Notes under the pieces: model-generated
Database searches by the model: none
The model's input: the letters and a program-made list of their open reading frames with translations, nothing else
What the model was told of the DNA's origin: nothing
DNA from: Patescibacteria group bacterium
GTDB lineage: Bacteria; Patescibacteriota; Saccharimonadia; UBA4664
Reading direction: 5' to 3'
Length of the DNA stretch: 64,000 bases
Assembly (NCBI GenBank): GCA_028288925.1
Contig: JAQGHG010000026.1
Coordinates: 22,013-86,012 of the forward strand
Shown here: positions 1-64,000 of the stretch, piece after piece
Layout of the letters: the number at the start of each line of letters is the position of its first letter
Numbering within the stretch: the stretch's first letter is position 1
Position numbers and translations under genes: made by a program

Positions 1-661
1 GCGTCTCGTGACTATCAATCAGGTGCTCGAGGCCAGTACAAAGCCTGTGATCGTGGATGGCGACAGTGGTGGCCATGACCAGCACTTTGCCCAGATGGTT
101 CGAACTTTGGAACGGCTCGGTGTATCCGCCGTTGTTATCGAAGACAAAGCCGGGCTCAAGCGAAATTCACTACACGAGGACACCCACGCGCATATCCAGG
201 AGACAAAGGAGGCGTTTAGCCGAAAGATTAGAGCGGGTATAAAGGCCAGGCGAACCGACAACTTTATGGTGATCGCGCGTATTGAAAGCCTCATTGTTGG
301 TAGCGGACACGATGACGCTATCGAGCGCGCGAAGGCCTACCTGGGGGCCGGGGCAAGCGCGATCATGATCCATTCCAAAGACGCGACCGGAGCAGATGTG
401 AAGCGCTTTTCCAAAGTATATAATACGCTCCCGAATCGTCGTCCGCTTATGATGGTGCCGACTTCCTATAACGCCGTCTCTGAGGCTGAGCTCACATCCT
501 GGGGCGCCAATATTGTCGTCTATGCCAACCATCTACTCCGCGCGGCCTATCCAGCCATGGAGCAAGCGGCGCAAAAGATATTACAGCACGGCCGCGCGCT
601 TGAGGCCGAGCAGCTATGCTTGCCAATTCCAGACTTCCTAAAGCTTATTACGGACGAGTAA
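1..661 (+). CDS. pepM: Phosphoenolpyruvate phosphomutase (PEP mutase), 5'-truncated by window edge
   Basis: Reading frame is open from nt 2 to the window edge, so the gene continues upstream. Motif VVIEDKAGLKRNSLHED matches the PEP-mutase EDK-x-FPK-x-NSL active-site loop. VIVDGDSGG Mg/oxyanion motif. Immediately followed by ppd. Confidence 0.8.
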   Translation, partial: RLVTINQVLEASTKPVIVDGDSGGHDQHFAQMVRTLERLGVSAVVIEDKAGLKRNSLHEDTHAHIQETKEAFSRKIRAGIKARRTDNFMVIARIESLIVGSGHDDAIERAKAYLGAGASAIMIHSKDATGADVKRFSKVYNTLPNRRPLMMVPTSYNAVSEAELTSWGANIVVYANHLLRAAYPAMEQAAQKILQHGRALEAEQLCLPIPDFLKLITDE

Positions 662-664
662 AGT

Positions 665-1816
665 ATGGCCCAATCATTGGCCGGCAAGCTATCACCCAAG
701 GAACTTTATGAAAGCCTATTGGGCGCCGGCGTAACATTCTTTACCGGCGTGCCCGATTCGCTGCTGAGTAGCTTCGGTTTTTATCTCCAGGATCATGCCG
801 GCAGGCATATTATCGCCGCAAACGAGGGTAATGCCGTCGGGCTAGCCATTGGGCACTATGCTGCCACGACCGAGCTGCCGCTCGTGTATATGCAAAATTC
901 AGGCTTAACCAACGCCATGAATCCGCTCGTCTCGCTAGCCGGCCCCTCAGTTATGAGTATTCCGATGATTCTCATGATTGGTTGGCGTGGTGAGCCCGGT
1001 ACCAGGGACGAGCCGCAGCATACTAAGCTGGGTAGTATAACGACGGCCCTGCTAGACGACCTGGACATACCATACGTCATCCTAGCCGGCAGCGCGTCCA
1101 AAGCCATTGAGCAAATTGAATCGATGGTACGAACTGCGAGAGATGGTCAACGAGCGGTCGCAATTCTCGTCCGGGCCGGAACACTGGCTAGCTATGCGCC
1201 GCGTTCGCATCCCAAAAATAGCTATGAGCTGGCCCGTGAAGCCGCCATTACAACGGTACTTGACCAGTTAACGCCGTACGATATTGTGATCTCAACCACC
1301 GGAAAGGCCAGCCGTGAGGTTGCCGAATATATACGAAGTGATGGTGAGCCAGGCCCCCCAAGCTTGCTTGTCGTGGGGGCTATGGGTCACGCGTCGAGCA
1401 TTGCACTCGCCGTTGCTCTGGATCGCGCGTCCCAGCGAGTAATCTGCCTAGATGGTGATGGTGCGGCCATCATGCATCTAGGCGCCCTCACAACCATTGG
1501 CACAAGTGAGGCGAACAATCTGTGCCACATCGTACTAAACAACGGTTCGCATGAGTCTGTTGGCGGGCAGCCCACTGCTGGCTTCGCTGTTAATCTTGTA
1601 GAAATCGCGCGAGCTTGCGGCTATGCTAAAAGCATAAGCGTAGAGAACGGCGAGCAGCTTACTCAAGCCATAAAATCCACCCAAGATGTCGCATGCCCAA
1701 CATTCATCGAAGTTCGGATAGCACAAGGCTCGCGCTCAGATCTTGGCCGCCCAACTGAGTCCCCCGCCGAGAACAAACAACGGTTTATGAATAATCTAAA
1801 GGATCAATCGTTATGA
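665..1816 (+). CDS. ppd: Phosphonopyruvate decarboxylase (TPP-dependent)
   Basis: 383 aa. N-terminal GVTFFTGVPDSLL motif typical of Ppd/AepY. TPP-enzyme-like central and C-terminal domains (GDGAAIMHLGAL). 4-nt gap after pepM. Confidence 0.8.
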   Translation: MAQSLAGKLSPKELYESLLGAGVTFFTGVPDSLLSSFGFYLQDHAGRHIIAANEGNAVGLAIGHYAATTELPLVYMQNSGLTNAMNPLVSLAGPSVMSIPMILMIGWRGEPGTRDEPQHTKLGSITTALLDDLDIPYVILAGSASKAIEQIESMVRTARDGQRAVAILVRAGTLASYAPRSHPKNSYELAREAAITTVLDQLTPYDIVISTTGKASREVAEYIRSDGEPGPPSLLVVGAMGHASSIALAVALDRASQRVICLDGDGAAIMHLGALTTIGTSEANNLCHIVLNNGSHESVGGQPTAGFAVNLVEIARACGYAKSISVENGEQLTQAIKSTQDVACPTFIEVRIAQGSRSDLGRPTESPAENKQRFMNNLKDQSL

Positions 1817-2691
1817 AACGTAACAATCAAGCACCACTGGCCGCCCGACTCTGGGAGTATCAGGCTGAGCGGTCGCCGTTTATTCCGATGGTTGCTATGG
1901 CGGCGGTTAGCGCCGGCGTTTTGTACCGATTTTCGCACACGAGCTTCACTCGATATCTGATCTGCGTCGTGATTATCACGCTCTATCTCGTTCAGGTTCG
2001 CACGGCGGATGAAAAGAAAGATCTCGAACACGATAATCACTATTATCCGAAGCGACCAGTCCAGCGCGGCCTCGTGAGTCTAAGTGAGCTTGCCACGATC
2101 GGCCGAGCCGCTATCGCTATCCAACTTGTGCTGTATGCCTCATTCCTCGACCCGCTAATCTTTCTCCTGGGTCTTCTTTCGCAAGGGTATGCCTATCTCA
2201 CCCGCCGTGAGTTCTATGTTCGTGATTGGATAAAGCCTCATTTTTTTATTTATTACTTTGCGCATTACGTGCAGCTGGTCATCCTGTTTTTCGTTATGAC
2301 TGACATCATTCATCCAACAAGCCGCACAGCCGGCCAACTACTACTCTTTGTGATGCTCAACATTGCTGTAACTGAGCTTGGCCGAAAGAATCTACCAAAA
2401 GATCAGGATGTAGCTGGAGACACGTACTCATCGCACCTTGGGTATCGAGGCACAGCCATCGCGGCTAGTCTCGCCGCGCTGCTAAACGTAGCTTATACCG
2501 CGCATCTAATGGCCCAAAACACAGGGCCTATCGGCTGGATCGCACTGCCACTCATTACAACGATTGCGGTACTAGCCTGTGCGTATCGCTACGCCGTAAA
2601 ACCGGTAAAGGCTAATCAGACAGGGCTTGCGAATGCTGTTATGGTAAATTATGTAGCAGCAATGCTTGGACTTATTGTAGGCGCACGGTAA
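1813..2691 (+). CDS. Polytopic integral membrane protein (about 8 TM), function unknown
   Basis: 292 aa, highly hydrophobic. Start overlaps ppd stop (ATGA). No recognisable catalytic motif. Confidence 0.45.
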   Translation: MKRNNQAPLAARLWEYQAERSPFIPMVAMAAVSAGVLYRFSHTSFTRYLICVVIITLYLVQVRTADEKKDLEHDNHYYPKRPVQRGLVSLSELATIGRAAIAIQLVLYASFLDPLIFLLGLLSQGYAYLTRREFYVRDWIKPHFFIYYFAHYVQLVILFFVMTDIIHPTSRTAGQLLLFVMLNIAVTELGRKNLPKDQDVAGDTYSSHLGYRGTAIAASLAALLNVAYTAHLMAQNTGPIGWIALPLITTIAVLACAYRYAVKPVKANQTGLANAVMVNYVAAMLGLIVGAR

Positions 2692-5027
2692 TGGCCAAAA
2701 CCACACAAGGAACAAAAGCCGACAATCTTTCGCGCCTCGCGGCAGCCGGGTTTAACGTCCCAAAGTTCTATGTGGTGCCACCAACAGCTACGGCGCGGAC
2801 TGCCGGCGCCGCATTTGTAGACTGGAGCCACACACACGGAGTAAAATCCGTGGCTATTCGCTCATCGGGCACGATTGAGGATGGTAAAGACCAATCATTC
2901 GCGGGGCAATTCACGACACTACTTGGCGTAAGCGGCGCCGACCAATTTACTACCGGAATAGACAAAGTATTGTCGTCGCGAGCACACGCTGCCTATTCAA
3001 AAGCTCGGGGTAGTGTCTACGCCATTGTTCAGGAGTATATTGAGCCAGATATCGCCGGGGTGATATTTAGTGTCAACCCAGCCAATGGCAACCAGGAGTT
3101 TGTCATCAATGTTGCGGCAGGCGTGGGTACGGCGGTGGTAGAAGGCAGAGAAGCGCAGCAATACTTTGTTGACCGCCTTGATTGGTCAGATGTTACCAAG
3201 GTGACCCATGGCGAAAGAGAATTACTAGCACAAGCGCAGATCAAGCAACTGTGCCAGATCGCGACGCAAGCAGAAGTACTCTTTGGCACGCTCCAGGACA
3301 TCGAGTGGGCGATCAAAGACGATACCGTGTATGTGCTACAGAGCCGGCCGGTTACAAGCGTGAACCATCTAAGACTCTGGGACAGTTCCAATATATCCGA
3401 AAGTTTTCCTGGTGTCGTGCTGCCTCTGACGTTCTCGATCGCCAAGCGTGGTTATCAGCTTGCTTATAAAGCGCAGGCCTATGCCGCCGGCCTATCCTGG
3501 TACGAGCTGGAGGCAGATCATCGAACGTTTGACGGTATGATTGGTATTTTCAACGGCCGCATGTACTACAATTTGCTTCACTGGTACCGGTTTATCGCGC
3601 TTTTTCCCGGTAGTAGCAATAACCAAAAGTACCTGGACGACCAGATTGCCACGCAAGGTGAGGGCATACGCCAAGCTGCTACCGCTCGAAGTCTAAGGTT
3701 TCGTCTAAAATTCTACCTTCGTATCCTGTACAGAGCGGTTTTCTTCAGGTATGAACTGCGGCGGTTCTACCGGCGCTTCCAGCAGTTCGAAGACGACATG
3801 AGGGCATTGCCAGGTGTCGGCGACTCCCAAGTGTTGTTGCGCCGGTACACTCACATTGAGCAAACTATTGTCCCGCACTTTGGCCGTACGGTCGACAATG
3901 ACTTCTTTGTCATGATTTACCACGGATGGCTCAAGCGGCTACTAAGTGAAGTGATACCCGATAACACCAGTATCATCGGTTCGCTCAACGGTGTCGTGAG
4001 CGCCGAGCAGGCGACATCGTTGTACGATTTGGCTGAGCAACTCAGAGCCGACCAGCCGGCGCGCAAGCTATTAGTAGCCGGCGATTATGCCGCCCTCGAT
4101 AAACACCTCGCTGGCGGTCCGTTGGAGGCCGCCATTACGCGTTACATCGAAACTTTTGGGCATCGTTTCGCCGGCGACCAAAAGATTGAGGTGGAGAATC
4201 CAACGCTTCAGGAGCATGGCGTCTACAAGCTTATGCGCGCGTATGTGCAGCTGAGTAACTCCGAACTCACGAGCCGAATGACCGAAAGCCGTGCCAAATC
4301 CAGCCAGGTCGAACTCAAGATTAAGACGCGGCTAGGACCACTTCGGCGCCTAATGTATGTTGCTTTGCTCAGCCGCCTCAAACATCACCTCAGGCTACGC
4401 GAAAAAAACCGCTTGCTGCGGGGTAAGGCCTACAACTATATGCGGGAGTTATTTCCGAAGCTTGGGCGTGCTTTGGCCGACGAAGGAGTATTGGAAGCCG
4501 GCAACGATATCTTTTACCTGCAGATCGAAGAAATTTATGACCTCGTGCAGGGCTCACTGATAACCAATGACCTCGCCAAGCGTATCAAACGACGTACAGA
4601 AGCTTACCGCGGCTTCGCTGATATGGATATGCCTGAACGTTTTATTACCACCAGTTTGTCATCGCTCGAGAAAATAACTGTGACGAAGAATGCCCGCCCG
4701 CCCGTCTCGGGAGCGGCCCTAACTGGCCTCATTTCGTCACCCGGCACCATTGAGGGCCGTGTTGTGGTGCTTCGTGATCCGGTGATACCGGATGAGCCCT
4801 ACGATATCCTGGTGGCGGAGCATACCGATCCTGGCTGGACGCCACTCATCGCTCTGGCTAAGGGTGTCATAGTAGAGCATGGCGGTATGCTTTCCCACGC
4901 TGCCATTATTACGCGTGAGCTGGGTATTCCAAGCATCATTGGCGTCGCCGGTGCCACTCGGGAGCTTAAAACCGGTATGATTGTCCGGATTAATACCCAG
5001 AAATCCAGCGTTGAGATCCTAGGCTAG
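2691..5027 (+). CDS. PEP-synthase-like / rifampin-phosphotransferase-like dikinase (PPDK_N ATP-grasp + PEP-utilising mobile His domain, no TIM-barrel)
   Basis: 778 aa. N-terminal pyruvate-phosphate-dikinase-type ATP-binding region (AIRSSGTIEDG...). C-terminal phospho-His swivel motif GGMLSHAAIITRELGIPSIIGV. Stop of previous gene overlaps the start (TAATG). Confidence 0.7.
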   Translation: MAKTTQGTKADNLSRLAAAGFNVPKFYVVPPTATARTAGAAFVDWSHTHGVKSVAIRSSGTIEDGKDQSFAGQFTTLLGVSGADQFTTGIDKVLSSRAHAAYSKARGSVYAIVQEYIEPDIAGVIFSVNPANGNQEFVINVAAGVGTAVVEGREAQQYFVDRLDWSDVTKVTHGERELLAQAQIKQLCQIATQAEVLFGTLQDIEWAIKDDTVYVLQSRPVTSVNHLRLWDSSNISESFPGVVLPLTFSIAKRGYQLAYKAQAYAAGLSWYELEADHRTFDGMIGIFNGRMYYNLLHWYRFIALFPGSSNNQKYLDDQIATQGEGIRQAATARSLRFRLKFYLRILYRAVFFRYELRRFYRRFQQFEDDMRALPGVGDSQVLLRRYTHIEQTIVPHFGRTVDNDFFVMIYHGWLKRLLSEVIPDNTSIIGSLNGVVSAEQATSLYDLAEQLRADQPARKLLVAGDYAALDKHLAGGPLEAAITRYIETFGHRFAGDQKIEVENPTLQEHGVYKLMRAYVQLSNSELTSRMTESRAKSSQVELKIKTRLGPLRRLMYVALLSRLKHHLRLREKNRLLRGKAYNYMRELFPKLGRALADEGVLEAGNDIFYLQIEEIYDLVQGSLITNDLAKRIKRRTEAYRGFADMDMPERFITTSLSSLEKITVTKNARPPVSGAALTGLISSPGTIEGRVVVLRDPVIPDEPYDILVAEHTDPGWTPLIALAKGVIVEHGGMLSHAAIITRELGIPSIIGVAGATRELKTGMIVRINTQKSSVEILG

Positions 5028-6067
5028 CCAATCAGCTTCGACAAGGTGACGTAGCGACGAGTGGTGCGCACTCCTAGTCGACGCATTCGATAAATACTAT
5101 TACCCACCCGAACCGTCGAGAAGACCGCTATCTTGAGTCCGTCTTTCTTGGCTTGTTGATGGACACGGTGAATGAGTAGTCCAGAGACTCGCTTGCCCCG
5201 ATACTCCGGCAGCACACCAATTGTCTTGATGACAAGCTGATCGTCGTGCGGAAAAGCAACAATAAATCCAACTGGCCGGCCATCGTCTTCCAGAAAGTAG
5301 CTGTAATCTGAGTTGAAGATTGGCTCCAGACCACCAAGATTATACCGTCGCTCCTCCCAGCTAAGAACCGGGCAGTAGATACTTTGAGACGGAAAGATAG
5401 CATTCATAAGTTCGTGATAATGACGCAATTCGTCAAGCTTGGCAGAAGCATCAAAATGACGCACCTTCAAACTGGCGAGCGGCACCCGCGGCGTTCGGAC
5501 AAACAACCGGATAAACAGCCCGAAATATCGCGTTTGCCCCGAGACATAATGATTAAAGTCTCTATAGCCCGCCGCCCGAAAGACATCCAAGTACCAGGCG
5601 GGGTTAACTGGTTCGCCCGGAATCTTGTAGTCGCTAGCATCGTTCAGCCGGTAGTCGTAGGTAATAGTGCCATTGATGGGGCCGTAAACTCGTGTCACAC
5701 CCGGCTGTGTGGCCAGCCAATGCTCGGCCAGTTTAAGCACGGCAACACCCGCGTCTAGTGTAGTGGCACCAAAGAAGCCAATGATCCCTAGGTCAGGCAG
5801 CCGCTCATCGGTAAACGCGATCACATGAGCCGTGCCGTCCGCCGATTCTATACTGAAGGCTTTGGCTACCAGATGTTCCCAGAGCGGGTTATTTGGATGC
5901 AATTGCTTATCCCAAACAGCTTGAGCCACCGACCGAATCTCCTCACCGTAGGCAACATTCGTAATTGCCGTGAGTTGCCGAAGGCTAGTGGCGAGAAAAG
6001 GAAGTTTAGCCACGGATGAGGTACAACCAAAGGAATATGACCGCGTAAACAGCCTCAAGCTGGGCAA
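5024..6067 (-). CDS. Hypothetical protein with C-terminal GNAT-like acyl-CoA N-acyltransferase fold
   Basis: 347 aa. C-terminal segment RGKRVSGLLIHRVHQQAKKDGLKIAVF resembles the GNAT acetyl-CoA-binding motif. N-terminal 200 aa unassigned. Confidence 0.35.
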   Translation of the reverse strand: MPSLRLFTRSYSFGCTSSVAKLPFLATSLRQLTAITNVAYGEEIRSVAQAVWDKQLHPNNPLWEHLVAKAFSIESADGTAHVIAFTDERLPDLGIIGFFGATTLDAGVAVLKLAEHWLATQPGVTRVYGPINGTITYDYRLNDASDYKIPGEPVNPAWYLDVFRAAGYRDFNHYVSGQTRYFGLFIRLFVRTPRVPLASLKVRHFDASAKLDELRHYHELMNAIFPSQSIYCPVLSWEERRYNLGGLEPIFNSDYSYFLEDDGRPVGFIVAFPHDDQLVIKTIGVLPEYRGKRVSGLLIHRVHQQAKKDGLKIAVFSTVRVGNSIYRMRRLGVRTTRRYVTLSKLIG

Positions 6068-6716
6068 AGATCGGGTGAGGCTTAAGGATCCGTATTGAAG
6101 ACACCATGAATGGGATCATCGCGGCCAGATATACAGCGGCCAGCCACCGATAGTGGGGGACAAATGCTAGCAGTAATCCATATTTACTAAACAGGACTGG
6201 TAGACCAGTGTAGTACAGCCCATCGGTTTTAACGTAGCCTCGAATAGTAAAACGGCCAAGCCGAATAACGCAGAAGACACAGTAAAAAGTCGTGATAACG
6301 AGCGACCACCAGTGCCAATTGAGCTGAATATTAATCACCAAAGCCGGAAACAACACCCAGCCAAGGACGTCATAGAGCGAGTCGAAAACTGCCCCGTAGG
6401 GCGACCCGCCATATTTCCTGGCCACCGCCCCATCGACATAATCAAGAAACATTGAAGCAAAGGCTAGAACCATGGCCAGGTACAATTGGCCATGGTAGGC
6501 TAACCAAAAGGCGCTCGTAATGAAAGCCACGGCAGTCAAAGTGACGTAGTCGGCCACGGAGAGTTCCGCCAAAACACCACCAGACCACAATTTTGCTCGA
6601 CCAAGCTTGTGCATATCGGTCATGATACCAGGATAACCAGTCTTCCAACAGTCTGCGCCTCGTCTAAACATAGTATGGTAGGCTACGATAATATGTTTGA
6701 CACGAACACCCAACAC
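6006..6716 (-). CDS. CDP-alcohol phosphatidyltransferase family membrane enzyme
   Basis: Motif DYVDGAVARKYGGSPYGAVFDSLYDVLGW fits D-G-x2-A-R-x8-G-x3-D-x3-D. Multi-TM. Confidence 0.75.
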   Translation of the reverse strand: MLGVRVKHIIVAYHTMFRRGADCWKTGYPGIMTDMHKLGRAKLWSGGVLAELSVADYVTLTAVAFITSAFWLAYHGQLYLAMVLAFASMFLDYVDGAVARKYGGSPYGAVFDSLYDVLGWVLFPALVINIQLNWHWWSLVITTFYCVFCVIRLGRFTIRGYVKTDGLYYTGLPVLFSKYGLLLAFVPHYRWLAAVYLAAMIPFMVSSIRILKPHPIFAQLEAVYAVIFLWLYLIRG

Positions 6717-6718
6717 AA

Positions 6719-7696
6719 ATGCTGAGAGCTAGTCTAAAATTTGCCCGGCCGCGCATTATTATCACATGTTTTGCAATTGCTACGCTGGGCAGCGCCGCAG
6801 CGGGGCGGGTCACACCGGCCGTATTGTGGTGTTTCTTGCTCATCATCGCATTTATCATCCACGCTAATTCCATCAATGATTACACCGATCTCGAGATCGA
6901 CCGGGTGAACTTAAAAAACGCCAAGGACCGCCCCTTAGTAACTGGCGACATAACGATCCCGCAATTCTGGCTTGTTCACGGTCTAAGCGGAGGGGCAATG
7001 TTACTGTTGTCGGTTCCGTTTGGCTGGCGCGGGGTAGCAGCTTCGGCTGTTGTTGTGGTCATCGATTATTTGTATTCTCTACGGCCCATACGTGTCGCCG
7101 ACCGGCCATATGCTACGCCGCTGGCACTCGCGGGCACGTACGTATACTACTCATTCTCACTTGGGCTATGGTCGGCCCACACCCATGCTGCCTACCCTTG
7201 GATGCTATCCGTCGCGCTTTTCCTCGCGTTCTTGGCGAGACTTCTCCTTAAAGATTTTCGAGACAAAAAAGGTGACAAGCGTTACGGTAAGGAGACGTTC
7301 CTGCTGCGTCACGGTTCTACGACGACCTGCGTAGTCAGCGGTCTGTTATGGGTCTGCGCGGTCGGAAGCACTTTTCTAGCCCGCGCGCCCTGGCCAACCA
7401 TCGTGGTTCTTATTGTTGGTACAGTCATGGTTGGCCTTTGGCTCAAGCGATTATCTGGCCTAGCGGATGTCCAAGATCAACAACGGATGGTAACTGCCAT
7501 AGCCAACGCCGCCAATATCGCCATCGTCGCGCTCCTCGTGGGCTATGTGTGTCGCGATATAGGGGCATCACAGCTTGCGTCAAGCGTCAGTGTGCTTGTG
7601 ATTGGAGCAGGGGCACTCGGATACAATTGGTTTCGCACTAGACACATTACTCAAGCCAGGCGGCCGGTTGATCATAGCCGGGTGCCCTCTACGTGA
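6719..7696 (+). CDS. UbiA-family prenyltransferase (membrane)
   Basis: NSINDYTDLEIDRVN (NDxxDxxxD Asp-rich motif), a second Asp/Lys-rich loop KDFRDKKGDKRYG, about 8 TM helices. Confidence 0.7.
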   Translation: MLRASLKFARPRIIITCFAIATLGSAAAGRVTPAVLWCFLLIIAFIIHANSINDYTDLEIDRVNLKNAKDRPLVTGDITIPQFWLVHGLSGGAMLLLSVPFGWRGVAASAVVVVIDYLYSLRPIRVADRPYATPLALAGTYVYYSFSLGLWSAHTHAAYPWMLSVALFLAFLARLLLKDFRDKKGDKRYGKETFLLRHGSTTTCVVSGLLWVCAVGSTFLARAPWPTIVVLIVGTVMVGLWLKRLSGLADVQDQQRMVTAIANAANIAIVALLVGYVCRDIGASQLASSVSVLVIGAGALGYNWFRTRHITQARRPVDHSRVPST

Positions 7697-7851
7697 TAAT
7701 CCACCTCCCACACCCGCGGAGTACGATAAAATGAAGCCGTTTATGGTATGCGAACACACCTATGCAAAAGGGTTCTCATTGACCTAAGCGGAGCGAGTGG
7801 CTATGGTTATATAAAGCTAATGCTTACTTTTAGAGAGGGTAGTCGTAGTCA

Positions 7852-8499
7852 ATGAGTAGTTTTATGTCATCCGTGGTAGTTCCTCTGTATTTTATCCATA
7901 TTACGATCGCGTTCATCATCTTGGCCTGGTGGTTCACACGCAAGAAAGCACAAGCACTTAAATACTTTGGCTGGGGGCTCACTGGCTACGCGCTAGGCAT
8001 TGGCGCCTGGACGCTCGTTGTGCTCACGAAACCAGCCAGCCTAGAACCACCTATTCTCATCGGCGTCGTGCCGTTCCTGCTCGCCCACGTCGCGTTTGCT
8101 AAGGCGACAATGCTCAGGACGAAGTCTAAACTTGTCCTACCGCTTACAGTGTTGCTACTCGCCGCTACGTTTATTGCTCGTACGTTCTACTTCCAATCAA
8201 AGCCATACTTTTCCGATCAGGGCTACTTCTTTTTCGGGCTGATGGCGGTACCACTTGCATTTTATATCGCGACAATCGCCGTAAGCTTCCTTTCGGCTAG
8301 CATCACCGCCATGGGTGACATCAAGAGCACGACGGTCCGCAGAATTATGACATCGGGGCTCATAGGCGTCTTCATTAACATGGTTATTCAAATATCCGTA
8401 CAAGATGAGAGTCTGCGGATCATCAACGCTGTTGTTGCTACCGTCACCCTCTTCGGGCTCTGGGTAACCGCGGTCACCCACCAAAGCGAGAAAATCTAA
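7852..8499 (+). CDS. Integral membrane protein, unknown function
   Basis: 215 aa, 6-7 predicted TM segments, no motif. Confidence 0.45.
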   Translation: MSSFMSSVVVPLYFIHITIAFIILAWWFTRKKAQALKYFGWGLTGYALGIGAWTLVVLTKPASLEPPILIGVVPFLLAHVAFAKATMLRTKSKLVLPLTVLLLAATFIARTFYFQSKPYFSDQGYFFFGLMAVPLAFYIATIAVSFLSASITAMGDIKSTTVRRIMTSGLIGVFINMVIQISVQDESLRIINAVVATVTLFGLWVTAVTHQSEKI

Positions 8500-8506
8500 C
8501 CCCCGC

Positions 8507-9190
8507 CTAAACCTGAAGTCGTTGCGTTGCTTGGATATCATTTGAGGCAAGAGAAAACACACGTGACATCAGCTCGTCCGGCGTAGCCGCTTGCGTGCAA
8601 ACAAACGGTTCGCCAATGGTGAGACGACAGCTGAATCGACTCTGCCAAGCCAAGTGCATGGGCAGTAGGTGCACCCCCGGCTCTACGGCCAAGGCCGCGA
8701 TGCCAGGTCTGGCGACAAGCTCAGGGGAGCGGCCGCCCTGCGGAAAGATGACAATCGTTTGGCCCGCTATTAATAGCCGTTTCGAGTGCTCGAGACCGTA
8801 AGGCAAACTAATGTGCTTTTGAGCTGGGAATCCACCACATAGCCGGAGTAGTATGCGGAGCCAAGCGTTATCAAAGTATCGGTTCAGGACAAGAAACCGG
8901 TAGGGAATGAGCTGAAAAATTGACCTCGCGGGCAACGACACTACCATAAGGAGCGGATCCAACATACTGCGATGATTGGCGTAGATTACGTTAGGTTCTA
9001 AAGTAGCATGTATGTTGGCCGGCCGACGAAGCCCACCGCGCAGAATCAAAAGGCGCATGACCCACAGGCCGGGGTAAAGGCTGAGTTGAGTTACGAGAAT
9101 TGCCCACCGCCAAGCGGAGTGTTCATTGCGTGACGAGTTAGCTGTGTCATGTATGGTGCTAGGCAACATGCATCTAGTATCGCATACCAA
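8507..9190 (-). CDS. Lysophospholipid (1-acyl-glycerol-3-phosphate) acyltransferase, PlsC family
   Basis: HxxxxD motif (ANHRSMLDP) and FPQGGRS motif of glycerolipid acyltransferases. Confidence 0.7.
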   Translation of the reverse strand: MVCDTRCMLPSTIHDTANSSRNEHSAWRWAILVTQLSLYPGLWVMRLLILRGGLRRPANIHATLEPNVIYANHRSMLDPLLMVVSLPARSIFQLIPYRFLVLNRYFDNAWLRILLRLCGGFPAQKHISLPYGLEHSKRLLIAGQTIVIFPQGGRSPELVARPGIAALAVEPGVHLLPMHLAWQSRFSCRLTIGEPFVCTQAATPDELMSRVFSLASNDIQATQRLQV

Positions 9191-9206
9191 TTGATATACT
9201 ACTTTT

Positions 9207-9653
9207 ATGAATCAGCCACCAATCTCAGAAGTTACGCATCATTACGCCGGAGTATTCCTTGTAACAGCATCCGGTAAGATCATCGGTCAGCAGCGCGACA
9301 ACAAGCCTGGTATCGACAATCCAAACCGCATCGGTAGTTTTGGCGGTACGATCGAAGATGGTGAAGACCCACTCGCCGGTGCTTGGCGCGAATTGGTCGA
9401 AGAAGAGACGAATTTAGAAATTAGCAAAGAAGACGTTCACTTATACTCCGAAGATGTTGCCTGGCGTAAACTGACAAACGAATGGGAAGGCCGGCATTTT
9501 TATTACGCAAAAATTACCGATGCGGCTCTTGACCAACTCGAAGTGTACGAAGGACAGGGCTGGGCGGTCATTGAATCTCCGGAAGACAAGCTGGTTATCG
9601 ACCTATGGCGTGAGCCGGTGAAGAAGCTACAGATGGCTTTGAAAAAGCCATGA
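9207..9653 (+). CDS. NUDIX hydrolase
   Basis: Nudix box GGTIEDGEDPLAGAWRELVEEETNL (Gx5Ex7REUxEExGU). Confidence 0.75.
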   Translation: MNQPPISEVTHHYAGVFLVTASGKIIGQQRDNKPGIDNPNRIGSFGGTIEDGEDPLAGAWRELVEEETNLEISKEDVHLYSEDVAWRKLTNEWEGRHFYYAKITDAALDQLEVYEGQGWAVIESPEDKLVIDLWREPVKKLQMALKKP

Positions 9654-9823
9654 GATTATTCCGTGATATTCACCAGTTCAGGGCCTCCGATGCCCCGCCA
9701 CCTAGCAGTTCTTCACGGGCTTTGAACAAGTGTTCTATGCGAGAAATTCGCTACCTCTGAGAAGATTTTGCGCGGCAAGTAGTTTCTTCGTCTTACCCAA
9801 GCGTTTTTTGTTATAGTACGCAC

Positions 9824-10459
9824 ATGGCAAAAAATATACTTATCATTGTCTCGGGTCTGCCCGCGACCGGCAAAACAACCCTTAGCCAGGGAATGGCAAA
9901 GCATTTGCACCTCCCGCTCGTCAGCAAAGATACCATCAAAGAAATTCTCTTCGATGGCGTAGGCCACGGCGATCGCGAGTGGGGTGAGAAACTAAACATT
10001 CCAACCTATAACCTTTTAAATTACTTTGTCGAACAAGAACTACGGGCTGGGCGCCCACTCATTATTGAAACCCCGTATGATGATGACTTCCCCCGTCGAG
10101 CCTACGAAAAATGGCAATCTGAATACGGTTTTGAGTGTGTTCAAGTTATGTGCTATGCCGAACCCAAAGTACTCATTGAGCGGTTCGTCGCCCGTATCGG
10201 AGCGCCGGAGCGTCACCCAGGCCACAACGATCAGGCCGCCCTGGAGGACTTCAAGAGGAGCATTAAAGACGCGGAGAAAGTGAAGCCGCTATCCTTGCAG
10301 GGTGAAGTCTACGAGCTTAACACCACTGATTTCTCCAAAATCGATACCGAATCTCTGCTCAAAAAGCTAGAAGCGGCCATGGTTGCCCCAATCCGAGACC
10401 AACCCACCCGGCTAAATCTCCGACTTTTGGCTGGGCTATGGTTCCGTCAGAAACAATAA
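9824..10459 (+). CDS. P-loop NTPase / small-molecule kinase-like (AAA_33-like)
   Basis: Walker A GLPATGKTT at the N-terminus. About 210 aa, zeta-toxin/chloramphenicol-phosphotransferase-like size. Confidence 0.5.
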   Translation: MAKNILIIVSGLPATGKTTLSQGMAKHLHLPLVSKDTIKEILFDGVGHGDREWGEKLNIPTYNLLNYFVEQELRAGRPLIIETPYDDDFPRRAYEKWQSEYGFECVQVMCYAEPKVLIERFVARIGAPERHPGHNDQAALEDFKRSIKDAEKVKPLSLQGEVYELNTTDFSKIDTESLLKKLEAAMVAPIRDQPTRLNLRLLAGLWFRQKQ

Positions 10460-11061
10460 TGCTTGCTGAGACGACAGTATTTAGTGAAGTCAGTGCGCTC
10501 TATCTAGCAGATTCAGCCCAAGGTATGGGCAAATGGATGTGGCACAACCATGTCCAGTGGGTCGCCGGCCGGGCGAAGAAGTTGGCCGAAAAGTACGGAG
10601 CCGACGCCGAAAAAGTCTATTGCGCGGCATTGCTACACGATCTGGCAGACTGCGAATACGAGAGGGGCCACCCGGATTTTGATACATGGTCCTGGGAAAA
10701 GGGCAAAGAGATCTTGAAAAAGGCTGGATGTAAGCGAGATGAACGCAAGGAAATCCTGGAAGCCGTCCGCACCCATTCCTGCCATCCGGGCCATCTCCCT
10801 ACGGCGCTCGAAGGAAAAGTGCTCGCCACCGCCGATGCGATGTGGCACCTACAGACCAGCTTTTTCCCGATGATTTGCTATAAGCGGCGGCCAAAAGATA
10901 CTCATACGTACGAAGAGTGGCAGGAATGGTTCAACGAAAAGATCGAGAGGGACTTCGGCCCGAAGATCTTCTTCGAAGACGAAAGGGCTGAGGTGAAGGA
11001 AGATTACGAAGCTCTTTTGCGCGTGTTTCGGAATAAAACATTAAACAGCAAGGAGGGCTAG
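10438..11061 (+). CDS. HD-domain phosphohydrolase
   Basis: HD motif ALLHDLAD plus downstream His residues. Likely real start at second Met (10459). Confidence 0.6.
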   Translation: MVPSETIMLAETTVFSEVSALYLADSAQGMGKWMWHNHVQWVAGRAKKLAEKYGADAEKVYCAALLHDLADCEYERGHPDFDTWSWEKGKEILKKAGCKRDERKEILEAVRTHSCHPGHLPTALEGKVLATADAMWHLQTSFFPMICYKRRPKDTHTYEEWQEWFNEKIERDFGPKIFFEDERAEVKEDYEALLRVFRNKTLNSKEG

Positions 11062-12000
11062 TTGGCCACAAGTAGAGCACTTGATGCAGTCGCCATTGGT
11101 ACGTGCTATGTCGATACAAACGTTGAAAACTTTCCCTTCAGCAGCAGAGGTATAGCCGCTGAGGAGTTGATAGGTAAGCGGTACGAAGTAGTGCCTGGCG
11201 GCTCAGCCGTAAACTTCTGCCGCCTAGGGCATGAACTGGGGTTACGGACTGCCTTTATCGGCATGGCCGGCAATGATGTAAACGGCGATACACTCAAAAA
11301 CCTCCTTGAGCAGCAAGGCGTTCAGTCGGATCTTATACGACAACCGGGCCTTCAGACAAACATTGGTTTTAATATAACCAACCCTCAAGGCGAGCACATC
11401 ATGTTCGTGGCTGGTACTGCGAACGCGGCGCTTGATCCTGCGGTAGTCATCCCCAAACTGAAAGAAGTATTGCCGGAGACGGAAATACTCTATCTGGGCG
11501 GATGCTTTAAGCTGAAAGCCTTCAAGGACGCATTCGGAGAAATCGCTAATTTAGCCGGCCGGTTCTCCGCAAAGGTAGCTATCGATCACGGACGCATACC
11601 CGAAGGGGTTAGTGAAGGGATGCTCGAAGCCGTCAAGGCTCTCGTGCTACGATCCGCCTACTACTTTCCCAGCCGGGAAGAGTTTTGTAGGCTATGGAGC
11701 GTATCGAACATCAGCGAGGGTATGCGCAGGCTCCAGGAGCAAGTCCCGCAGCTAGTTGTAGTGGTTAAAGACGGGGCAAATGGAGCCTATTATTGGACGG
11801 ATAACTCCATACGCCATGTGGAAGTCGAGAAGGTCGACGAAGTGGTCAATGCCACCGGGGCTGGTGACAGCTTTAATGCCGGCGTTATTACGGCATTAAT
11901 GAGAGGCCGCTCTCTAGGCGATGCCATTACTTACGGCTGCGAAGTGGCCGCGGCAAAGATTAAGGCGAAAGAGCTGCCTTTGCTGCCGATCGCGACTTGA
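11062..12000 (+). CDS. PfkB-family carbohydrate/nucleoside kinase (ribokinase-like)
   Basis: PfkB signature 2 DEVVNATGAGDSFNAGVITAL. N-terminal Gly-rich sugar-binding lid. Confidence 0.75.
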   Translation: MATSRALDAVAIGTCYVDTNVENFPFSSRGIAAEELIGKRYEVVPGGSAVNFCRLGHELGLRTAFIGMAGNDVNGDTLKNLLEQQGVQSDLIRQPGLQTNIGFNITNPQGEHIMFVAGTANAALDPAVVIPKLKEVLPETEILYLGGCFKLKAFKDAFGEIANLAGRFSAKVAIDHGRIPEGVSEGMLEAVKALVLRSAYYFPSREEFCRLWSVSNISEGMRRLQEQVPQLVVVVKDGANGAYYWTDNSIRHVEVEKVDEVVNATGAGDSFNAGVITALMRGRSLGDAITYGCEVAAAKIKAKELPLLPIAT

Positions 12001-12080
12001 TCCGGCCCGCTCACCTGTGCTAAAACTTCTCTTGGCTTAGCAAAACGCTAAGCCACTTCGGCCCATCGAAATGGAGAACT

Positions 12081-12863
12081 ATGAGCACGCCGCCAAAACC
12101 GACCGACCGCAGCGGGCTTTGGATCGCGCGCATCACGAGCCCCCTCTTCATGCTCGGCCTCGCCTTCACCATGCTGGTGGAGGGCTTCTACGCCGGGCAC
12201 CTCGTCATCGCGCAAAAGGAAGTCCTGGGCTATGTCGCCACCGGCCTTTGTGTGGCCGGCCTAGGGTACCTCCTAATTGAGACCTGGCTGGGTAACAACA
12301 GCCCCCACCTGTTCGCGTGGATCGCATGGACCCTCGTGGACTTTGTGGCCTGGTACAACTCCATGACTAACGGCGGTGGGGCGGGTGCGTGGTCGTTGCT
12401 AGCCCTCACTATCCTGACGGCGTTGATTACCGCCGCCATCGTTCGCCAATGGCGCAATGGGGTGGCAGACTACGATTTCGGGATGTTCGACCTCGCCTGC
12501 GTTATCGGTGGGGTGGCCAGCTTCGGCCTCATGACAGTGCTTCAACTAGGTCTCTTCCCGGGCCTAGTGGCCACCCTCACGCGAAGCCTGCCACCCGCCG
12601 TAGCGGGATCCCTATCGATCATAGCCGCTACGATCACCGAAGCGTTCGCAACTGGTTACACCATCAAGAACCTGCGGCAAAATCCGTACGCCGAGACCCG
12701 GGTGAACTACTCGTTTAATATCCCACGGCATTTGGTGAGCTTGTTCGCCCTCGGGGCGTATAGCTTCACGACATTGGTGTTCCCTATCTCGCTGTTCTTC
12801 ATGAACAGCCTCACCGTGGCGGCCATATGGTGGTATCGCCGGAGCGGCCCTCCAACCGCCTGA
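12081..12863 (+). CDS. Integral membrane protein, unknown
   Basis: 260 aa, about 7 TM helices. Confidence 0.45.
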   Translation: MSTPPKPTDRSGLWIARITSPLFMLGLAFTMLVEGFYAGHLVIAQKEVLGYVATGLCVAGLGYLLIETWLGNNSPHLFAWIAWTLVDFVAWYNSMTNGGGAGAWSLLALTILTALITAAIVRQWRNGVADYDFGMFDLACVIGGVASFGLMTVLQLGLFPGLVATLTRSLPPAVAGSLSIIAATITEAFATGYTIKNLRQNPYAETRVNYSFNIPRHLVSLFALGAYSFTTLVFPISLFFMNSLTVAAIWWYRRSGPPTA

Positions 12864-13037
12864 CCATCGGCCCCTGGGCAAACGCTCAGGGGCCTAGCGC
12901 GATTATGCTTTACCTTGCCTCACTCAGCATGGCTTTACCCAATGCTCACAAATTTATTGCACCAAGCAGGCGCCCAATCGCATGGAATAGCCAGTGATAT
13001 CGGGGCCATTGACCCATATACTTAGCTCAAGCGGAGG

Positions 13038-13622
13038 ATGTGCATGCCGGTATCTCTTGAAGAAAAATCATCGGAACAACCAAAATTTCAGCCCGCCACT
13101 GTCGTATACAGCTGGAAGGTATTGCCGGGCAAGGAGGCCGCCTTTATGAACTGGTTTCATGGCATTACGAAGGCCGCGACCCGCTGGCCCGGCCACTTGG
13201 GTGTGACTACACTCCGGCCTCCCGAAGGCCAAGGTACCTACCACAGCATATTACGCTTCGACACCGAACAGCATTTAACCGATTGGCTCAACTCCGATGA
13301 GCGCAAGCAATGGCTCAACCAACTGGAGGGAGTCGCCGTCGCCCAAGCCAGCAGTAAAGCCACGGGGCTGGAGAACTGGTTCGACCTCCCTGGCTCCTCC
13401 ATCACGCCGCCTCCCAAGTGGAAAATGGTGGTAGTTACCTTCGTAGCGGTCTACCCGTTGAGCCTCCTTTTGGGGGCCTTTGTGGCACCCCGCCTCATGG
13501 GCGTGAATATTTTCGTTAGATCGCTCCTATTCCCGGTAGTTGTGCCGGTAGTGCTTACATATTTCTTGATGCCATTCCTTACCCAGCGCGTATTTAAGAG
13601 CTGGCTCTACAAAAGGCCCTAA
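13038..13622 (+). CDS. ABM (antibiotic-biosynthesis-monooxygenase-like) domain fused to 2-TM membrane anchor
   Basis: N-terminal 100 aa resemble an ABM ferredoxin-like fold (VVYSWKVLPGKEAAFMNWF...HLGVTTLRP...YHSILRFDTEQHLTDW). C-terminal two hydrophobic helices. Confidence 0.4.
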   Translation: MCMPVSLEEKSSEQPKFQPATVVYSWKVLPGKEAAFMNWFHGITKAATRWPGHLGVTTLRPPEGQGTYHSILRFDTEQHLTDWLNSDERKQWLNQLEGVAVAQASSKATGLENWFDLPGSSITPPPKWKMVVVTFVAVYPLSLLLGAFVAPRLMGVNIFVRSLLFPVVVPVVLTYFLMPFLTQRVFKSWLYKRP

Positions 13623-13893
13623 CTCTACATAAGAGGCCAAGCTCATAGATCCAGCCATGATCGCCAATATCCCCATGGTATTCTTATTGCGCGAGTCACT
13701 GCCGCCCGTCGGCTGGCACGCTGAATGGCTCTATTCATGGACGTTCATCAAAGGGCTCAAGCTGATCAAGGCCGGAGCCGCCGGGTATTGTAGTGCTCCT
13801 GGGCATCGCGAGCATTATTGCCGCCGCTGCGATACCATATCTTTAACACTACAATGCCAAAACCGGAAAACTGGATTAAAACGAAAGTTAATT

Positions 13894-14256
13894 ATGAGCT
13901 TTGAACACACCGAAACCGACCACGTGCTCGAAAATGAGTACCCAAAATTAGTGAGAGACAAAATCCCCCAGCTCGTTAAGGAAGATAAAGGCAAAGAAGC
14001 CGCTATCCGTCCACTCACCGACGACGCAGAATTTCTCCAATATCTGCTCAAAAAAGTCGCCGAAGAGGCCGATGAGCTGGCCCGCGCCATGACCGACTCC
14101 AACATCCAAGAGGAAATCACCGACGTCTACGAGATCATCGAAGCCATCATCAGACTACGCGGCTTCTCCTCCGATGAGATCAAAAGCATCCAGGAAGCCA
14201 AGCGTGCCAAACGCGGCGGCTTCGAGCAAAGACTCTTGATGCTCAGGAAGCCCTAG
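13894..14256 (+). CDS. MazG-like nucleotide pyrophosphohydrolase (small all-alpha NTP-PPase)
   Basis: EYPKLVRDKIPQ...EEADELA motif pattern of the MazG/HisE-like family. ORF-track start at 13657 probably too long. Met at 13894 preferred. Confidence 0.5.
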   Translation: MSFEHTETDHVLENEYPKLVRDKIPQLVKEDKGKEAAIRPLTDDAEFLQYLLKKVAEEADELARAMTDSNIQEEITDVYEIIEAIIRLRGFSSDEIKSIQEAKRAKRGGFEQRLLMLRKP

Positions 14257-14260
14257 CTCC

Positions 14261-15049
14261 ATGTCGGATCCGCGAACCATTGATATCGGTGACGGGGCCC
14301 AGCTAGAGCCGGTAAAGCTCGACTACTTTGGCACTAGCCGGTCGCGCAAGTTGCTGCTCATCGTCGGCGGCAGCGGAGATACCCGGCGCACGCTCGCGCC
14401 TCTCGCCGTTCGCCTCGCCCGCAACGACGCGGGCTACGATGTCGCTACCTTCTCGTTCCGGGGGATGGAGACGGGGCGAAGTTACCCCTTGAGGCAGCAG
14501 GTTACCGATCTGCAAGAGGTGCTGGAATACCTCGCGGCGCATATCAAAAAAGACATCACCATTCTCTGTACCAGTAAGGGCGCCTACAGCACCTGTTTTG
14601 CTCTGGCCAGCGATAAGAATAATGCCCATATCGCCAAAGCCATCTTTCTTGACCCGGCCGACTACGAAATGACCACTGATCGTGAGGCTGGTGGCGCCGA
14701 AACCCTCTCCGGCCCCGATCCGTACATATTCAATTCCAATACCGCCTCTTCATTGCTCGGGCAAATTAACGCGGATGTGATCATTGATGTTATGCGGCTC
14801 ACAATTCGCAACTTTGGCCCGGATGGCTATCCCGATCCGAGCCAGCGCGGCCAAGACAATCCCCAGCTATATCCGAGATTGAACGCTCAAATGGTAGCGA
14901 CATTTTACGAGCGCACCCCAGCGCCAAACCGAGGTCAGTACGTCGAAGTTCCCGGCGTTCCGCACGCCTTCGGAAGAGACGGCGATATCCCAAAAAACAT
15001 CGAGGCGCTAAACGCGGCAATCTTGTCCCTGATCCGCCCGGCGGCTTAA
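14261..15049 (+). CDS. Hypothetical protein (possible alpha/beta-hydrolase-like fold)
   Basis: 262 aa. No clean GxSxG. Weak resemblance only. Confidence 0.35.
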   Translation: MSDPRTIDIGDGAQLEPVKLDYFGTSRSRKLLLIVGGSGDTRRTLAPLAVRLARNDAGYDVATFSFRGMETGRSYPLRQQVTDLQEVLEYLAAHIKKDITILCTSKGAYSTCFALASDKNNAHIAKAIFLDPADYEMTTDREAGGAETLSGPDPYIFNSNTASSLLGQINADVIIDVMRLTIRNFGPDGYPDPSQRGQDNPQLYPRLNAQMVATFYERTPAPNRGQYVEVPGVPHAFGRDGDIPKNIEALNAAILSLIRPAA

Positions 15050-15918
15050 AACAGCGACGACTGGAGGGGCTTCTCCTGGATGGGCTGGAGCACACGATCG
15101 AGCGTAACGGTATAGCCTGATAGCCCGTTCAGCCAGTATCCGTAGAGGCGGCCTTGATTCTCGAGAACAAGATACCTGCCGACTGCGCCGGTGATAGTTC
15201 CGGAAATCACGCCACCAGCTATAGGAGTAATCTGATCGTGGCGATACGCCCCAAAAAAGAAATGATCCATATTACTCACAATCTTATGGTCTTCGCTGGT
15301 GCCCAGGCCGCGCAGCACTGAATCAAAACTCCGCGATTCCAACGCGATATCAAAAGGTGAGCGCAGCGCGGCTTCCTTTTGCTTCTTGGTGACGCTATTG
15401 CGCATGCCCTTACCAATCAAGGCGGCCTCAAGATCCCGGGCGGCCGTCGCGTTAGCAAAACTACCGAGGATCACATAGAGCAGCGCTCCCTGCTCATAAA
15501 GCCGCTCCAGCCCCCGCGAATCAGACATTATGCCCGCCTTGGCCAGGCCGTTGCCGAAGTAGGCGATATACACGGAGTGCGGTTGTCGGTTATAGGCCGC
15601 CTGGACATCCGATATGGTATCGGTATTATAGAACGCCGGATTGAAGCCCGTCAGTTTGCGGCACTCAAAGCAAGAGTCAAACTTTATATCGACGGTCCGC
15701 TTGCCATCGCAGATGTGGTTTTTATGAGTGGAGATGTCGTACCAGCCCACGCAGCGTTTGCCATCCGCCAGCGCGTAGGAGATCGTGAGGGGTTCGCCTG
15801 GCTCCAGGACCACCCTCTGCAATCTGTCCTCGGCGTCCTGAACCAGGAGAAAGGGCGGAGTATCATCCCTTATCGGCCGGCTCGTGATAGTAACTCCTCG
15901 CATGACCGGATTATACAA
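15046..15918 (-). CDS. Hypothetical protein with 4-Cys cluster (HICDG...CFEC)
   Basis: 290 aa ORF with good coding appearance. Cys pairs suggest a Zn-ribbon. No family recognised. Confidence 0.4.
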   Translation of the reverse strand: MYNPVMRGVTITSRPIRDDTPPFLLVQDAEDRLQRVVLEPGEPLTISYALADGKRCVGWYDISTHKNHICDGKRTVDIKFDSCFECRKLTGFNPAFYNTDTISDVQAAYNRQPHSVYIAYFGNGLAKAGIMSDSRGLERLYEQGALLYVILGSFANATAARDLEAALIGKGMRNSVTKKQKEAALRSPFDIALESRSFDSVLRGLGTSEDHKIVSNMDHFFFGAYRHDQITPIAGGVISGTITGAVGRYLVLENQGRLYGYWLNGLSGYTVTLDRVLQPIQEKPLQSSLF

Positions 15919-16528
15919 TCCGATGACTGCCGTCGTTAAAGATGACCGCCTGAGAGTCTCTCAACTCGATCAATTCCGTACCTCCCGGGTGCCTACCTCG
16001 GACGGTCGAAACCGCTTCCGCGAACTCCGCGTTATCGGAATGGGGGAGTACGACGTAAGGCACGAGCTTCAGGCCCTCTTCGATCACTTCTTCGGCAAAC
16101 TGCGGAATATCGGCCGATTCTATACCGCCGATGGATAGCCCCATCACCAAGGCCCCGGCGCTATCGCCGCCGTAAACAGCACCCTCTGCCAACAGACCGC
16201 TAATAATATCCTCGAACCCGCTCCTCCTCATTTCGTAGCGCAGGCAGAAGGTATTGCCGCCCATGGCCCACACCAGATCGTGCCCCGCCAGGCGTTCCTT
16301 GAGCGCGGCCGCATCGCTGTACTCGCGCAAATCGACCGCGTCCACTGTGAAGCCAAGCAGCTCAAAGGCAGCAATGCGCTTCGCGACCTTATAATCCCGG
16401 GCACGCTGGCTGTAATAATCTTGAGCGTTTGGAATCAGCGCCACCGTCGCGCCGCCCAAAGGTTTACCGAGCAATCCGGCGAGATCATCGGGCGTAGGAA
16501 TGTCGATGGAAGATAGATAAAGTTTCAT
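15911..16528 (-). CDS. Peptidase E / S51 family (class-I glutamine-amidotransferase-like dipeptidase)
   Basis: WAMGGNTFCL nucleophile-elbow region and overall PepE-like layout. Confidence 0.65.
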   Translation of the reverse strand: MKLYLSSIDIPTPDDLAGLLGKPLGGATVALIPNAQDYYSQRARDYKVAKRIAAFELLGFTVDAVDLREYSDAAALKERLAGHDLVWAMGGNTFCLRYEMRRSGFEDIISGLLAEGAVYGGDSAGALVMGLSIGGIESADIPQFAEEVIEEGLKLVPYVVLPHSDNAEFAEAVSTVRGRHPGGTELIELRDSQAVIFNDGSHRIV

Positions 16529-16597
16529 GAAAGAATTGTATCAAACGTGGGCGGCCTTCATCCAAAATGATAGTCGGGCGTGTATAATTACGGAATC

Positions 16598-17203
16598 ATG
16601 AAGACTGAAATCGAAGCAAAGTTCCTAAATGTTGACCACGACCAGATTCGCGGCCGGTTGCGGGCCGTGGGCGCGGTATGCGTGACTCCCATGCGGTTAA
16701 TGAAGCGCGCGATCATAGACTTCCCCGACCGGCGGCTCCAAAACGGCCCCTTCAACTCCTATGTGCGGGTGCGCGACGAAGGCGGCAAAATAACGCTTAC
16801 CTATAAGAAGTTTGAATCATTAAGCGTAGACGGCGCCAAGGAGATTGAGACCACAGTTGGGTCTTTCGAGGATACCATCGCCGTCTTTACCGCGATTGGC
16901 CTAGAAGTAGGCTCGCTCCAGGAATCCAAGCGCGAAACCTGGAAGTACCAAGGCTGCGACATCGAGCTCGACGAATGGCCTTGGCTCAAGCCATACCTAG
17001 AAATCGAGGGCTCATCGGAAGAAGAGCTTAAGAACACCGCTCGGGCTCTGGGCCTAGATTGGAGCGACGCGGCCTTTGGAGATGTAATGGTCGCCTATAG
17101 GGCGCAATACCCGCACCTACGTGTCGGCGAAACAGTCGGGAATCTGGCCGAAGTTAAATTTAACACTCCGCTGCCGGAGTTCCTTTTCGTGAGATCATCG
17201 TAA
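16598..17203 (+). CDS. CYTH-domain protein (class IV adenylyl cyclase / triphosphatase fold)
   Basis: N-terminal EIEAKF (ExExK) motif. About 200 aa. Confidence 0.65.
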   Translation: MKTEIEAKFLNVDHDQIRGRLRAVGAVCVTPMRLMKRAIIDFPDRRLQNGPFNSYVRVRDEGGKITLTYKKFESLSVDGAKEIETTVGSFEDTIAVFTAIGLEVGSLQESKRETWKYQGCDIELDEWPWLKPYLEIEGSSEEELKNTARALGLDWSDAAFGDVMVAYRAQYPHLRVGETVGNLAEVKFNTPLPEFLFVRSS

Positions 17204-17269
17204 CCCCGGTCAACCAGAAAGAGGCCTGCTAAAGCCTCATTCGTTTATCGGTATCGGCGGCGCACGGCG

Positions 17270-17896
17270 CTAAACGCGCTCATCGCGTGCACCGTGCTCC
17301 TTCCGCTGCTCTACGCGCTCGCCAAATGCCGGCCGCGGGCGGGCAGCGGTCCGGCCTGCGGCCGGATGCGCGGCTTCGCCGGCCATGTCTGGAGCTTCGG
17401 CTTCAATCTCGGCCAGCGCGATCTCCTGGGCGCCATACTTTTCCAATATCGCGCGTCCCTCGTCGGTCGCGTCATCCCGGCCCGACACGCCTATGATCAC
17501 GCCGCCTTGATCGACCACTTTGCCGTAGGTCTTCGCCGTCTCTTTCGAGATCCCCATCGCGGTCAGCGCTCCCACTAGACCGCCGGTCGCGGCGCCGGTG
17601 GCGGCCCCCGCCAGACCCAAAGCCGCCACGACCGGGCCGCCAATGATCAATCCCGTCACCGCCGGAAAGGCGACCACGGCCGCCAGCAGACCAGCGAGTC
17701 CACCAACAACAGCTCCAGTACCTACCGCCTTGCCGGTTGATGCACTGCTATCGGCGTGGCCGTCAGAGCTAGCTACCCCCTCAGACGAGATAATCGAAAT
17801 CTCATCGGCCGTGTAGCCTGCGTGTTCTAGCTCGGTTAGCGCTTCATCGGCCTCTTTGGGCTCGGTAAAAGCGCCCATTAATAGTGTTGTCTTCAT
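17270..17896 (-). CDS. Gly-zipper membrane/stress protein (DUF1269-like)
   Basis: Amphipathic N-domain then long Gly/Ala-zipper hydrophobic segments (GAVVGGLAGLLAAVVAF...). Confidence 0.45.
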   Translation of the reverse strand: MKTTLLMGAFTEPKEADEALTELEHAGYTADEISIISSEGVASSDGHADSSASTGKAVGTGAVVGGLAGLLAAVVAFPAVTGLIIGGPVVAALGLAGAATGAATGGLVGALTAMGISKETAKTYGKVVDQGGVIIGVSGRDDATDEGRAILEKYGAQEIALAEIEAEAPDMAGEAAHPAAGRTAARPRPAFGERVEQRKEHGARDERV

Positions 17897-18016
17897 CCAG
17901 TACCCCTCCTTACTCTTCGCATGGTAGTCATGCCGCCGCCGAGAAGCATGGTGCATAATGGCAAATCAGTGGCGGCAATTCAGCCGGTTTTAAGCTAAAA
18001 TTGTCAGTATAGCGAC

Positions 18017-18111
18017 ATGAAGAGATTAATTTTAGCAGCATTCGTAACTCCGGCCCCGTCGTAATGAAGCAAACCAAACTCATCATGGGCATGCCCATCA
18101 CCGTGGTCCTC
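18017..18111 (+). pseudogene. Remnant N-termini of an FMN-binding-protein gene (MKRLILAAFV..) abutting an ApbE gene start (MKQTKLIMGMPITVVL)
   Basis: Peptide 18017-18064 mirrors the start of the FMN-bind protein at 28111 (MKKLILAAFVV). Peptide from 18064 mirrors both ApbE N-termini (MKATRIIMGMPITVE / RSIMGMPITITL). The frame then runs into the antisense of the PAP2 gene. Confidence 0.3.
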
Positions 18112-18186
18112 ACGCCCTTCGGCGCGCACGAATCGCCCGTTCTAGGCCTCCGGCCGTATCAAAACCGATCTCTCCCCCGGCTACGC

Positions 18187-18669
18187 CTAGTTGGTAGGAG
18201 CTTTTTTGTTCAACCGGGCCGTCACTTTGGGTGTCAAGTAGTAGGCAGCCAATCCGCCCATCACCGCGAACACCATGCTGCCCAAGATGTCGATAGGCGA
18301 GTGGACCTGAGCCGCCACCCGCGCCGCGCCTACGGCCAACGCGAGCGCGAACAACACTAAGCCCAGCCGCTTGGAAGCAGAGTAGATCACGACGGCGATA
18401 AGGGCCGCCAACACCGTATGGTCGGAGGGGAACCCGTTGCCTGGGGCATGGGGGATTAGCGGGGTGGTATGGCTCGTCATGAATGGGCGCGGGTCGTAAT
18501 ACAAAGCGCCCCCTATTCGTGTGAGTACAAAAGCCACGACGCCCGCGATCGCCGCGAATATGAGCAATTGGATCTTTTGCGGCTTAGGGACGCGTAGCCA
18601 GTAAATAACAGCTACAAGCCCCGCGATCAAAAACAGATATTTGGCACAAAAGATAATGATTGAATTCAT
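18187..18669 (-). CDS. PAP2-family membrane phosphatase (undecaprenyl-diphosphatase-like)
   Basis: PAP2 motifs PSDH and SPIDILGSMVF (SRxxxxxHxxxD-type). Confidence 0.7.
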   Translation of the reverse strand: MNSIIIFCAKYLFLIAGLVAVIYWLRVPKPQKIQLLIFAAIAGVVAFVLTRIGGALYYDPRPFMTSHTTPLIPHAPGNGFPSDHTVLAALIAVVIYSASKRLGLVLFALALAVGAARVAAQVHSPIDILGSMVFAVMGGLAAYYLTPKVTARLNKKAPTN

Positions 18670-18741
18670 TACCCAATTGTAACACCCGCCCGCCGCCGCC
18701 TGTCCAGCACGGCGGGCACGTTGACCGGCCGAAACCGCGTA

Positions 18742-19167
18742 CTAGGCTTCGGCCTTTTCTTTGTGATAGTTAAACATCCATCTCATGCCAAACTTATCAA
18801 CGACCTCGCCGTAAGTGTCGCCCCAAAATTCTTGTTTCAACTCGCGCGTGGACTTGGCGCCTTCCGAAAGGTTTTTGAAGGCTGAATTAATCTCATCTTC
18901 GCTCTCGCAGTTGAGGCTCAGCGTGATAGTATTGCCCTGCTTGGCTCCTTCCGGTCCTATCATATCGGAGGCAAACAAGAGCACGGCGCCGTCTTTTTCC
19001 AAACTGGCATGCATCACTTTATCTTTCATTCCGGCCGGGGCGGTATCCGATCCTGGCGACTCGCCAACCGTCGTCAGCTCAAGAGTTCCATTCAAAGCCT
19101 CTTTATAAAAATTCATCGCCTCGCTGCAATTGCCGTCAAACGCTAGGTAGGGGTGTAGCTGCGCCAT
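18742..19167 (-). CDS. VOC (glyoxalase/PhnB-like) family protein
   Basis: 141 aa, PhnB/YjdN-like sequence pattern (LAFDGNC...AMNFYKEAL...). Confidence 0.65.
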   Translation of the reverse strand: MAQLHPYLAFDGNCSEAMNFYKEALNGTLELTTVGESPGSDTAPAGMKDKVMHASLEKDGAVLLFASDMIGPEGAKQGNTITLSLNCESEDEINSAFKNLSEGAKSTRELKQEFWGDTYGEVVDKFGMRWMFNYHKEKAEA

Positions 19168-19323
19168 AATAAGTAAGTCTCCTTTTATAAATAAATCTTA
19201 GGCCTTTGCGAGCAACTCGGCCAGCCGAGTAACTTCTCGATTCCTTTTGGTTATTCGGCGCGGGCGAACCGCGAGCTAGGGCTCGGGTTCTCAAGACCAA
19301 GAGCCTACGACGGCGGCATGAAG

Positions 19324-20004
19324 TTACGCCTCATCGGGTCCATGGGGAGTGTCAAAGCTAATCATTCCAATCAGTGCGTCTTTTAACTCTAGTTCAGGAA
19401 TAGGTTTCTGAGCGTACGTATAGGTACGCTTTTCCTTGAAGTTTTCCCAGCCAGCATCCTTGTCTGCTTGCGTGATCGGTGTAAGCTTACTGCCATCATA
19501 AATAAGTAAAACGCCTGGATTCGCATGTTGGGGATTTGCCATGAAGCCTTCAACGGCATCAACTCCTACATGCACCCATGAGCTCTTGTCGGTTGGCGAG
19601 TTGCCTCCATGTGTGTACGCACTCTCCATGAGCTCGGCGACACTTACATCCGGAGTCGCCGAGACCCACCGAAACTGTAGGTCCAGGCCATTTAGCTCTC
19701 TGCCTTTCTGTCGTTGATCATCTGTCATGCCAGTTAACTTATTAATTATGCTTCTTTCAGATTCCGAAAGAGTTCTCCCCCTTCTTTCATGATGTCGAGC
19801 GAGCCCTTCGACATCGCGGACCATATGTGTGAGGGAGAACTTATCCATAACACCTGTAAACGCGGCCCTGTCTTCTTGAGTAAGCTCAAGTACAAAAGGT
19901 GGCGGGGCCGATTCATTTCGCTCTGGCTTGATGGCCAAAAGTTCCGCAGCTAATCCTTCGCCAGACTTACCATCGGTACCATGCTCTTGGAGTTCTCCCA
20001 TCAC
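19324..20004 (-). CDS. Hypothetical protein (AT-richer island)
   Basis: 226 aa ORF, no motif. Lower GC than neighbours. Confidence 0.35.
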   Translation of the reverse strand: MMGELQEHGTDGKSGEGLAAELLAIKPERNESAPPPFVLELTQEDRAAFTGVMDKFSLTHMVRDVEGLARHHERRGRTLSESERSIINKLTGMTDDQRQKGRELNGLDLQFRWVSATPDVSVAELMESAYTHGGNSPTDKSSWVHVGVDAVEGFMANPQHANPGVLLIYDGSKLTPITQADKDAGWENFKEKRTYTYAQKPIPELELKDALIGMISFDTPHGPDEA

Positions 20005-20177
20005 AAAATCCTAATATATGAGATACTATAAAGCTTTAAACTGCTTATTGAAATAAAATCGCCACTAGACCTTCTAGATATGCTACGAGAAGGAGAGATA
20101 TACGCTACCCTAAACCCAATTGACCTACAGGAATTTAAAGTACTATAAATACTATAGTAAATAACGCAAGAGAAACC

Positions 20178-20786
20178 ATGAACATACTCATACTCGGGGC
20201 CACCGGATCAACCGGCAAAGAACTATTAAGCCAGGCCCTGGAGTCAGGGCACAAGGTTACCGCGCTTGTCCGCACGCCGGCTAAGCTTACTATTGATAAT
20301 GCGAACTTGCGTGTCCTCCAAGGAGACGCGACCGACGTAGCGGCCCTAACCGACGCGATGGCGCATAACGAGGTACTCCTAAGCGCGCTCGGCGCCGCCA
20401 AGGGGTCGCTCATTGCCGACTCTACCAAGGCTATCATTGCCGCGGCCAAAGCCACTGGCTTAAAACGGGTTGTTATGATGTCGTCCTTCGCCGTTAACAG
20501 AGCCCAATTAAAAGGTGCCGCGAAACTTCTCACGGGCATGATGAAAGGCCTTGTGGCCGATAAAGCGAACGGGGAAGCCTTACTAAAAAACAGCGGGCTC
20601 GACTGGACAATTGTTTACGCCACTATCCTCACGGGCGACGCGAAGGGCGCCGGCGCCCGCGTAGTGCCTTCAGGCGAAAAGCTCAGCCTAAGCAATAAGA
20701 TTGCCCGCGCCGATGTCGCGGCTTGGATGCTGGGTGAGATCAGGAATAATTCATATGTCAAAAAAGATGTCACCATTTCCCGGTAG
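20178..20786 (+). CDS. NAD(P)H-binding NmrA/atypical-SDR-like protein
   Basis: N-terminal Rossmann motif ILILGATGSTG. Confidence 0.65.
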   Translation: MNILILGATGSTGKELLSQALESGHKVTALVRTPAKLTIDNANLRVLQGDATDVAALTDAMAHNEVLLSALGAAKGSLIADSTKAIIAAAKATGLKRVVMMSSFAVNRAQLKGAAKLLTGMMKGLVADKANGEALLKNSGLDWTIVYATILTGDAKGAGARVVPSGEKLSLSNKIARADVAAWMLGEIRNNSYVKKDVTISR

Positions 20787-20845
20787 CCAAAAGAGCAGTC
20801 TGACTCCGCTTGGGGTCACGCGTGCCGCCGGTTAATGCCGGGCCG

Positions 20846-21583
20846 TTAAGGCCGCTCAAAGCGGCGAAAACCCTCGGTCAGCACTACTTGGCCACTCTTG
20901 TGAACCATCATGGCCTCGCATCCTTGGCTATGTAAAAACGCCAGGCCTGGCCGCCCCATACAAAACGCCGCTGTAGCCAGCGCGTCGACACGGTCGATCG
21001 TCGCGCCAACTACCGTCAGGCTCACCGGGTCGCCGACCATCCGGCCGGTGCGGGGATTATAAATATGCTCGCCCCGCTCGGCGGTCCCCGAAGTAGCCAC
21101 CGCGGCGTTCTTGAGATAGAGCAGCTTGGCCAGCTTACCCGGCTCGAACGGATTCGCGACCCCAATCGCCCAAGGGCCTCCGTCGGGGCCGTCACCGCTC
21201 ATCTGCATATCGCCGCCCGCGTTGATGCAGTAGCGCGTGATATACCGGCGGTCGAGCAGCCGTGCCGCCTGGTAGACCGCCCAGCCCTTCACGTATCCTG
21301 AAGGGTCGGTGTGGCCGTCCCATACCATATCGAAGCAACCATCCGTCAGCTTCTTTAAGCTCTCGCATTCATCCAAAACCTCCCGGACCTCTTCGCGGAC
21401 CTGGGATCGTTTGAGCTCGCCCCGGTTGAAACGGCTTATTTCGCTGTTCGGCTTGTAAGTGCTAAAGACCGCATCAACGTGGTGAAAATACGCGAAAACC
21501 TCATCAATAGCCTCGTCCAAAGCATTGGCGCCAAATGCCTCAACGGTGATTGGCATACCCATAATAATCCGCGTAGCTTTCAT
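20846..21583 (-). CDS. apbE: FAD:protein FMN transferase (ApbE family), copy 1
   Basis: N-terminal MKATRIIMGMPITVEA, ApbE-like core (DPSGYVKGWA, ATSGTAERG). ORF-track start at 21637 is probably too long. Confidence 0.75.
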   Translation of the reverse strand: MKATRIIMGMPITVEAFGANALDEAIDEVFAYFHHVDAVFSTYKPNSEISRFNRGELKRSQVREEVREVLDECESLKKLTDGCFDMVWDGHTDPSGYVKGWAVYQAARLLDRRYITRYCINAGGDMQMSGDGPDGGPWAIGVANPFEPGKLAKLLYLKNAAVATSGTAERGEHIYNPRTGRMVGDPVSLTVVGATIDRVDALATAAFCMGRPGLAFLHSQGCEAMMVHKSGQVVLTEGFRRFERP

Positions 21584-21607
21584 AACCCTATATTGTACAA
21601 TAATCAT

Positions 21608-23182
21608 ATGCAAGAAACGCCCCTGGAAGTAGCACAAAGGCTCCTCGCGGAAGGAAGAACCACCGATGAGATTAGAGTCGCACTCGGCGGCTCTGCCCCA
21701 ATCGCACCTCCGGCGCCAGAAACAGCTGCTCCGCCACCTCCTCCACCGGCCTCGGTTTCGTCGTCCCCGGCCATGTCCGCGCCAGCTCCTACTCCTGCTA
21801 CGCCACTGCCTCCTCCTCCTCCCGTGCCCGTGGCCTACCCTCAGCTTTTGAGCGCCAGGAGGCCAATACTGGCGATTCCGAAGCTTGGGTGGCCACTTAT
21901 TGCCATTATCTGCCTCATCCCATCCCTCGTTCTGTGCGTCGATGTGCCAATAGCCAACCGGTTTGGCGATATTCCGAGCGCGCTCTTGACCTTCGGAGAC
22001 ATCACAGGCGTAATCGGGCTGGCTACGTATGTCCTAAATCTCGTACTGGCGACCCGCCTACGCTGGCTGGAAGACTTGTTCGGTGGCCTCAACCGGGTGT
22101 TCGTAGCCCACCAGATCCTTGGAGGGTTGTCGCTCGTTACGCTGCTCATCCACCCCATGTTCTCGGCGGCTTCATACTACCCTTACGGCATCCGGGTGAT
22201 GTCGCATTTCTTCATTCCTCAGGTCGCCTATATAGGAACGGCCTTCGGCATAGTGGCGCTCACTATGATCATAGTGCTGCTCGTGCTTAGCTTCTACGTT
22301 AAGATCGGGTATAAGGTTTGGCTGCAAACGCACAAATACCTTGGTCTGGCCTACCTTCTGATAGGTTTGCATATACTTCTCACGCCCAACCGTATCACCG
22401 CCGACCCTTTCATAACCGGGTATCTCTGGGTCCTATTTCTAGCTGGCTTGGTCTCGTTTATATACCGGACACTACTGCCCAACATCTTCGTACGGAGCTA
22501 CCTGTACACCATTTCTTTGGCCGAGCGAAAAGGCGTTGGGGCGGTTGAAGTTACGCTAATTCCCGTCGACAAAATGATCCGCTTCAAAGCTGGCCAATTC
22601 ATCTTTATTGCCTTTGGCAGCGACGGCATATCGAGCGAATGGCATCCTTTCAGTATCTCTTCGGCCGAAACTTCTGGAAGGCTCATGATTGATGTGAAGT
22701 CGATGGGCGGATACACGGAGACTCTCACGCGTCTGCTTCCTCACATGATTGGTATGACAGCTCGCGTGGAGGGGGCTTATGGAAGGTTCTCGTATCGCAA
22801 CTTCGGCAACCTTAACCAGGTCTGGATAGCCGGCGGGATCGGAATCACGCCATTCTTGAGCATGGCTCAGACTCTCGGCACCGGGCCGTATAATGTCGAT
22901 CTCTACTATTCGGTAAAAACCAAGAGCGAGCTGATCGACCTCGATACGCTGGCGGTGCACCAATCGAACAACCCGGGACAGGTCTTCCGCGTGTTTCCCT
23001 TCGTGACGGACGCCTACAATACGTTCCTAAATGCTGAGATCATCGCGAGCAATAGCGGAGACCTCACTAAGCGCGATTTCCTCTTGTGCGGCCCACCGCC
23101 CATGATGCAATCAATAAAGAAACAGCTCATGACGATGGGTGTTAAAGCGAGTCAGATTCACACCGAAGAATTCTCACTCTAA
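21608..23182 (+). CDS. Ferric-reductase/NOX-type membrane flavocytochrome (FRD TM domain + FAD-binding + NAD(P)H-binding), Pro-rich N-terminus
   Basis: TM His pairs (AHQILGG, LIHPMF, THKYLG, GLHILL), HPFS FAD motif, GGIGITPF NAD(P)H motif. ORF-track start at 21479 would overlap ApbE. Met at 21608 preferred. Confidence 0.7.
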   Translation: MQETPLEVAQRLLAEGRTTDEIRVALGGSAPIAPPAPETAAPPPPPPASVSSSPAMSAPAPTPATPLPPPPPVPVAYPQLLSARRPILAIPKLGWPLIAIICLIPSLVLCVDVPIANRFGDIPSALLTFGDITGVIGLATYVLNLVLATRLRWLEDLFGGLNRVFVAHQILGGLSLVTLLIHPMFSAASYYPYGIRVMSHFFIPQVAYIGTAFGIVALTMIIVLLVLSFYVKIGYKVWLQTHKYLGLAYLLIGLHILLTPNRITADPFITGYLWVLFLAGLVSFIYRTLLPNIFVRSYLYTISLAERKGVGAVEVTLIPVDKMIRFKAGQFIFIAFGSDGISSEWHPFSISSAETSGRLMIDVKSMGGYTETLTRLLPHMIGMTARVEGAYGRFSYRNFGNLNQVWIAGGIGITPFLSMAQTLGTGPYNVDLYYSVKTKSELIDLDTLAVHQSNNPGQVFRVFPFVTDAYNTFLNAEIIASNSGDLTKRDFLLCGPPPMMQSIKKQLMTMGVKASQIHTEEFSL

Positions 23183-23217
23183 TCTGGTTCAAAAACGCGG
23201 TAGAGACCGTTTCGTTT

Positions 23218-23895
23218 TTATAGGATTCCTCCCGGAACTAAGAAATTTAAAATCGCGTACATCATTAAGAACAATACCAACCCCGTAATAGCATTCACGA
23301 TCCGGTTTTTAGCCGACTTAATAGCTGCTGGATCACCTATCGAAGTAATATATTGAATCCCCGCTACCACTAGCATAAGCATAATGACTCCACCTACAGC
23401 GCCGGCCAATAGCGTCAGAACCATTTTCAAATAAGCAACGATCGCTCCACCCGATCCAGGGGTATTATCTACGCAGCCCTTGCCCGCTTGGATTGGTAGC
23501 GCAATCTTTATAGTGCCCGTCGGGCATGTACTCGCGGCGGGCTTGGTAGGGTCTCCAATAACGACAGGAGCGGGCTTAGCCGCCGGTGCCGGCGCCGGCA
23601 CGGGTGCCGGCTTAGGCGCTGGAACCGGCTTGGGCTTGGGTTTGGGGGGCGGAGGTTTGGCCGTGCTTGCACTCACAATATCTACCGGACCAGCAACCAC
23701 TCCGATTGCTTCATACAGCAATTCACCGGCCAGTCCGCGCGCTGCATGGATGATGCCGGACCCATTATAAACCGCCGACGTCGTGATATTAGCTGGACGA
23801 GCAGACAGTTCATACCCCAGGGACAAGTAGCGTACCAACTCAAGTAACCCAATAATGGCCAAAGCCGTAGCGGTATTATGGGCAGCTTTCTTCAT
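23218..23895 (-). CDS. Small membrane protein with PKPKPxPAP linker and TrbC/VirB2-pilin-like C-terminal two-helix core
   Basis: N-terminal signal/TM, Pro/Lys/Ala repeat linker, C-terminal pair of hydrophobic helices as in T4SS pilins. Confidence 0.35.
   Translation of the reverse strand: MKKAAHNTATALAIIGLLELVRYLSLGYELSARPANITTSAVYNGSGIIHAARGLAGELLYEAIGVVAGPVDIVSASTAKPPPPKPKPKPVPAPKPAPVPAPAPAAKPAPVVIGDPTKPAASTCPTGTIKIALPIQAGKGCVDNTPGSGGAIVAYLKMVLTLLAGAVGGVIMLMLVVAGIQYITSIGDPAAIKSAKNRIVNAITGLVLFLMMYAILNFLVPGGIL
23560..23650. repeat. Coding low-complexity repeat (GGCGCCGG/GGCTTGGG units) encoding PKPKPKPVPAPKPAPVPAP linker
   Basis: Read directly. Confidence 0.5.
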
Positions 23896-23982
23896 ATAAT
23901 GCCAATGATATCACGCTTACGCTATAGACGGCGATAGCGGGGTATTACTATTGCAGACTAGCCGGCCATGCTACGCTTGTAG

Positions 23983-24738
23983 ATGAGGATGATACACGAC
24001 ACTAGATCCATAATGGGGATGCCCATTACTATTACTCTTGCATCCGGGGGCGACGCCAAGCTGCTAGATGAAGCTTTTGCCATCTTTACTGCCGTTGACC
24101 TGCGTTTTAGCACCTACAAACCCGACAGCGAGATCAGCCAGATTAATGCCGGCCGGCTTAAACCCCGGGGCTATAGTTCGCAGATGCGGGAAGTTCTGGC
24201 TAAATGCGCCGCTGCCAAGCAGGCTACCCATGGCTATTTCGACATCGAACACAACGGGCGCCTGGATCCCTCCGGTCTTGTCAAAGGCTGGTCGATTCAA
24301 AAAGTCGCCGACTTCTTAACCAGCCAGCACATACGCGACTTCTACGTAGACGCCGGTGGCGATATTGTAGCCGCGGGTCACAACTCCCAAGATGAACCTT
24401 GGTCCGTTGGGATCCGTCATCCCGAGCACCGGGACAAGAACGTAAAAATCCTATATCTTTCCGATCTCGCCGTCGCCACCTCGGGGACGTCCGAGCGCGG
24501 CGAACATATCTATAACCCACACTCACCTGATACACCCACCGGGCTCTTAAGCCTCACTGTTGTCGGCCCCACCATCGAAACAGCCGATGTGCTCGCCACC
24601 ACCGCTTTTGCCATGGGGGCAAAAACCGGTCTGAACTTTATCTCAGCTCAACCAGGCTATGAAGCCTTTGCCATTACAGGCAGCCTGTCCGCGATCTCTA
24701 CGAATGGCTTCGCTCGTTACCAGAGTAAGCCGGTTTGA
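23983..24738 (+). CDS. apbE: FAD:protein FMN transferase (ApbE family), copy 2
   Basis: IMGMPITI start, DPSGLVKGWS, ATSGTSERGEHIYNP. Paralog of 20846-21583. Confidence 0.75.
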   Translation: MRMIHDTRSIMGMPITITLASGGDAKLLDEAFAIFTAVDLRFSTYKPDSEISQINAGRLKPRGYSSQMREVLAKCAAAKQATHGYFDIEHNGRLDPSGLVKGWSIQKVADFLTSQHIRDFYVDAGGDIVAAGHNSQDEPWSVGIRHPEHRDKNVKILYLSDLAVATSGTSERGEHIYNPHSPDTPTGLLSLTVVGPTIETADVLATTAFAMGAKTGLNFISAQPGYEAFAITGSLSAISTNGFARYQSKPV

Positions 24739-25844
24739 ATTCCAAATACCCGCAATGGGTCAGTATTTAGTGTCGAGAAGTCCTCGCTAACATCATTTAG
24801 GCAGATCAGCTGCAAAAATGCGTCGAGAGTATCGCAAAAACCCGTCGCATGGCCCATGTCATGATAAAAGGTTACTAAATTCCTGACCGCCCCAGCCACG
24901 CAGTTCTCCCGCGCTTCCTGGGTAGGGCCGGTAGCGCAATCCGACGTAGCGCCCGCTGTGTCGTCCGAGTTCGTGCCTACCATCGCGTACCCCATGCTCT
25001 GATAACATGGCAACTGGTACTGCGACTCCAGGTTCGCACATTCGCGAAAGACCAAGTCGGCATCATCGTGGGCCAGACGCAAAGCATGGCCCGCCTGCAT
25101 TAAATAACACTGATACCGATAAACCTCACCGACTATGCCACACGGGTACATGGGATCATCAGCCTTTAAATACGCGGTGTCGTGATCGGTATCCATCTCG
25201 TTCATCTGGTTCTGCATGTAGACGCCGCTATAACACCACTCCTGCTCCCATGTGTTACCAGCCAGATCGCACAATCTAAGTGAAGCAAAGATATCGCCCT
25301 GCTTCACATCCATGATGCCGTGCCCCAAACCGTGCAGACAATTGTGGTGACTTAGCGAATAAGGTGCTTTGTTACGCACGCTCGTGCATACCAGAGGGAT
25401 TGCAGTCTCCAGATTGGCTGGCCCCAAACGTAACATGATCGATTCCATCACCCCGTGGTAATAGCCTGAGGAACAAAAATTATTACCCTTGGCGTAGGCA
25501 TCATCGATGTCCTTAGCATTATCGGCCGCGGTCCGCCCAATCGCGTGCATGATCTCGTGGCAGTTATCCCTGACCTGCCGGTCAAGCACATAAGCTGCTT
25601 CTACTCCAACAACGGCCGCCTTCACCCCTTTTGCGAGGGCCAATTCCTGGTAACGCTGCTCTAAACAAAACATATTCTCCGGGTCGTTGTCGCAGACGTA
25701 TTTGTTTGCAATTTCTAAACGAGCTGGCGGCAGGGTTAGTACCTGCGTTCGCACCGTAGCGGGGTGGGAAGCCAGGGACAATGCGGCACCTCCCATAAGT
25801 GCCATTACCGGAAGCACAAACCGCTTTAATTGCTCCAAGTTCAT
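24717..25844 (-). CDS. Secreted Cys/His-rich protein with HExxH (HEIMH) zincin-like motif
   Basis: N-terminal signal-like segment, about 20 Cys, HEIMHAIG, His-rich HHNCLHGLGHG. Confidence 0.4.
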   Translation of the reverse strand: MNLEQLKRFVLPVMALMGGAALSLASHPATVRTQVLTLPPARLEIANKYVCDNDPENMFCLEQRYQELALAKGVKAAVVGVEAAYVLDRQVRDNCHEIMHAIGRTAADNAKDIDDAYAKGNNFCSSGYYHGVMESIMLRLGPANLETAIPLVCTSVRNKAPYSLSHHNCLHGLGHGIMDVKQGDIFASLRLCDLAGNTWEQEWCYSGVYMQNQMNEMDTDHDTAYLKADDPMYPCGIVGEVYRYQCYLMQAGHALRLAHDDADLVFRECANLESQYQLPCYQSMGYAMVGTNSDDTAGATSDCATGPTQEARENCVAGAVRNLVTFYHDMGHATGFCDTLDAFLQLICLNDVSEDFSTLNTDPLRVFGIQTGLLW

Positions 25845-26896
25845 AACGCCGGGGGAGGTGCCAGCCGGTCGTACCTCAGGCTTGCCACAGGCTCAACCGG
25901 CAACATCACATTGCTGTAATTAACGTATCGCACCGTTACTGTTCCCCCGCCATCCTCATATTCTACCTTCGCTAAATGTTTGGTATCACGCTCGATATAA
26001 ACCTTGTTTTTGCCGTAATATCCAAAGCTGTCGAGAGCAAGTGAAATATCAGACTGGCTCAAGCCCATCAGAGCTGCCACTTTCAGATTGTAGGCCTGTA
26101 AATTGGCCGTATTGTAAGTTACCTCATACGCCAGCACAGGGTGGCCATCAAGAGTCTCGGTTGTAACTTTCTTAGGATCAAATTGGTACACTGGGGTCTT
26201 CTCCAGGAAGCTCATCAAATCCGCTCGCTGTGCTACTGAGAAATTCCCAAAAATGTAGGCGCCAAACAGTAAGTATCTCGGGTCAGTCATCTGCGACACT
26301 AATGTATTTGTTTCCACCGGCAGTACCCCGCCGCGCCGGACTTGTATCCACGCACCTAGATCAGCCCGCGGCAACAAGCTGTCGCTAGCCGAACGGTATT
26401 TGATGTAAGAGTTTTGCAGGCTTCCATAGGTACTGACTATGCTATCTCCATCCTGGCTTGTACGCTGGGCATCCGAAACGCTAACGCGAGGGTCACCCAG
26501 CCGGGTGACATCACTCAAGATAGTATGATTGCTCCCCGTGCTCTCCACTCTATGCTCGATTTTACCCGTCGCCAAAGCCAGCGATAGCGCATCACGAAAC
26601 ACTGTGCTCGCGTCCGCTACAGCCGATGGCGTCGGCGAAGCCGTGGCGCGATTGTTGGCATGGTTTTGTCCGAGCCAAACCCATGCTACTAGTCCGCCCA
26701 ATACCAGTAGCACGGCTAATACCAGCACAGCGACCAATGGTGCCTTTGAGCGTCGCGGAGCGGGATAAGGTGAAGGTGTGCCATACGTCGAAGCTGGATA
26801 CGGAGTAGGTACCGGCTCGCTAACCGATGGGGGAGGGGAGTTTGGATCGTTATACATGCTTAGCATCATAATAGCGCTTATGGTCCCATTGCTCAA
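25841..26896 (-). CDS. Single-pass membrane-anchored protein (Pro-rich cytoplasmic N-term, large extracytoplasmic domain)
   Basis: PPPSVSEPVPTPYP... then TM LVAVLVLAVLLVLGGLVAWVW. Confidence 0.4.
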   Translation of the reverse strand: MSNGTISAIMMLSMYNDPNSPPPSVSEPVPTPYPASTYGTPSPYPAPRRSKAPLVAVLVLAVLLVLGGLVAWVWLGQNHANNRATASPTPSAVADASTVFRDALSLALATGKIEHRVESTGSNHTILSDVTRLGDPRVSVSDAQRTSQDGDSIVSTYGSLQNSYIKYRSASDSLLPRADLGAWIQVRRGGVLPVETNTLVSQMTDPRYLLFGAYIFGNFSVAQRADLMSFLEKTPVYQFDPKKVTTETLDGHPVLAYEVTYNTANLQAYNLKVAALMGLSQSDISLALDSFGYYGKNKVYIERDTKHLAKVEYEDGGGTVTVRYVNYSNVMLPVEPVASLRYDRLAPPPAL

Positions 26897-26949
26897 AATC
26901 TGATTCTCTCAAACCAAGAGGGCCGTATTAACACCGGCGGTAGCGTAGG

Positions 26950-28071
26950 CTAAAGCACCAATCCGGATATGAGAATGCCTATGAGGCCGATGAAGAAAAG
27001 CACCAATGTGACACCTACAAGGGTTTTAACCGGTTTGGCATGCCCGACGCCAAGCAATTTCCGGATTCTCTGCCGCAGCAACAACATAACTAAAGCACAA
27101 GCCCCAATAAGACTACCGAAAGCCGCTAGCACCAGCAGCGGAGCGGGTTCAGACGAAGCCGCCAGTACGAGCCTCTGGCCGCCGGTAGCGCCCGTTACGT
27201 CCACAGCGTAGTCTTTTACAGTACCCTGGTAGGAGATACGCACCGCCTGTCGTCCAAGGGGTATTGAGGTAAAACTCGCGTCGCCATTCGAATCGGACTG
27301 GCGCGATTGCCCGGCCAGGGTTACGCCCGCGCTTACCAGGCTAAAGCCATCTTTGTCGGTCACATGCACTACCACGGCACCGTTTGCGGGCTGGGCCGAA
27401 GCGTCACTTGGACCAGTCACTTGCGCGATATCGCCGCTCTGCGGGCCGGTGCTCGGTGAGGGGCTGGCACTCGCGTCCGGAGTGCCCGAAGGCGAAGGGG
27501 TCGCGGATTGTCCGGTACCGGCCACGCCAGATCCTGACTTCGGTACCGGAGTTGATGTGTGCCCGGGAGCAGGTACCGGAGTAGCGGTATGCCCGGGCGC
27601 GGGCACTGGGGTGGGAGCCGGTGTATGAACAGGCTGAGGTGTTGGGGCGGGGGTATGAACGGGCACGGGTGTGGGCACGGGGGTCGGTACCGGCGTCGGT
27701 TTAGGCGTCGGCACCGGTGTGGGCTTGGGCGTTGGTGCCGGGGTGGGCGTCGGTGTGGCGCAGGGCGTCGCGCTGGTGCAGGCATTGGCATGTGAACTCT
27801 CGAAGGCGCCTAATGTCTCATTGATGAGCACCGTAACGGCGCTGTCAAAACCCGTAGTCGGTACGCCGCCCGGGTTTCGGATACCCTGGGATTGCTGAGG
27901 CTGCTTCACATCCTGTTGTCGCGCGAGCAGCTCGTAGATTATGGGCACACTACAAGCTGCTATTAGTATAAACGTGCCTCTTATGCGGCGACGCAGCAGC
28001 AACTGCTGCTTCTTCTTTCTCATACCCAGAATAATACCATGCCCACGCCCAAACGCGGTTGATTTGTACAA
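26950..28071 (-). CDS. Cell-surface protein with long PT/PV-rich tandem-repeat linker and Ig/CarboxypepD-reg-like domain
   Basis: TPxP repeats ([15 protein letters not shown]...). C-terminal hydrophobic segment followed by a basic tail (RQRIRK). Confidence 0.5.
27540..27775. repeat. Coding tandem repeat (GGCACCGGTGTGGGC-like units) encoding PT/PV-rich linker
   Basis: Visible periodicity in DNA and protein ([15 protein letters not shown]...). Confidence 0.6.
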
Positions 28072-28110
28072 GTTCAGCTAGTTTTCAGCTATGATTGATA
28101 ATATTACAAC

Positions 28111-28560
28111 ATGAAAAAGTTAATCTTGGCGGCCTTTGTAGTCGCGACATTCATTATCTACAGCGTCCACCAACACCAGGACGGCTCCGCGGCCGTGGTG
28201 GCGCCGGCGCGTACAAGTACCACTCCGACGCCTGCTTCATCGCCCGCCCCGGGGTCCACGCCTGCGGCGGCCATCGCCTATAAAGACGGCCGGTACACGG
28301 GAGACGCGGCGGATGCCGTATACGGCAATATCCAGGTGGCGGCTACCATCCAAAATGGCAAAATTACCGACGTGGAGTTTCTGCAGTATCCCAACGACCG
28401 CAATACGTCGGTGCGTATCAACACCCAGGCCATGCCGTATCTCAAGCAAGAAGCGATTTCAGTGCAAAGCGGCCACGTCGATATCGTCTCAGGCGCCACC
28501 GATTCGAGCCAGGCTTTCATCCAGTCGCTGAGCTCCGCCCTAGCCAAAGCGCAGTCGTAG
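28111..28560 (+). CDS. FMN-binding-domain (FMN_bind) extracytoplasmic protein, predicted ApbE substrate
   Basis: Signal/anchor MKKLILAAFVVATFIIYSV. Flavinylation motif DIVSGATDS (Thr at nt 28498-28500). Confidence 0.75.
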   Translation: MKKLILAAFVVATFIIYSVHQHQDGSAAVVAPARTSTTPTPASSPAPGSTPAAAIAYKDGRYTGDAADAVYGNIQVAATIQNGKITDVEFLQYPNDRNTSVRINTQAMPYLKQEAISVQSGHVDIVSGATDSSQAFIQSLSSALAKAQS

Positions 28561-30071
28561 TGAATATCGTCGACCTGCTGCTCGACCGCGTCACCATGTA
28601 CCGCCTGATGCTGTACTACCTGCTCGCGTTGCTGGGCGCCGCAATGCTCCTAGGCGCTGTGGGGTACGCGGCGTACAACCCGGTGGCCGTCACGCTGTCG
28701 GCTGGGTACCTTACTCTAGTATGCTGGGCCGCGAACAAGGCATTTGCCTACATTCTGAAAGTGCCGGTAAACCCGGAGTCGTCGCTCATCACCGCTCTCA
28801 TCCTGGCTCTCATCATCACGCCGCCGACTCACCTCCAGGGCTACATATTCCTGACGGCCGCCGCTGGTTTGGCGATCGCGTCCAAGTATTTGCTAACCAT
28901 TCGCAATCATAATATCTTCAACCCGGCCGCCATCGCGGTCGCTTTAACGTCGCTCGGCGCCGGCGAATCCGCTAGCTGGTGGGTGGGCAGCGCCGTACTC
29001 TTGCCCTTCGTGATAGTTGGCGGGGTACTGGTGGCGCGCAAAATCCGCCGTGGCCAGCTGGTGGCGAGTTTTCTGGTGGTTTCATTGGTGATGGTGGCCG
29101 TCATCGCCGCGATGAGCGGCGGCAACGTTGCCGTTACGCTCCAGAAGATGCTCCTCAACTCTTCGCTATTCTTCTTTTCCTTCGTGATGCTCACCGAGCC
29201 CCTCACCGCGCCCACTACCCTGGTCAAGCAGCGATGGTATGGCGCCTTGGCCGGGCTGCTCTTCCCTCCGCAGATACACATCCTGAGCCTCTATTCCACG
29301 CCGGAGCTGGTGCTGGTCGTGAGCAATCTGGCTTCGTACCTAATGGAGCGAAAATCCCGGCTCGTGTTGCGTCTTTCTAACATCCAAAAGACCGGCCCCA
29401 ACCTTGCCGACTTCATCTTTACCCCAAGCCACAAACCAGCGTATCTTCCCGGTCAATACATGGAGTGGACGCTACCGCATGCCAAGCCCGACGATCGCGG
29501 CAGCCGCCGGTACTTCACCCTAGCATCCTCGCCCACCGAAGATAATCTCCGGATTGGAGTAAAGTTCTATCCCAAAGGCAGCAGCTACAAACAAGCCTTA
29601 CTAAAGCTTGATGCCGGTACGGCGGTAGCGGCCGGCCAGCTCGGCGGCGACTTCGTGCTGCCCAAGGATCCGGCCGAGAAGCTCGCCTTCATCGCCGGCG
29701 GCATTGGCGTCACACCATACCGGAGCATGATGAAATACCTGCTCGACACACGTCAGGAGCGTGACATCACGCTCCTGTACGCGGCCCACACCAGCGGCGA
29801 GCTGGCCTACACCGATGTCTTCGCGGCCGCCCGGCAACAATTTGGCGCAAACGTAGTCTACGTACTCGACGCCCCCGGCACCTTATCCGAAGCCGCCCGC
29901 CAGGGACCCATCACCACGGCCCTCATAAAGGCCGAAATACCGGACTTCCGAGAACGCGTTTTCTTCGTCTCCGGCCCCCGCCCCATGGTGACGGCTACGG
30001 TAGCCGCGCTCAAAACCATAGGGGTCCACGCTAGCCGTATCAAGACTGATTTCTTCCCTGGATACGCCTAG
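28560..30071 (+). CDS. Membrane oxidoreductase: NqrB/RnfD-like TM domain (HNIFNPA) fused to FAD/NAD(P)H-binding ferredoxin-reductase-type module
   Basis: RNHNIFNPAAIA motif as in NqrB/RnfD. C-terminal RRYFTLASSP (FAD RxY[ST]) and GGIGVTPY (NAD(P)H). Confidence 0.6.
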   Translation: MNIVDLLLDRVTMYRLMLYYLLALLGAAMLLGAVGYAAYNPVAVTLSAGYLTLVCWAANKAFAYILKVPVNPESSLITALILALIITPPTHLQGYIFLTAAAGLAIASKYLLTIRNHNIFNPAAIAVALTSLGAGESASWWVGSAVLLPFVIVGGVLVARKIRRGQLVASFLVVSLVMVAVIAAMSGGNVAVTLQKMLLNSSLFFFSFVMLTEPLTAPTTLVKQRWYGALAGLLFPPQIHILSLYSTPELVLVVSNLASYLMERKSRLVLRLSNIQKTGPNLADFIFTPSHKPAYLPGQYMEWTLPHAKPDDRGSRRYFTLASSPTEDNLRIGVKFYPKGSSYKQALLKLDAGTAVAAGQLGGDFVLPKDPAEKLAFIAGGIGVTPYRSMMKYLLDTRQERDITLLYAAHTSGELAYTDVFAAARQQFGANVVYVLDAPGTLSEAARQGPITTALIKAEIPDFRERVFFVSGPRPMVTATVAALKTIGVHASRIKTDFFPGYA

Positions 30072-30106
30072 GTATATCTAACCGGGCGGCGGCGTGAAAG
30101 ATCTCG

Positions 30107-30304
30107 CTACGTGAAAAACTTCATCAGCGTGGGCGCCAAGACTTCCGGTTTGAGTATATGGGTCTGGCCTTCCAATGTCTGGTGCTGGGCGCGGGGCAAT
30201 ACCTCCGCCAATGCCCGCATCGCCTGGCTCATCCAGGCCGGACTCTCGCCGCCGTTCATCACTCGCGAAACTACGATCTCCCGTTCCTTCAGATCCTCAG
30301 CCAT
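30107..30304 (-). pseudogene. Remnant C-terminus of an alpha/beta hydrolase (paralogous to the C-terminus of the 46014-46784 protein)
   Basis: 65-aa peptide ...EVLPRAQHQTLEGQTHILKPEVLAPTLMKFFT aligns with ...GVLPNAARQVLEGQSHNIKPAALAPALSKFFK. Confidence 0.4.
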
Positions 30305-30305
30305 A

Positions 30306-30590
30306 CTATTGCTCCTTATTCAGGTAAAATTCCAGATACCGCGCCGCGCCCTTGATAGCCACCGGCGATGCCTGCACAAATTGCTGCTTGCCCTGCCGGC
30401 GCTTGATGACGAGCTTAGCCTTCTCCAAAATCTTGAGATGCTTCGACACCGCCGCCAGCGACAAGTTGTACGGCTGGGCGATTTCGCTAACCGAAAGCTC
30501 CACACCGGCCACGCGGCGCAGAATGTCACGACGGGTCGGGTCGGCCAACGACCCAAAGATGGAATCAAGCTGTAATGAATATTCAATCAT
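30306..30590 (-). CDS. ArsR/SmtB-family HTH transcriptional regulator
   Basis: LADPTRRDILRRV...SVSEIAQPYNLSLAAVSKHLKILEKAKLV. Confidence 0.75.
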   Translation of the reverse strand: MIEYSLQLDSIFGSLADPTRRDILRRVAGVELSVSEIAQPYNLSLAAVSKHLKILEKAKLVIKRRQGKQQFVQASPVAIKGAARYLEFYLNKEQ

Positions 30591-30623
30591 ATGGTTAAAT
30601 GATAGGGCGCGAACCCCGGCGCA

Positions 30624-33029
30624 TCAAATATTATCCAAGATTTCGGCTAAATCAACACCCCTACCCATCACCGGCTTCCACAAATCGCCAACCTCAGCCA
30701 CCCGCTTGGCCATATTCTTAATCGTAAACTGGCCCGGGTCGAGCTTCGGCGTCACCTCGTCCCAGCGCAGGGGAGCGGAGACGGTGGCATCGGGCATCGG
30801 CCGCGCACTGTACGGCGCCGCCAAGGTTTGGCCTTCGCGGTTCTGCAGGAAGTCCACATAAATCTTGTGCGGGCGCTTGGCCGGCATGCGCTCAACACTG
30901 GTGAGCTTGGGCTGGCGTTTATGAACTTCCACCGCCAGCAAATGTGCGAAATCCTTGGCCTGGTCGTGCGTGTACTTGGCCCCCAGCGGAATATAAATAT
31001 GAATACCCGTCTTGCCCGACGTCTTGGGATAGCACGGCACCTTCCAATCGTCGCACACCTGCTGCACGGTCAGCGCCACCGTCACCACATCCTGGAATGT
31101 CACGCCTTCCGGGTCCAGATCGATCACCGCCCAATCCGGCCTATCTAAGTGTCGCACGCGGGAGTTCCACGGATTAATCTCGATACTCCCGAGCTGCACG
31201 GCATACAGCAGCGTCTCCAGCGTGCCGCCCACCATCCAGTGCAGCGTCTCACCCGTAGAATCGGAATAAATATCCACCGCCGGCGCCCAATCGGGCAAAT
31301 GCTCCATATTTTTCTGGAAAAATCCTTTGTCACCCACGCCGCCGGGCTGGCGCAGCAGCGAGAGGGGACGGTCTTTGAGGTAGGGCAGTATGTACGGCGC
31401 CATCGTCCGGTAATACTCGATCAGATCGCCTTTGGTGTAGCCGTGCTTAGGGAAGAATACTTTGTCGAGATGGGTGAATGTTGGGGTCACAATAGTCTCC
31501 TTGGCGATTTCGCGATGAACATCTCGCGGGTCTTTGTCGGCGCGCAAGCCTTCGTACACCGGATGGCGCATCGAGCCGTCGGAAGTCCACTCGGCGAAGC
31601 TCATCTCGGCCACCACCTCCGGCCGCGTCCAATGCACCGGCGCGTTGGGACGGGGCTCTTCGCGGAAGGGCGAAGTTTTGCGCTCCAGCTTCTCCAGCCG
31701 GTCGCGCAAGGTTCGCCGCTGCTCGTCCGCAATCCCGCCGCCCGAGTGGCCCACGTACACCAGCTCGTCGCCCTCATACGCGCCGAGCAGCAGCGAGCCG
31801 AGGTACTCGCGCCCGCCGCGCGGTTCGGTAAACCCGCCGATCACCACCTCTTGGCGCAGGTGAGTTTTGGCCTTGAGCCAATCGTTGCCGCGGCGGTCTT
31901 CGCGGTACGGGCTGTCGGCGCGCTTGGCCACCACGCCCTCCAGGCCCTGCGCGCGCATACGCTCAAACAGCGCCTCGCCCTCGGTGGCGATGTGGTCGCT
32001 GTAGCGGATCGGGCCATCGGCCGGTACCAGTGCGGCCAGTAGCTGCTTGCGTTCGTGCAGCGGCATGCTCCGCAGATCGCGGCCGTCGCACCACAGCAGG
32101 TCAAACACGTAGTAGGCCAGCACCCCCCGCGGATTTTGCCGCCACTGCTGCAGCCACTCGAAGTGCGGCCGGCCGGCCTCATCGAGCACCACGATCTCGC
32201 CGTCCACGACCACGTCGTGCCCAAACGCCTGCAACGCCTCGTGCACCGGCGGGTAATGCGTGCTGAAATCCTGGCCGGTGCGCGAGTACAGCCGCGTCTG
32301 GCTGCCGTGCTTGCTAGCGACCGCCCGGTAGCCGTCCCACTTGATCTCAAACAGCCAGCCCTCGCGCTCAAACGGCTGCTCCACCAACGTACACAGCATG
32401 GGATTGACCCGCCACGGCTCAGGCCGCTCCGGGTACGCCGAAAGATCCGGCAGCTTGTTGTGCGCGCCTAGCTCATCGACCTTTTTGCCGCTGCGCACCG
32501 ACCCGTCCTGCTCGGTCACGCTCGCCTTGGTGGCGTATTCGTCACCTTTCTTTACCAGTAGCCAGGCCTTATCGTCCGGCCCGTGCATCTTGATGAGCGC
32601 GAACTCGCCCCGCAGCTTTGTACCGTGCAGAATAAACGTGACATGCCCCTCGGCCAACCCCTTGCGCAGCTCCGCCGCCGGATCATCACTCGCCTGGCGG
32701 GGTTCATACGTCCCCTCGTCCCAAATAATTACATTCCCTGCGCCATAGCTCCCCTCCGGAATTACACCCTCAAACTTCCGGTACTCGTAGGGGTGATCCT
32801 CCGTCATCACGGCCAAATGCCGGTCCTGCGGATTCATCGACGGCCCCTTGGGCACCGCCCAGCTCTTGAGTACGCCGTCCAGCTCCAGCCGGAAGTCATA
32901 ATGCAGGCTCGAAGCGTGATGCTCCTGCACCACAAACGCCAACGGCCCCTTGCCGGAGCGCTTTACCTGGCCCTTCGGTTCGGGCGTGCGGTCAAACTGC
33001 CGCTTGGCGTGATAATGCTCCAGGCTCAT
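30624..33029 (-). CDS. ligD: Multidomain ATP-dependent DNA ligase D (phosphoesterase - ligase - polymerase/primase)
   Basis: N-terminal KRQFDRTPEP phosphoesterase motif, ligase KxDG (EIKWDGYR), C-terminal LigD-Pol domain. 801 aa. Confidence 0.85.
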   Translation of the reverse strand: MSLEHYHAKRQFDRTPEPKGQVKRSGKGPLAFVVQEHHASSLHYDFRLELDGVLKSWAVPKGPSMNPQDRHLAVMTEDHPYEYRKFEGVIPEGSYGAGNVIIWDEGTYEPRQASDDPAAELRKGLAEGHVTFILHGTKLRGEFALIKMHGPDDKAWLLVKKGDEYATKASVTEQDGSVRSGKKVDELGAHNKLPDLSAYPERPEPWRVNPMLCTLVEQPFEREGWLFEIKWDGYRAVASKHGSQTRLYSRTGQDFSTHYPPVHEALQAFGHDVVVDGEIVVLDEAGRPHFEWLQQWRQNPRGVLAYYVFDLLWCDGRDLRSMPLHERKQLLAALVPADGPIRYSDHIATEGEALFERMRAQGLEGVVAKRADSPYREDRRGNDWLKAKTHLRQEVVIGGFTEPRGGREYLGSLLLGAYEGDELVYVGHSGGGIADEQRRTLRDRLEKLERKTSPFREEPRPNAPVHWTRPEVVAEMSFAEWTSDGSMRHPVYEGLRADKDPRDVHREIAKETIVTPTFTHLDKVFFPKHGYTKGDLIEYYRTMAPYILPYLKDRPLSLLRQPGGVGDKGFFQKNMEHLPDWAPAVDIYSDSTGETLHWMVGGTLETLLYAVQLGSIEINPWNSRVRHLDRPDWAVIDLDPEGVTFQDVVTVALTVQQVCDDWKVPCYPKTSGKTGIHIYIPLGAKYTHDQAKDFAHLLAVEVHKRQPKLTSVERMPAKRPHKIYVDFLQNREGQTLAAPYSARPMPDATVSAPLRWDEVTPKLDPGQFTIKNMAKRVAEVGDLWKPVMGRGVDLAEILDNI

Positions 33030-33031
33030 GG

Positions 33032-33802
33032 CTACTCCTTGGCGAGGCTAGCTTTGAGCGCGCTCATCAGATCGTCGGCCGTAGCCTGCGGTTCATGCTT
33101 GTGCTTCTTTGCCACCGGCTTCTCACCCTTAATCTTAGCCTTGATGCGCTCCTCTAGCTCCTGTGCATACACATCGGCGAAATCCTCAGGCATGAATGGC
33201 TTCGTCTCTTGCTTGATCAGCTTGAGCGCCACTTCCAGCTCGCGGTCAGTTACCTGTTTGTCGGTCGGTACGCCCAGATCGCTGCCGGACCGTAAATCGC
33301 TCGGATACCGCATTTGCTCCAGCACCAGCAAGCGCCCCACCGGCTTAATCACCGCCAAATGCTCGCGTTCGTGCATCACGTATTTGGCCAGCGCCAGCAT
33401 GGCCGATTTCTTCAACGCCTCGCGCAGCAAAGCGTAGGCCTTTTCGCCACCCTTCACCGGCTCCAAATAATACGGCTTATCGAAGTAGCGGATGTCGATA
33501 TCACCTTCTTTCACGAACTGCTGGATATCCACCGTCGAAGACTTTTCGGCTGCCAATTCATCAAGCTGCTCGGGCGTAAACACTACGTATTTATCGTCCT
33601 CATACTCATAGCCCTTCACGATATCGTCCCAATCCACCTCTTTGCCCTCGTCGCGGCAAATGTGCGCGTACCGGATAGGGGAGTGGTCGTCCTTGTGCAG
33701 CATGTGGAACTCAATACCCTCACGAGTCTCCACGGCGCTAAACATCCGCACCGGGATGTTCACCAAGCCAAAACTAATCGAGCCGTTCCATATTGGTCGC
33801 AT
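33032..33802 (-). CDS. ku: Ku protein (NHEJ DNA-end binding)
   Basis: MRPIWNGSISFGLVNIPVRMFSA N-terminus typical of bacterial Ku. 3-nt gap to ligD. Confidence 0.85.
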   Translation of the reverse strand: MRPIWNGSISFGLVNIPVRMFSAVETREGIEFHMLHKDDHSPIRYAHICRDEGKEVDWDDIVKGYEYEDDKYVVFTPEQLDELAAEKSSTVDIQQFVKEGDIDIRYFDKPYYLEPVKGGEKAYALLREALKKSAMLALAKYVMHEREHLAVIKPVGRLLVLEQMRYPSDLRSGSDLGVPTDKQVTDRELEVALKLIKQETKPFMPEDFADVYAQELEERIKAKIKGEKPVAKKHKHEPQATADDLMSALKASLAKE

Positions 33803-33850
33803 ATGGTTCTAGTATAGGGGATTTTTGGCGATTTTGGTCAGATTATCGCG

Positions 33851-34660
33851 CTACTTCGTGGTCTTGTGCCGGAATAAATAAGACGCTAACGGTATCGCCA
33901 CGATCAGCACGCCGACGCACCAGGCCGCGGCCAGCCAGCCGTGATCGCCGATCGGGCGGTGCAGAATGAGCGCGCGGACGGCCTCGATGATGTGCGTAAT
34001 AGGCTGGTTTTCGGCGAATAGCTTGAGGTACTTGTTCATGCTATCGGTCGGCGCGAAGGCCGAGCTGGCGAACGTCAGCGGGAAGACGATGATAAACGAC
34101 AGCCACTGCACACCCTCCACGCTATCGGCCAGCACACCCATAATGGCCGACAGCCACGAAAAGGTGAGGGTAAAGAGCGCCAAAATGCCGGCGATCAACA
34201 GCCAGTCGGTCAGGCTGGCGCTCGACCGGAAGCCCATCACCACGCCCGCCAGCAGCATAATGACGGTCGAAAAACCGTTGCGGAACAAGTCGGAGACGAC
34301 GTGGCCGTTCAGCACCGCCAGGTTCGACATCGGCAGCGACCGGAAGCGGTCGACGATGCCCTTCTGCATATCGTTGCAAATGGCGATGGCCGTGGTGCTC
34401 GAGCCAAACGCCAGCGTCTGCACGATGATGCCGGCCAGCAGGAAGTTTAGATAACTCACGCCGGGCGGCAAGGCCTTGGAGATCGCACCGCCAAACACCG
34501 AAGCAAACAGCACCAGGAACATAATCGGCTGGAAGAACGTGCCCAGCAGCTGGTCGCGGTTGCGCAGGATGTGCATGCTGCTGCGCTTGATCATGATCAG
34601 CGAATCGAGCGCCGCCAGCGCCCACTTGGGCTGTTTGCTAAATACGAGTTCTGTCGCCAT
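33851..34660 (-). CDS. ABC-2 type transporter permease
   Basis: 6 TM helices, ABC-2 family layout. Translationally coupled to upstream ATPase. Confidence 0.7.
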   Translation of the reverse strand: MATELVFSKQPKWALAALDSLIMIKRSSMHILRNRDQLLGTFFQPIMFLVLFASVFGGAISKALPPGVSYLNFLLAGIIVQTLAFGSSTTAIAICNDMQKGIVDRFRSLPMSNLAVLNGHVVSDLFRNGFSTVIMLLAGVVMGFRSSASLTDWLLIAGILALFTLTFSWLSAIMGVLADSVEGVQWLSFIIVFPLTFASSAFAPTDSMNKYLKLFAENQPITHIIEAVRALILHRPIGDHGWLAAAWCVGVLIVAIPLASYLFRHKTTK

Positions 34661-35634
34661 TATTTGGCCTCCTTCTTCTGGTCGTTCGGTTCGGCCGCTT
34701 TTTGCTTGCCGGTAAGCGACAGGAACACATCGTCGAGTGTGGGTTTGTGTACCGCCATCGAAACGAGCTTAACATGCTCACGCTCCAGCGCCGCCAGGGT
34801 ATTCTTGACGTCAGTATTAATGTCTTGGATGACGACCGTGGCCGTATAATCCTTGGCGTTGGTGTCCACGACGGTCTTGCCAAGGGCTTTCCCGGCCTTC
34901 TCCAGGGCCGCGGTGCTCTCGAATGTCAGCTCCAGCCGGTCCTTGCCGACCTTGCTCTTGAGTTCGCCGGCGGTGCCTTCGGCGATCACCTTGCCACCGT
35001 CGATCACCACGATCCGGTCGGCCAGCTGGTCGGCCTCTTCCAGGTATTGGGTGGTGAGCAAGATGGTGGTGCCATTGGCCATCAGCCGCTTAATAATGTC
35101 CCACATAGCGATGCGCGAGCGGGGATCGAGGCCGGTGGTCGGCTCGTCCAGGAAGATGATGGGCGGAGTGGCAATCAGGCTAACGGCCAAGTCCAGCCGC
35201 CGCCGCATACCGCCCGAATAGGTTTTGGCCGGCCGCTCAGCCGCCTCAACCAGGTCGAATTCCTCGAGCAGTTCCTGCGCGCGGGCCTTGGCGCTGGCGG
35301 CCGTGAGGCGGTAGAGCTGGCCCATCATCGTCAGGTTCTCACGGCCGGTCAGCAGCTCGTCCACCGCCGCCGATTGGCCCGTCAGGCCGATCACCCGCCG
35401 CACTTCGTCGGGCTGTGTGCGCACATCGTGACCCTCGACCGTCACGGTCCCGCCGTCAAACGGCAGCAGCGTACTCAAGATCCGTACCGTGGTGGTCTTG
35501 CCCGCGCCGTTGGGCCCCAGCAGCGCCAACATCGTACCGCGTTCGACTTTTAGATTAATCCCTTTGAGAACATGGTTTTTACCATAAGATTTGGTCAAAT
35601 CCGTGGCTTCGATGGCGTAAGTAGGCTTTGTCAT
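34660..35634 (-). CDS. ABC transporter ATP-binding protein (DrrA-like)
   Basis: Walker A GPNGAGKTT, signature YSGGMRRRL, Walker B IFLDEPTTGLD. Start taken at MTKPTYAIE. Confidence 0.8.
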   Translation of the reverse strand: MTKPTYAIEATDLTKSYGKNHVLKGINLKVERGTMLALLGPNGAGKTTTVRILSTLLPFDGGTVTVEGHDVRTQPDEVRRVIGLTGQSAAVDELLTGRENLTMMGQLYRLTAASAKARAQELLEEFDLVEAAERPAKTYSGGMRRRLDLAVSLIATPPIIFLDEPTTGLDPRSRIAMWDIIKRLMANGTTILLTTQYLEEADQLADRIVVIDGGKVIAEGTAGELKSKVGKDRLELTFESTAALEKAGKALGKTVVDTNAKDYTATVVIQDINTDVKNTLAALEREHVKLVSMAVHKPTLDDVFLSLTGKQKAAEPNDQKKEAK

Positions 35635-35690
35635 CCTGCAATTATACCAGGGCCCGCTCAAATGTGAACGAACGCGCTCCGGCCTGCGCA

Positions 35691-35963
35691 TTAAACTGAG
35701 CCAAACCGCTCCGCCGCCCGCGCCCGGGCCTTGGCCGCCTCTACCTCGCGGTCGTGCGGCTCGGCATGGGTCACTAGCGAATCCAGTAGCCGGCGCGCCA
35801 CCACTGCCACATCGTCTACCGCCCGCTCAAAGGCCGCTTCATTAGCCTGCGACGGCTCGTGGAAGCCCGACAACTTGCGCACGAATTGCAGGGCGGCTCC
35901 CCGGACCTCCTCATCGGTCGCGGGCGGGTCAAAATTGAACAAGGTCTTAATATTTCGGCACAT
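35691..35963 (-). CDS. Small conserved hypothetical protein (DUF2277-like)
   Basis: MCRNIKTLFNFDPPATDEEV... pattern. Start at internal Met preferred. Confidence 0.4.
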   Translation of the reverse strand: MCRNIKTLFNFDPPATDEEVRGAALQFVRKLSGFHEPSQANEAAFERAVDDVAVVARRLLDSLVTHAEPHDREVEAAKARARAAERFGSV

Positions 35964-35990
35964 TGTGATCTCCTTTGTTAGAATAAGGGA

Positions 35991-36410
35991 ATGATTACCT
36001 ATTACACCGACGGCAGCTGTGAGCCAAATCCCGGCACAGGTGGCTTCGCCGTCATCAAAGACATGCAACCACAAGTGCTAGGCGGCGACAAAATGTCCAC
36101 CAACATCCGCATGGAAGGCCGCGCCATCATCGCCGCGCTCAAGGATGCCGCCGGCGCTCCCTGTCAAATCTACACCGATAGTGAATTCTGGATCAACGTC
36201 ATCACCAAATGGTCGCTCGGCTGGGAAAAAAATGGCTGGAAAAAGAAGGGCGGCGAGATCAAAAACCTCGATATCGTGCAAGAAGTCTGCCCGCTCTTCC
36301 GCGCCTCGCAGGCCGAGCTCATCTGGGTGCGCGGCCACAACAACGACCCCGGCAACGAGCTCGCCGACCACTGGGCCAACGAAGCCCGCAAGCAGCAGCT
36401 CGCGGGCTAA
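35991..36410 (+). CDS. rnhA: Ribonuclease HI
   Basis: YTDGSC...GGFAV N-terminal motif, ELIWVRGHNNDPGNELADHWAN C-terminal motif. Confidence 0.85.
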   Translation: MITYYTDGSCEPNPGTGGFAVIKDMQPQVLGGDKMSTNIRMEGRAIIAALKDAAGAPCQIYTDSEFWINVITKWSLGWEKNGWKKKGGEIKNLDIVQEVCPLFRASQAELIWVRGHNNDPGNELADHWANEARKQQLAG

Positions 36411-36425
36411 GCACCCGCCCGGAAG

Positions 36426-37547
36426 TTAGTTGGTCTTGAGCGCTTTGAGCATCGCCGGGAAGACGGTATTCAATTCCCGCTTCCAATATGGCCAAGTGTG
36501 GTTGCCCGGGTAGAAGTGCGACGTCACGGGTACGCCCAAGGTCTTGAGCCGGCTCACGAGCGCCCGGTTTTCCACGTTTACCTGCTTTTCGGCGGGGTCT
36601 GGCATAAAGCCACCGGCGCGCAGGGGGTCGGCTAGGCCGTCGCCGCTAGCGATGTACAAGTAATTGAGTTTGCCGAGCTGCGCCGCCTGGTCGTAAGGGT
36701 CATTGTGCTGCCAAATCGCCTTTTGGGCCGGTATATTATAGTCGCCCCAGACGCTCTTCCAATCGGCTCCGCAGCTCAGTCCGGGCAGATCCGGGCCGTC
36801 GGCGGTGCGGTCGTAGCTGTGCAGCGGGTCAATGTCCCCGCTAAACGAGGCCGCCGCTACAAACATGCCCGGGTGGTTGGCGGGCAGCTTCAAAGCCCCT
36901 AGGCCACCCATCGAATAGCCAATGACCGCGCGGGTGGCGTTGGCCCGGTAGCCCGTCTCCAAAATCTGGCGCACCTCGGAAGTCAGGTAGCTATCCCAGG
37001 CCGGCGCGCCGTGCTTGCCATTATTCCACCAGTCCGAGTAAGCGCTGCACCAGCTGGTGTCGGGTATCACAACGATGGCATTGTGCCCGGCCGACAGGCT
37101 GGCGATATTGGTCTTGGCTAGCCAATCGGAACTACTGCTGTAGCCGCCATGCAGGAGCCATAAGGTCGGCCATTTCTTGAGGCTGGTCTTGGACCATTTG
37201 GGCGGCAGAAGCAACCGCACCAGCCGGTTGGGCGCGCCGATCGAGGGGCTCTTAATGGTCAGCTCCAGGGTCCGGCTATTGGCCCAGTGCTCCGAAACCA
37301 CCCGGGCTGGATTCTTGAACGCGGCCGTGGCGGCATCGGCCTGATACTTGTATATGCTGACCGCACCCACGACTACACAAGCCAACACGATCACCAGCGC
37401 TACCAGACGGCGCGGCACTTGATCTCGCAACGTTTGTAGGGGCAGGCGCTTGGCGGAGGGATGTTTTCGCTTCATTGTTATAACCATAAGCTCATGGTTG
37501 ATTACTTGCAAACTTGAAGCGGCGGCCTCAGGCCCGTCATCATTCAA
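36426..37547 (-). CDS. Secreted esterase (esterase D / Ag85-like alpha/beta hydrolase)
   Basis: LLHGG oxyanion motif, GYSMGGLGAL nucleophile elbow. N-terminal TM/signal. Confidence 0.7.
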   Translation of the reverse strand: MNDDGPEAAASSLQVINHELMVITMKRKHPSAKRLPLQTLRDQVPRRLVALVIVLACVVVGAVSIYKYQADAATAAFKNPARVVSEHWANSRTLELTIKSPSIGAPNRLVRLLLPPKWSKTSLKKWPTLWLLHGGYSSSSDWLAKTNIASLSAGHNAIVVIPDTSWCSAYSDWWNNGKHGAPAWDSYLTSEVRQILETGYRANATRAVIGYSMGGLGALKLPANHPGMFVAAASFSGDIDPLHSYDRTADGPDLPGLSCGADWKSVWGDYNIPAQKAIWQHNDPYDQAAQLGKLNYLYIASGDGLADPLRAGGFMPDPAEKQVNVENRALVSRLKTLGVPVTSHFYPGNHTWPYWKRELNTVFPAMLKALKTN

Positions 37548-37575
37548 CTATAGCAGCCGGTCTCTCTGTCAGAAG

Positions 37576-38436
37576 ATGCTGACGCGCTTTGACAAAGCTG
37601 ATATAATCGGCCCCATGCAGACTACCTCGAAGACAGCTACCACTACCGAATTTAAGAAACTGATACTGCCCGACGGCCAACCGCGCGCTATGCCTGCCGA
37701 TATCACGGTCAAATTCCCGGTCCAAACCACGGTCGCGGTCAACCGCCTCCACCTCCTGGCCTACATCCCCTGGGACGATAACTATTCTGCCTGCGTACCC
37801 GCCGCGTACCGCGACTTCTTCCGCCACGCCCTGCCGCATCTCGGCGTGCGCACCAGCGATGTCCACACGGCGCTTTCGGTTTCCCATGTGCCCGAACTTA
37901 TCGCTCTGAGCCCTCAGCCGCTAAACGAGGCATTGCTCCACTTGGCCGTCATATTGCACGATTGCGGCTGGTCCAAGCTAGGCGAAGAAGACGTAGCCAA
38001 CAGTCTCGACTATTCCGCGCTGGCTTATTCCGACCAAGCGCTCCGGCCCAAAGAACAACATGCCACCCTGGGGGCAAATCTCTCCCGCCAGCTCCTCGAT
38101 AGCTACCAAGGCAGCGAGCTCCGGATGGCAACGGAACACGCCGCGCTCATCGCCGACATCGTGCACTACCACGACGCCGTCCGCCTCTGGGACGATACCC
38201 GCCTGGGCGCCGCCCCTGCTGAGTATTGGCTGGTGGTCGACGCCGACCGCCTGTGGTCCTACACCCACGAAAATTTCTGGCTCGATACCATCCGCAAAAA
38301 CACCCCGGCGCCGGATTATGCGCGGCACTTGGCGGCCAATCTCGAAGATTACTTCCTGACGGAGCCGGGCAAAATCATCGCCCGCCGCCTCATGGCCGAG
38401 CGCCAAGCCGAAGTTGCTAATCTAGCGATCTCTTAA
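37576..38436 (+). CDS. HD-domain protein
   Basis: ILHDCGW and VHYHDA motifs. ORF-track start at 37450 would overlap the esterase. Met at 37576 preferred. Confidence 0.5.
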   Translation: MLTRFDKADIIGPMQTTSKTATTTEFKKLILPDGQPRAMPADITVKFPVQTTVAVNRLHLLAYIPWDDNYSACVPAAYRDFFRHALPHLGVRTSDVHTALSVSHVPELIALSPQPLNEALLHLAVILHDCGWSKLGEEDVANSLDYSALAYSDQALRPKEQHATLGANLSRQLLDSYQGSELRMATEHAALIADIVHYHDAVRLWDDTRLGAAPAEYWLVVDADRLWSYTHENFWLDTIRKNTPAPDYARHLAANLEDYFLTEPGKIIARRLMAERQAEVANLAIS

Positions 38437-38692
38437 GAACTTCATCGAGCAGGTTCACGCTCCGGTCGCGTGAGCCGCGCAGCCTCGAGTTGGCCGACGC
38501 CAATTCGGCAGTCGTCTCGCGGATTACCTCCAGCAACACCTGGACACCCATCAGGAGCTCGTTGACCCGCTCCGAATGCACGGGGTTGATTTCGACATCA
38601 CTATCAAAGCTGCCGATCGCCGCCCGCGCCAGCACCGGAATCAGCGCATCGTGCACTAACGTTAGCTCGTCCTTGGTGATTTGTTTGGTCAT
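38417..38692 (-). CDS. Small hypothetical protein
   Basis: About 90 aa ORF, no motif. Confidence 0.3.
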   Translation of the reverse strand: MTKQITKDELTLVHDALIPVLARAAIGSFDSDVEINPVHSERVNELLMGVQVLLEVIRETTAELASANSRLRGSRDRSVNLLDEVLKRSLD

Positions 38693-38753
38693 AGGGAGTA
38701 CCCTCAATCTACGCACTAGACACTAGAATACCATTTCACCGGACCAAAACTCT

Positions 38754-39119
38754 ATGATAAACAAAGTCTATCTTGATAACGACGGCCTCCTCCAAATCTG
38801 GGTGATAGGGGACCAAACTGCCGAATCGGTCCGCGAAATGGGCGAGAAGGCGAGCATTTATAGTGCCCAATTGCGCAGTCAGGGCCGGCCGGTGCTCGTC
38901 CTCGATAATCTCATCAAAATGGGCGGCACCACTTCCGGCGCGCGCAAAGAAGTCGCGCGGATCGCCCGCACGCTCGATTTCGACCGCGCTGTGATGGTCG
39001 GCGATAGCTCGGCGCTCATGCGCTACGGCACCAACCTGATGCTGCGCGCTATCGGCCGCGGCAACACCCGCTATATGAGCAATCTCGCGGTGGCCCGTCA
39101 TTGGCTCCTCGGGCTCTAA
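38754..39119 (+). CDS. STAS/SpoIIAA-like small protein (DUF3478-like)
   Basis: 121 aa. Paralogous pattern to 43340-43738. Confidence 0.4.
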   Translation: MINKVYLDNDGLLQIWVIGDQTAESVREMGEKASIYSAQLRSQGRPVLVLDNLIKMGGTTSGARKEVARIARTLDFDRAVMVGDSSALMRYGTNLMLRAIGRGNTRYMSNLAVARHWLLGL

Positions 39120-39201
39120 GCTAATTCTTATCGGCTGGCCAGGAGGCTATCAGGCAGCCTTGGCATGATGAGGATGTTCAATTAACCGAAAGGAAAACAT
39201 T

Positions 39202-39711
39202 ATGAACACCCTATCCAAGAAAATTCTCATCCCGATGGCCGCCGTGGCCGTCATCGGCGCCGGCGCCTTCGGCGTCAGCCAAGCCTCGGCCGCCAGCACC
39301 ACGGCCGCCGGCGATCCGCAGGCGTCGCTCGTTCAAAAGCTAGCCGACACCTTCCACATCGATAAATCGAAAGTCCAGGCGGTATTCGATCAAAATCATA
39401 CCGAGAAGCAAGCCGCGCGTGAGGCCGAGTACGAGCAATCCCTGACTCAAGCCGTAACCGACGGCAAGCTCACCACGGAGCAAAAAGACGCCGTGCTGAC
39501 CGAGCACAAGAAGCTCCAGGCCGCGATGCAAGCCGCCAAGGCTAATACCGGCGCCGACCGCCACACCGCCATGCAGCAACACCGCCAGGAAGTCAAAGAT
39601 TGGGCGGCCCAGCACAACATCGCCGAATCCTGGCTAATGGGCCCGGGCCATATGCGCGGCGGCAATCCGCCGGCCGACGCGCCTGACGCGCCCGGCGCAC
39701 CCGCTCAGTAA
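39202..39711 (+). CDS. Secreted alpha-helical protein
   Basis: Signal peptide MNTLSKKILIPMAAVAVIGAGAFGVSQASA. Followed by hairpin + T-run terminator. Confidence 0.5.
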   Translation: MNTLSKKILIPMAAVAVIGAGAFGVSQASAASTTAAGDPQASLVQKLADTFHIDKSKVQAVFDQNHTEKQAAREAEYEQSLTQAVTDGKLTTEQKDAVLTEHKKLQAAMQAAKANTGADRHTAMQQHRQEVKDWAAQHNIAESWLMGPGHMRGGNPPADAPDAPGAPAQ

Positions 39712-39735
39712 AAACCAAAACACGCACCTCTCAAA

Positions 39736-39766
39736 AAGGATCCGGCGCCGGCCGGGTCCTTTTTTA
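39736..39766 (+). terminator. Rho-independent terminator-like hairpin + T6
   Basis: GGATCCGGCGCCGGCCGGGTCC stem-loop followed by TTTTTT, 25 nt after stop at 39711. Confidence 0.55.
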
Positions 39767-39834
39767 ATTTGGACCTTTTTCCGGCTACACATTATGCTTA
39801 TGGTTAGAGTCATCATACAGATAGGAGAACGGCC

Positions 39835-41556
39835 ATGGCAAAACCACAATCAACGCCCGCTCACGCGCCCAAAGACGACGCCGACGACGACACATCTTCA
39901 AAACGTTTGCGTCTGCCAGCAACGCTCAGAGACCGCATATTGCTGGGAATATCGCTACTCGCCCTCGTCATTGTCATATTATTCACGGTACCCTACACCC
40001 GGTATGGCGTACTCGGCCAGATCTTCAAACGGCCGGTAGCCATCGAAGTCCTCGATAGCCGCACCCACAAACCCGTGAGCGACGCCCTGATCGAACTCGG
40101 CGGCAAGAAGTTCAAAACCGACGCCAAAGGCAAGGTCAACGCCGCCCAAGTTCCCGTCGGCGGGTGGCAATTGGCGGTCAACAAAAAATACTACAATCTC
40201 CTCCGGACCGACATCATGGTGCCGCTCTTCGGCCAAGCCAAGCTGCATAAGCTAGAGCTCGTAGCCATCGGGAACCAAGTGACGCTTAAGATTACCAACA
40301 AAATCACCGGAAAACCCATATCCAAAGCCAAGATTGCCGCGTTAGGCACCACCGCCATCACCGATGCCAATGGCGAAACCGTGATCGTCCTTCCTATCAA
40401 GCGGACGAGCGAGCCGGGCACCGTCAAGCTACCTGGCTATAACGATCTAGCCATCAACATCCAAAATACCGAAGCCCCCACCGCCACGAACACCTTCGCT
40501 GTCACGCCAAGCGGCAAGCTTTACTTCCTGAGCAAGCGCACCGGTAAAATCAACGTCATGAAGTCCGACCTCGACGGCGCCAACGCCTCGGTCGTCTTGG
40601 CCGGCACGGGCAGCGAAGACGACACCGACACCGTCCTGCTCGCCACGCGCGATTGGAAGTATCTGGCGCTCAAAGCCAAGCGCGATAGTGACCGCGCCAA
40701 ACTCTACATCATCAATACCGCCACCGATAAGCTTGATACCATGGACGAAGGCAAGGCCTCATTCGTACCGGTCGGCTGGAGTGGCCATCACTTTGTGTTC
40801 ACGGTCGCCCGCGACGATATCCCGTATTGGCAGCCCAAGCAGACCGCCCTCAAGGCCTATGACGCCGAAAAAGATACGCTGGCGACGCTAGACCAGACGG
40901 AGGCGGAAGGAACAGACGCGAATTACTACGTGGCCCAGAATATCGCGAACGTTTACCTGATCGACAACGCCGTAGTCTATACCAAGCAGTGGAACGGCGG
41001 GTATTACAGCGCTCCTCTCTACGCGGGCAAAAAGATCAGCATCTTCTCCGCCCCACTTTCCGGGGGTTCGCGCACGCCGCTCAAAGACTTCGATGCCAAG
41101 CCCAGCTTGTCTATTGGCGCGGCGCTCTACAAGCCCAAAGAGCCGTTATTCCAACTCAGCGACTACGGAGTCAACCCCAATAGTTTTAGCTTCTTTGAAT
41201 TGGATAACGGCAAAATTGCCACCGCCAGCGGGATAACTACCGACACGTTCAATAAATTCTACCCCACCTACATTCAATCACCCTCCGGCAAGCGGACCTT
41301 CTGGTATGAGCCCCGTGACGGCAAGAACAGCCTGTTTTCCGGCGACAGTGACGGTGCGGGCAGCAAAGAGCTTGCTAGCTTGAGCGAATTTACGCCCTAT
41401 GGCTGGTATGGCGACGACTACGTGCTGGTATCGAAGAACAAGAGCGAGCTCTACATCGCGCCCAAAGATTTGAGCAGCGCTCCGGTCAAAGTCACCGATT
41501 ATCACAAGCCCAACTTTAACGGCAATGGCTATGGCGGGGGATACGGCGGATTCTAG
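39835..41556 (+). CDS. Large membrane-anchored surface protein (CarboxypepD-reg-like repeats, beta-rich, C-terminal GNGYGGGYGGF)
   Basis: N-terminal TM anchor LLGISLLALVIVILF. Long beta-rich ectodomain. Confidence 0.5.
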   Translation: MAKPQSTPAHAPKDDADDDTSSKRLRLPATLRDRILLGISLLALVIVILFTVPYTRYGVLGQIFKRPVAIEVLDSRTHKPVSDALIELGGKKFKTDAKGKVNAAQVPVGGWQLAVNKKYYNLLRTDIMVPLFGQAKLHKLELVAIGNQVTLKITNKITGKPISKAKIAALGTTAITDANGETVIVLPIKRTSEPGTVKLPGYNDLAINIQNTEAPTATNTFAVTPSGKLYFLSKRTGKINVMKSDLDGANASVVLAGTGSEDDTDTVLLATRDWKYLALKAKRDSDRAKLYIINTATDKLDTMDEGKASFVPVGWSGHHFVFTVARDDIPYWQPKQTALKAYDAEKDTLATLDQTEAEGTDANYYVAQNIANVYLIDNAVVYTKQWNGGYYSAPLYAGKKISIFSAPLSGGSRTPLKDFDAKPSLSIGAALYKPKEPLFQLSDYGVNPNSFSFFELDNGKIATASGITTDTFNKFYPTYIQSPSGKRTFWYEPRDGKNSLFSGDSDGAGSKELASLSEFTPYGWYGDDYVLVSKNKSELYIAPKDLSSAPVKVTDYHKPNFNGNGYGGGYGGF

Positions 41557-41564
41557 GCTAAAAT

Positions 41565-43259
41565 GTGGCAATTAGCCGGGCCACGCATTATGCTTATGAT
41601 ATGAACCTCAAGGCAGACCTCCAAAAAACCATCAAGGGCGAAGTCGAAGACGCGCCCGAGCAGCTCGAAACCTACAGCCACGACGCCAGCCTCTTCGAGG
41701 TCAAACCCCAAGTAATCACCTATCCCAAGGACGCCGCCGACGTGATGGCGCTCGTCAAATACGCCACCGCCCACAAGGCCGCCCAGCCCAATCTCTCGAT
41801 TACGGCCCGCAGCGCCGGCACCGATATGTCCGGCGGCGCCGTCAACGACAGCATCATCGCCGACTTCAACCGCCACTTCAGTAAAATCTTCGAAGTTAGC
41901 TCGCAAGAAGCCCACGCCCAGCCTGGTGTCTTCTATCGCGAGTTCGAAAAAGCCACGCTGGAGCACAAAGCCCTCATGCCCAGCTACCCGGCCAGCCGCG
42001 AGCTCTGCACCATCGGCGGCATGGTCAACAACAACTCCGGCGGCGAAAAGTCGCTCGAATTCGGCAAGACCGAAAACTTCGTGAACGAGCTCAAGGTCGT
42101 CCTGGCCGACGGCAACGAATACGTCATGGGCCCGCTCACCAAGCCCCAGCTCGACGTCAAATGCGCGCAAAAAGACTTCGAAGGCGAAGTCTACCGCAAA
42201 ACCTTCGCCCTCGTCGAAAAGCACTACGACGTAATCAAGGCCGCCAAGCCCCACGTCACCAAAAATTCCACCGGCTACAACCTCTGGGACGTCTGGGACC
42301 GCGACACCGGCATCTTCGACCTCACCAAGCTCATCGTTGGTGCCCAGGGCACCCTCGGCTTCACCACCGACATCAAATTCCGCCTGGTGCCCGCCCGTCC
42401 GCACTCCGGCCTGCTCGTACTCTTCCTCAAGGACATCGACCGCCTCGGCGAAGTCATCAACAAAGTCATGGAGTACAAGCCCGCCACCTTCGAATCCTTC
42501 GACGACGTCACTCTCTGGCTATCCATCAAGTTCATGCCGTCGTTCCTGGGTATGCTCGGGCCGGTCAAATTCATCCAGCTCCTCATTAGCCTCATCCCCG
42601 ACGGCTTCATGCTGCTCCACGGCATCCCCAAGCTCATCCTCATGATCGAGTTCGACGGCGAGACCAAGGACGAGGTTAAAGCCAAGATCAAGGCCCTCCA
42701 CAAAGACCTCGACATCAAGCACAGTTATTACGAAATCACCGCCGAAGAAGAAGACCCCGACGAGAACAGCTCGCGCAAATACTGGCTGATGCGCCGCCAG
42801 AGCTTCCAACTCCTGCGCAAGAAGGTCAAGGACAAGCACACCGCGCCCTTCATCGACGACCTGGTAGTGCCTACCGAGCACCTGCCCGAATTCTTGCCGC
42901 AAATGCGCAAGATCATCAAAAAATACAACCTCTTCGCCACCATTGCCGGCCACATGGGCGACGGCAACTTCCACATCATCCCGCTCATGAAGATCGAGCT
43001 GCAGTCCGAGCGCGACAAACTCCGCCCCGCCATGGAAGAAACCAACGAACTCGTGCTCAAGTACGGCGGCTCGCTCTCCGGCGAGCACAACGACGGCATG
43101 ATCCGCGGCCCCTGGCTCGAGCGCGCCTACGGCAAGGAAGTCTACGGCCTCTTCCGCGAGACCAAAGACATTTTTGACCCCCATGGCATCTTCAACCCCC
43201 ACAAAAAGGCCAGCGCCGACTGGGAGTGGACCATGAGCCACATCCGCCAGTCATTTTAG
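41565..43259 (+). CDS. FAD-linked oxidase (PCMH-type FAD-binding, GlcD/D-lactate-dehydrogenase-like)
   Basis: FAD_binding_4 pattern (SITARSAGTDMSGGAV). C-terminal FAD-oxidase_C-like segment. Confidence 0.75.
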   Translation: MAISRATHYAYDMNLKADLQKTIKGEVEDAPEQLETYSHDASLFEVKPQVITYPKDAADVMALVKYATAHKAAQPNLSITARSAGTDMSGGAVNDSIIADFNRHFSKIFEVSSQEAHAQPGVFYREFEKATLEHKALMPSYPASRELCTIGGMVNNNSGGEKSLEFGKTENFVNELKVVLADGNEYVMGPLTKPQLDVKCAQKDFEGEVYRKTFALVEKHYDVIKAAKPHVTKNSTGYNLWDVWDRDTGIFDLTKLIVGAQGTLGFTTDIKFRLVPARPHSGLLVLFLKDIDRLGEVINKVMEYKPATFESFDDVTLWLSIKFMPSFLGMLGPVKFIQLLISLIPDGFMLLHGIPKLILMIEFDGETKDEVKAKIKALHKDLDIKHSYYEITAEEEDPDENSSRKYWLMRRQSFQLLRKKVKDKHTAPFIDDLVVPTEHLPEFLPQMRKIIKKYNLFATIAGHMGDGNFHIIPLMKIELQSERDKLRPAMEETNELVLKYGGSLSGEHNDGMIRGPWLERAYGKEVYGLFRETKDIFDPHGIFNPHKKASADWEWTMSHIRQSF

Positions 43260-43260
43260 A

Positions 43261-43283
43261 GGGCGCCCCACACTGGGGCGCCT
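43261..43283 (+). terminator. Perfect 9-bp stem hairpin after oxidase gene (no T-tract)
   Basis: GGCGCCCCA-CAC-TGGGGCGCC. Confidence 0.3.
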
Positions 43284-43339
43284 ACACATACACCCATGGG
43301 TACCCGGCATCCGCGCCAATAGAGTAGAGTGTTAATAGC

Positions 43340-43738
43340 ATGAATAAACTCCCCGGGACCCAACCCACCACCGCTGTACCGGCTGCCCACTTCGAGTGCG
43401 GTATCGAAGATGGTTATGTGTACGAACGCATCTGGGGCAAAATACAGCTCGCGGAAGCCGAAAAATCGGCTGCCCGGGTCATCGCGCTGGCGCGGGAGAG
43501 TGGCCACCGGCTCTTCCTGCTCGACATCGACCAGCTCGAATGGATCGATAGCCTCAGCGTCCGCAAGCGCGGCCTGGAGCTCATGCACCAAGGCAAACAG
43601 GTCTTTGACCATCTAGCGCTCGTCTCGCGCCGCCCGGCCATCACCTACCTAGTGAGTATGCTCGCCACCGGTGCGGGTCTCGACACCAAAGGTTTCAGCG
43701 ACAAAGCTGAAGCCGTCCGATGGCTGCGCTCAAAATAA
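43340..43738 (+). CDS. STAS/SpoIIAA-like small protein (paralog of 38754-39119)
   Basis: 132 aa. Shared conserved pattern with 38754-39119. Confidence 0.4.
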   Translation: MNKLPGTQPTTAVPAAHFECGIEDGYVYERIWGKIQLAEAEKSAARVIALARESGHRLFLLDIDQLEWIDSLSVRKRGLELMHQGKQVFDHLALVSRRPAITYLVSMLATGAGLDTKGFSDKAEAVRWLRSK

Positions 43739-43811
43739 GGTGGTAAGCCCAGTGTTTTAAACGCTCACAGCCAAGCATGTTCCTCAAAGCAGGAGTAAAC
43801 CGGTTTGCTCC

Positions 43812-44447
43812 TTGTATACTAGTGCTATGACCGCCCCCACCCTAGCTACCCAAATCGCCGCCGCCGAAGCCGCCCTCCAAAAGCTCGACCCCAAACTCGG
43901 TGCGCTCATCGCCACCCAAGCGCCCCTCAACCGCGTCCGCGAGGGGACGTACTTCGGCAACCTCACGCGCTCGATTGTCAGCCAGCAAATCTCGGTGGCG
44001 GCCGCGGCGTCTATCCTGGCGCGCATTCAGGCCGCCACCGCGCTCGACCCGCACGCCATTATCGCTCTCAGCGCGGACGAGCTGCGCGCCCTCGGCCTCT
44101 CACGCGGCAAAGCCGGCTACATCCACGACCTGGCCGAGCACTTCGTCCGCGACGCCGCCGTCTTCGACCACCTCGATCGCTTGCCCGACGCGCAGGTCAT
44201 TGCCGAGCTCACCGGCGTCAAAGGTATCGGCGTCTGGACCGCCCAAATGTTCCTCATGTTCACCCTCGGCCGCCTCGATGTCTTCGCCCCGGACGACGTC
44301 GGCCTCCAGCGCGCCATCGTGCGGCTCTACGGCCTCGATGCCGTCCCGCCCCGCGCCGAACTCGAACGCTTGAGCCAAGCCTGGCACCCGTACCGCACGG
44401 TAGCGAGCTGGCACCTCTGGGCGTCGCTCGACAAAACTCCGGTTTAA
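43812..44447 (+). CDS. HhH-GPD DNA glycosylase (DNA-3-methyladenine glycosylase II / AlkA-like)
   Basis: Helix-hairpin-helix ELTGVKGIGVWTAQMF followed by catalytic Asp region FAPDDVGLQRA. Confidence 0.75.
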   Translation: MYTSAMTAPTLATQIAAAEAALQKLDPKLGALIATQAPLNRVREGTYFGNLTRSIVSQQISVAAAASILARIQAATALDPHAIIALSADELRALGLSRGKAGYIHDLAEHFVRDAAVFDHLDRLPDAQVIAELTGVKGIGVWTAQMFLMFTLGRLDVFAPDDVGLQRAIVRLYGLDAVPPRAELERLSQAWHPYRTVASWHLWASLDKTPV

Positions 44448-45190
44448 GCCAATTTTAAGTGGCTCCGCAGTAGCTCATTAACGCGGCCGGGATTATCCAA
44501 GTTCGCCATATGACCGGCCCGCTCAATAGTCTCAAACGTCGTGCGGGGAGCATTTTTGGCAATGTGGCGGGCACATTCCTGGAAACCAGTTACGTCGTCT
44601 TCGCCCACCATCACGAGCGTCGGCATGGCCAGCTCGCCTAGGCGGTCGACAGCGGGCGGCGCGAGTTGAGTTTCGGTATTGGGGTGCGACCAGTGCCAGC
44701 CCGAATAATCCGCCACTATCTCATTAATCAGCCCCAGTGCTTCGGGATGGCCTTGCTCGCCGGCAAACAACGGCTCGCTTAGCCACGCCGCCTTGGCCGC
44801 CTCCAGACCGATGGCGGCTATATCGGGCTTAACGGCGCCTCGGCTCGGGAACCCGCTCAGAGCCGAATCAATCAACGTGAGCGTGCGCACATACGCCGGA
44901 TGCCTCAACGCGAAATCAATTGCCACCCGGCCACCCATCGAAAGCCCCACAATGTGGGCCGTCTCAATATTCAGCTGATCCAGCAGCGCCTGCAGGTCGT
45001 CGTAGTGCGCGTACTTGCCCTCGGGTAGGTCAGAAGCCCCAAACCCGCGCAGATCATACGAAACACACTTATAGTCACTCTGGAAAGCCTCGATCTGCGG
45101 CCGCCACATGCGGTGGTCGAGCGTAAAGCCATGTACAAACACCACCGGCTCGCCCTGCCCGGAAATCTCGTAATAAGGGGTAAATTTCAT
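44444..45190 (-). CDS. Alpha/beta hydrolase
   Basis: HIVGLSMGGRVA nucleophile elbow. Confidence 0.7.
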   Translation of the reverse strand: MKFTPYYEISGQGEPVVFVHGFTLDHRMWRPQIEAFQSDYKCVSYDLRGFGASDLPEGKYAHYDDLQALLDQLNIETAHIVGLSMGGRVAIDFALRHPAYVRTLTLIDSALSGFPSRGAVKPDIAAIGLEAAKAAWLSEPLFAGEQGHPEALGLINEIVADYSGWHWSHPNTETQLAPPAVDRLGELAMPTLVMVGEDDVTGFQECARHIAKNAPRTTFETIERAGHMANLDNPGRVNELLRSHLKLA

Positions 45191-45480
45191 AGCTCTAAGG
45201 ATAGCATGCCCGGCTCCACGCTAAAATCAAGCCATGTCAGAAGCACTCACCACCAGTACATTCATGCGGCAACTCGAAGCCCTGAAATCCCCCAAAGTTT
45301 TGAAAGGCTATGAGCGCTACTTTCCGCTCAAAGACGCGGCGATGATGTGTTCATCGGGGTACGGATGGGCAAAATCTTTGCCCTCGCCAAAGCCGGCGTC
45401 CACATGCCGCTGGCCGAAGTCGAAAAGCTCCTCGGAAGCCCCGTGCACTGGGCGGTTTTAGCCCCGAAAGCTTGGAGGCC

Positions 45481-45927
45481 TTACTGCACTACGGTCTCGT
45501 AATTGCCCACCACTGATCCACCCTCCCTTACGACGGTGCGGGTGCGCTTGGTGACGGCCTCTCTATTTGTACGCACTGCCGCGATCCAGTCTGGCGAGGC
45601 GCCGGTTTCCGGGTCGTGAGCAGCGCCCCATTCCGCTAGATCAAGCAATACCGGGACCAGGTCCAGACCTTTCTCCGTCAGCCGATACTCATCTTTGCGC
45701 TTGTCGGTCTGGCTGGGATGCTTGGAAAGAATGCCTTTTTGCTCCAGCGCCGCTAGCCGGCTCGCCAGTACACTCGTGCCAATCCGCTCCTCTGACGCCA
45801 AGAATTCACCGTAAGTTTTCTTGCCAAAGTAAACAATGTCGCGCACGATCAGCAACGACCAAGGATCGCCGAACATTTCTAAGGAGAAGTTAATGGCGCA
45901 ATCTGAGCGCCTATCTGTACGTTTCAT
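45481..45927 (-). CDS. HxlR-family (MarR-like wHTH) transcriptional regulator
   Basis: CAINFSLEMFGDPWSLLIVRDIV...GEFLASEERIGTSVLASRLAALEQKGIL. Confidence 0.75.
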   Translation of the reverse strand: MKRTDRRSDCAINFSLEMFGDPWSLLIVRDIVYFGKKTYGEFLASEERIGTSVLASRLAALEQKGILSKHPSQTDKRKDEYRLTEKGLDLVPVLLDLAEWGAAHDPETGASPDWIAAVRTNREAVTKRTRTVVREGGSVVGNYETVVQ

Positions 45928-45946
45928 GCAATAATACTATCATATT

Positions 45947-45965
45947 TACTTTCATAATGAAAGTA
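45947..45965. promoter_or_regulatory. Perfect 19-bp palindrome TACTTTCAT-A-ATGAAAGTA in the divergent HxlR / hydrolase intergenic region (candidate HxlR operator)
   Basis: Read directly. Centre at 45956. Confidence 0.5.
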
Positions 45966-46013
45966 TGTTAGGGTGCTATTAATAAGCATGAGTCTAGAGA
46001 GGAACAAAAATAT

Positions 46014-46784
46014 ATGTCCGCAGCGACTTCCAAAGATGGTACAAAGATTACCTATATCCAAGAAGGTAACGGTCCGGTTTTAGTCCTGGTAGGCGGCGCC
46101 TTGCAGCACAAGTCTGATCAGCTGATGGCCGGCCTCGCTCCGCTGCTGGCCAAAGAATTCACCGTGGTCAGCTACGACCGGCGGGGCCGGGGCGAAAGCA
46201 CCGATACTCAACCCTACGCCGTAGAGCGGGAAATTGAGGATCTGGAAGCCGTTATTAAAGAAGTCGGTGGTGCGGCTTTTGTCTTTGGCATGTCTTCCGG
46301 GGGCTCTCTGGTCCTTCTAGCAGCGTCAAAGGTTCCGAGTATCAAGAAGATAGCGACATACGAAGCGCCGTTTGTTTCCGAGCAGGAGGTAGGCAGTAAT
46401 GCAGCCGAATACATCACCGGGCTGAAAGAGGCCGTCGCGGCTGGTCAACACGGCAAGGCAGTCAAATTATTCATGAAGCGGATCGGCATGCCGGCCCCCA
46501 TGGTAGCTATCATGAGCCTTACCCCGATGTGGCCGAAGCTCAAGGCCCTCGCGCCGACCCTAGTATACGACGCCCTCATAGTCGGCGATGGTTCAGTGCC
46601 GAAGCAGCTCTCGTCAGTTACGGCTCCGGTGATGCTCATCACCGGCACCTCGGACCAGATGAAGAACGCCGCGAAAGCGGCTCTCGGAGTGCTCCCGAAC
46701 GCGGCGCGCCAGGTACTCGAGGGCCAATCCCACAACATCAAGCCGGCCGCTCTCGCCCCCGCGTTAAGTAAATTCTTTAAGTAA
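46014..46784 (+). CDS. Alpha/beta hydrolase
   Basis: VFGMSSGGSLVL nucleophile elbow. Divergent from HxlR. Confidence 0.7.
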   Translation: MSAATSKDGTKITYIQEGNGPVLVLVGGALQHKSDQLMAGLAPLLAKEFTVVSYDRRGRGESTDTQPYAVEREIEDLEAVIKEVGGAAFVFGMSSGGSLVLLAASKVPSIKKIATYEAPFVSEQEVGSNAAEYITGLKEAVAAGQHGKAVKLFMKRIGMPAPMVAIMSLTPMWPKLKALAPTLVYDALIVGDGSVPKQLSSVTAPVMLITGTSDQMKNAAKAALGVLPNAARQVLEGQSHNIKPAALAPALSKFFK

Positions 46785-46799
46785 AAAGAGGACAGCAGG

Positions 46800-47429
46800 T
46801 TGAACACAACAAAAAAACTTCTGGCTTGTGGTGTGATCGCGGGGCCAATATTCATTATCGTAGCCTTAATCCAGGCGTTCACCCGTGCTGGATTCAACTT
46901 CACTCATCAGCCCATTAGCTTCTTGAGCTTAGGAAACCTAGGCTGGATCCAGATAAGCAATTTCCTCCTCAGCGGCTTGTTGGTGATCGCTTTTGCTCTC
47001 GGTATAGGACGAGTGCTACGGTCTAAGCCGGGCGGCACGTGGGGACCCTGGTTCCTCGGGGGCCTTGGCTTAGGACTCATCGTGGCCGGGCTTTTCCCAC
47101 CCGACGCCGGTTTCGGTTATCCCGTTGGAACCCCTGACGGGCCACCGGCGGTCCTGACGTACCACTCGGCTCTGCACGGCACCGGCTTTACGCTATCATT
47201 CGTCTTCTTCGTGCTAGCGTGTATCGTGTTTGTGCGCAGAGACGCCATTCGGAAAGATTGGGGAAGAGTCGCCTACACCGCGATAACGGCCGTCGCGGCC
47301 CTCACCCTCAGTATGTGGCCGGGCACCAATGGAGTCGCCTTACGAGATTTCGCGGCAGCGGTGTTCTTGTGGACCTGGATAACCCTGCAGTCAGCTTGGT
47401 TGATCTCTGGGCTCACCAAGGATAGCTAA
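46800..47429 (+). CDS. Membrane protein (DUF998-like)
   Basis: 6 TM helices. Confidence 0.4.
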   Translation: MNTTKKLLACGVIAGPIFIIVALIQAFTRAGFNFTHQPISFLSLGNLGWIQISNFLLSGLLVIAFALGIGRVLRSKPGGTWGPWFLGGLGLGLIVAGLFPPDAGFGYPVGTPDGPPAVLTYHSALHGTGFTLSFVFFVLACIVFVRRDAIRKDWGRVAYTAITAVAALTLSMWPGTNGVALRDFAAAVFLWTWITLQSAWLISGLTKDS

Positions 47430-47468
47430 AGGGACTGAGGTCGAAATTATTCAAGCAGGCCAGTTACC

Positions 47469-47497
47469 TTGACAGCCATAGTAATGTGCTATACATT
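47469..47497 (+). promoter_or_regulatory. Sigma70-like promoter TTGACA-N17-TACATT overlapped by AATGT-N5-ACATT inverted repeat (PadR-box-like) upstream of padR
   Basis: TTGACA at 47469-47474. TACATT at 47492-47497. IR at 47483-47497. Confidence 0.4.
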
Positions 47498-47503
47498 GTA
47501 CTC

Positions 47504-64000: not shown

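Follow-up and report, generated by a model that had tools for sequence, protein, structure and literature searches.

The closest described counterparts of the locus considered here are the 'Group 1' or 'Burkholderiales_CDP-OH' phosphonolipid clusters, which are predicted and chemically uncharacterised in the summary of Yu et al. 2013 given by PMC8942020, and the clusters of Nostoc, also of predicted phosphonolipid type, which follow a logic of CMP-phosphonate plus CDP-alcohol phosphotransferase (PMC5987646). The Patescibacteria genome that carries the locus is tiny; the window analysed is a 64,000-nucleotide stretch of it. ORF and profile analysis finds nine genes at positions 1-9190, at the coordinates assigned in an earlier note on this DNA (Table 1). 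Judged from sequence, the odds are somewhat better than even that the cluster is a self-contained module for a predicted phosphonate-headed membrane lipid, and it is best read as a variant of the same predicted, chemically uncharacterised kind. The evidence supports treating PepM-Ppd and the lipid genes as one conserved unit.

Table 1. Features at positions 1-9190 of the window, with the match or observation that identifies each (family cut-offs in brackets).
Feature	Position	Strand	Evidence
PEP mutase (PepM), C-terminal 219 aa	2..661	+	PF13714, E 3e-39; 5'-truncated, gene leaves window at left edge
Phosphonopyruvate decarboxylase (Ppd)	665..1816	+	TIGR03297, 448.5 bits (312.5 bits); TPP_enzyme_N, TPP_enzyme_C
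UbiA-like 1, divergent UbiA-superfamily membrane protein, 292 aa	1813..2691	+	NF010118, E 2.5e-12
Rph/PigC-type dikinase	2691..5027	+	PPDK_N and PEP-utilizers only
Tandem-GNAT acyltransferase, 329 aa	5024..6013	-	NCBI-annotated P0241, 100% identical, 329 aa
CDP-alcohol phosphotransferase (CDP-OH_P_transf)	6006..6620	-	PF01066, 52.2 bits (22 bits)
UbiA prenyltransferase (UbiA2), DGGGP-synthase / chlorophyll-synthase type	6719..7696	+	PF01040, 94.3 bits (34.2 bits)
SAM methyltransferase relic	7647..7745	+	tblastn with L025 methyltransferase, 18/33 identical, E 3e-9
YhhN-like polytopic membrane protein	7852..8499	+	Orthologues in 6 related loci
PlsC-type acyltransferase	8507..9190	-	PF01553, 48.6 bits (23 bits)

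The leading four genes (PepM, Ppd, UbiA-like 1 and the dikinase) are translationally coupled. Only 3 nt separate the PepM TAA from the Ppd ATG, which bears out the coupling already remarked on for this pair at the left edge; Ppd and the UbiA-like gene overlap in ATGA, and the UbiA-like and dikinase genes in TAATG. The match of the truncated PepM to TIGR02320 (270.8 bits) spans profile positions 66-282 out of 284. Its catalytic loop, which the earlier note had singled out for checking, has the Ppm-specific motif EDKxxxxxNS in the form EDKAGLKRNS, and Ppd has the GVPDSLL motif ascribed to it. By strong homology, the PepM domain would convert PEP to phosphonopyruvate and Ppd would decarboxylate this to phosphonoacetaldehyde.

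That no cytidylyltransferase accompanies the pair holds for the sequence as far as it extends, but the activating enzyme seems missing because the window edge probably cuts off an N-terminal domain. In an alignment with a cytidylyltransferase-PepM orthologue of 437 aa (L024, 67% identity), the window sequence begins at residue 219, and ~218 residues, including a Fom1-type cytidylyltransferase domain, probably lie beyond the left edge. Full-length relatives of this PepM are all cytidylyltransferase-PepM fusions of 431-447 aa (one is longer); the N-terminal PF01467 domain is present in 14 of the 14 full-length PepMs from loci in other phyla and in every one of the close clade. This argues against the earlier suggestion that an unusual replacement enzyme forms the CMP-phosphonate. 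The rest of the proposal, a self-contained route to a phosphonate lipid, gains from the conserved linkage, the coupling and the CMP-phosphonate/CDP-alcohol logic. The stand-alone cytidylyltransferase of one relative (L020) matches the 2-hydroxyethylphosphonate (HEP) cytidylyltransferase domain of Fom1 (PDB 5x3d) with 202 bits (E 2e-59, ~70% identical), as against 72 bits for ethanolamine-phosphate cytidylyltransferase and 39 bits for TagD, and its type nests among the PepM-fused domains. By these matches the cytidylyltransferase of the module is Fom1-like, of the type that acts on HEP, and as the PepM N-terminus just off the window it would form CMP-phosphonate.

Its substrate would be supplied by an enzyme encoded outside the cluster, through reduction of phosphonoacetaldehyde to HEP or, less probably, transamination to 2-aminoethylphosphonate (AEP). 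No enzyme for this step was found in the window or in the flanks covered for all relatives, up to 10 kb on each side. Homologues of the Fe-ADH and class-V aminotransferase of related phosphonate clusters are absent from the window ORFs of >=60 aa throughout the 64 kb, and Pfam scans of the larger ORFs found neither family, in agreement with the earlier observation that the pair has no AEP transaminase or Fe-ADH-type reductase nearby. Among the closest PepM-Ppd pairs of other phyla, a PhpC/FomC-type Fe-ADH follows in 10 of 16 loci.

The co-conservation of gene order that had been proposed as a check is found: the same set is present in at least eight distinct metagenomic loci, in two orders. 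The order of the window recurs in L017/18, L019, L021, L023, L024, L028 and L029; L025/26 has the nine-gene set in a different order. Three loci, two of them distinct (L020, L022 and L027), have the module without PepM-Ppd and with a stand-alone Fom1-type cytidylyltransferase, which sits in the position that L025 gives to Ppd and the fused cytidylyltransferase-PepM. Retention of this enzyme in the same slot implies that activating the phosphonate is a function of the lipid module; having lost PepM-Ppd, these relatives would need scavenged phosphonate. In remoter relatives, the trio of UbiA-like, dikinase and GNAT genes adjoins a BtaA-like DUF3419 gene that replaces the cytidylyltransferase and the CDP-alcohol transferase. 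BtaA attaches its head group to the diacylglycerol hydroxyl, and the replacement therefore favours a lipid alcohol as acceptor. Linkage of cytidylyltransferase-PepM, Ppd and a CDP-alcohol transferase is also found, as an independent case, in Puteibacter (Bacteroidota; L004); specific kinship of the module's CDP-alcohol transferase with that PepM-linked one was not found.

The CDP-alcohol phosphotransferase, whose probable start is Met33 of an ORF open to 6716 (orthologues have 191-203 aa), keeps the DYVDGAVARKYGGSPYGAVFDSLYD motif in common with all its orthologues. It would pass the phosphonyl group from CMP to the free hydroxyl of a diacylglycerol-like lipid with release of CMP, as in the Kennedy pathway. 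Its best PDB match is the PssA of M. jannaschii (7b1k, 49 bits), and its subfamily matches (TIGR00473, 65 bits; TIGR04217, 47 bits) all fall far below cut-offs. Catalytic motifs are conserved across orthologues of this transferase, of both UbiA proteins and of PlsC, as is the dikinase histidine.

The first UbiA-like protein had been described as a polytopic membrane protein, which it is, but not an anonymous one: NF010118 and an hhalign comparison with UbiA2 (E 0.003, both Asp-rich motifs in register) place it as a divergent member of the UbiA superfamily. Pfam UbiA matches are found on its orthologues, and the motifs ADExKDxEHDN and DxYSxxLG are conserved. UbiA2 has NDYxDxxID and KDFRDxKGDxxxGKxT, with DGGGP synthase 6m31 as best PDB match (E 1e-5); the methyltransferase that survives beside it as a relic is intact in L020, L022, L025 and related loci. 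PF07947 (YhhN) matches three of seven orthologues of the YhhN-like protein (best E 3.6e-8) and does not match the window protein itself. The PlsC-type acyltransferase probably starts near 9169, and its NHRSMLD (HxxxxD) and FPxGxR blocks are conserved among orthologues. The two prenyltransferases, PlsC and the YhhN-like protein may together build or remodel the lipid acceptor.

The dikinase gene always lies directly downstream of UbiA-like 1. Its product, previously called PEP-synthase-like, is a dikinase by its PPDK_N and PEP-utilizers domains, but it has the Rph architecture of ATP-grasp, middle and phosphohistidine swivel domains and lacks the PEP/pyruvate-binding domain. PF27448 (Rph_4th) is recorded for the identical NCBI protein (P0001), the PDB entries that match best (5fbs/5hv1, 258 bits) are of the rifampin phosphotransferase of Listeria, and His736 of the GGxLSHAAI motif is invariant across orthologues. 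The AF2 model of the GNAT protein (pLDDT 90.4) finds its best Foldseek matches in tandem GNATs (3tt2, 7q3a, 5kf1 GlmA and 1ozp MshD; TM 0.5-0.6); FemX/MprF structures reach TM 0.33-0.39. The trio also occurs in lineages without phosphonate genes, and its role is therefore not phosphonate-specific. What we assign to it is a guess: the dikinase would phosphorylate a lipid or prenol hydroxyl for its coupled UbiA-like enzyme, and the GNAT protein would add an acyl group.

Several points count against a phosphonolipid product: the enzyme acting on phosphonoacetaldehyde was not found in the sequence covered, the trio is shared with lineages that have no phosphonate genes, and the CDP-alcohol transferase has no specific kinship with that of L004. 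In addition, to our knowledge no known phosphonolipid route includes UbiA enzymes, and the nearest relatives of the CDP-alcohol transferase, weakly, are of PssA type, in which the donor is a CDP-lipid and the acceptor is soluble. A polyprenyl-phosphate phosphoribosyltransferase is among the members of the UbiA superfamily, and the phosphonate might instead decorate a cell-surface glycan or wall polymer through polyprenyl-linked intermediates, with the UbiA proteins acting on polyprenyl phosphate, like DPPR synthase, and the CDP-alcohol transferase serving a sugar or polyol hydroxyl. Polyprenyl synthase genes do lie inside the modules of L020 and L024, phosphonoglycans or phosphonolipids are the presumed products of about half of pepM clusters, and the known HEP conjugates are exopolysaccharides (PMC8942020). 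However, the conserved module has no glycosyltransferase, LicD-type transferase, flippase or polymerase; PlsC, the YhhN-like protein, lipid-type (CMAS) methyltransferases in several relatives and the alternation with a BtaA-like gene all indicate glycerolipids, and UbiA2 most resembles the O-prenylating DGGGP and chlorophyll synthases. This makes a glycan product unlikely, if the least so of the alternatives. The kinship with PssA and archaetidylserine synthases, the closest characterised relatives, would also fit a transfer of reversed polarity, in which a CDP-lipid (CDP-diacylglycerol or CDP-archaeol-like) reacts with the free hydroxyl available on HEP to give a phosphatidyl-HEP with free terminal phosphonate. 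The cytidylyltransferase would then have another purpose, but a soluble Fom1-type enzyme always accompanies the CDP-alcohol transferase, even without PepM-Ppd, no CDP-lipid synthase of CdsA/CarS type is encoded in the module, and the matches to those subfamilies are the sub-threshold ones noted above. We regard this polarity as the most improbable alternative.

The two halves of the cluster might also share no product, the phosphonate genes making a soluble phosphonate or fosfomycin-like metabolite and the lipid genes serving general membrane remodelling in a lipid-scavenging host, with the Rph-like kinase perhaps a resistance enzyme (antibiotic kinases are among its relatives). The cytidylyltransferase does, after all, have its nearest counterpart in Fom1, an enzyme of fosfomycin synthesis. 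The earlier note had held that its proposal would suffer if PepM-Ppd were conserved elsewhere without the lipid genes and these belonged to ordinary phospholipid synthesis. The pair does stand without them in L001-L016, from other phyla, and they without it in L020, L022 and L027, but they form a specialised module, and the phosphonate-type cytidylyltransferase stays beside them after PepM-Ppd loss. Moreover, linkage survives rearrangement between the two gene orders, and the first four genes follow one another with an overlap or a gap of 3 nt. The neighbourhoods showed no radical-SAM (Fom3-type) enzyme or any other of fosfomycin type, and the association of the dikinase with the UbiA-like and GNAT genes extends well outside phosphonate-carrying lineages. 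Separate products are thus quite unlikely, falling between the other two alternatives.

Several known systems resemble parts of the locus. The dikinase resembles the Rph and PigC-RedH family in its ATP-grasp, substrate and swivel phosphohistidine domains and in its best PDB and NCBIfam matches; it differs in that curated family scores are all far below cut-off and in its fixed place right after a UbiA-like gene, with a tandem GNAT in the same cluster. BtaA-type (DUF3419) betaine-lipid transferases, in the remoter relatives, have a head-group-attaching role beside the same trio, but the window has none of them, and they work with SAM, not with a phosphonate activated by CMP. With Kennedy-type transfer (CDP-ethanolamine/choline:diacylglycerol phosphotransferases) the locus would share the combination of soluble cytidylyltransferase and membrane CDP-alcohol phosphotransferase, and it would operate in the manner of the eukaryotic AEP-lipid route, in which diacylglycerol receives CMP-AEP. 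Here, unlike in the Kennedy-type enzymes, the transferase sequence is nearer the archaeal/bacterial PssA type, and the acceptor lipid may be prenylated. Fom1 (Streptomyces wedmorensis, bifunctional HEP cytidylyltransferase / PEP mutase) has the fusion architecture of all the relatives; in contrast to its pathway, no Fe-ADH, radical-SAM or other fosfomycin-type enzyme was seen, and CMP-phosphonate is probably the donor for a membrane transferase rather than a transient methylation handle. Closest are the Burkholderiales_CDP-OH and Nostoc clusters, in which, as PMC8942020 and PMC5987646 describe them, fused nucleotidyltransferase-PepM, Ppd and CDP-alcohol phosphatidyltransferase are likewise clustered, for a predicted transfer from CMP-phosphonate to a lipid alcohol. 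In the same descriptions those clusters have an AEP transaminase, a 2-oxoglutarate/Fe(II) oxygenase and PntC or 'NTP transferase' nucleotidyltransferases, none of which the Patescibacteria cluster has; it probably has a Fom1-type (PF01467) cytidylyltransferase, in a patescibacterial host, and adds to the described set two UbiA proteins, the Rph-type dikinase, the tandem GNAT, the YhhN-like protein and PlsC.

The nine genes of 1-9190 lie where the earlier note, made from sequence, had placed them, and its description of the sequence is correct. The spacer between the genes of PepM (PEP mutase, also Ppm) and Ppd (phosphonopyruvate decarboxylase) is 3 nt, which bears out the translational coupling claimed for this pair at the left edge. 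Ppd and UbiA-like 1 overlap in ATGA, and UbiA-like 1 and the dikinase in TAATG; all four genes are translationally coupled.

Features of the window considered in the text (coordinates in nucleotides; aa, amino acids)
Feature	Coordinates	Strand	Remarks
PEP mutase (PepM), C-terminal 219 residues	2-661	+	PF13714, E 3e-39; runs off the left edge
Phosphonopyruvate decarboxylase (Ppd)	665-1816	+	TIGR03297, 448.5 bits (cut-off 312.5)
UbiA-like 1, 292-aa membrane protein	1813-2691	+	putative divergent UbiA member
Dikinase, 778 aa	2691-5027	+	ATP-grasp and swivel phosphohistidine domains, without PEP/pyruvate-binding domain
GNAT protein	5024-6013	-	tandem GNAT
CDP-alcohol phosphotransferase	6006-6620	-	PF01066, 52.2 bits (cut-off 22)
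UbiA2 prenyltransferase	6719-7696	+	PF01040, 94.3 bits (cut-off 34.2); both Asp-rich motifs conserved
Methyltransferase relic, 33 residues	7647-7745	+	18/33 identical, E 3e-9; spans the UbiA2 3' end and the following spacer
Membrane protein, 215 aa	7852-8499	+	YhhN-like via orthologues
PlsC-type acyltransferase	8507-9190	-	PF01553, 48.6 bits (cut-off 23); NHRSMLD (HxxxxD)
HD-domain protein	10438-11061
Membrane oxidoreductase-like protein	21479-23182	+
Membrane oxidoreductase-like protein	28560-30071	+
LigD, complete, 801 aa	30624-33029	-	3'-phosphoesterase, ATP-dependent ligase, primase-polymerase
FAD-linked oxidase	41565-43259
F-type ATP synthase alpha, gamma, beta	59732-63564

The earlier note had recognized PepM by its catalytic loop, and the Ppm-specific EDKxxxxxNS motif (as defined in PMC6697681) is indeed found, as EDKAGLKRNS, together with VIEDKAGLKRNSL, DGDSGG, ARIES and MIHSK. 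The match of the fragment to TIGR02320 is 270.8 bits against a curated cut-off of 319.55, with only model positions 66-282 of 284 falling inside the window. A protein search with the fragment returned matches to fragments only, at identities of 67% or less. Ppd matches both the N- and C-terminal TPP domains (PF02776 and PF02775).

The visible sequence contains no cytidylyltransferase, as the earlier note had said, but this absence is probably an effect of the window edge. Among the relatives to which the dikinase led, Ppd is preceded by a gene for a 433-440 aa protein in which a PF01467 cytidylyltransferase is fused to PEP mutase. A phmmer survey over 100 fetched loci finds the N-terminal PF01467 domain on every full-length PepM (orthologues of 431-447 aa), in the close clade as well as in 14 full-length outgroup loci from other phyla. 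On alignment with the 437-aa orthologue in L024, one of the close relatives (67% identity over 216 residues), codon 1 of the window falls at residue 219. Because the window starts at this point of the fusion, ~650 nt including the whole cytidylyltransferase domain probably sit just beyond the edge. (Rice et al., PMC6697681, give 23.6% as the share of Ppm enzymes with such a fusion.)

The nature of the domain is suggested by a stand-alone cytidylyltransferase from a related module. It scores 202 bits (E 2e-59, ~70% identical) against PDB 5x3d, the domain with which the fosfomycin enzyme Fom1 acts as a 2-hydroxyethylphosphonate (HEP) cytidylyltransferase, as compared with 72 bits against ethanolamine-phosphate cytidylyltransferase and 39 bits against TagD. 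The module's cytidylyltransferase domain is thus assigned by similarity to the Fom1 type, and its predicted substrate, from the resemblance to 5x3d and the gene context of outgroup Ppd loci (Fe-ADH), is HEP. The proposal that an unusual enzyme has taken over the activating step finds no support, the PepM of relatives being fused to a Fom1-type domain.

Of the lipid enzymes, UbiA-like 1 itself has no Pfam match, although its orthologues match PF01040. It reaches E 2.5e-12 with NCBIfam prenyltransferase models (far under cut-off) and aligns with UbiA2 in hhalign at E 0.003 with both motifs in register; on these alignments it is best regarded as a divergent UbiA member. The closest relatives of UbiA2 are DGGGP synthase and chlorophyll synthase; it reaches none of the curated equivalogs (best NF009523, 82 bits against 269). 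In the dikinase, whose GGxLSHAAI histidine motif is invariant, Pfam recognizes PPDK_N and the swivel domain and nothing else. Its description as PEP-synthase-like does not hold: TIGR01418 scores 145 bits against a cut-off of 739.75, and the missing PEP/pyruvate-binding domain is the C-terminal one. The best solved relative is Listeria rifampin phosphotransferase (Rph; 258 bits), and the corresponding model NF041857 gives 195.5 bits, short of its cut-off of 999, so the protein can be thought of as Rph-like in architecture and best PDB match, yet outside the Rph equivalog.

The GNAT family is narrow (77 clusters in a 5.8-billion-sequence collection); the GNAT of the window, like the dikinase, has a 100% identical NCBI counterpart (P0241 and P0001, respectively). 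The AF2 model (pLDDT 90.4) resembles the tandem GNATs MshD, glucosamine N-acetyltransferase and MAB_4324 at TM 0.5-0.6; judged by the model, a FemX/MprF-type aminoacyl-tRNA transferase (TM 0.33-0.39) is a far weaker fit than these acyl-CoA tandem GNATs. The DxxDGxxAR...G...D...D motif is kept in all orthologues of the CDP-alcohol transferase, which is nearest, weakly, to PssA-type enzymes and does not reach the PssA or archaetidylserine synthase subfamily cut-offs (TIGR00473, 65.2 against 107 bits; TIGR04217, 47.2 against 200 bits). PF07947 (YhhN) does not match the 215-aa membrane protein and matches three of its seven orthologues (best E 3.6e-8). The PlsC-type protein scores 27.8 bits with the 1-acylglycerol-3-phosphate acyltransferase model TIGR00530, below its cut-off of 102.95. 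Relatives carry an intact SAM methyltransferase between UbiA2 and PlsC; this gene seems to have been deleted in the window's lineage, which retains a 33-residue relic.

Relatives were found by dikinase-anchored scans, and all ORFs of their loci were then compared with the window proteins by phmmer. In the clade with 45-62% identical dikinases, UbiA-like 1, the dikinase, the tandem GNAT, the CDP-alcohol transferase, UbiA2, the YhhN-like protein and PlsC all recur, often with a lipid-type methyltransferase and in two cases with a polyprenyl synthase. In seven distinct loci (L017/18, L019, L021, L023, L024, L028 and L029) the cytidylyltransferase-PepM fusion and Ppd follow the order of the window; in L025/26 the same genes occupy a different place on the opposite strand. 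L020 and L022/L027 share the gene order of L025, with a stand-alone cytidylyltransferase of 140-181 aa replacing its Ppd and fusion. A neighbour-joining tree places this protein within the PepM-fused domains, with which it shares 60-68% identity; searches beside it in L020 and L022 gave no relics of PepM or Ppd. The conserved gene set, its two orders and the stand-alone cytidylyltransferase together imply that phosphonate activation is integral to the lipid module, with PepM-Ppd present or absent.

The cluster looks mosaic when 1-9190 is compared with L017, L019, L021, L024 and L028 on the one hand and L020, L022 and L025 on the other. PepM, Ppd, UbiA-like 1 and the dikinase score highest against L017/L024-type loci, and the GNAT, CDP-alcohol transferase, UbiA2 and PlsC against loci of the L025/L022 type, whose genes are arranged in the other order. 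Phage or mobile-element genes (terminase large subunit, ParB-methyltransferase, serine recombinase, Replic_Relax, TIR) adjoin the module in L017 (2289-5849), L021 (1019-6576 and 18576-19826, on both sides), L024 (420-1994) and L028 (19278-22349). Carriage of the module by phage is unsupported, since no dikinase relative occurs on IMG/VR viral contigs.

What is missing is an enzyme for phosphonoacetaldehyde. A PhpC/FomC-type Fe-ADH directly follows Ppd in 10 of the 16 outgroup loci; a class-V aminotransferase is present in one of them. The ORFs of loci L017-L100 and of the whole 64 kb window include no homologue of either, in agreement with the earlier note, which saw no AEP (2-aminoethylphosphonate) transaminase and no Fe-ADH-type reductase downstream; Pfam scans of the other window and neighbour ORFs revealed no substitute. 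In about 13% of the genomes examined by Li and Horsman (PMC8942020), all seven known branch-point enzymes are lacking, and the window cluster belongs to this class. The step after phosphonoacetaldehyde is a place to seek a new branch-point enzyme.

Several candidates for missing functions were considered and set aside. The genes common to the window and its relatives number nine, up to 9190; the NUDIX, AAA_33, HD and PfkB genes beyond are not conserved with the module. The HD-domain protein, as a PhnZ-like C-P oxygenase, has only generic HD-hydrolase matches, and the FAD-linked oxidase, as an ether-lipid alkyl-DHAP synthase, is nearer to glycolate oxidase and D-lactate dehydrogenase. A 275-aa protein conserved in type-A relatives, considered as the missing reductase, is a polytopic membrane protein that does not occur in the window.

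Elsewhere in the window, a complete three-domain LigD is encoded in what is labelled a Patescibacteria genome. One of the two membrane oxidoreductase-like proteins combines ferric-reductase transmembrane, FAD and NAD domains; the other fuses an NQR2/RnfD-like domain to an NAD-binding domain. G+C is 0.50-0.55 across the lipid cluster and several other stretches and rises to as much as 0.64 at 52001-54000 and 60001-64000 (a helicase gene; the ATP synthase genes). Rfam has no matches in the window.

Loci with remoter dikinases (25-34% identical) often keep the trio of UbiA-like 1, dikinase and tandem GNAT, frequently with PlsC and the YhhN-like protein. In four inspected loci, L043, L050, L101 and L102, a DUF3419 (BtaA-like) gene stands beside the trio, and neither a cytidylyltransferase nor a CDP-alcohol transferase is present. 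BtaA, like the Kennedy-type CDP-alcohol transferases, puts a head group on diacylglycerol at its free hydroxyl. Because the BtaA-like gene alternates with the cytidylyltransferase and CDP-alcohol transferase, the arrangement would favour, by analogy, a lipid alcohol as acceptor and CMP-phosphonate as donor; it also hints that the modules form a wider family, serving lipids whose head groups are not the ordinary phosphate ones.

The DUF3419 clusters (L043, 7057-13262; L050, 9746-17751; L101, 1989-10934; L102, 7017-15943) form a recurrent, unannotated lipid-type assembly of UbiA, Rph-like dikinase, DUF3419 protein and tandem GNAT on metagenomic contigs, some of them Verrucomicrobia-like. Further members vary between loci: an AMP-binding ligase, a fatty-acyl-reductase-like protein, a PlsC-radical-SAM fusion or a DAG-kinase-like protein. 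A literature search found no paper mentioning both DUF3419 and UbiA. Some relatives (L030, 4394-6154; database proteins P0093-P0100) have ~565-aa dikinases that match only PF27448 and PF00391 and lack the ATP-grasp domain at the N-terminus; in L030 a small dikinase-like fragment is encoded separately upstream, which suggests that its dikinase is split or truncated.

A pathway can be sketched from these assignments. PepM would convert PEP to phosphonopyruvate and Ppd would decarboxylate it, both by strong homology; that phosphonoacetaldehyde is formed is very probable. An enzyme encoded outside the cluster would then yield HEP or, less likely, AEP. HEP is favoured because the cytidylyltransferase appears to be of Fom1 type and the nearest PepM-Ppd pairs stand in Fe-ADH context; we hold it as a tentative identification that falls somewhat short of being probable. 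The fused cytidylyltransferase, to judge from relatives, would form the CMP-phosphonate, and the CDP-alcohol transferase would pass the phosphonyl group to a lipid alcohol, with the two UbiA enzymes, PlsC and the YhhN-like protein presumably building or remodelling this acceptor. It is a guess that the dikinase may phosphorylate a lipid or prenol hydroxyl for its coupled UbiA-like enzyme, and that the tandem GNAT may carry out an acylation.

We lean, if only slightly, toward a phosphonate-headed lipid as the product. The UbiA proteins and the polyprenyl synthase of two relatives bring to mind a polyprenyl-linked phosphonoglycan, which is unlikely; PlsC recurs throughout the close clade. The genes might also be adjacent without sharing a product, the phosphonate being, for example, a soluble fosfomycin-like metabolite. 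The 16 Ppd-anchored outgroup loci (38-52% identity, many phyla) do have PepM-Ppd without any lipid genes; domains corresponding to the fosfomycin pathway's Fom3 radical-SAM methyltransferase, Fom4 epoxidase and FomD did not turn up in the cluster or in the neighbourhoods of its relatives, and the stand-alone cytidylyltransferase stays with the lipid genes where PepM-Ppd is lacking. We consider mere adjacency quite improbable. Least probable is a reversed polarity, giving phosphatidyl-HEP: the weak affinity of the CDP-alcohol transferase to PssA-type enzymes speaks for it, and the BtaA-like alternation, pointing to a lipid alcohol acceptor, against it.

The phosphonate-headed lipid can be placed within a larger reading, speculative and rather unlikely, of a compact, possibly mobile Patescibacteria lipid module. 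Its trio core would make an undescribed anchor, and its swappable head-group unit would be a BtaA-like transferase in some lineages and a Fom1-type cytidylyltransferase with a CDP-alcohol transferase in others; the product would be a HEP-headed or other non-AEP phosphonolipid, a new enzyme would act on phosphonoacetaldehyde, and PepM-less relatives would load scavenged phosphonate. To our knowledge, such a non-AEP phosphonolipid is a lipid class never reported, and no link to phosphonates has been made before for enzymes like the module's two UbiA proteins, Rph-type dikinase and tandem GNAT. A phosphonate head group would withstand phosphatases and phospholipases. The general view is that Patescibacteria cannot make membrane lipids of their own, and the module bears on how these ultra-small cells build or remodel membranes.

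The predicted phosphonolipid clusters of Burkholderia (PMC8942020) and Nostoc (PMC5987646) follow the same logic. Group 1 ('Burkholderiales_CDP-OH') likewise has PepM, Ppd and a CDP-alcohol phosphatidyltransferase in one cluster. In contrast, its AEP transaminase has no counterpart here (no class-V aminotransferase in the window or L017-L100), and its 2-oxoglutarate/Fe(II) oxygenase and PntC-type nucleotidyltransferases are absent from the Pfam matches of the window cluster and from relatives' neighbour tables, the nucleotidyltransferase of relatives being a PF01467 domain. The cultured Bacteroidota Puteibacter caeruleilacunae JC036 has a compact cluster (L004, 6308-13400) with cytidylyltransferase-PepM, Ppd, an SDR-type epimerase/reductase, LysE, a 300-aa CDP-alcohol transferase, and a 465-aa protein that has a second cytidylyltransferase domain and, towards its C-terminus, a part weakly resembling aminotransferases. 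This is an independent linkage of cytidylyltransferase-PepM, Ppd and CDP-alcohol transferase, no specific kinship of its transferase with that of the module being detectable, and it could serve as a tractable model for PepM-linked CDP-alcohol transferases.

PepM/CDP-alcohol transferase phosphonolipid clusters are predicted to be common in bacteria, and no large predicted group of them has a characterised product (PMC8942020); the small, tightly coupled module considered here is a compact test case. The literature already predicts the general kind, in which PepM goes together with a nucleotidyltransferase and a CDP-alcohol transferase. For Patescibacteria/CPR, our literature searches yielded no paper dealing with pepM or with this lipid module. 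What is new is the Patescibacteria host, activation of Fom1 rather than PntC type alongside a lipid transferase, a cluster without a known branch-point enzyme, and the setting, a conserved module that unites two UbiA proteins with an Rph-type dikinase and a tandem GNAT and comes in phosphonate, stand-alone-cytidylyltransferase and BtaA-like versions.

Follow-up and report, generated by a model that had tools for sequence, protein, structure and literature searches.

A rifampin phosphotransferase-type dikinase coupled to a UbiA-like gene in a Saccharibacterial cluster most likely serves a lipid pathway

The 778-aa open reading frame at 2691..5027 of the window, the 64,000-nucleotide stretch of contig JAQGHG010000026.1 that was analyzed, encodes a small-molecule dikinase of the rifampin phosphotransferase (RPH) superfamily, which is predicted from its conserved residues to be catalytically competent. 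The dikinase most likely serves an undescribed lipid pathway, not the neighboring phosphonate genes, and the gene with which it is invariantly paired and translationally coupled is not pepM but the UbiA-like gene immediately 5' of it. No paper describing a UbiA-like/dikinase module was found in a literature search. The features of the cluster are listed in Table 1.

Table 1. Features of the dikinase and its gene cluster in the window
Feature	Position (nt)	Strand	Basis or remark
PEP mutase (PepM/Ppm), C-terminal two thirds; N-terminus lost at the window edge	2..661	+	
Phosphonopyruvate decarboxylase (Ppd)	665..1816	+	TIGR03297, 448.5 bits vs cut-off 312.5
Divergent UbiA-superfamily polytopic membrane protein, family F1, 292 aa	1813..2691	+	
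RPH-superfamily dikinase, 778 aa, soluble	2691..5027	+	
ATP-grasp (PPDK_N) domain, compact, residues ~1-225	2691..3365	+	Profile alignment
All-helical central substrate-binding domain (Rph_4th / RIF-BD-like), residues ~226-655	3366..4655	+	
Phospho-histidine swivel domain, C-terminal	4713..5024	+	Pfam PEP-utilizers
Tandem-repeat GNAT N-acyl/acetyltransferase, family F2, annotated 329 aa	5024..6013	-	Maximal ORF to 6067
CDP-alcohol phosphotransferase, head-group transferase	6006..6716	-	Pfam CDP-OH_P_transf, E 1.1e-13
Second, canonical UbiA prenyltransferase, DGGGPS-like	6719..7696	+	Pfam UbiA, E 9e-27
YhhN-like six-TM protein, family F8	7852..8499	+	Six hydrophobic segments
PlsC-type acyltransferase	8507..9190	-	Pfam Acyltransferase, E 8.8e-13
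NUDIX hydrolase, cluster membership uncertain	9207..9653	+	Pfam NUDIX, E 4.5e-7

The dikinase ORF starts with ATG and overlaps the stop of the preceding gene in a TAATG sequence (TAA at 2689-2691, ATG at 2691-2693), as the preliminary description had read it, and the His-domain motif reported there, GGMLSHAAIITRELGIPSIIGV, was located at residues 731-752. An RPH-type architecture without a TIM barrel had also been proposed. Consistent with this, domain mapping of the 778-aa protein with Pfam HMMs detected PPDK_N (E 5.8e-33) and PEP-utilizers (residues 703-770, E 2.2e-22) and did not detect PEP-utilizers_C. The protein ends 8 residues past the swivel domain, and its TAG shares the sequence CTAG with the stop of the convergent gene, so that no space is left for a barrel. 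In the profile alignment, ATP-grasp residues 4-233 aligned to RPH 18-316, the domain being approximately 70-90 residues shorter than that of RPH, and the central domain was assigned from a precomputed PF27448 (Rph_4th) match and from the helices of the AF2 model. The protein is soluble and its neighbors are polytopic membrane proteins. Certain Saccharibacterial orthologs occur naturally in a split or truncated form of 565 aa that begins at residue 225. The Saccharibacterial dikinase is a size-reduced branch of a large uncharacterised subfamily, for which the nearest NCBIfam model is NF004881.

The best solved sequence relative was the Listeria RPH (5fbs, E 4.7e-44; E 1.5e-109 in the profile search), and RPH was also the best fold match of the AF2 model (pLDDT 88.3, pTM 0.85; Foldseek 5hv1, E 3.3e-32). 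These matches are far beyond chance. The ATP-site residues comprise K9 (2715-2717) and R57 (2859-2861), which correspond to RPH K22 and R117 and were invariant in alignment A1, together with E205 and Q217/R219. The phosphotransfer network of the central domain comprises S437, R570, E571, and R574 (RPH T523, R666, E667, and K670, respectively), whereas the catalytic His736 (codon 4896-4898), which lies in the region of the TDPGW motif, aligned with RPH His825. Among 63 sequences, K9, R57, S437, and H736 were invariant, and R570, E571, and R574 were nearly so (at least 90%). The counterparts K22, R117, T523, R666, E667, K670, and H825 matter in RPH by mutagenesis or structure (PMC4844700). The mechanism class suggested earlier, transfer of the ATP beta-phosphate via a phospho-His, agrees with this conservation. 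RPH 317-489, which includes most rifampin contacts, had no alignable counterpart in the profile alignment; substrate specificity is therefore not readable from the sequence.

RPH being the best solved homolog, and relatives being sometimes annotated as rifampicin phosphotransferase or PEP synthase, the gene might sit in the cluster by chance and encode either an enzyme that inactivates xenobiotics or antibiotics by phosphorylation, be it RPH itself or a kinase of the flavonoid/zearalenone type, or else a bona fide PEP synthase. This is extremely improbable, because the scores fell far short of both family models (NF041857, 195 bits vs cut-off 999; TIGR01418, 145 bits vs cut-off 739.75), PEP-utilizers_C is absent, the rifampin-contact region is unaligned, and lipid genes are strictly syntenic with the dikinase gene across phyla.

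The upstream UbiA-like protein gave no Pfam match even at E<=1 and matched the NCBIfam prenyltransferase model PRK13592 with E 2.5e-12, far below the model cut-off, and a precomputed PF01040 match is present in many of its homologs. It has at least five hydrophobic segments and the conserved motifs RxxDExKDxExD, RPVPRG, and ExGRK...ExGVxTYS. The gene was directly upstream of the dikinase in all 11 close-clade loci, in 59 of the 72 next-tier loci (30-40% identity), in 7 of 20 in the tier beyond that, and in none of the 29 most distant ones; the two genes were on the same strand and adjacent or overlapping in about 73 of 81 loci, and within the subfamily the stop codon of the UbiA-like gene usually overlaps the dikinase start codon. 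The pairing was found in Bacteroidota, Verrucomicrobiota, Planctomycetota, Acidobacteriota, Cyanobacteria, Proteobacteria, and archaeal MAGs. In a reverse check, two independently chosen distant UbiA-like homologs, one of them from the isolate Oceaniglobus indicus, were both located in HMGR-UbiA-dikinase-DUF3419-...-AMP-binding operons.

Membership of the dikinase in a phosphonate/lipid cluster, which the preliminary description had claimed, was borne out by the neighboring genes for PepM, Ppd, CDP-alcohol phosphotransferase, a second UbiA, and PlsC. The PepM fragment matched Pfam PEP_mutase (E 5e-39) and TIGR02320 (269.5 bits) and contains the motif EDKAGLKRNS, which is defined as Ppm-specific (PMC6697681), and Ppd matched Pfam TPP_enzyme_N and TPP_enzyme_C. 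Full-length PepM relatives (433-440 aa) carry an N-terminal CTP_transf_like domain (PF01467) in addition to PEP_mutase, and such a fusion of a PF01467 cytidylyltransferase to PepM is the Fom1 arrangement (PMC6697681). Given this fusion in relatives and the CDP-alcohol phosphotransferase, nucleotidyl activation of the head group is already encoded. The pepM/ppd pair was missing from 6 of 12 distinct Saccharibacterial clusters (L003, L005, L006, L084, L167, and L170), which retain the dikinase and the remaining cluster, and it was found in none of the 79 next-tier relatives. The pepM-less Saccharibacterial clusters have a stand-alone PF01467 gene, and in L170 an in-frame deletion took out pepM/ppd and left the cytidylyltransferase, the UbiA-like gene, and the dikinase. 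The pepM/ppd pair is an optional cassette of the Saccharibacterial lipid cluster, and the linkage to pepM/ppd is thus only partly kept in relatives.

The dikinase had been suggested to phosphorylate or activate the phosphonate intermediate, as an alternative to nucleotidyl activation; the candidates are phosphonoacetaldehyde, AEP, and HEP, and the product could, for instance, be a phosphono-phosphate anhydride. The gene lies two genes 3' of pepM-ppd on the same strand, and the Saccharibacterial clusters show neither an AEP transaminase nor an Fe-alcohol dehydrogenase to which phosphonoacetaldehyde would be passed. In a second, unrelated lineage (L056), PepM-Ppd-FeADH genes occur close to a related dikinase, and the 13.8 kb there contain no recognisable cytidylyltransferase; given this locus, the dikinase may have a functional tie to phosphonates. 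Nevertheless, such a role is highly improbable in view of the pepM/ppd-free clusters and next-tier relatives, the selective loss in L170, and the complete standard route formed by the Fom1-type fusion and the CDP-alcohol phosphotransferase (PMC6697681). The notion of an unusual substitute for nucleotidyl activation found no support, given the cytidylyltransferase fused to PepM in relatives; of the earlier interpretation, the lipid cluster and the direction of a lipid acceptor stood, whereas the phosphonate role was not supported.

The CDP-alcohol phosphotransferase is pssA-like, under the cut-off of that model, with six hydrophobic segments, and was found in all Saccharibacterial clusters whose flanks were long enough. 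The second UbiA matched PRK12884 (E 3e-23) and DGGGP synthase models (approximately E 1e-15), all under the NCBIfam cut-offs. The window copy of the YhhN-like protein had no significant Pfam match, and orthologs matched PF07947 YhhN in L167 (precomputed annotation) and L003 (E 3e-4). The PlsC-type acyltransferase is conserved among the Saccharibacterial clusters, which often also carry a polyprenyl diphosphate synthase. The NUDIX gene had no tblastn counterpart in any related locus, and the genes past 9.7 kb are unrelated to the lipid cluster.

The operons of relatives with approximately 30% identity typically add a thioester reductase, an AMP-ligase, a BtaA-like DUF3419 protein, a VTE5/VTE6-like membrane protein, and the tandem GNAT, whose gene is usually near the UbiA-like/dikinase pair in operons of the subfamily. 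The AMP-ligase is accompanied by either HMG-CoA reductase or a FAR-type NAD_binding_4 reductase, never by both, and in locus L071 the dikinase is fused to an adenylation domain and a carrier-protein domain. The membrane protein showed recurrent weak matches, below Pfam thresholds, to CTP_transf_1 (VTE5/dolichol-kinase superfamily) and DUF92 (VTE6). Genes for PlsC, DAGK_cat, and YhhN also occur among the dikinase operons. BtaA and the Kennedy-pathway head-group enzymes act on lipid alcohols, and the head-group enzymes found here (BtaA-like DUF3419, or CDP-alcohol phosphotransferase with a soluble cytidylyltransferase) thus point to a lipid-alcohol logic. Since the Saccharibacterial cluster has PF01467 and PF01066 without a conventional choline/ethanolamine kinase, the dikinase might itself be the head-group kinase of a Kennedy-type pathway, in which a small (amino) alcohol is phosphorylated, passed to PF01467, and delivered as CDP-alcohol to the phosphotransferase. 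This is very unlikely, because the dikinase/UbiA-like/GNAT trio is kept in approximately 70 loci of other phyla with neither PF01467 nor PF01066, and pepM-containing clusters would need no such kinase, yet retain the dikinase.

As the best overall explanation, held with about even confidence, the dikinase would phosphorylate a lipid-pathway alcohol or enol handled by the UbiA-like transferase. By homology with RPH, ATP would be bound by the ATP-grasp domain, His736 of the swivel domain would attack the beta-phosphate, with departure of AMP and hydrolysis of the gamma-phosphate, the phospho-His domain would swing over to the helical central domain, and S437/R570/E571/R574 would hold the phosphate in place so that an oxygen of the bound substrate can accept it (net, ATP + X-OH + H2O -> AMP + Pi + X-O-P). 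Candidate substrates are a hydrophobic lipid-pathway alcohol (prenol, fatty alcohol, or lipid alcohol) or the enol form of an aldehyde. The phosphate ester would be used by the UbiA-like enzyme, directly or after a second phosphorylation, for ether-type transfer of the hydrocarbon chain onto a lipid backbone; PlsC would contribute an acyl chain, the CDP-alcohol phosphotransferase would place the head group on the free hydroxyl, and the tandem GNAT would acylate the head-group amine. The head group here would be a phosphonate from PepM and Ppd, converted to a CMP conjugate by the PepM-fused cytidylyltransferase, and this cassette appears interchangeable with a stand-alone cytidylyltransferase in sister clusters or a BtaA-like SAM-dependent enzyme in other phyla. 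As a rule, UbiA enzymes require an allylic diphosphate, and the dikinase yields a monophosphate. Characterised members of the dikinase family act mostly on phenols, a secondary alcohol, or an aldehyde oxygen, and no lipid is known as a substrate.

Against the phosphorylation of a UbiA donor, the VTE5-like/VTE6-like fusion may already supply both prenol kinases in the widespread operon, in which case the dikinase would have another job there, such as acceptor phosphorylation, and the Saccharibacterial polyprenyl diphosphate synthase supplies diphosphate donors without a kinase. Gene order is compatible with a dikinase step either ahead of or behind the UbiA-like one. The dikinase might form a lipid phosphate after the UbiA-like enzyme or on its acceptor (polyprenol, alkylglycerol, or a diacylglycerol analog), the phosphate being a handle or carrier lipid, not a leaving group. 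Some UbiA-family enzymes, for example DGGGP synthase and decaprenyl-phosphate phosphoribosyltransferase, use phosphorylated acceptors, donor kinases may already be present as VTE5/VTE6-like proteins, and a DAGK_cat lipid kinase occurs in some variant clusters. However, the head-group enzymes of the clusters require a hydroxyl that is free, and the clusters have no conserved phosphatase; this possibility, otherwise hard to separate from the best explanation, is unlikely.

The dikinase might also be a condensing enzyme of the PigC/RedH type, converting a carbonyl or enol oxygen (e.g., of a fatty-aldehyde enol) to an enol phosphate, in the way PEP synthase acts on pyruvate. A condensation would then displace the phosphate, with a glycerol hydroxyl, for instance, giving a plasmalogen-like vinyl ether, on the model of enolpyruvyl transferases with PEP. 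Characterised YhhN members cleave vinyl-ether lysolipids, and the family is represented in the cluster; operon thioester reductases can release aldehydes, the RedH (232 bits) and PigC (196 bits) models scored slightly above or equal to the RPH model (195 bits), and PigC/HapC work via a phosphorylated aldehyde (PMC13534948). This reading is rather improbable, since all model scores were far under the family cut-offs, use of enol phosphates is not known for any UbiA enzyme, the operon-bearing taxa are not known as plasmalogen producers, and the argument is entirely by analogy.

Compared with known systems, RPH-Lm (5FBS/5HV1; NF041857) has the same domain order (ATP-grasp, helical substrate domain, C-terminal swivel His), the same catalytic residues and presumably the same dikinase cycle from ATP to AMP and Pi; however, it shares only approximately 20% identity with the dikinase, which falls short of the NF041857 cut-off, and is a stand-alone resistance gene, whereas the dikinase is embedded in a conserved lipid operon. 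The prodiginine-condensing enzymes PigC/RedH/HapC have superfamily and architecture in common with it, and their phospho-His activates a carbonyl oxygen inside a biosynthetic pathway; the PigC/RedH models scored 196-232 bits vs cut-offs of 1300-1350, and here pyrrole pathway genes are absent nearby and the partner is a membrane UbiA-like protein. PpsA and pyruvate phosphate dikinase likewise combine a PPDK_N ATP-grasp with a PEP-utilizers phospho-His domain, but carry the PEP-utilizers_C TIM barrel and a central His domain, whereas the window dikinase is barrel-less with a C-terminal His domain. The HpeHI/phenylphosphate-synthase type has homologous ATP-grasp (HpeI, PDB 9goj, matched), swivel, and substrate domains and is split in the same place as some Saccharibacterial orthologs. 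Such two-component small-molecule dikinases phosphorylate phenols for aromatic catabolism (PMC12167813), whereas the window dikinase is a single chain linked to lipid genes.

The PepM (fused to PF01467 in relatives), Ppd, and CDP-alcohol phosphotransferase cassette matches the Fom1/PntC logic and the 'Burkholderiales_CDP-OH' Group 1 phosphonolipids. The nucleotidyl-activation logic of phosphonolipid clusters is described in PMC6697681 and PMC8942020; 'dikinase' does not occur in the former, nor 'PEP synthase' in the latter. Unlike known phosphonolipid clusters, the present one has no AEP transaminase, is hosted by a Saccharibacterium, and has the cassette grafted onto a UbiA/dikinase lipid cluster. 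Finally, phytol salvage in plants and cyanobacteria (VTE5 -> VTE6 -> VTE2) offers an analogy of mechanism only: its kinases are CTP-dependent membrane proteins, with no dikinase, whereas the succession from lipid alcohol to phosphate, diphosphate, and UbiA-family transfer resembles the one proposed here.

The dikinase ORF runs for 778 codons from an ATG that overlaps with the TAA ending the UbiA-like ORF before it, and the segment GGMLSHAAIITRELGIPSIIGV was found in its translation. The Pfam search revealed a PPDK_N domain (E 5.8e-33) and a PEP-utilizers mobile domain at residues 703-770 (E 2.2e-22), with no match to PEP-utilizers_C (PF02896), the PEP/pyruvate-binding TIM barrel. The C-terminus lies only 8 residues past the swivel domain and the stop codon shares CTAG with that of the convergent gene, so that a C-terminal barrel is physically excluded. 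A helical central domain, visible in the AF2 secondary structure, lies between the two Pfam domains, and PF27448 (Rph_4th) is annotated in the precomputed record of P0001, a protein identical to the dikinase. The nearest solved protein was RPH-Lm, the Listeria rifampin phosphotransferase (phmmer E 4.7e-44; E 1.5e-109 with the family profile). The AlphaFold model, built from an alignment of 63 homologues, was confident (pLDDT 88.3, pTM 0.85), and its six best PDB matches in Foldseek were all RPH-Lm (top E 3.3e-32). The preliminary description, which had named a PpsA/PPDK-type nucleotide-binding domain and a C-terminal mobile His domain in an RPH-type architecture, with no catalytic barrel and a start overlapping the previous stop, was thus borne out by domain mapping. 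Unlike its neighbours, which are polytopic membrane proteins, the dikinase is soluble.

Coordinates of the features discussed, in the window unless a related locus (L number) is named
Feature	Coordinates	Strand	Remark
pepM	2-661		5' end cut by window edge
ppd	665-1816		
UbiA-like gene (family F1)	1813-2691	+	
Stop/start overlap, TAATG	2689-2693		
Dikinase gene	2691-5027	+	
Tandem GNAT gene (family F2), maximal ORF	5024-6067	-	347 aa, TTG start at 6067
Tandem GNAT gene, probable extent	5024-6013	-	
High-G+C stretches	52001-54000; 60001-64000		G+C about 0.64
ORF within a high-G+C stretch	52262-54589		775 aa
Mobile-element genes	L164:1919-5832; L164:20800-22134		
Mobile-element genes	L001:2289-5849		
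Orthologue lacking ATP-grasp	L167:8001-9698		565 aa
Separate swivel protein	L167:4000-5064		354 aa
Cytidylyltransferase/UbiA-like fusion	L170:51-1301		P0199
Cluster in MAG 'Cyanobacteria bacterium UBA8530'	L056:6-10392		
Commonest operon, Dyadobacter soli DSM 25329	L012:7648-16726		
Dikinase/adenylation/carrier ORF, Clostridia MAG	L071:9956-14290		1444 aa

In RPH, Lys22, Arg117 and Thr136 belong to the ATP site, His825 is the phosphate carrier, and a network of Arg666, Glu667, Lys670 and Thr523 holds the phospho-His in position at the acceptor site (PMC4844700). The dikinase residues K9, R57 and H736 align to RPH K22, R117 and H825, and R570, E571, R574 and S437 to R666, E667, K670 and T523. 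Across 63 family members K9, R57, S437 and H736 were invariant, and R570, E571 and R574 nearly so (at least 90%). With the swivel His, the Arg/Glu/Lys(Arg)/Thr(Ser) network, the ATP-site Lys/Arg and the domain order of the superfamily all present, the dikinase is an RPH-superfamily member by architecture and catalytic residues. Judging from these conserved residues, it very probably follows the RPH cycle, in which ATP yields AMP and Pi and His736 passes the beta-phosphate on to an oxygen of the substrate; this agrees with the mechanism class originally proposed. Its substrate differs from that of RPH. The ATP-grasp domain is about 70-90 residues shorter, profile positions 4-233 aligning to RPH 18-316, and the alignment skips RPH 317-489, which supplies most rifampin contacts (the Q336/Q337/Y351/T354/L478/F479 region) and has no alignable counterpart in the dikinase profile. 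Substrate specificity therefore cannot be read from the RPH contacts.

The curated equivalog models were all missed by wide margins. The scores were 195.5 bits for the RPH model NF041857 (cut-off 999), 125 bits for the rifamycin phosphotransferase model NF000283 (cut-off 1700), and 195.6 and 232.2 bits for the PigC and RedH prodigiosin/undecylprodigiosin ligase models NF052631/NF052632 (cut-offs 1300 and 1350). The top NCBIfam model, NF004881 (PRK06241.2-2), gave 470 bits, below its cut-off of 883, and the Dyadobacter orthologue, at 733 bits, was also under it. PEP synthase/pyruvate,water dikinase (TIGR01418) was rejected at 145 bits against a cut-off of 739.75 and with no TIM barrel. Judged by curated scores, binding region and context, the dikinase is therefore not RPH, PigC/RedH or PpsA. 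The known roles of RPH-type dikinases are the modification of drugs or phenols and the ligation step of prodiginine synthesis. No pyrrole pathway (pig/red) genes were found near the dikinase gene, and an enol-phosphate condensation like that of PigC is improbable.

About 90 full-length homologues were recovered at 44-62% identity, after which identity fell to 32% or less. When one genome per GTDB species was scanned, close relatives turned up in Saccharibacteria/Saccharimonadales only. A metagenome-contig scan yielded little (at least one further close relative), and the contexts of the close clade were consequently taken mainly from exact-protein look-ups. Twelve distinct Saccharibacterial contexts were compared (the window, L001/L002, L003, L004, L005, L006, L084, L164, L165, L166, L167 and L170). 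They have in common the UbiA-like gene directly upstream of the dikinase, the dikinase itself, a CDP-alcohol phosphotransferase, a GNAT of about 330 aa and a canonical UbiA prenyltransferase; a PlsC acyltransferase and a YhhN-like membrane protein are also shared, and a CMAS-type methyltransferase and a polyprenyl diphosphate synthase are often present. The deposited annotation of the window GNAT and all its homologues are about 329 aa long, and the true start is probably the internal one, which shrinks the overlap with the CDP-alcohol phosphotransferase gene from 62 nt to 8 nt. The L167 orthologue, like P0069 and P0093-P0099, has no ATP-grasp domain and begins precisely at the position of residue 225 in the window protein; a separate protein 3 kb upstream in L167 has its own PEP-utilizers swivel and no recognisable ATP-grasp. 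Elsewhere in the window, outside the two high-G+C stretches, G+C is 0.50-0.60.

ORFs of 166 loci and the window were clustered into families. Family F1, the UbiA-like protein, was encoded upstream of the dikinase in 11/11 loci of the close clade, in 59/72 of the 30-40% identity tier, in 7/20 of the tier after that and in none of the 29 loci with the most distant RPH-like proteins. It was on the same strand and adjoined or overlapped the dikinase gene in about 73 of 81 cases, and in the reverse check both distant F1 homologues lay in the same operon, one of them in the isolate Oceaniglobus indicus. Among loci with sufficient flanking sequence, 8/8 close and 37/52 next-tier ones contained the tandem GNAT. 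The UbiA-linked subfamily, to which NF004881 is the nearest model, is defined here by synteny, and the window has both F1 immediately upstream on the same strand and the tandem GNAT in the cluster. Carriers were found in Bacteroidota, Verrucomicrobiota, Planctomycetota, Acidobacteriota, Cyanobacteria, Proteobacteria, Bdellovibrionota and archaeal MAGs; such phylum-spanning synteny was unexpected. What stays constant among these operons is the UbiA-like/dikinase pair.

The Pfam UbiA model did not match the window copy of F1, which weakly matches NCBIfam prenyltransferase models, and many homologues have a precomputed PF01040 match. The F1 motifs are RxxDExKDxExD as the first motif, an RPVPRG loop and a Glu-based second motif. 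An apparent UbiA-dikinase fusion in L026 (a 1148-aa ORF) was rejected as an ORF-calling artefact: its N-terminal 300 residues had no UbiA match and are an Arg/Pro-rich out-of-frame read from a high-GC haloarchaeal contig. The ebo cluster with its Ubi-297 UbiA-like prenyltransferase was excluded as the same system because its gene content differs, the eboA-E operon encoding TatD, 3-dehydroquinate synthase and TIM barrel proteins (PMC9235831).

The commonest operon in other phyla, as in Dyadobacter soli, encodes HMG-CoA reductase, the UbiA-like protein, the RPH-like dikinase, DUF3419, the F5 membrane protein, the tandem GNAT and an AMP-binding ligase of the fatty-acid-CoA-ligase/OleC type. The same seven genes were found in L168 (Oceaniglobus indicus), L169, L008, L029, L082 and many other loci, cultured strains included. 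DUF3419 is the BtaA family. F5 showed recurrent sub-threshold matches to CTP_transf_1 (6/32 members) and, in its long form, also a match to DUF92 (4/32); these are the superfamily of CdsA, dolichol kinase and the phytol kinase VTE5, and the VTE6 family, respectively. A FAR-type NAD_binding_4 reductase (F12) occurred in 8 loci (including L085, L087, L089, L081, L092 and L108), none of which had HMG-CoA reductase, and this mutual exclusion suggests interchangeable thioester-to-alcohol/aldehyde reductases for one step. Other variants contain PlsC (in some cases joined to a radical-SAM domain), a lipid kinase of the DAGK_cat type, YhhN or CMAS. In the Clostridia MAG, a single ORF joins the dikinase to AMP-binding adenylation and PP-binding carrier domains, which ties the dikinase to carboxylic-acid activation. 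A literature search, itself incomplete, found no published description of the UbiA-like/dikinase/tandem-GNAT module or of the seven-gene operon, and the UbiA/HMGR/Patescibacteria neighbourhoods in the Lipocone superfamily paper held nothing resembling the dikinase module.

The dikinase may sit in an undescribed lipid pathway. In the scheme that leaves the fewest genes unexplained, an acid would be activated and then reduced to an alcohol or aldehyde, this product would be phosphorylated, and the UbiA-like enzyme would handle the phosphorylated intermediate, attaching the chain. Our proposal, on this basis, is that the substrate of the dikinase is a hydrophobic alcohol or enol belonging to the lipid pathway. 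Four points are difficult for this proposal: UbiA enzymes usually take allylic diphosphates as substrates, the VTE5/VTE6-like protein of the widespread operon might already supply these, polyprenyl diphosphate synthase is frequent in the Saccharibacterial clusters, and it may be the acceptor or the product that the dikinase phosphorylates. The characterised relatives of the BtaA-like transferases and CDP-alcohol phosphotransferases decorate a free-hydroxyl lipid and leave an amine, which could be the target of GNAT acylation. The head-group enzymes vary with lineage: other phyla have a BtaA-like, SAM-dependent transferase, and Saccharibacteria have a CDP-alcohol phosphotransferase alongside a soluble cytidylyltransferase. 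We regard a head-group kinase role for the dikinase as quite improbable.

The genes pepM and ppd were present in six of the twelve Saccharibacterial contexts and missing from the other six, and they were missing from all 79 next-tier loci. The neighbourhood comparison therefore divides: linkage holds in half of the Saccharibacterial contexts and fails in the rest and in the next tier, and the dikinase is not an obligate phosphonate-cluster member. In the window, its placement in a phosphonate/lipid cluster stands, with pepM, ppd, the CDP-alcohol phosphotransferase gene and plsC nearby. The window PepM bears the Ppm-specific EDKxxxxxNS motif as EDKAGLKRNS and Ppd scores above the TIGR03297 cut-off, which together mark a phosphonate cluster. 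The complete PepM proteins of relatives have an N-terminal PF01467 cytidylyltransferase with an HxGH motif, and from six orthologous clusters we infer the same fusion for the edge-cut window PepM; this Fom1 arrangement is found in 23.6% of Ppm proteins (PMC6697681). A stand-alone PF01467 gene replaces the fusion in the pepM-less clusters. In L170, a Fom1-type cytidylyltransferase domain is in frame with the UbiA-like protein, followed by a dikinase of 59% identity; the fusion appears to have arisen by clean loss of the mutase domain together with ppd, and L170 is a natural pepM/ppd-minus derivative of the cluster. No AEP transaminase or Fe-alcohol dehydrogenase was found in the Saccharibacterial pepM-ppd clusters (window 2-9190, L164, L165 and L166).

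Because pepM/ppd are present in six contexts and absent from six, and a CMP route is encoded, the phosphonate genes constitute a facultative head-group cassette. We conclude that this cassette uses normal CMP activation and a CDP-alcohol transferase, behaving as a head-group module in a pre-existing lipid pathway. The same comparison argues that the phosphonate is not activated by the dikinase. The suggestion that the dikinase serves in place of the nucleotidyl route is not supported, since half of the Saccharibacterial contexts lack pepM and ppd and both cytidylyltransferase and CDP-alcohol transferase are encoded; a phosphonate activator is very improbable.

In two contigs, L164 and L001, mobile-element genes (serine recombinases, a terminase-like gene, ParB-methylase, Replic_Relax and a TIR protein) flank the pepM-plus cluster, a hint of an integrative element or prophage as the vehicle of the cluster or of its phosphonate cassette. 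In L056, from an unrelated lineage, a GNAT-like gene, a 919-aa RPH-like dikinase and UbiA occur together with stand-alone PepM, Ppd, Fe-alcohol dehydrogenase and PlsC. The dehydrogenase would give 2-hydroxyethylphosphonate, and no recognisable cytidylyltransferase was found in 13.8 kb. As a second unrelated lineage with PepM and dikinase, L056 indicates that phosphonate head groups joined the lipid module more than once; it does not show that the phosphonate is what the dikinase acts on.

Saccharibacteria are generally held to rely on their hosts for lipids. Their cluster suggests some membrane lipid that the cells make themselves or remodel, with an exchangeable head group (a phosphonate in the window genome), and this bears on how the episymbionts build their envelope. 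Speculatively, and with far more doubt than confidence, the UbiA-like protein, dikinase and tandem GNAT might be the core of an unrecognised multi-phylum ether-lipid pathway, with phosphono-ether lipids in Saccharibacteria. The dikinase would then supply a UbiA-type enzyme that forms ether bonds with its activated donor, an alkyl, alkenyl or prenyl phosphate, and the Saccharibacterial pathway, combined with the CMP-phosphonate cassette, would yield phosphono-ether lipids; at least some reduced-genome episymbionts would make distinctive membrane lipids themselves. If the lipid role is true, the large UbiA-locked dikinase subfamily would represent a new primary-metabolic role for the RPH-type family, and many phyla would contain an undescribed lipid or lipid set; cultured carriers are Dyadobacter soli DSM 25329, Oceaniglobus indicus, Calothrix PCC 7716 and Desulfosarcina variabilis. 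Compared with known systems, such a pathway, by which bacteria would form ether-linked glycerolipids, would be independent of the archaeal GGGPS/DGGGPS, PlsAR, ElbD/CarF and Ger routes. A dikinase is mentioned in neither PMC6697681 nor PMC8942020, and the pepM-ppd-CDP-alcohol cassette follows the phosphonolipid logic published in both.

Follow-up and report, generated by a model that had tools for sequence, protein, structure and literature searches.

Two predicted NAD(P)H-fed electron-export modules of already described classes, each with its own leaderless ApbE flavin transferase, at one Saccharibacteria locus

Our analysis of a 64,000-nucleotide stretch of DNA from a Saccharibacteria/Patescibacteria genome (the window) indicates that the locus at positions 20846-30071 probably harbors two separable, independent electron-export modules, both fed by NAD(P)H and each having an ApbE of its own. 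Judged by its sequence, module 1 is a Nqr/Rnf-like complex, made of an FMN_bind subunit and a RnfD/NqrB-FNR fusion protein together with ApbE2, and module 2 is a MsrQ-like/NOX-type di-heme flavocytochrome (FRD) encoded head-to-head with ApbE1. Both kinds of module have already been described from comparative genomics, the classes having been named by Meheust et al. (2021, eLife, PMC8238504) and Huang et al. (2024, mSystems, PMC11334425), and the locus is a fresh example of them and no new class. The features are:

20846-21583, minus strand: ApbE1, compact leaderless FAD:protein FMN transferase, FRD-linked subfamily, 245 aa (Pfam ApbE, PF02424, E 1.6e-44)
21608-23182, plus strand: NOX/"MsrQ-like" flavocytochrome, FRD (Pfam Ferric_reduct PF01794, FAD_binding_8 PF08022, NAD_binding_1 PF00175)
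23218-23895, minus strand: pilin-like protein (Pfam T4SS_pilin)
23983-24738, plus strand: ApbE2, compact leaderless FMN transferase, 251 aa (Pfam ApbE, PF02424, E 3.5e-45)
25841-26896: gene without homologs in related loci
26950-28071, minus strand: Pro/Thr-rich Ig-like membrane protein (Pfam CarboxypepD_reg, below cutoff)
28111-28560, plus strand: NqrC/RnfG-like FMN_bind subunit (Pfam FMN_bind, E 2.4e-9)
28560-30071, plus strand: RnfD/NqrB-fold and FNR-type FAD/NAD(P)H fusion protein (Pfam NQR2_RnfD_RnfE and NAD_binding_1)

All nine ORFs of the locus, these eight and the gene of a Cys/His-rich protein, were found where the original prediction had placed them, and so was every sequence feature it described; the Glu of an HExxH motif, however, turned out not to be conserved. 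The proposed HMM scans, run with Pfam on the nine genes, found ApbE, FMN_bind, Ferric_reduct, FAD_binding_8 and NAD_binding_1, and the matches quoted above exceed the gathering score except CarboxypepD_reg at 26950-28071. The claim that the locus does not match a named system is not supported, as the operational definitions of NQR/RNF-like and MsrQ-like systems both apply to it. What we observed are domain content, fold, cofactor-ligand motifs and synteny; no biochemical data on either class, from any organism, were found in the literature consulted.

The FMN_bind protein of module 1 consists of an N-terminal signal anchor, a Pro/Thr linker and the FMN_bind domain, and has weak NCBIfam matches to PplA and RnfG. 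Its acceptor motif DIVSGAT is present, with Thr130 encoded by the ACC codon at 28498-28500 exactly as claimed. Loss of this Thr on alignment had been named as a possible refutation, and [ST]GA[TS] is kept in each distinct motif variant listed for 66 homologs. An N-terminal hydrophobic helix occurs in 56 of the 66, and the topology prediction that had been called for, based on charge bias, gives N-in/C-out for 46/55 homologs, so that the acceptor domain is predicted to be outside. The suggested translational coupling was confirmed: the fusion gene begins with a GTG that shares one base with the FMN_bind stop codon (TAGTG), and the first 12 residues past this GTG are conserved among homologs. 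This overlap and the hydrophobic anchor agree with the neighbourhood and signal definition of Meheust et al. (2021).

The fusion protein has 503 aa, of which residues 1-~262 form a membrane domain of the RnfD/NqrB fold and residues ~265-503 an NqrF-like, FNR-type FAD/NAD(P)H domain bearing the anticipated motifs RRYFT (29505-29519) and GGIGVTPY (29697-29720). A single protein with N-terminal PF03116 (NqrB/RnfD) and C-terminal PF00175, encoded directly after FMN_bind and within five genes of an ApbE (ApbE2, five genes upstream), is NQR/RNF-like as defined by Meheust et al. (2021). The RnfD-like membrane domain lacks the [ST]GA[ST] flavinylation motif, as described by Huang et al. (2024), and the segment of ~75 residues that bears DGISQAT in E. 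coli RsxD is missing from it; with hhalign and a PDB profile search, an alignment was obtained for the C-terminal half only. The QSASWW loop of the domain was considered as a variant flavinylation site and rejected, as the Asp and Gly of the motif are missing. S139 in this loop is conserved in 177 of 197 sequences, and by inspection the WWVG piece of the loop matches "WQWVN" of RsxD, which is located after the true site.

Comparison of gene neighbourhoods, also proposed with the original prediction, revealed a tight FMN_bind-ApbE-RnfD/FNR operon in 70 of 80 related genomes and the order ApbE-FMN_bind-RnfD/FNR in 4, while the arrangement seen here, FMN_bind followed only by the fusion gene, was found in none of the 80. 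ApbE2 lies outside the operon, 3.4 kb upstream and past three opposite-strand genes; in the NJ tree it groups with the operon-type ApbE clade, to which it branches basally, and in the closest relatives, L084, L085 and L086, an ApbE gene still separates FMN_bind from the fusion gene. ApbE2 corresponds to the ApbE normally found inside the Nqr/Rnf-like operon, but has been displaced from it.

The Nqr/Rnf-like complex was modelled for Ktedonobacter racemifer and is found in candidate phyla radiation bacteria (PMC8238504, PMC11334425). Module 1 shares with it the two subunits, i.e., an NqrB/RnfD-like domain fused to PF00175 and an anchored NqrC/RnfG-like FMN_bind protein with the motif, as well as the ApbE in the cluster and a transmembrane subunit without the flavinylation Thr; it differs in that its ApbE is leaderless and outside the operon. 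Contrastingly to the ion-pumping Na+-NQR and RNF complexes, module 1 is predicted to pass electrons one way only, rather than along a semicircular path, and it has lost the site at which NqrB/RnfD carries covalent FMN. A tblastn search of the 64-kb window with E. coli RsxA, RsxB, RsxC, RsxD and RsxG returned the RnfD-like stretch only, and Pfam found no further NQR/RNF subunit domains (NqrA/D/E/F or RnfA/B/C/E) in the nine genes. The flavin-based extracellular electron transfer system of Listeria (FmnB, PplA, Ndh2, EetA/B) similarly pairs an ApbE-type enzyme with an FMN_bind flavoprotein at the cell surface that is fed by cytoplasmic NADH; PplA is one of the weak NCBIfam matches of the FMN_bind subunit. 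However, the Ndh2/quinone/EetAB membrane step has no equivalent here, and FmnB and PplA are lipoproteins, whereas our ApbE is leaderless and our FMN_bind protein signal-anchored.

The FRD of module 2 is composed of a conserved ~27-aa N-terminal module, a Pro-rich linker, a six-TM ferric-reductase domain and a FAD and NAD(P)H dehydrogenase domain; its long N-terminus is backed by homologs that align from residue 1. It is homologous over its full length to SpNOX (8qq7/8qt6; E 2.6e-31 for 8qq7). The predicted bis-His ferric-reductase domain was borne out, since H168, H182, H242 and H255 (codons at 22109, 22151, 22331 and 22370) correspond in the alignment to the His pairs in TM3/TM5 of SpNOX. Absence of conserved heme ligands, another possible refutation, does not apply, each of the four being at least 95% conserved in 115 homologs. 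The motifs HPFS (22643-22654) and GGIGITPF (22832-22855) are likewise present and at least 95% conserved. The protein thus has the hallmarks of the SpNOX-like NOX family, namely six TM helices, two His pairs in TM3/TM5, HPF[ST] and GGxGxxP. PF01794 scores 45.3 bits against a cutoff of 28, and ApbE1 is adjacent, its start codon 24 bp from that of FRD in head-to-head orientation, which corresponds to a MsrQ-like system in the sense of Meheust et al. (2021). The six-TM di-heme PF01794 domain with four His, the C-terminal FAD/NAD(P)H domain (as in PDB 8qq7 and 8qt6) and the adjacent apbE are common to our FRD and the known proteins or clusters. The differences are an additional N-terminal module of ~130 residues together with a Pro-rich linker, a syntenic Pro-rich Ig-like membrane protein and the position of FMN_bind. 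MsrQ-like clusters "typically" contain an FMN_bind gene (PMC8238504), whereas the sole one in the window belongs to module 1, six genes from FRD, and in two relatives, L087 and L089, the 10 kb around the ApbE-FRD pair contain none.

The two ApbE paralogs that had been predicted were both verified: each scores above 150 bits, they are 46.5% identical, and both have the PF02424 fold and the catalytic His. In ApbE1 the His of GEHIYNP (codon 21065-21067) aligns with the residue of Vibrio cholerae ApbE that is H in 6nxi and has been mutated to G in 6nxj. ApbE1 belongs to an FRD-linked clade in the NJ tree and clusters, by this tree and tblastn, with the FRD-adjacent ApbEs of L086 (71% identity), L087 and L089 (57%). 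Directly downstream of FRD in L086, L087/L088 and L089/L090 lie convergent homologs of the Pro-rich protein, and the ApbE/FRD/Pro-rich trio recurs there amid otherwise different flanks. The Pro-rich protein has an N-terminal anchor, an Ig-like (CarboxypepD_reg-like) domain and two C-terminal TM helices, and is 46% identical to the L086 homolog over residues 21-372; from this synteny it is possibly an accessory of the FRD module. As a flavin acceptor it was rejected: its DVTGAT (residues 291-296, 27184-27201) arose by chance, the L086 homolog reading VQGTAGG there.

One could argue that FRD is a stand-alone NADPH oxidase or ferric reductase like SpNOX, without any flavinylated partner, and that ApbE1 owes its position only to inherited gene order, its substrate being the FMN_bind protein of module 1 or one encoded elsewhere in the genome. 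We regard this as possible, though doubtful. SpNOX functions alone (PMC11031084) and has no ApbE partner, and the L087 and L089 pairs without a nearby FMN_bind gene point in the same direction. FRD has no conserved [ST]GA[ST] either; we considered it as its own flavinylation substrate and rejected this, because [ST][GAS]A[ST] is not conserved in 115 homologs, "SAAS" after H182 being present in only some of them. ApbE is absent from 5 of the 9 FRD loci examined, the FRD homologs of these five being 27-55% identical and the stretch covered 6-10 kb. Since ApbE is not adjacent in these more distant homologs, the pairing of ApbE1 with FRD may reflect gene order and no functional tie. However, the head-to-head ApbE/FRD pair, with 18-45 bp between the starts, is kept in four distinct genomes while the other flanks differ, and the FRD-adjacent ApbEs form a clade of their own; therefore, selection for the linkage is suggested. 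A metagenome scan with FRD yielded only three loci.

By the accepted route of flavinylation, ApbE acts outside the membrane and uses exported FAD. ApbE1 and ApbE2 have no leader peptide or lipobox, such as marks canonical extracytosolic ApbEs; both begin at the first beta-strand motif, with no hydrophobic N-terminus. This had gone unnoticed in the original prediction, and leaderless ApbE is not discussed in the papers on Nqr/Rnf-like systems (PMC8238504, PMC11334425). The same holds for relatives: a hydrophobic N-terminal segment was found in none of 64 operon-linked ApbEs, whose starts abut the FMN_bind stop, and a hydrophobic leader in none of the 102 classifiable sequences among the 150 nearest ApbE cluster representatives (48 could not be classified). 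As the linked ApbEs are leaderless and the acceptor domain is predicted outside, the usual flavinylation outside the membrane does not fit.

It could be that the leaderless ApbEs flavinylate FMN_bind in the cytoplasm before its insertion or translocation, or else that the FMN_bind domain is cytoplasmic and the complexes do not export electrons, although we consider this rather unlikely. Cytosolic ApbEs are known, e.g., for the fumarate reductase of Klebsiella pneumoniae, and ApbE, when truncated, can flavinylate NqrC within the cytosol of E. coli (PMC12052999). The K. pneumoniae enzyme also has no signal peptide, but its substrate is a soluble cytoplasmic protein (PMC12052999), while the only candidate substrate here is predicted to be extracytosolic. 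Against this alternative stands the form of the FMN_bind proteins, whose signal anchor is of the typical N-in type and which lack a Tat motif. Additionally, we know of no description of the export of a domain that is already flavinylated. The published AlphaFold-Multimer model also puts the subunit on the outer face (PMC11334425). We advance only tentatively, as a rather unlikely conclusion, that the compact leaderless ApbEs accompanying the Nqr/Rnf-like and NOX-type modules of Saccharibacteria, other Patescibacteria and Chloroflexota act in the cytoplasm before translocation, or that ApbE1 modifies some unrecognised substrate linked to the NOX-type enzyme. If true, this would be a maturation route of extracytosolic flavoproteins other than the accepted one.

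Returning to two modules that export electrons, we infer cofactor occupancy, the direction of electron flow, the pairing of ApbE and acceptor, and the terminal acceptor. In module 1, NAD(P)H would hand its electrons to the FAD that the fusion protein holds in its cytoplasmic FNR-type domain, and they would traverse the membrane via the RnfD/NqrB-fold domain, presumably through a non-covalently bound flavin, and arrive on the outer face at an FMN phosphoester-linked to Thr130 of the anchored FMN_bind protein, where ApbE2 would have installed it. In module 2, electrons would pass from NAD(P)H to FAD, the inner heme b and the outer heme b, and exit to an external acceptor, for which O2, Fe(III) and the flavinylated FMN_bind protein are candidates; ApbE1 is a lineage-specific neighbour of the FRD gene. 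The electron-conduit logic of the original prediction, from cytoplasmic NAD(P)H through membrane FAD/heme or flavin to a flavinylated extracytosolic FMN_bind protein, is in this form consistent with the domain content and the published model (PMC8238504, PMC11334425).

It is very unlikely that the nine genes together make up a single, hitherto undescribed system for extracellular electron transfer in which the pilin-like protein and the Cys/His-rich "metalloprotein" serve as conduit or as terminal component. In favour of it, all the genes lie inside 9 kb, both redox modules are within 8 kb in L086, the closest FRD relative, as well, and the Cys/His-rich homolog L091 sits 1.6 kb from an ApbE gene. 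Against it, the two modules are separate in most genomes (in 80 genomes no FRD gene was found less than 10 kb from the fusion gene), L086 has quite another set of genes between its modules (ABC transporters and MarR), no gene for flavinylation occurs near a second Cys/His-rich homolog, and tblastn found no homologs of the pilin-like, Cys/His-rich and 25841-26896 proteins in 90 related loci. These three genes are interleaved passengers and not conserved partners. A promoter scan, with 6 sites against 6.8 in shuffled sequence, gave no excess and is silent on operon structure. The HExxH motif ascribed to the Cys/His-rich protein exists, as HEIMH at 25545-25559, but only its two His are invariant. 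A zincin-type metalloprotease was accordingly rejected, the Glu not being conserved and the model having a helical repeat fold.

Saccharibacteria are epibionts with reduced genomes and few known routes to shed reducing equivalents. Two adjacent NAD(P)H-fed electron exporters suggest that reduction outside the cell, whether the acceptor is iron, oxygen or something derived from the host, is important for these bacteria. The locus is a compact, well-defined target pair for the first biochemistry on two classes known from genomics only, and it raises a topological question, namely where ApbE acts in these lineages.

The Nqr/Rnf-like family is far larger than the 127 clusters first reported: a word-index search found at least 5795 homologs of the fusion protein, and a scan of species-representative genomes at least 475 confirmed relatives. 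Among the 80 relative loci of module 1, VIT1 is a neighbour in 7, a hint of iron reduction, and a two-component system is near 27, which hints at regulated expression.

The locus is another instance of two known, genomics-defined kinds of flavinylation system, with its operon rearranged. All nine open reading frames named in the original prediction are present with unchanged coordinates, and the HMM scan proposed there, run with Pfam, found ApbE twice as well as FMN_bind, Ferric_reduct, FAD_binding_8 and NAD_binding_1:

20846-21583, minus strand: ApbE, FAD:protein FMN transferase (ApbE1)
21608-23182, plus strand: Ferric_reduct, FAD_binding_8 and NAD_binding_1, the NOX/MsrQ-like flavocytochrome (FRD)
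23218-23895, minus strand: T4SS_pilin, pilin-like protein
23983-24738, plus strand: ApbE (ApbE2)
24717-25844, minus strand: no Pfam domain, Cys/His-rich protein
25841-26896, minus strand: no Pfam domain, anchored protein
26950-28071, minus strand: CarboxypepD_reg (weak, below cutoff), Pro-rich protein
28111-28560, plus strand: FMN_bind
28560-30071, plus strand: NQR2_RnfD_RnfE and NAD_binding_1, the fusion protein

The NQR/RNF-like systems were defined as PF03116 and PF00175 fusions in flavinylation clusters (127 clusters, chiefly from Actinobacteria and the candidate phyla radiation), and for the MsrQ-like systems the definition was a PF01794 gene in such a cluster, often along with PF00175 (Meheust et al., 2021, PMC8238504). 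The window fits both operational definitions. Therefore, the electron-conduit logic proposed originally is sound, while, contrary to the original claim, the locus does match named systems; the observation itself is confirmed and its interpretation partly supported. In the published literature we found neither an experimental characterization of either class nor a paper tying one of them to Saccharibacteria.

The NAD(P)H and FAD motifs, the heme ligands, the RnfD/NqrB fold and the acceptor Thr are seen in the sequence or the fold, and the catalytic His of ApbE is present and corresponds in the alignment to the position at which 6nxi and 6nxj differ. FAD would be reduced by NAD(P)H, and electrons could then cross the membrane via a flavin bound in the RnfD-like domain of the fusion protein or, in FRD, via two hemes, to be passed to the covalent FMN of the outer-face subunit and on to a further acceptor. 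One-way electron flow from NAD(P)H to the outside was also proposed for a modelled two-subunit Nqr/Rnf-like complex (Huang et al., 2024, PMC11334425).

The first module comprises FMN_bind, the fusion protein and ApbE2. The predicted acceptor motif DIVSGAT is present in FMN_bind (Thr codon 28498-28500), [ST]GA[TS] being retained in each distinct motif variant listed, and the predicted coupling to the fusion gene is borne out by an overlap of the stop codon with a GTG start (TAGTG). The fusion family is large, with at least 5795 homologs in a word-index search and at least 475 relatives confirmed in a scan of species-representative genomes; most of the matches listed come from Candidatus Saccharibacteria/Saccharimonadales, other Patescibacteria and Chloroflexota. 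An NCBI entry from the metagenome-assembled genome of a Patescibacteria group bacterium is 100% identical to the fusion protein. Of 80 genomes fetched to compare gene order, 70 had a tight FMN_bind-ApbE-fusion operon and four the order ApbE-FMN_bind-fusion; the arrangement of the window, an FMN_bind-fusion pair without an adjacent ApbE, occurred in none. Because ApbE is still part of the operon in all three of the closest relatives among the matches listed (73%, 67% and 60% identity), the arrangement of the window is derived: ApbE2 has come to lie 3.4 kb upstream, with three opposite-strand genes between. No flavinylation motif was found in the membrane domain of the fusion, from which the ~75-residue DGISQAT-bearing segment of E. 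coli RsxD is absent; the membrane subunit of the Nqr/Rnf-like class is likewise without the motif (Huang et al., 2024, PMC11334425).

Neighboring genes of the 80 loci give weak functional hints. An OmpR-type response regulator and a histidine kinase stand directly upstream of the operon in 27 of them (L001-L080, ~2.5-3.4 kb upstream of the fusion), MacB-type ABC transporter genes are nearby in 13-20 and VIT1 iron transporters in seven; the window has none of these genes close to its operon. In one Saccharimonadales genome (L029) there are two complete FMN_bind-ApbE-fusion operons, separated by 3 kb (10001-11503 and 14435-15934), whose fusion proteins are 52% identical.

The second module pairs FRD with ApbE1, which is 46.5% identical to ApbE2. 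The full catalytic core of FRD aligns with Streptococcus pneumoniae NOX (E 2e-31), and the four His matching the SpNOX TM3/TM5 heme ligands, as well as HPFS and GGIGITPF, are at least 95% conserved (n = 115 homologs). The N-terminus (21608-21990, residues 1 to ~128) contains a conserved module of ~27 residues, ETxLExVQRLxAEG[RK]STxEIRxAL, and after it a variable linker rich in Pro that precedes TM1; the module is doubled in some homologs (P0137, P0138, P0141, P0150, P0151), and the public annotation of the gene (P0121, 452 aa) places the start downstream, leaving out module and linker. In four distinct relatives ApbE (57-71% identity) is head-to-head with FRD (60-68%), 18-45 bp apart, and a Pro-rich protein homolog lies convergent, immediately downstream of FRD, while other flanks differ. 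Such homologs are found at:

L086, 11612-12679
L087, 11918-12559
L089, 11662-12519

In the window this membrane protein, rich in Pro and Thr and bearing an Ig-like domain, lies 3.8 kb away from FRD, divergent and adjoining FMN_bind. FRD-adjacent ApbEs, ApbE1 included, form a separate clade, and ApbE2 is a basal branch of the operon-type ApbEs. The more distant FRD homologs examined (27-55% identity) have no ApbE nearby, thus the pairing is lineage-specific. Homolog alignments revealed no conserved flavinylation motif in FRD or the Pro-rich protein. At L096 (6001-8048) a distant, short-form FRD homolog (44% identity) overlaps the beginning of the gene for a 244-aa protein with a Cyt-b5 domain, suggesting that in some Saccharibacteria NOX-type enzymes have another partner.

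The ApbEs tied to both modules are compact (about 240-250 aa), the N-terminus coinciding with the fold's first strand, and linked ApbE genes start a few bases at most from the stop before them. A hydrophobic N-terminus was found in none of 64 linked ApbEs, and a hydrophobic leader in none of 102 classifiable cluster representatives (the 150 nearest at 50% identity, P0361-P0510; 48 unclassifiable). The acceptor domain of FMN_bind is predicted to be outside, as originally supposed: 56 of 66 homologs have an N-terminal signal anchor, charge bias favors N-in/C-out in 46 of 55, and neither a Tat motif nor a lipobox was found in them. Leaderless ApbEs together with an anchored FMN_bind therefore predict a transferase inside the cell and an acceptor outside. 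Cytosolic ApbEs have been described solely with cytosolic substrates (review, PMC12052999). The papers that defined these systems demanded a signal peptide in just one gene per cluster and leave the predicted topological mismatch unaddressed (Meheust et al., 2021, PMC8238504; Huang et al., 2024, PMC11334425).

The pilin-like, Cys/His-rich and 25841-26896 genes belong to neither module; tblastn found no homolog of their products in 90 related loci. The Cys/His-rich gene is co-transcribed with that of the anchored protein (4-nt overlap), and its family has more than 1000 members, mostly from Saccharibacteria, and no Pfam domain. The protein had been described as a Cys/His-rich secreted HExxH protein: it is secreted and rich in Cys and His (invariant are 16 Cys and His96/100/130/171/175/328), but the Glu of HExxH varies among homologs. 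Its AF2 model (pLDDT 87) shows a helical repeat, and no solved structure is closely related to it.

The flanks of the locus are unrelated: upstream is a gene for an NmrA-like NAD(P)H-binding protein, and downstream follow those for an ArsR-family regulator, LigD and Ku. The last two, directly downstream (30624-33802, minus strand), form an NHEJ pair of a full LigD (phosphoesterase, ligase and primase-polymerase) and Ku in this small-genome bacterium.

Follow-up and report, generated by a model that had tools for sequence, protein, structure and literature searches.

The window analysed here, a stretch of DNA of 64,000 nucleotides from a Patescibacteria genome, contains a gene whose product joins a polytopic membrane domain to a flavin-dependent reductase. 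This raises the question of whether this gene and its upstream neighbour together encode a small relative of the Na+-NQR and RNF complexes. The fusion gene (28560..30071, plus strand) starts with GTG and codes for a protein of 503 aa, consisting of an NqrB/RnfD-like membrane domain and an FNR-type FAD/NAD(P)H reductase. The same protein is present at NCBI with 100% identity as "MAG: oxidoreductase [Patescibacteria group bacterium]". Its 12 N-terminal residues (MNxxDxxLDRxT) are kept in 44 homologues, which supports the GTG as the start codon. All three motifs that an earlier note on this DNA had pointed out could be located in the 503-aa ORF: RNHNIFNPAAIA (residues 115-126), RRYFTLASSP (316-325) and GGIGVTPY (380-387). 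The AlphaFold2 model of the full-length protein has a pLDDT of 86 and a pTM of 0.81.

An NqrB/RnfD-like membrane domain fused to a reductase module

The membrane domain comprises residues 1-262 (28560..29345, plus strand). Pfam assigns residues 142-234 to PF03116 (NQR2_RnfD_RnfE) with 40.1 bits, the curated cut-off being 27.7, and places PF00175 on the same 503-aa ORF (46.1 bits, cut-off 22). A profile built from 16 N-terminal domains was used for a PDB search and for hhalign. Its sole PDB sequence match was Azotobacter RnfD (8ahx_D; E 4.5e-4), and hhalign placed residues 69-239 onto residues 68-311 of E. coli RsxD (E 2e-6, probability 89%). The profile and RsxD have three motifs in common. 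Among these are the FNPA motif (residues 120-123; 28917..28928, plus strand), which aligns with FNPA 121-124 of RsxD (120 on 121), and the LTEP motif (residues 211-214; 29190..29201, plus strand), whose counterpart in RsxD is LTDP, with TDP at residue 288. Within the 45 family members F120, N121, P122 and A124 are invariant, as are L211, E213 and P214 of the LTEP motif, so that the acidic residue of LTDP is kept as Glu. The features of the NqrB/RnfD fold, which is polytopic and related to the Amt and urea transporters, are also present. The N-terminal domain of the fusion protein is thus NqrB/RnfD-like both by sequence profile and by fold, and the identity suggested earlier holds.

In this alignment the query has a gap of approximately 72 residues opposite residues 146-217 of RsxD, which form the outer loop with the SQAT motif and the flavinylated Thr187. 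No [ST]GA[TS] motif was found in the first 265 residues of any of the 45 family members, the fusion protein included. The membrane domain has no flavinylation site of its own because the whole outer loop with the RnfD threonine is deleted, which bears out the earlier statement that an SGAT motif is missing from this domain. With the loop deleted and the motif absent, the covalent FMN of NqrB/RnfD is therefore impossible on the fusion chain.

The cytosolic FNR-type module follows at residues ~268-503 (29361..30068, plus strand) and consists of an FAD beta-barrel with RYFT (317-320) and an NAD(P)H domain with GGIGVTP (380-386), ending with the C-terminal FFPGYA. PF00175 matches this half with an E-value of 8.5e-12 and PF00970 matches weakly; among the NCBIfam models, those for flavohaemoprotein, BenC and NqrF match partially, over their reductase modules, and PDB sequence matches likewise agree with an FNR-type FAD/NAD(P)H module. 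Foldseek returned flavohaemoglobin, GcoB and the FAD domain of NqrF with E-values of ~1e-14 to 1e-15, and the matches of the full-length model are dominated by the reductase half. The features of the FNR superfamily, R-x-[YF]-[ST] (R317-T320), GGxGxxP (G380-P386) and the two-domain fold, are all present, and R317, T320, G380, G381, G383 and P386 are invariant in the family. The fusion to a C-terminal FAD and NAD(P)H reductase, as described earlier, is therefore seen consistently by Pfam, NCBIfam, PDB sequence matches and Foldseek.

The FMN_bind partner, ApbE and the gene cluster

The gene adjoining the fusion gene upstream (28111..28560, plus strand) encodes an NqrC/RnfG-like FMN_bind subunit of 149 aa, consisting of a predicted N-in signal-anchor helix (residues ~1-22), a linker rich in Pro, Thr, Ser and Ala, and an FMN-binding domain. 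The ORF matches PF04205 (E 2.4e-9, Pfam) and, weakly, the NCBIfam models for PplA and RnfG. It contains the D-x-x-[ST]-G-A-[TS] motif as D124-I-V-S-G-A-T130. The SGAT motif itself (residues 127-130, context DIVSGATD) lies at 28489..28500 on the plus strand, and Thr130 is the predicted site at which ApbE attaches FMN. SGATD is invariant in four aligned orthologues, and [ST]GA[TS] is present in 77 of the 80 FMN_bind ORFs from the best 80 of at least 592 related stretches. The only hydrophobic segment of the protein spans residues 1-22, where hydropathy and charge bias both call an N-terminal anchor. In 55 of 70 orthologues, Lys and Arg are more numerous before the anchor than after it, a bias that predicts an N-in, C-out orientation; the median linker length is 48 aa. 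The fusion gene follows so closely that its start codon (GTG, 28560-28562) has 1 nt in common with the FMN_bind stop codon (TAG, 28558-28560). The overlap had been given as 4 nt in the earlier note, and this figure has to be corrected; in the relatives an overlap of 4 nt occurs between the ApbE and the fusion gene.

A scan of one genome per species gave at least 600 pattern matches. At least 592 of these stretches encode a relative, and the best 80 were used for the analysis of the loci. These best 80 of at least 592 relatives are essentially full-length and share 45-59% identity with the fusion protein. They represent Saccharibacteria together with many further lineages of the CPR, as well as Actinomycetota and Chloroflexota, with the cultured Chloroflexota Dictyobacter aurantiacus and Ktedonospora formicarum among them. 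Many homologues with 55-73% identity combine the two Pfam domains in the same way, and NCBI and JGI name them as RnfD or NqrB plus ferredoxin-NADP reductase. The N-terminal domain alone retrieved 294 clusters (50% identity) at E <= 1e-30, and most of the best matches, at 480-515 aa, equal the fusion protein in length.

In 67 of the best 80 loci the order of the genes is FMN_bind, ApbE, fusion. FMN_bind directly followed by the fusion gene is seen in five loci, two FMN_bind genes followed by the fusion gene in two; one locus has two FMN_bind genes, ApbE and the fusion gene, and another has FMN_bind, ApbE, FMN_bind and the fusion gene. ApbE and the fusion gene without FMN_bind were found twice, as was the fusion gene alone. 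Pairing of FMN_bind with the fusion gene is consequently kept in 76 and ApbE is part of the cluster in 71 of these 80 loci (best 80 of at least 592). The check on conservation of the two-gene unit that had been proposed earlier thus turned out in its favour, and with a predicted flavinylation site (SGAT, Thr130) in the gene directly preceding the fusion gene, the suggestion that the flavinylatable residue is supplied in trans is upheld. The closest relatives (73% and 67% identity) also have the order FMN_bind, ApbE, fusion; since this order prevails both there and in 67 of the 80 loci, the order found in the window is a rearranged minority form.

The genes present at the related loci are those for FMN_bind, ApbE and the fusion protein, and other Rnf or Nqr subunits are not among them. 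Nor did tblastn with E. coli RsxA, RsxB, RsxC, RsxE and RsxG detect homologues in the 64-kb window (best E 0.17); only RsxD matched, at 29013-29261. Judged by the genes of the window and of the related loci, the pair does not belong to a six-gene NqrA-F or RnfABCDGE complex. Clustering of the flanking ORFs of the 80 loci revealed no conserved gene for an electron acceptor beside the operon. Apart from spurious antisense ORFs, the sole recurrent neighbour is an OmpR-type response regulator (26 of 80 loci), which is not present in the window. A VIT1 gene was seen in one related locus and a flavokinase gene in two.

The ApbE flavin transferase gene of the window (23983..24738, plus strand; 251 aa, PF02424 E 3.5e-45) is located four ORFs and 3.8 kb upstream, separated from the pair by three unrelated genes that run in the opposite direction. 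We presume that it encodes the enzyme attaching FMN to Thr130 of FMN_bind. The protein contains no hydrophobic segment and has neither a signal peptide nor a membrane helix; signal peptide and membrane helix are also lacking in the operon ApbE of nearly all of 72 relatives. It aligns from its first residues with operon-encoded ApbE proteins of relatives. Both ApbE ORFs of the window start with T..IMGMP, the conserved beginning of the fold, and so do the operon ApbE proteins of the relatives. An N-terminal extension missed in annotation was considered and rejected, because in 56 of the 72 genes the preceding in-frame stop codon lies no more than 25 codons ahead of the point where the fold starts, and in just one of the other 16 does the upstream open frame contain a hydrophobic stretch. 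In Salmonella the periplasmic location of ApbE is essential, and the known leaderless ApbEs have cytosolic targets as substrates (PMC12052999). In the text searched, PMC8238504 and PMC11334425 do not discuss a leaderless ApbE for the NQR/RNF-like system. A leaderless ApbE facing a substrate domain on the outside would mean either that FMN_bind is flavinylated before or during export or that its topology differs from the published model.

A putative electron path and alternative readings

We consider it likely that the pair is a member of the published NQR/RNF-like transmembrane electron-transfer system in a Patescibacteria genome, probably one of the Saccharibacteria. Méheust et al. (2021, eLife, PMC8238504) define this system as a PF03116-PF00175 fusion in a flavinylation-associated gene cluster, and both domains are found here in one protein. 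According to Huang et al. (2024, mSystems, PMC11334425) it consists of two subunits only and its membrane subunit has no flavinylated Thr; that Thr is gone here as well, as seen from the gap of ~72 residues and from [ST]GA[TS] being present in 0 of 45 members. The two papers report the system mainly from Actinobacteria and the candidate phyla radiation and present an AlphaFold-Multimer model for Ktedonobacter. In this model of the K. racemifer proteins (PMC11334425), the two subunits associate intimately, and the covalent FMN of the partner comes to lie at the membrane domain's flavin site. The description of the pair as a "two-gene mini-NQR/RNF analogue" agrees with what both papers call the NQR/RNF-like system. 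This interpretation is supported; it is also already known, because these two papers from one group contain the architecture and the two-subunit model, note that the flavinylation site is missing and place the system in CPR and Actinobacteria. No experimental characterisation of the system was found in the literature.

The pair probably carries electrons taken from NAD(P)H to the other side of the membrane. In the cytosolic FNR-type module, NAD(P)H would reduce the FAD of the fusion protein. The NqrB/RnfD-like domain would then conduct the electrons through the membrane, with a non-covalent flavin at a riboflavin-type site as the probable intermediate. From there they would be passed to the FMN that ApbE is presumed to attach to Thr130 of the FMN_bind subunit, a protein with a predicted membrane anchor, which may dock at the position that NqrB/RnfD occupies with its covalent FMN and that is vacated here because the loop is deleted. 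An acceptor outside the cytosol would finally take up the electrons. The transmembrane step has a precedent, since the riboflavin on the cytoplasmic side and the covalent FMN on the outer side of NqrB/RnfD are ~8 Å apart and conduct electrons (PMC12174285).

The combination of a leaderless ApbE with an FMN_bind domain that is predicted to lie outside the cytosol leaves room for other arrangements. FMN_bind might be located in the cytosol, where it would be flavinylated by the leaderless ApbE and would relay electrons from the FNR module to the NqrB-like domain. This domain would then pass them to a membrane acceptor, for instance a quinone bound at a site resembling the ubiquinone site of NqrB, and the pair would act as an NAD(P)H:quinone-type oxidoreductase instead of exporting electrons. 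The lack of an export signal on ApbE, both in the window and across nearly all 72 related loci, is consistent with this, as are the cytosolic targets of the known leaderless ApbEs (PMC12052999), the binding of ubiquinone by NqrB beside its riboflavin (PMC12174285) and a gene for a UbiA-family prenyltransferase in the window (6719..7696). However, FMN_bind has a putative N-in anchor of the MKK-hydrophobic type, followed by a Pro/Thr/Ser linker of ~30-50 residues, and N-in, C-out is the predicted orientation in 55 of 70 orthologues. The deleted loop of the membrane domain is moreover an outer one, so the vacancy is on that side. Quinone biosynthesis is usually missing in CPR bacteria, which we also count against a cytosolic FMN_bind. 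As the published AlphaFold-Multimer model also has this subunit on the outer face (PMC11334425), we regard the cytosolic arrangement as unlikely.

The pair could also be a minimal redox-driven ion pump, in which electrons would take the same path, an NqrB-like ion pathway would be kept and NAD(P)H would drive the export of Na+ or H+. While the retention of the acidic residue of LTDP as the invariant Glu213 fits this reading, coupling in NQR and RNF is believed to depend on a movement of NqrC and on the switch formed by NqrD/E (RnfA/E), whose subunits are absent here; the proposal is one purely by analogy, and we hold it to be quite unlikely. We rate as similarly improbable a combined version, in which this self-contained minimal NQR/RNF relative of bacteria with very small genomes would use a retained NqrB-type channel at LTEP (Glu213) to couple outward electron transfer to ion export, with the leaderless cytosolic ApbE flavinylating FMN_bind before or during export. 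The earlier note had named a further case that would speak against its own reading, namely a bis-haem membrane domain of the ferric-reductase/NOX type with a merely fortuitous likeness to FNPA. Such domains are often fused to FNR modules, the window itself has a gene for a protein of this kind 5 kb upstream (21479..23182), and the model loosely matches NOX and DUOX in Foldseek by way of its reductase module. Yet Pfam finds no match to PF01794 on the fusion ORF, the six-helix domain with two pairs of haem-ligating histidines that characterises this class was not found in it, and the profile alignment with RsxD spans residues 69-239 with three shared motifs. The missing PF01794 match, this alignment and the fold rule out a ferric-reductase/NOX identity for the N-terminal domain, and we regard the reading as extremely improbable.

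Membership in the NQR/RNF-like system thus remains the reading we favour. It would give the cell a compact, flavin-only means of carrying NAD(P)H electrons through the membrane, which is of interest since CPR bacteria have few membrane redox enzymes. Nothing new follows from the locus at 28560..30071 alone, neat as its biology is. What the related loci add is that the family, with at least 592 stretches, is far larger than the 127 clusters given for the system in its first report (PMC8238504), and that the ApbE of the system is consistently without an export signal, a point on which the published model, in the text searched, is silent. If FMN_bind is indeed flavinylated by a leaderless cytosolic ApbE before or during its export, this would be a route that has not been described for any exported protein. 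Since the operon is present in cultured Ktedonobacteria, its biochemistry is open to testing.

Comparison with known systems

The closest counterpart is the NQR/RNF-like system itself, with which the locus shares the PF03116-PF00175 fusion, an FMN_bind protein homologous to NqrC/RnfG, here with a predicted membrane anchor, an ApbE gene nearby and the lack of the flavinylated Thr. It differs from the usual order FMN_bind, ApbE, fusion in that the fusion gene follows directly on FMN_bind, with ApbE displaced 3.8 kb upstream.

With NqrB/RnfD of Na+-NQR and RNF (7xk3_B, 8ahx_D, 7zc6_D) the membrane domain has the FNPA, NxES/DNS-LxT and LT(D/E)PxT motifs in common, and the inferred topology is the same, with the C-terminus in the cytosol. 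In contrast to these proteins it is ~90-125 residues shorter and the outer loop with [ST]GAT is deleted; the fusion chain, which cannot carry covalent FMN, stands outside a six-subunit complex and has its own electron-input module fused to it.

The reductase half resembles the FAD/NADH domain of NqrF, flavohaemoglobin, BenC and GcoB in its FAD beta-barrel and NAD(P)H Rossmann domain and in the R-x-[YF]-[ST] and GGxGxxP motifs. NqrF and BenC have in addition a [2Fe-2S] ferredoxin domain, which is missing here, whereas the module described here is tethered to a polytopic membrane domain. The combination of a cytosolic FNR module with a membrane domain carrying electrons outwards is also known from the NOX/ferric-reductase proteins and the "MsrQ-like" flavinylation systems, but their membrane domain is the bis-haem PF01794 domain, while that of the fusion protein has the flavin-type fold of NqrB/RnfD.

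A second membrane reductase and a second ApbE

About 5 kb upstream of the FMN_bind and fusion gene pair (28111..28560 and 28560..30071, both on the + strand), there is another NAD(P)H-driven membrane reductase, of the NOX/ferric-reductase type. This gene (21479..23182, +) encodes a PF01794 bis-haem membrane domain together with FAD_binding_8 and NAD_binding_1 domains; the protein itself has neither an FMN_bind domain nor an SGAT motif, and a single FMN_bind gene turned up in the 64-kb window. It forms a divergent gene pair with a gene for a second, leaderless ApbE (20846..21637, -; PF02424, E 2e-44). As listed, these ORFs share approximately 160 nt at their 5' ends, and the true starts are therefore probably M43 (MQETPLE...) for the NOX-like protein and MKATRIIMGMP for the second ApbE. 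Between the NOX-like gene and the first ApbE gene (23983..24738) is an ORF (23218..23895, -) whose product carries a type IV secretion system pilin domain at its C-terminus (PF18895, E 1e-8).

ApbE proteins without export signal

Nearly all ApbEs linked to the NQR/RNF-like system lack a signal peptide, a lipobox and a membrane helix, an observation that covers both ApbEs of the window (23983..24738 and 20846..21637) and those of the related loci L001, L003, L005 and L007-L086. The predicted location of the FMN_bind protein on which they act is outside the cytosol, which is at odds with an ApbE that carries no export signal. The missing signal peptide is not discussed in the searched portions of text of the two papers describing the system.

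Neighbouring genes

Directly downstream of the pair lies a gene for an ArsR-type HTH regulator (30306..30590, -), followed by ORFs for a LigD-like ATP-dependent DNA ligase/polymerase of 801 aa (30624..33029, -) and a Ku protein of 256 aa (33032..33802, -), both named from reading the translation alone. Together these two would constitute a non-homologous end-joining pair, which, if real, is unexpected for a bacterium with a small genome. A UbiA-family prenyltransferase (6719..7696, +; PF01040, E 9e-27) bears on whether the organism makes a membrane quinone or another prenylated carrier able to accept electrons.

Related loci carry a riboflavin kinase (Flavokinase) gene a few kb from the operon (L001, 11284..11733; L003, 7932..8318) or a VIT1 iron transporter gene upstream of it (L005, 3097..3804). 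An OmpR-type response regulator is encoded within 4 kb of the operon in 26 of the 80 loci; in L088 (4946..7329) a histidine kinase follows it. None of these four gene types occurs beside the pair in the window.

Comparison with related proteins and operons

Among the close relatives of the loop-less NqrB-like domain, some (P0125, P0126, P0131, P0148 and others) measure just 260-350 aa; they may stem from genes truncated on short contigs, or be unfused forms whose reductase is a separate protein. In the region 23983..28560 of the window, three opposite-strand genes separate ApbE from the pair, encoding a Cys-rich protein of 375 aa, a Pro-rich membrane protein of 351 aa and a Pro/Thr-rich protein of 373 aa with a CarboxypepD_reg-like domain. 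Whereas the closest relatives have an FMN_bind-ApbE-fusion operon, the locus in the window is rearranged, with ApbE located 3.8 kb upstream.
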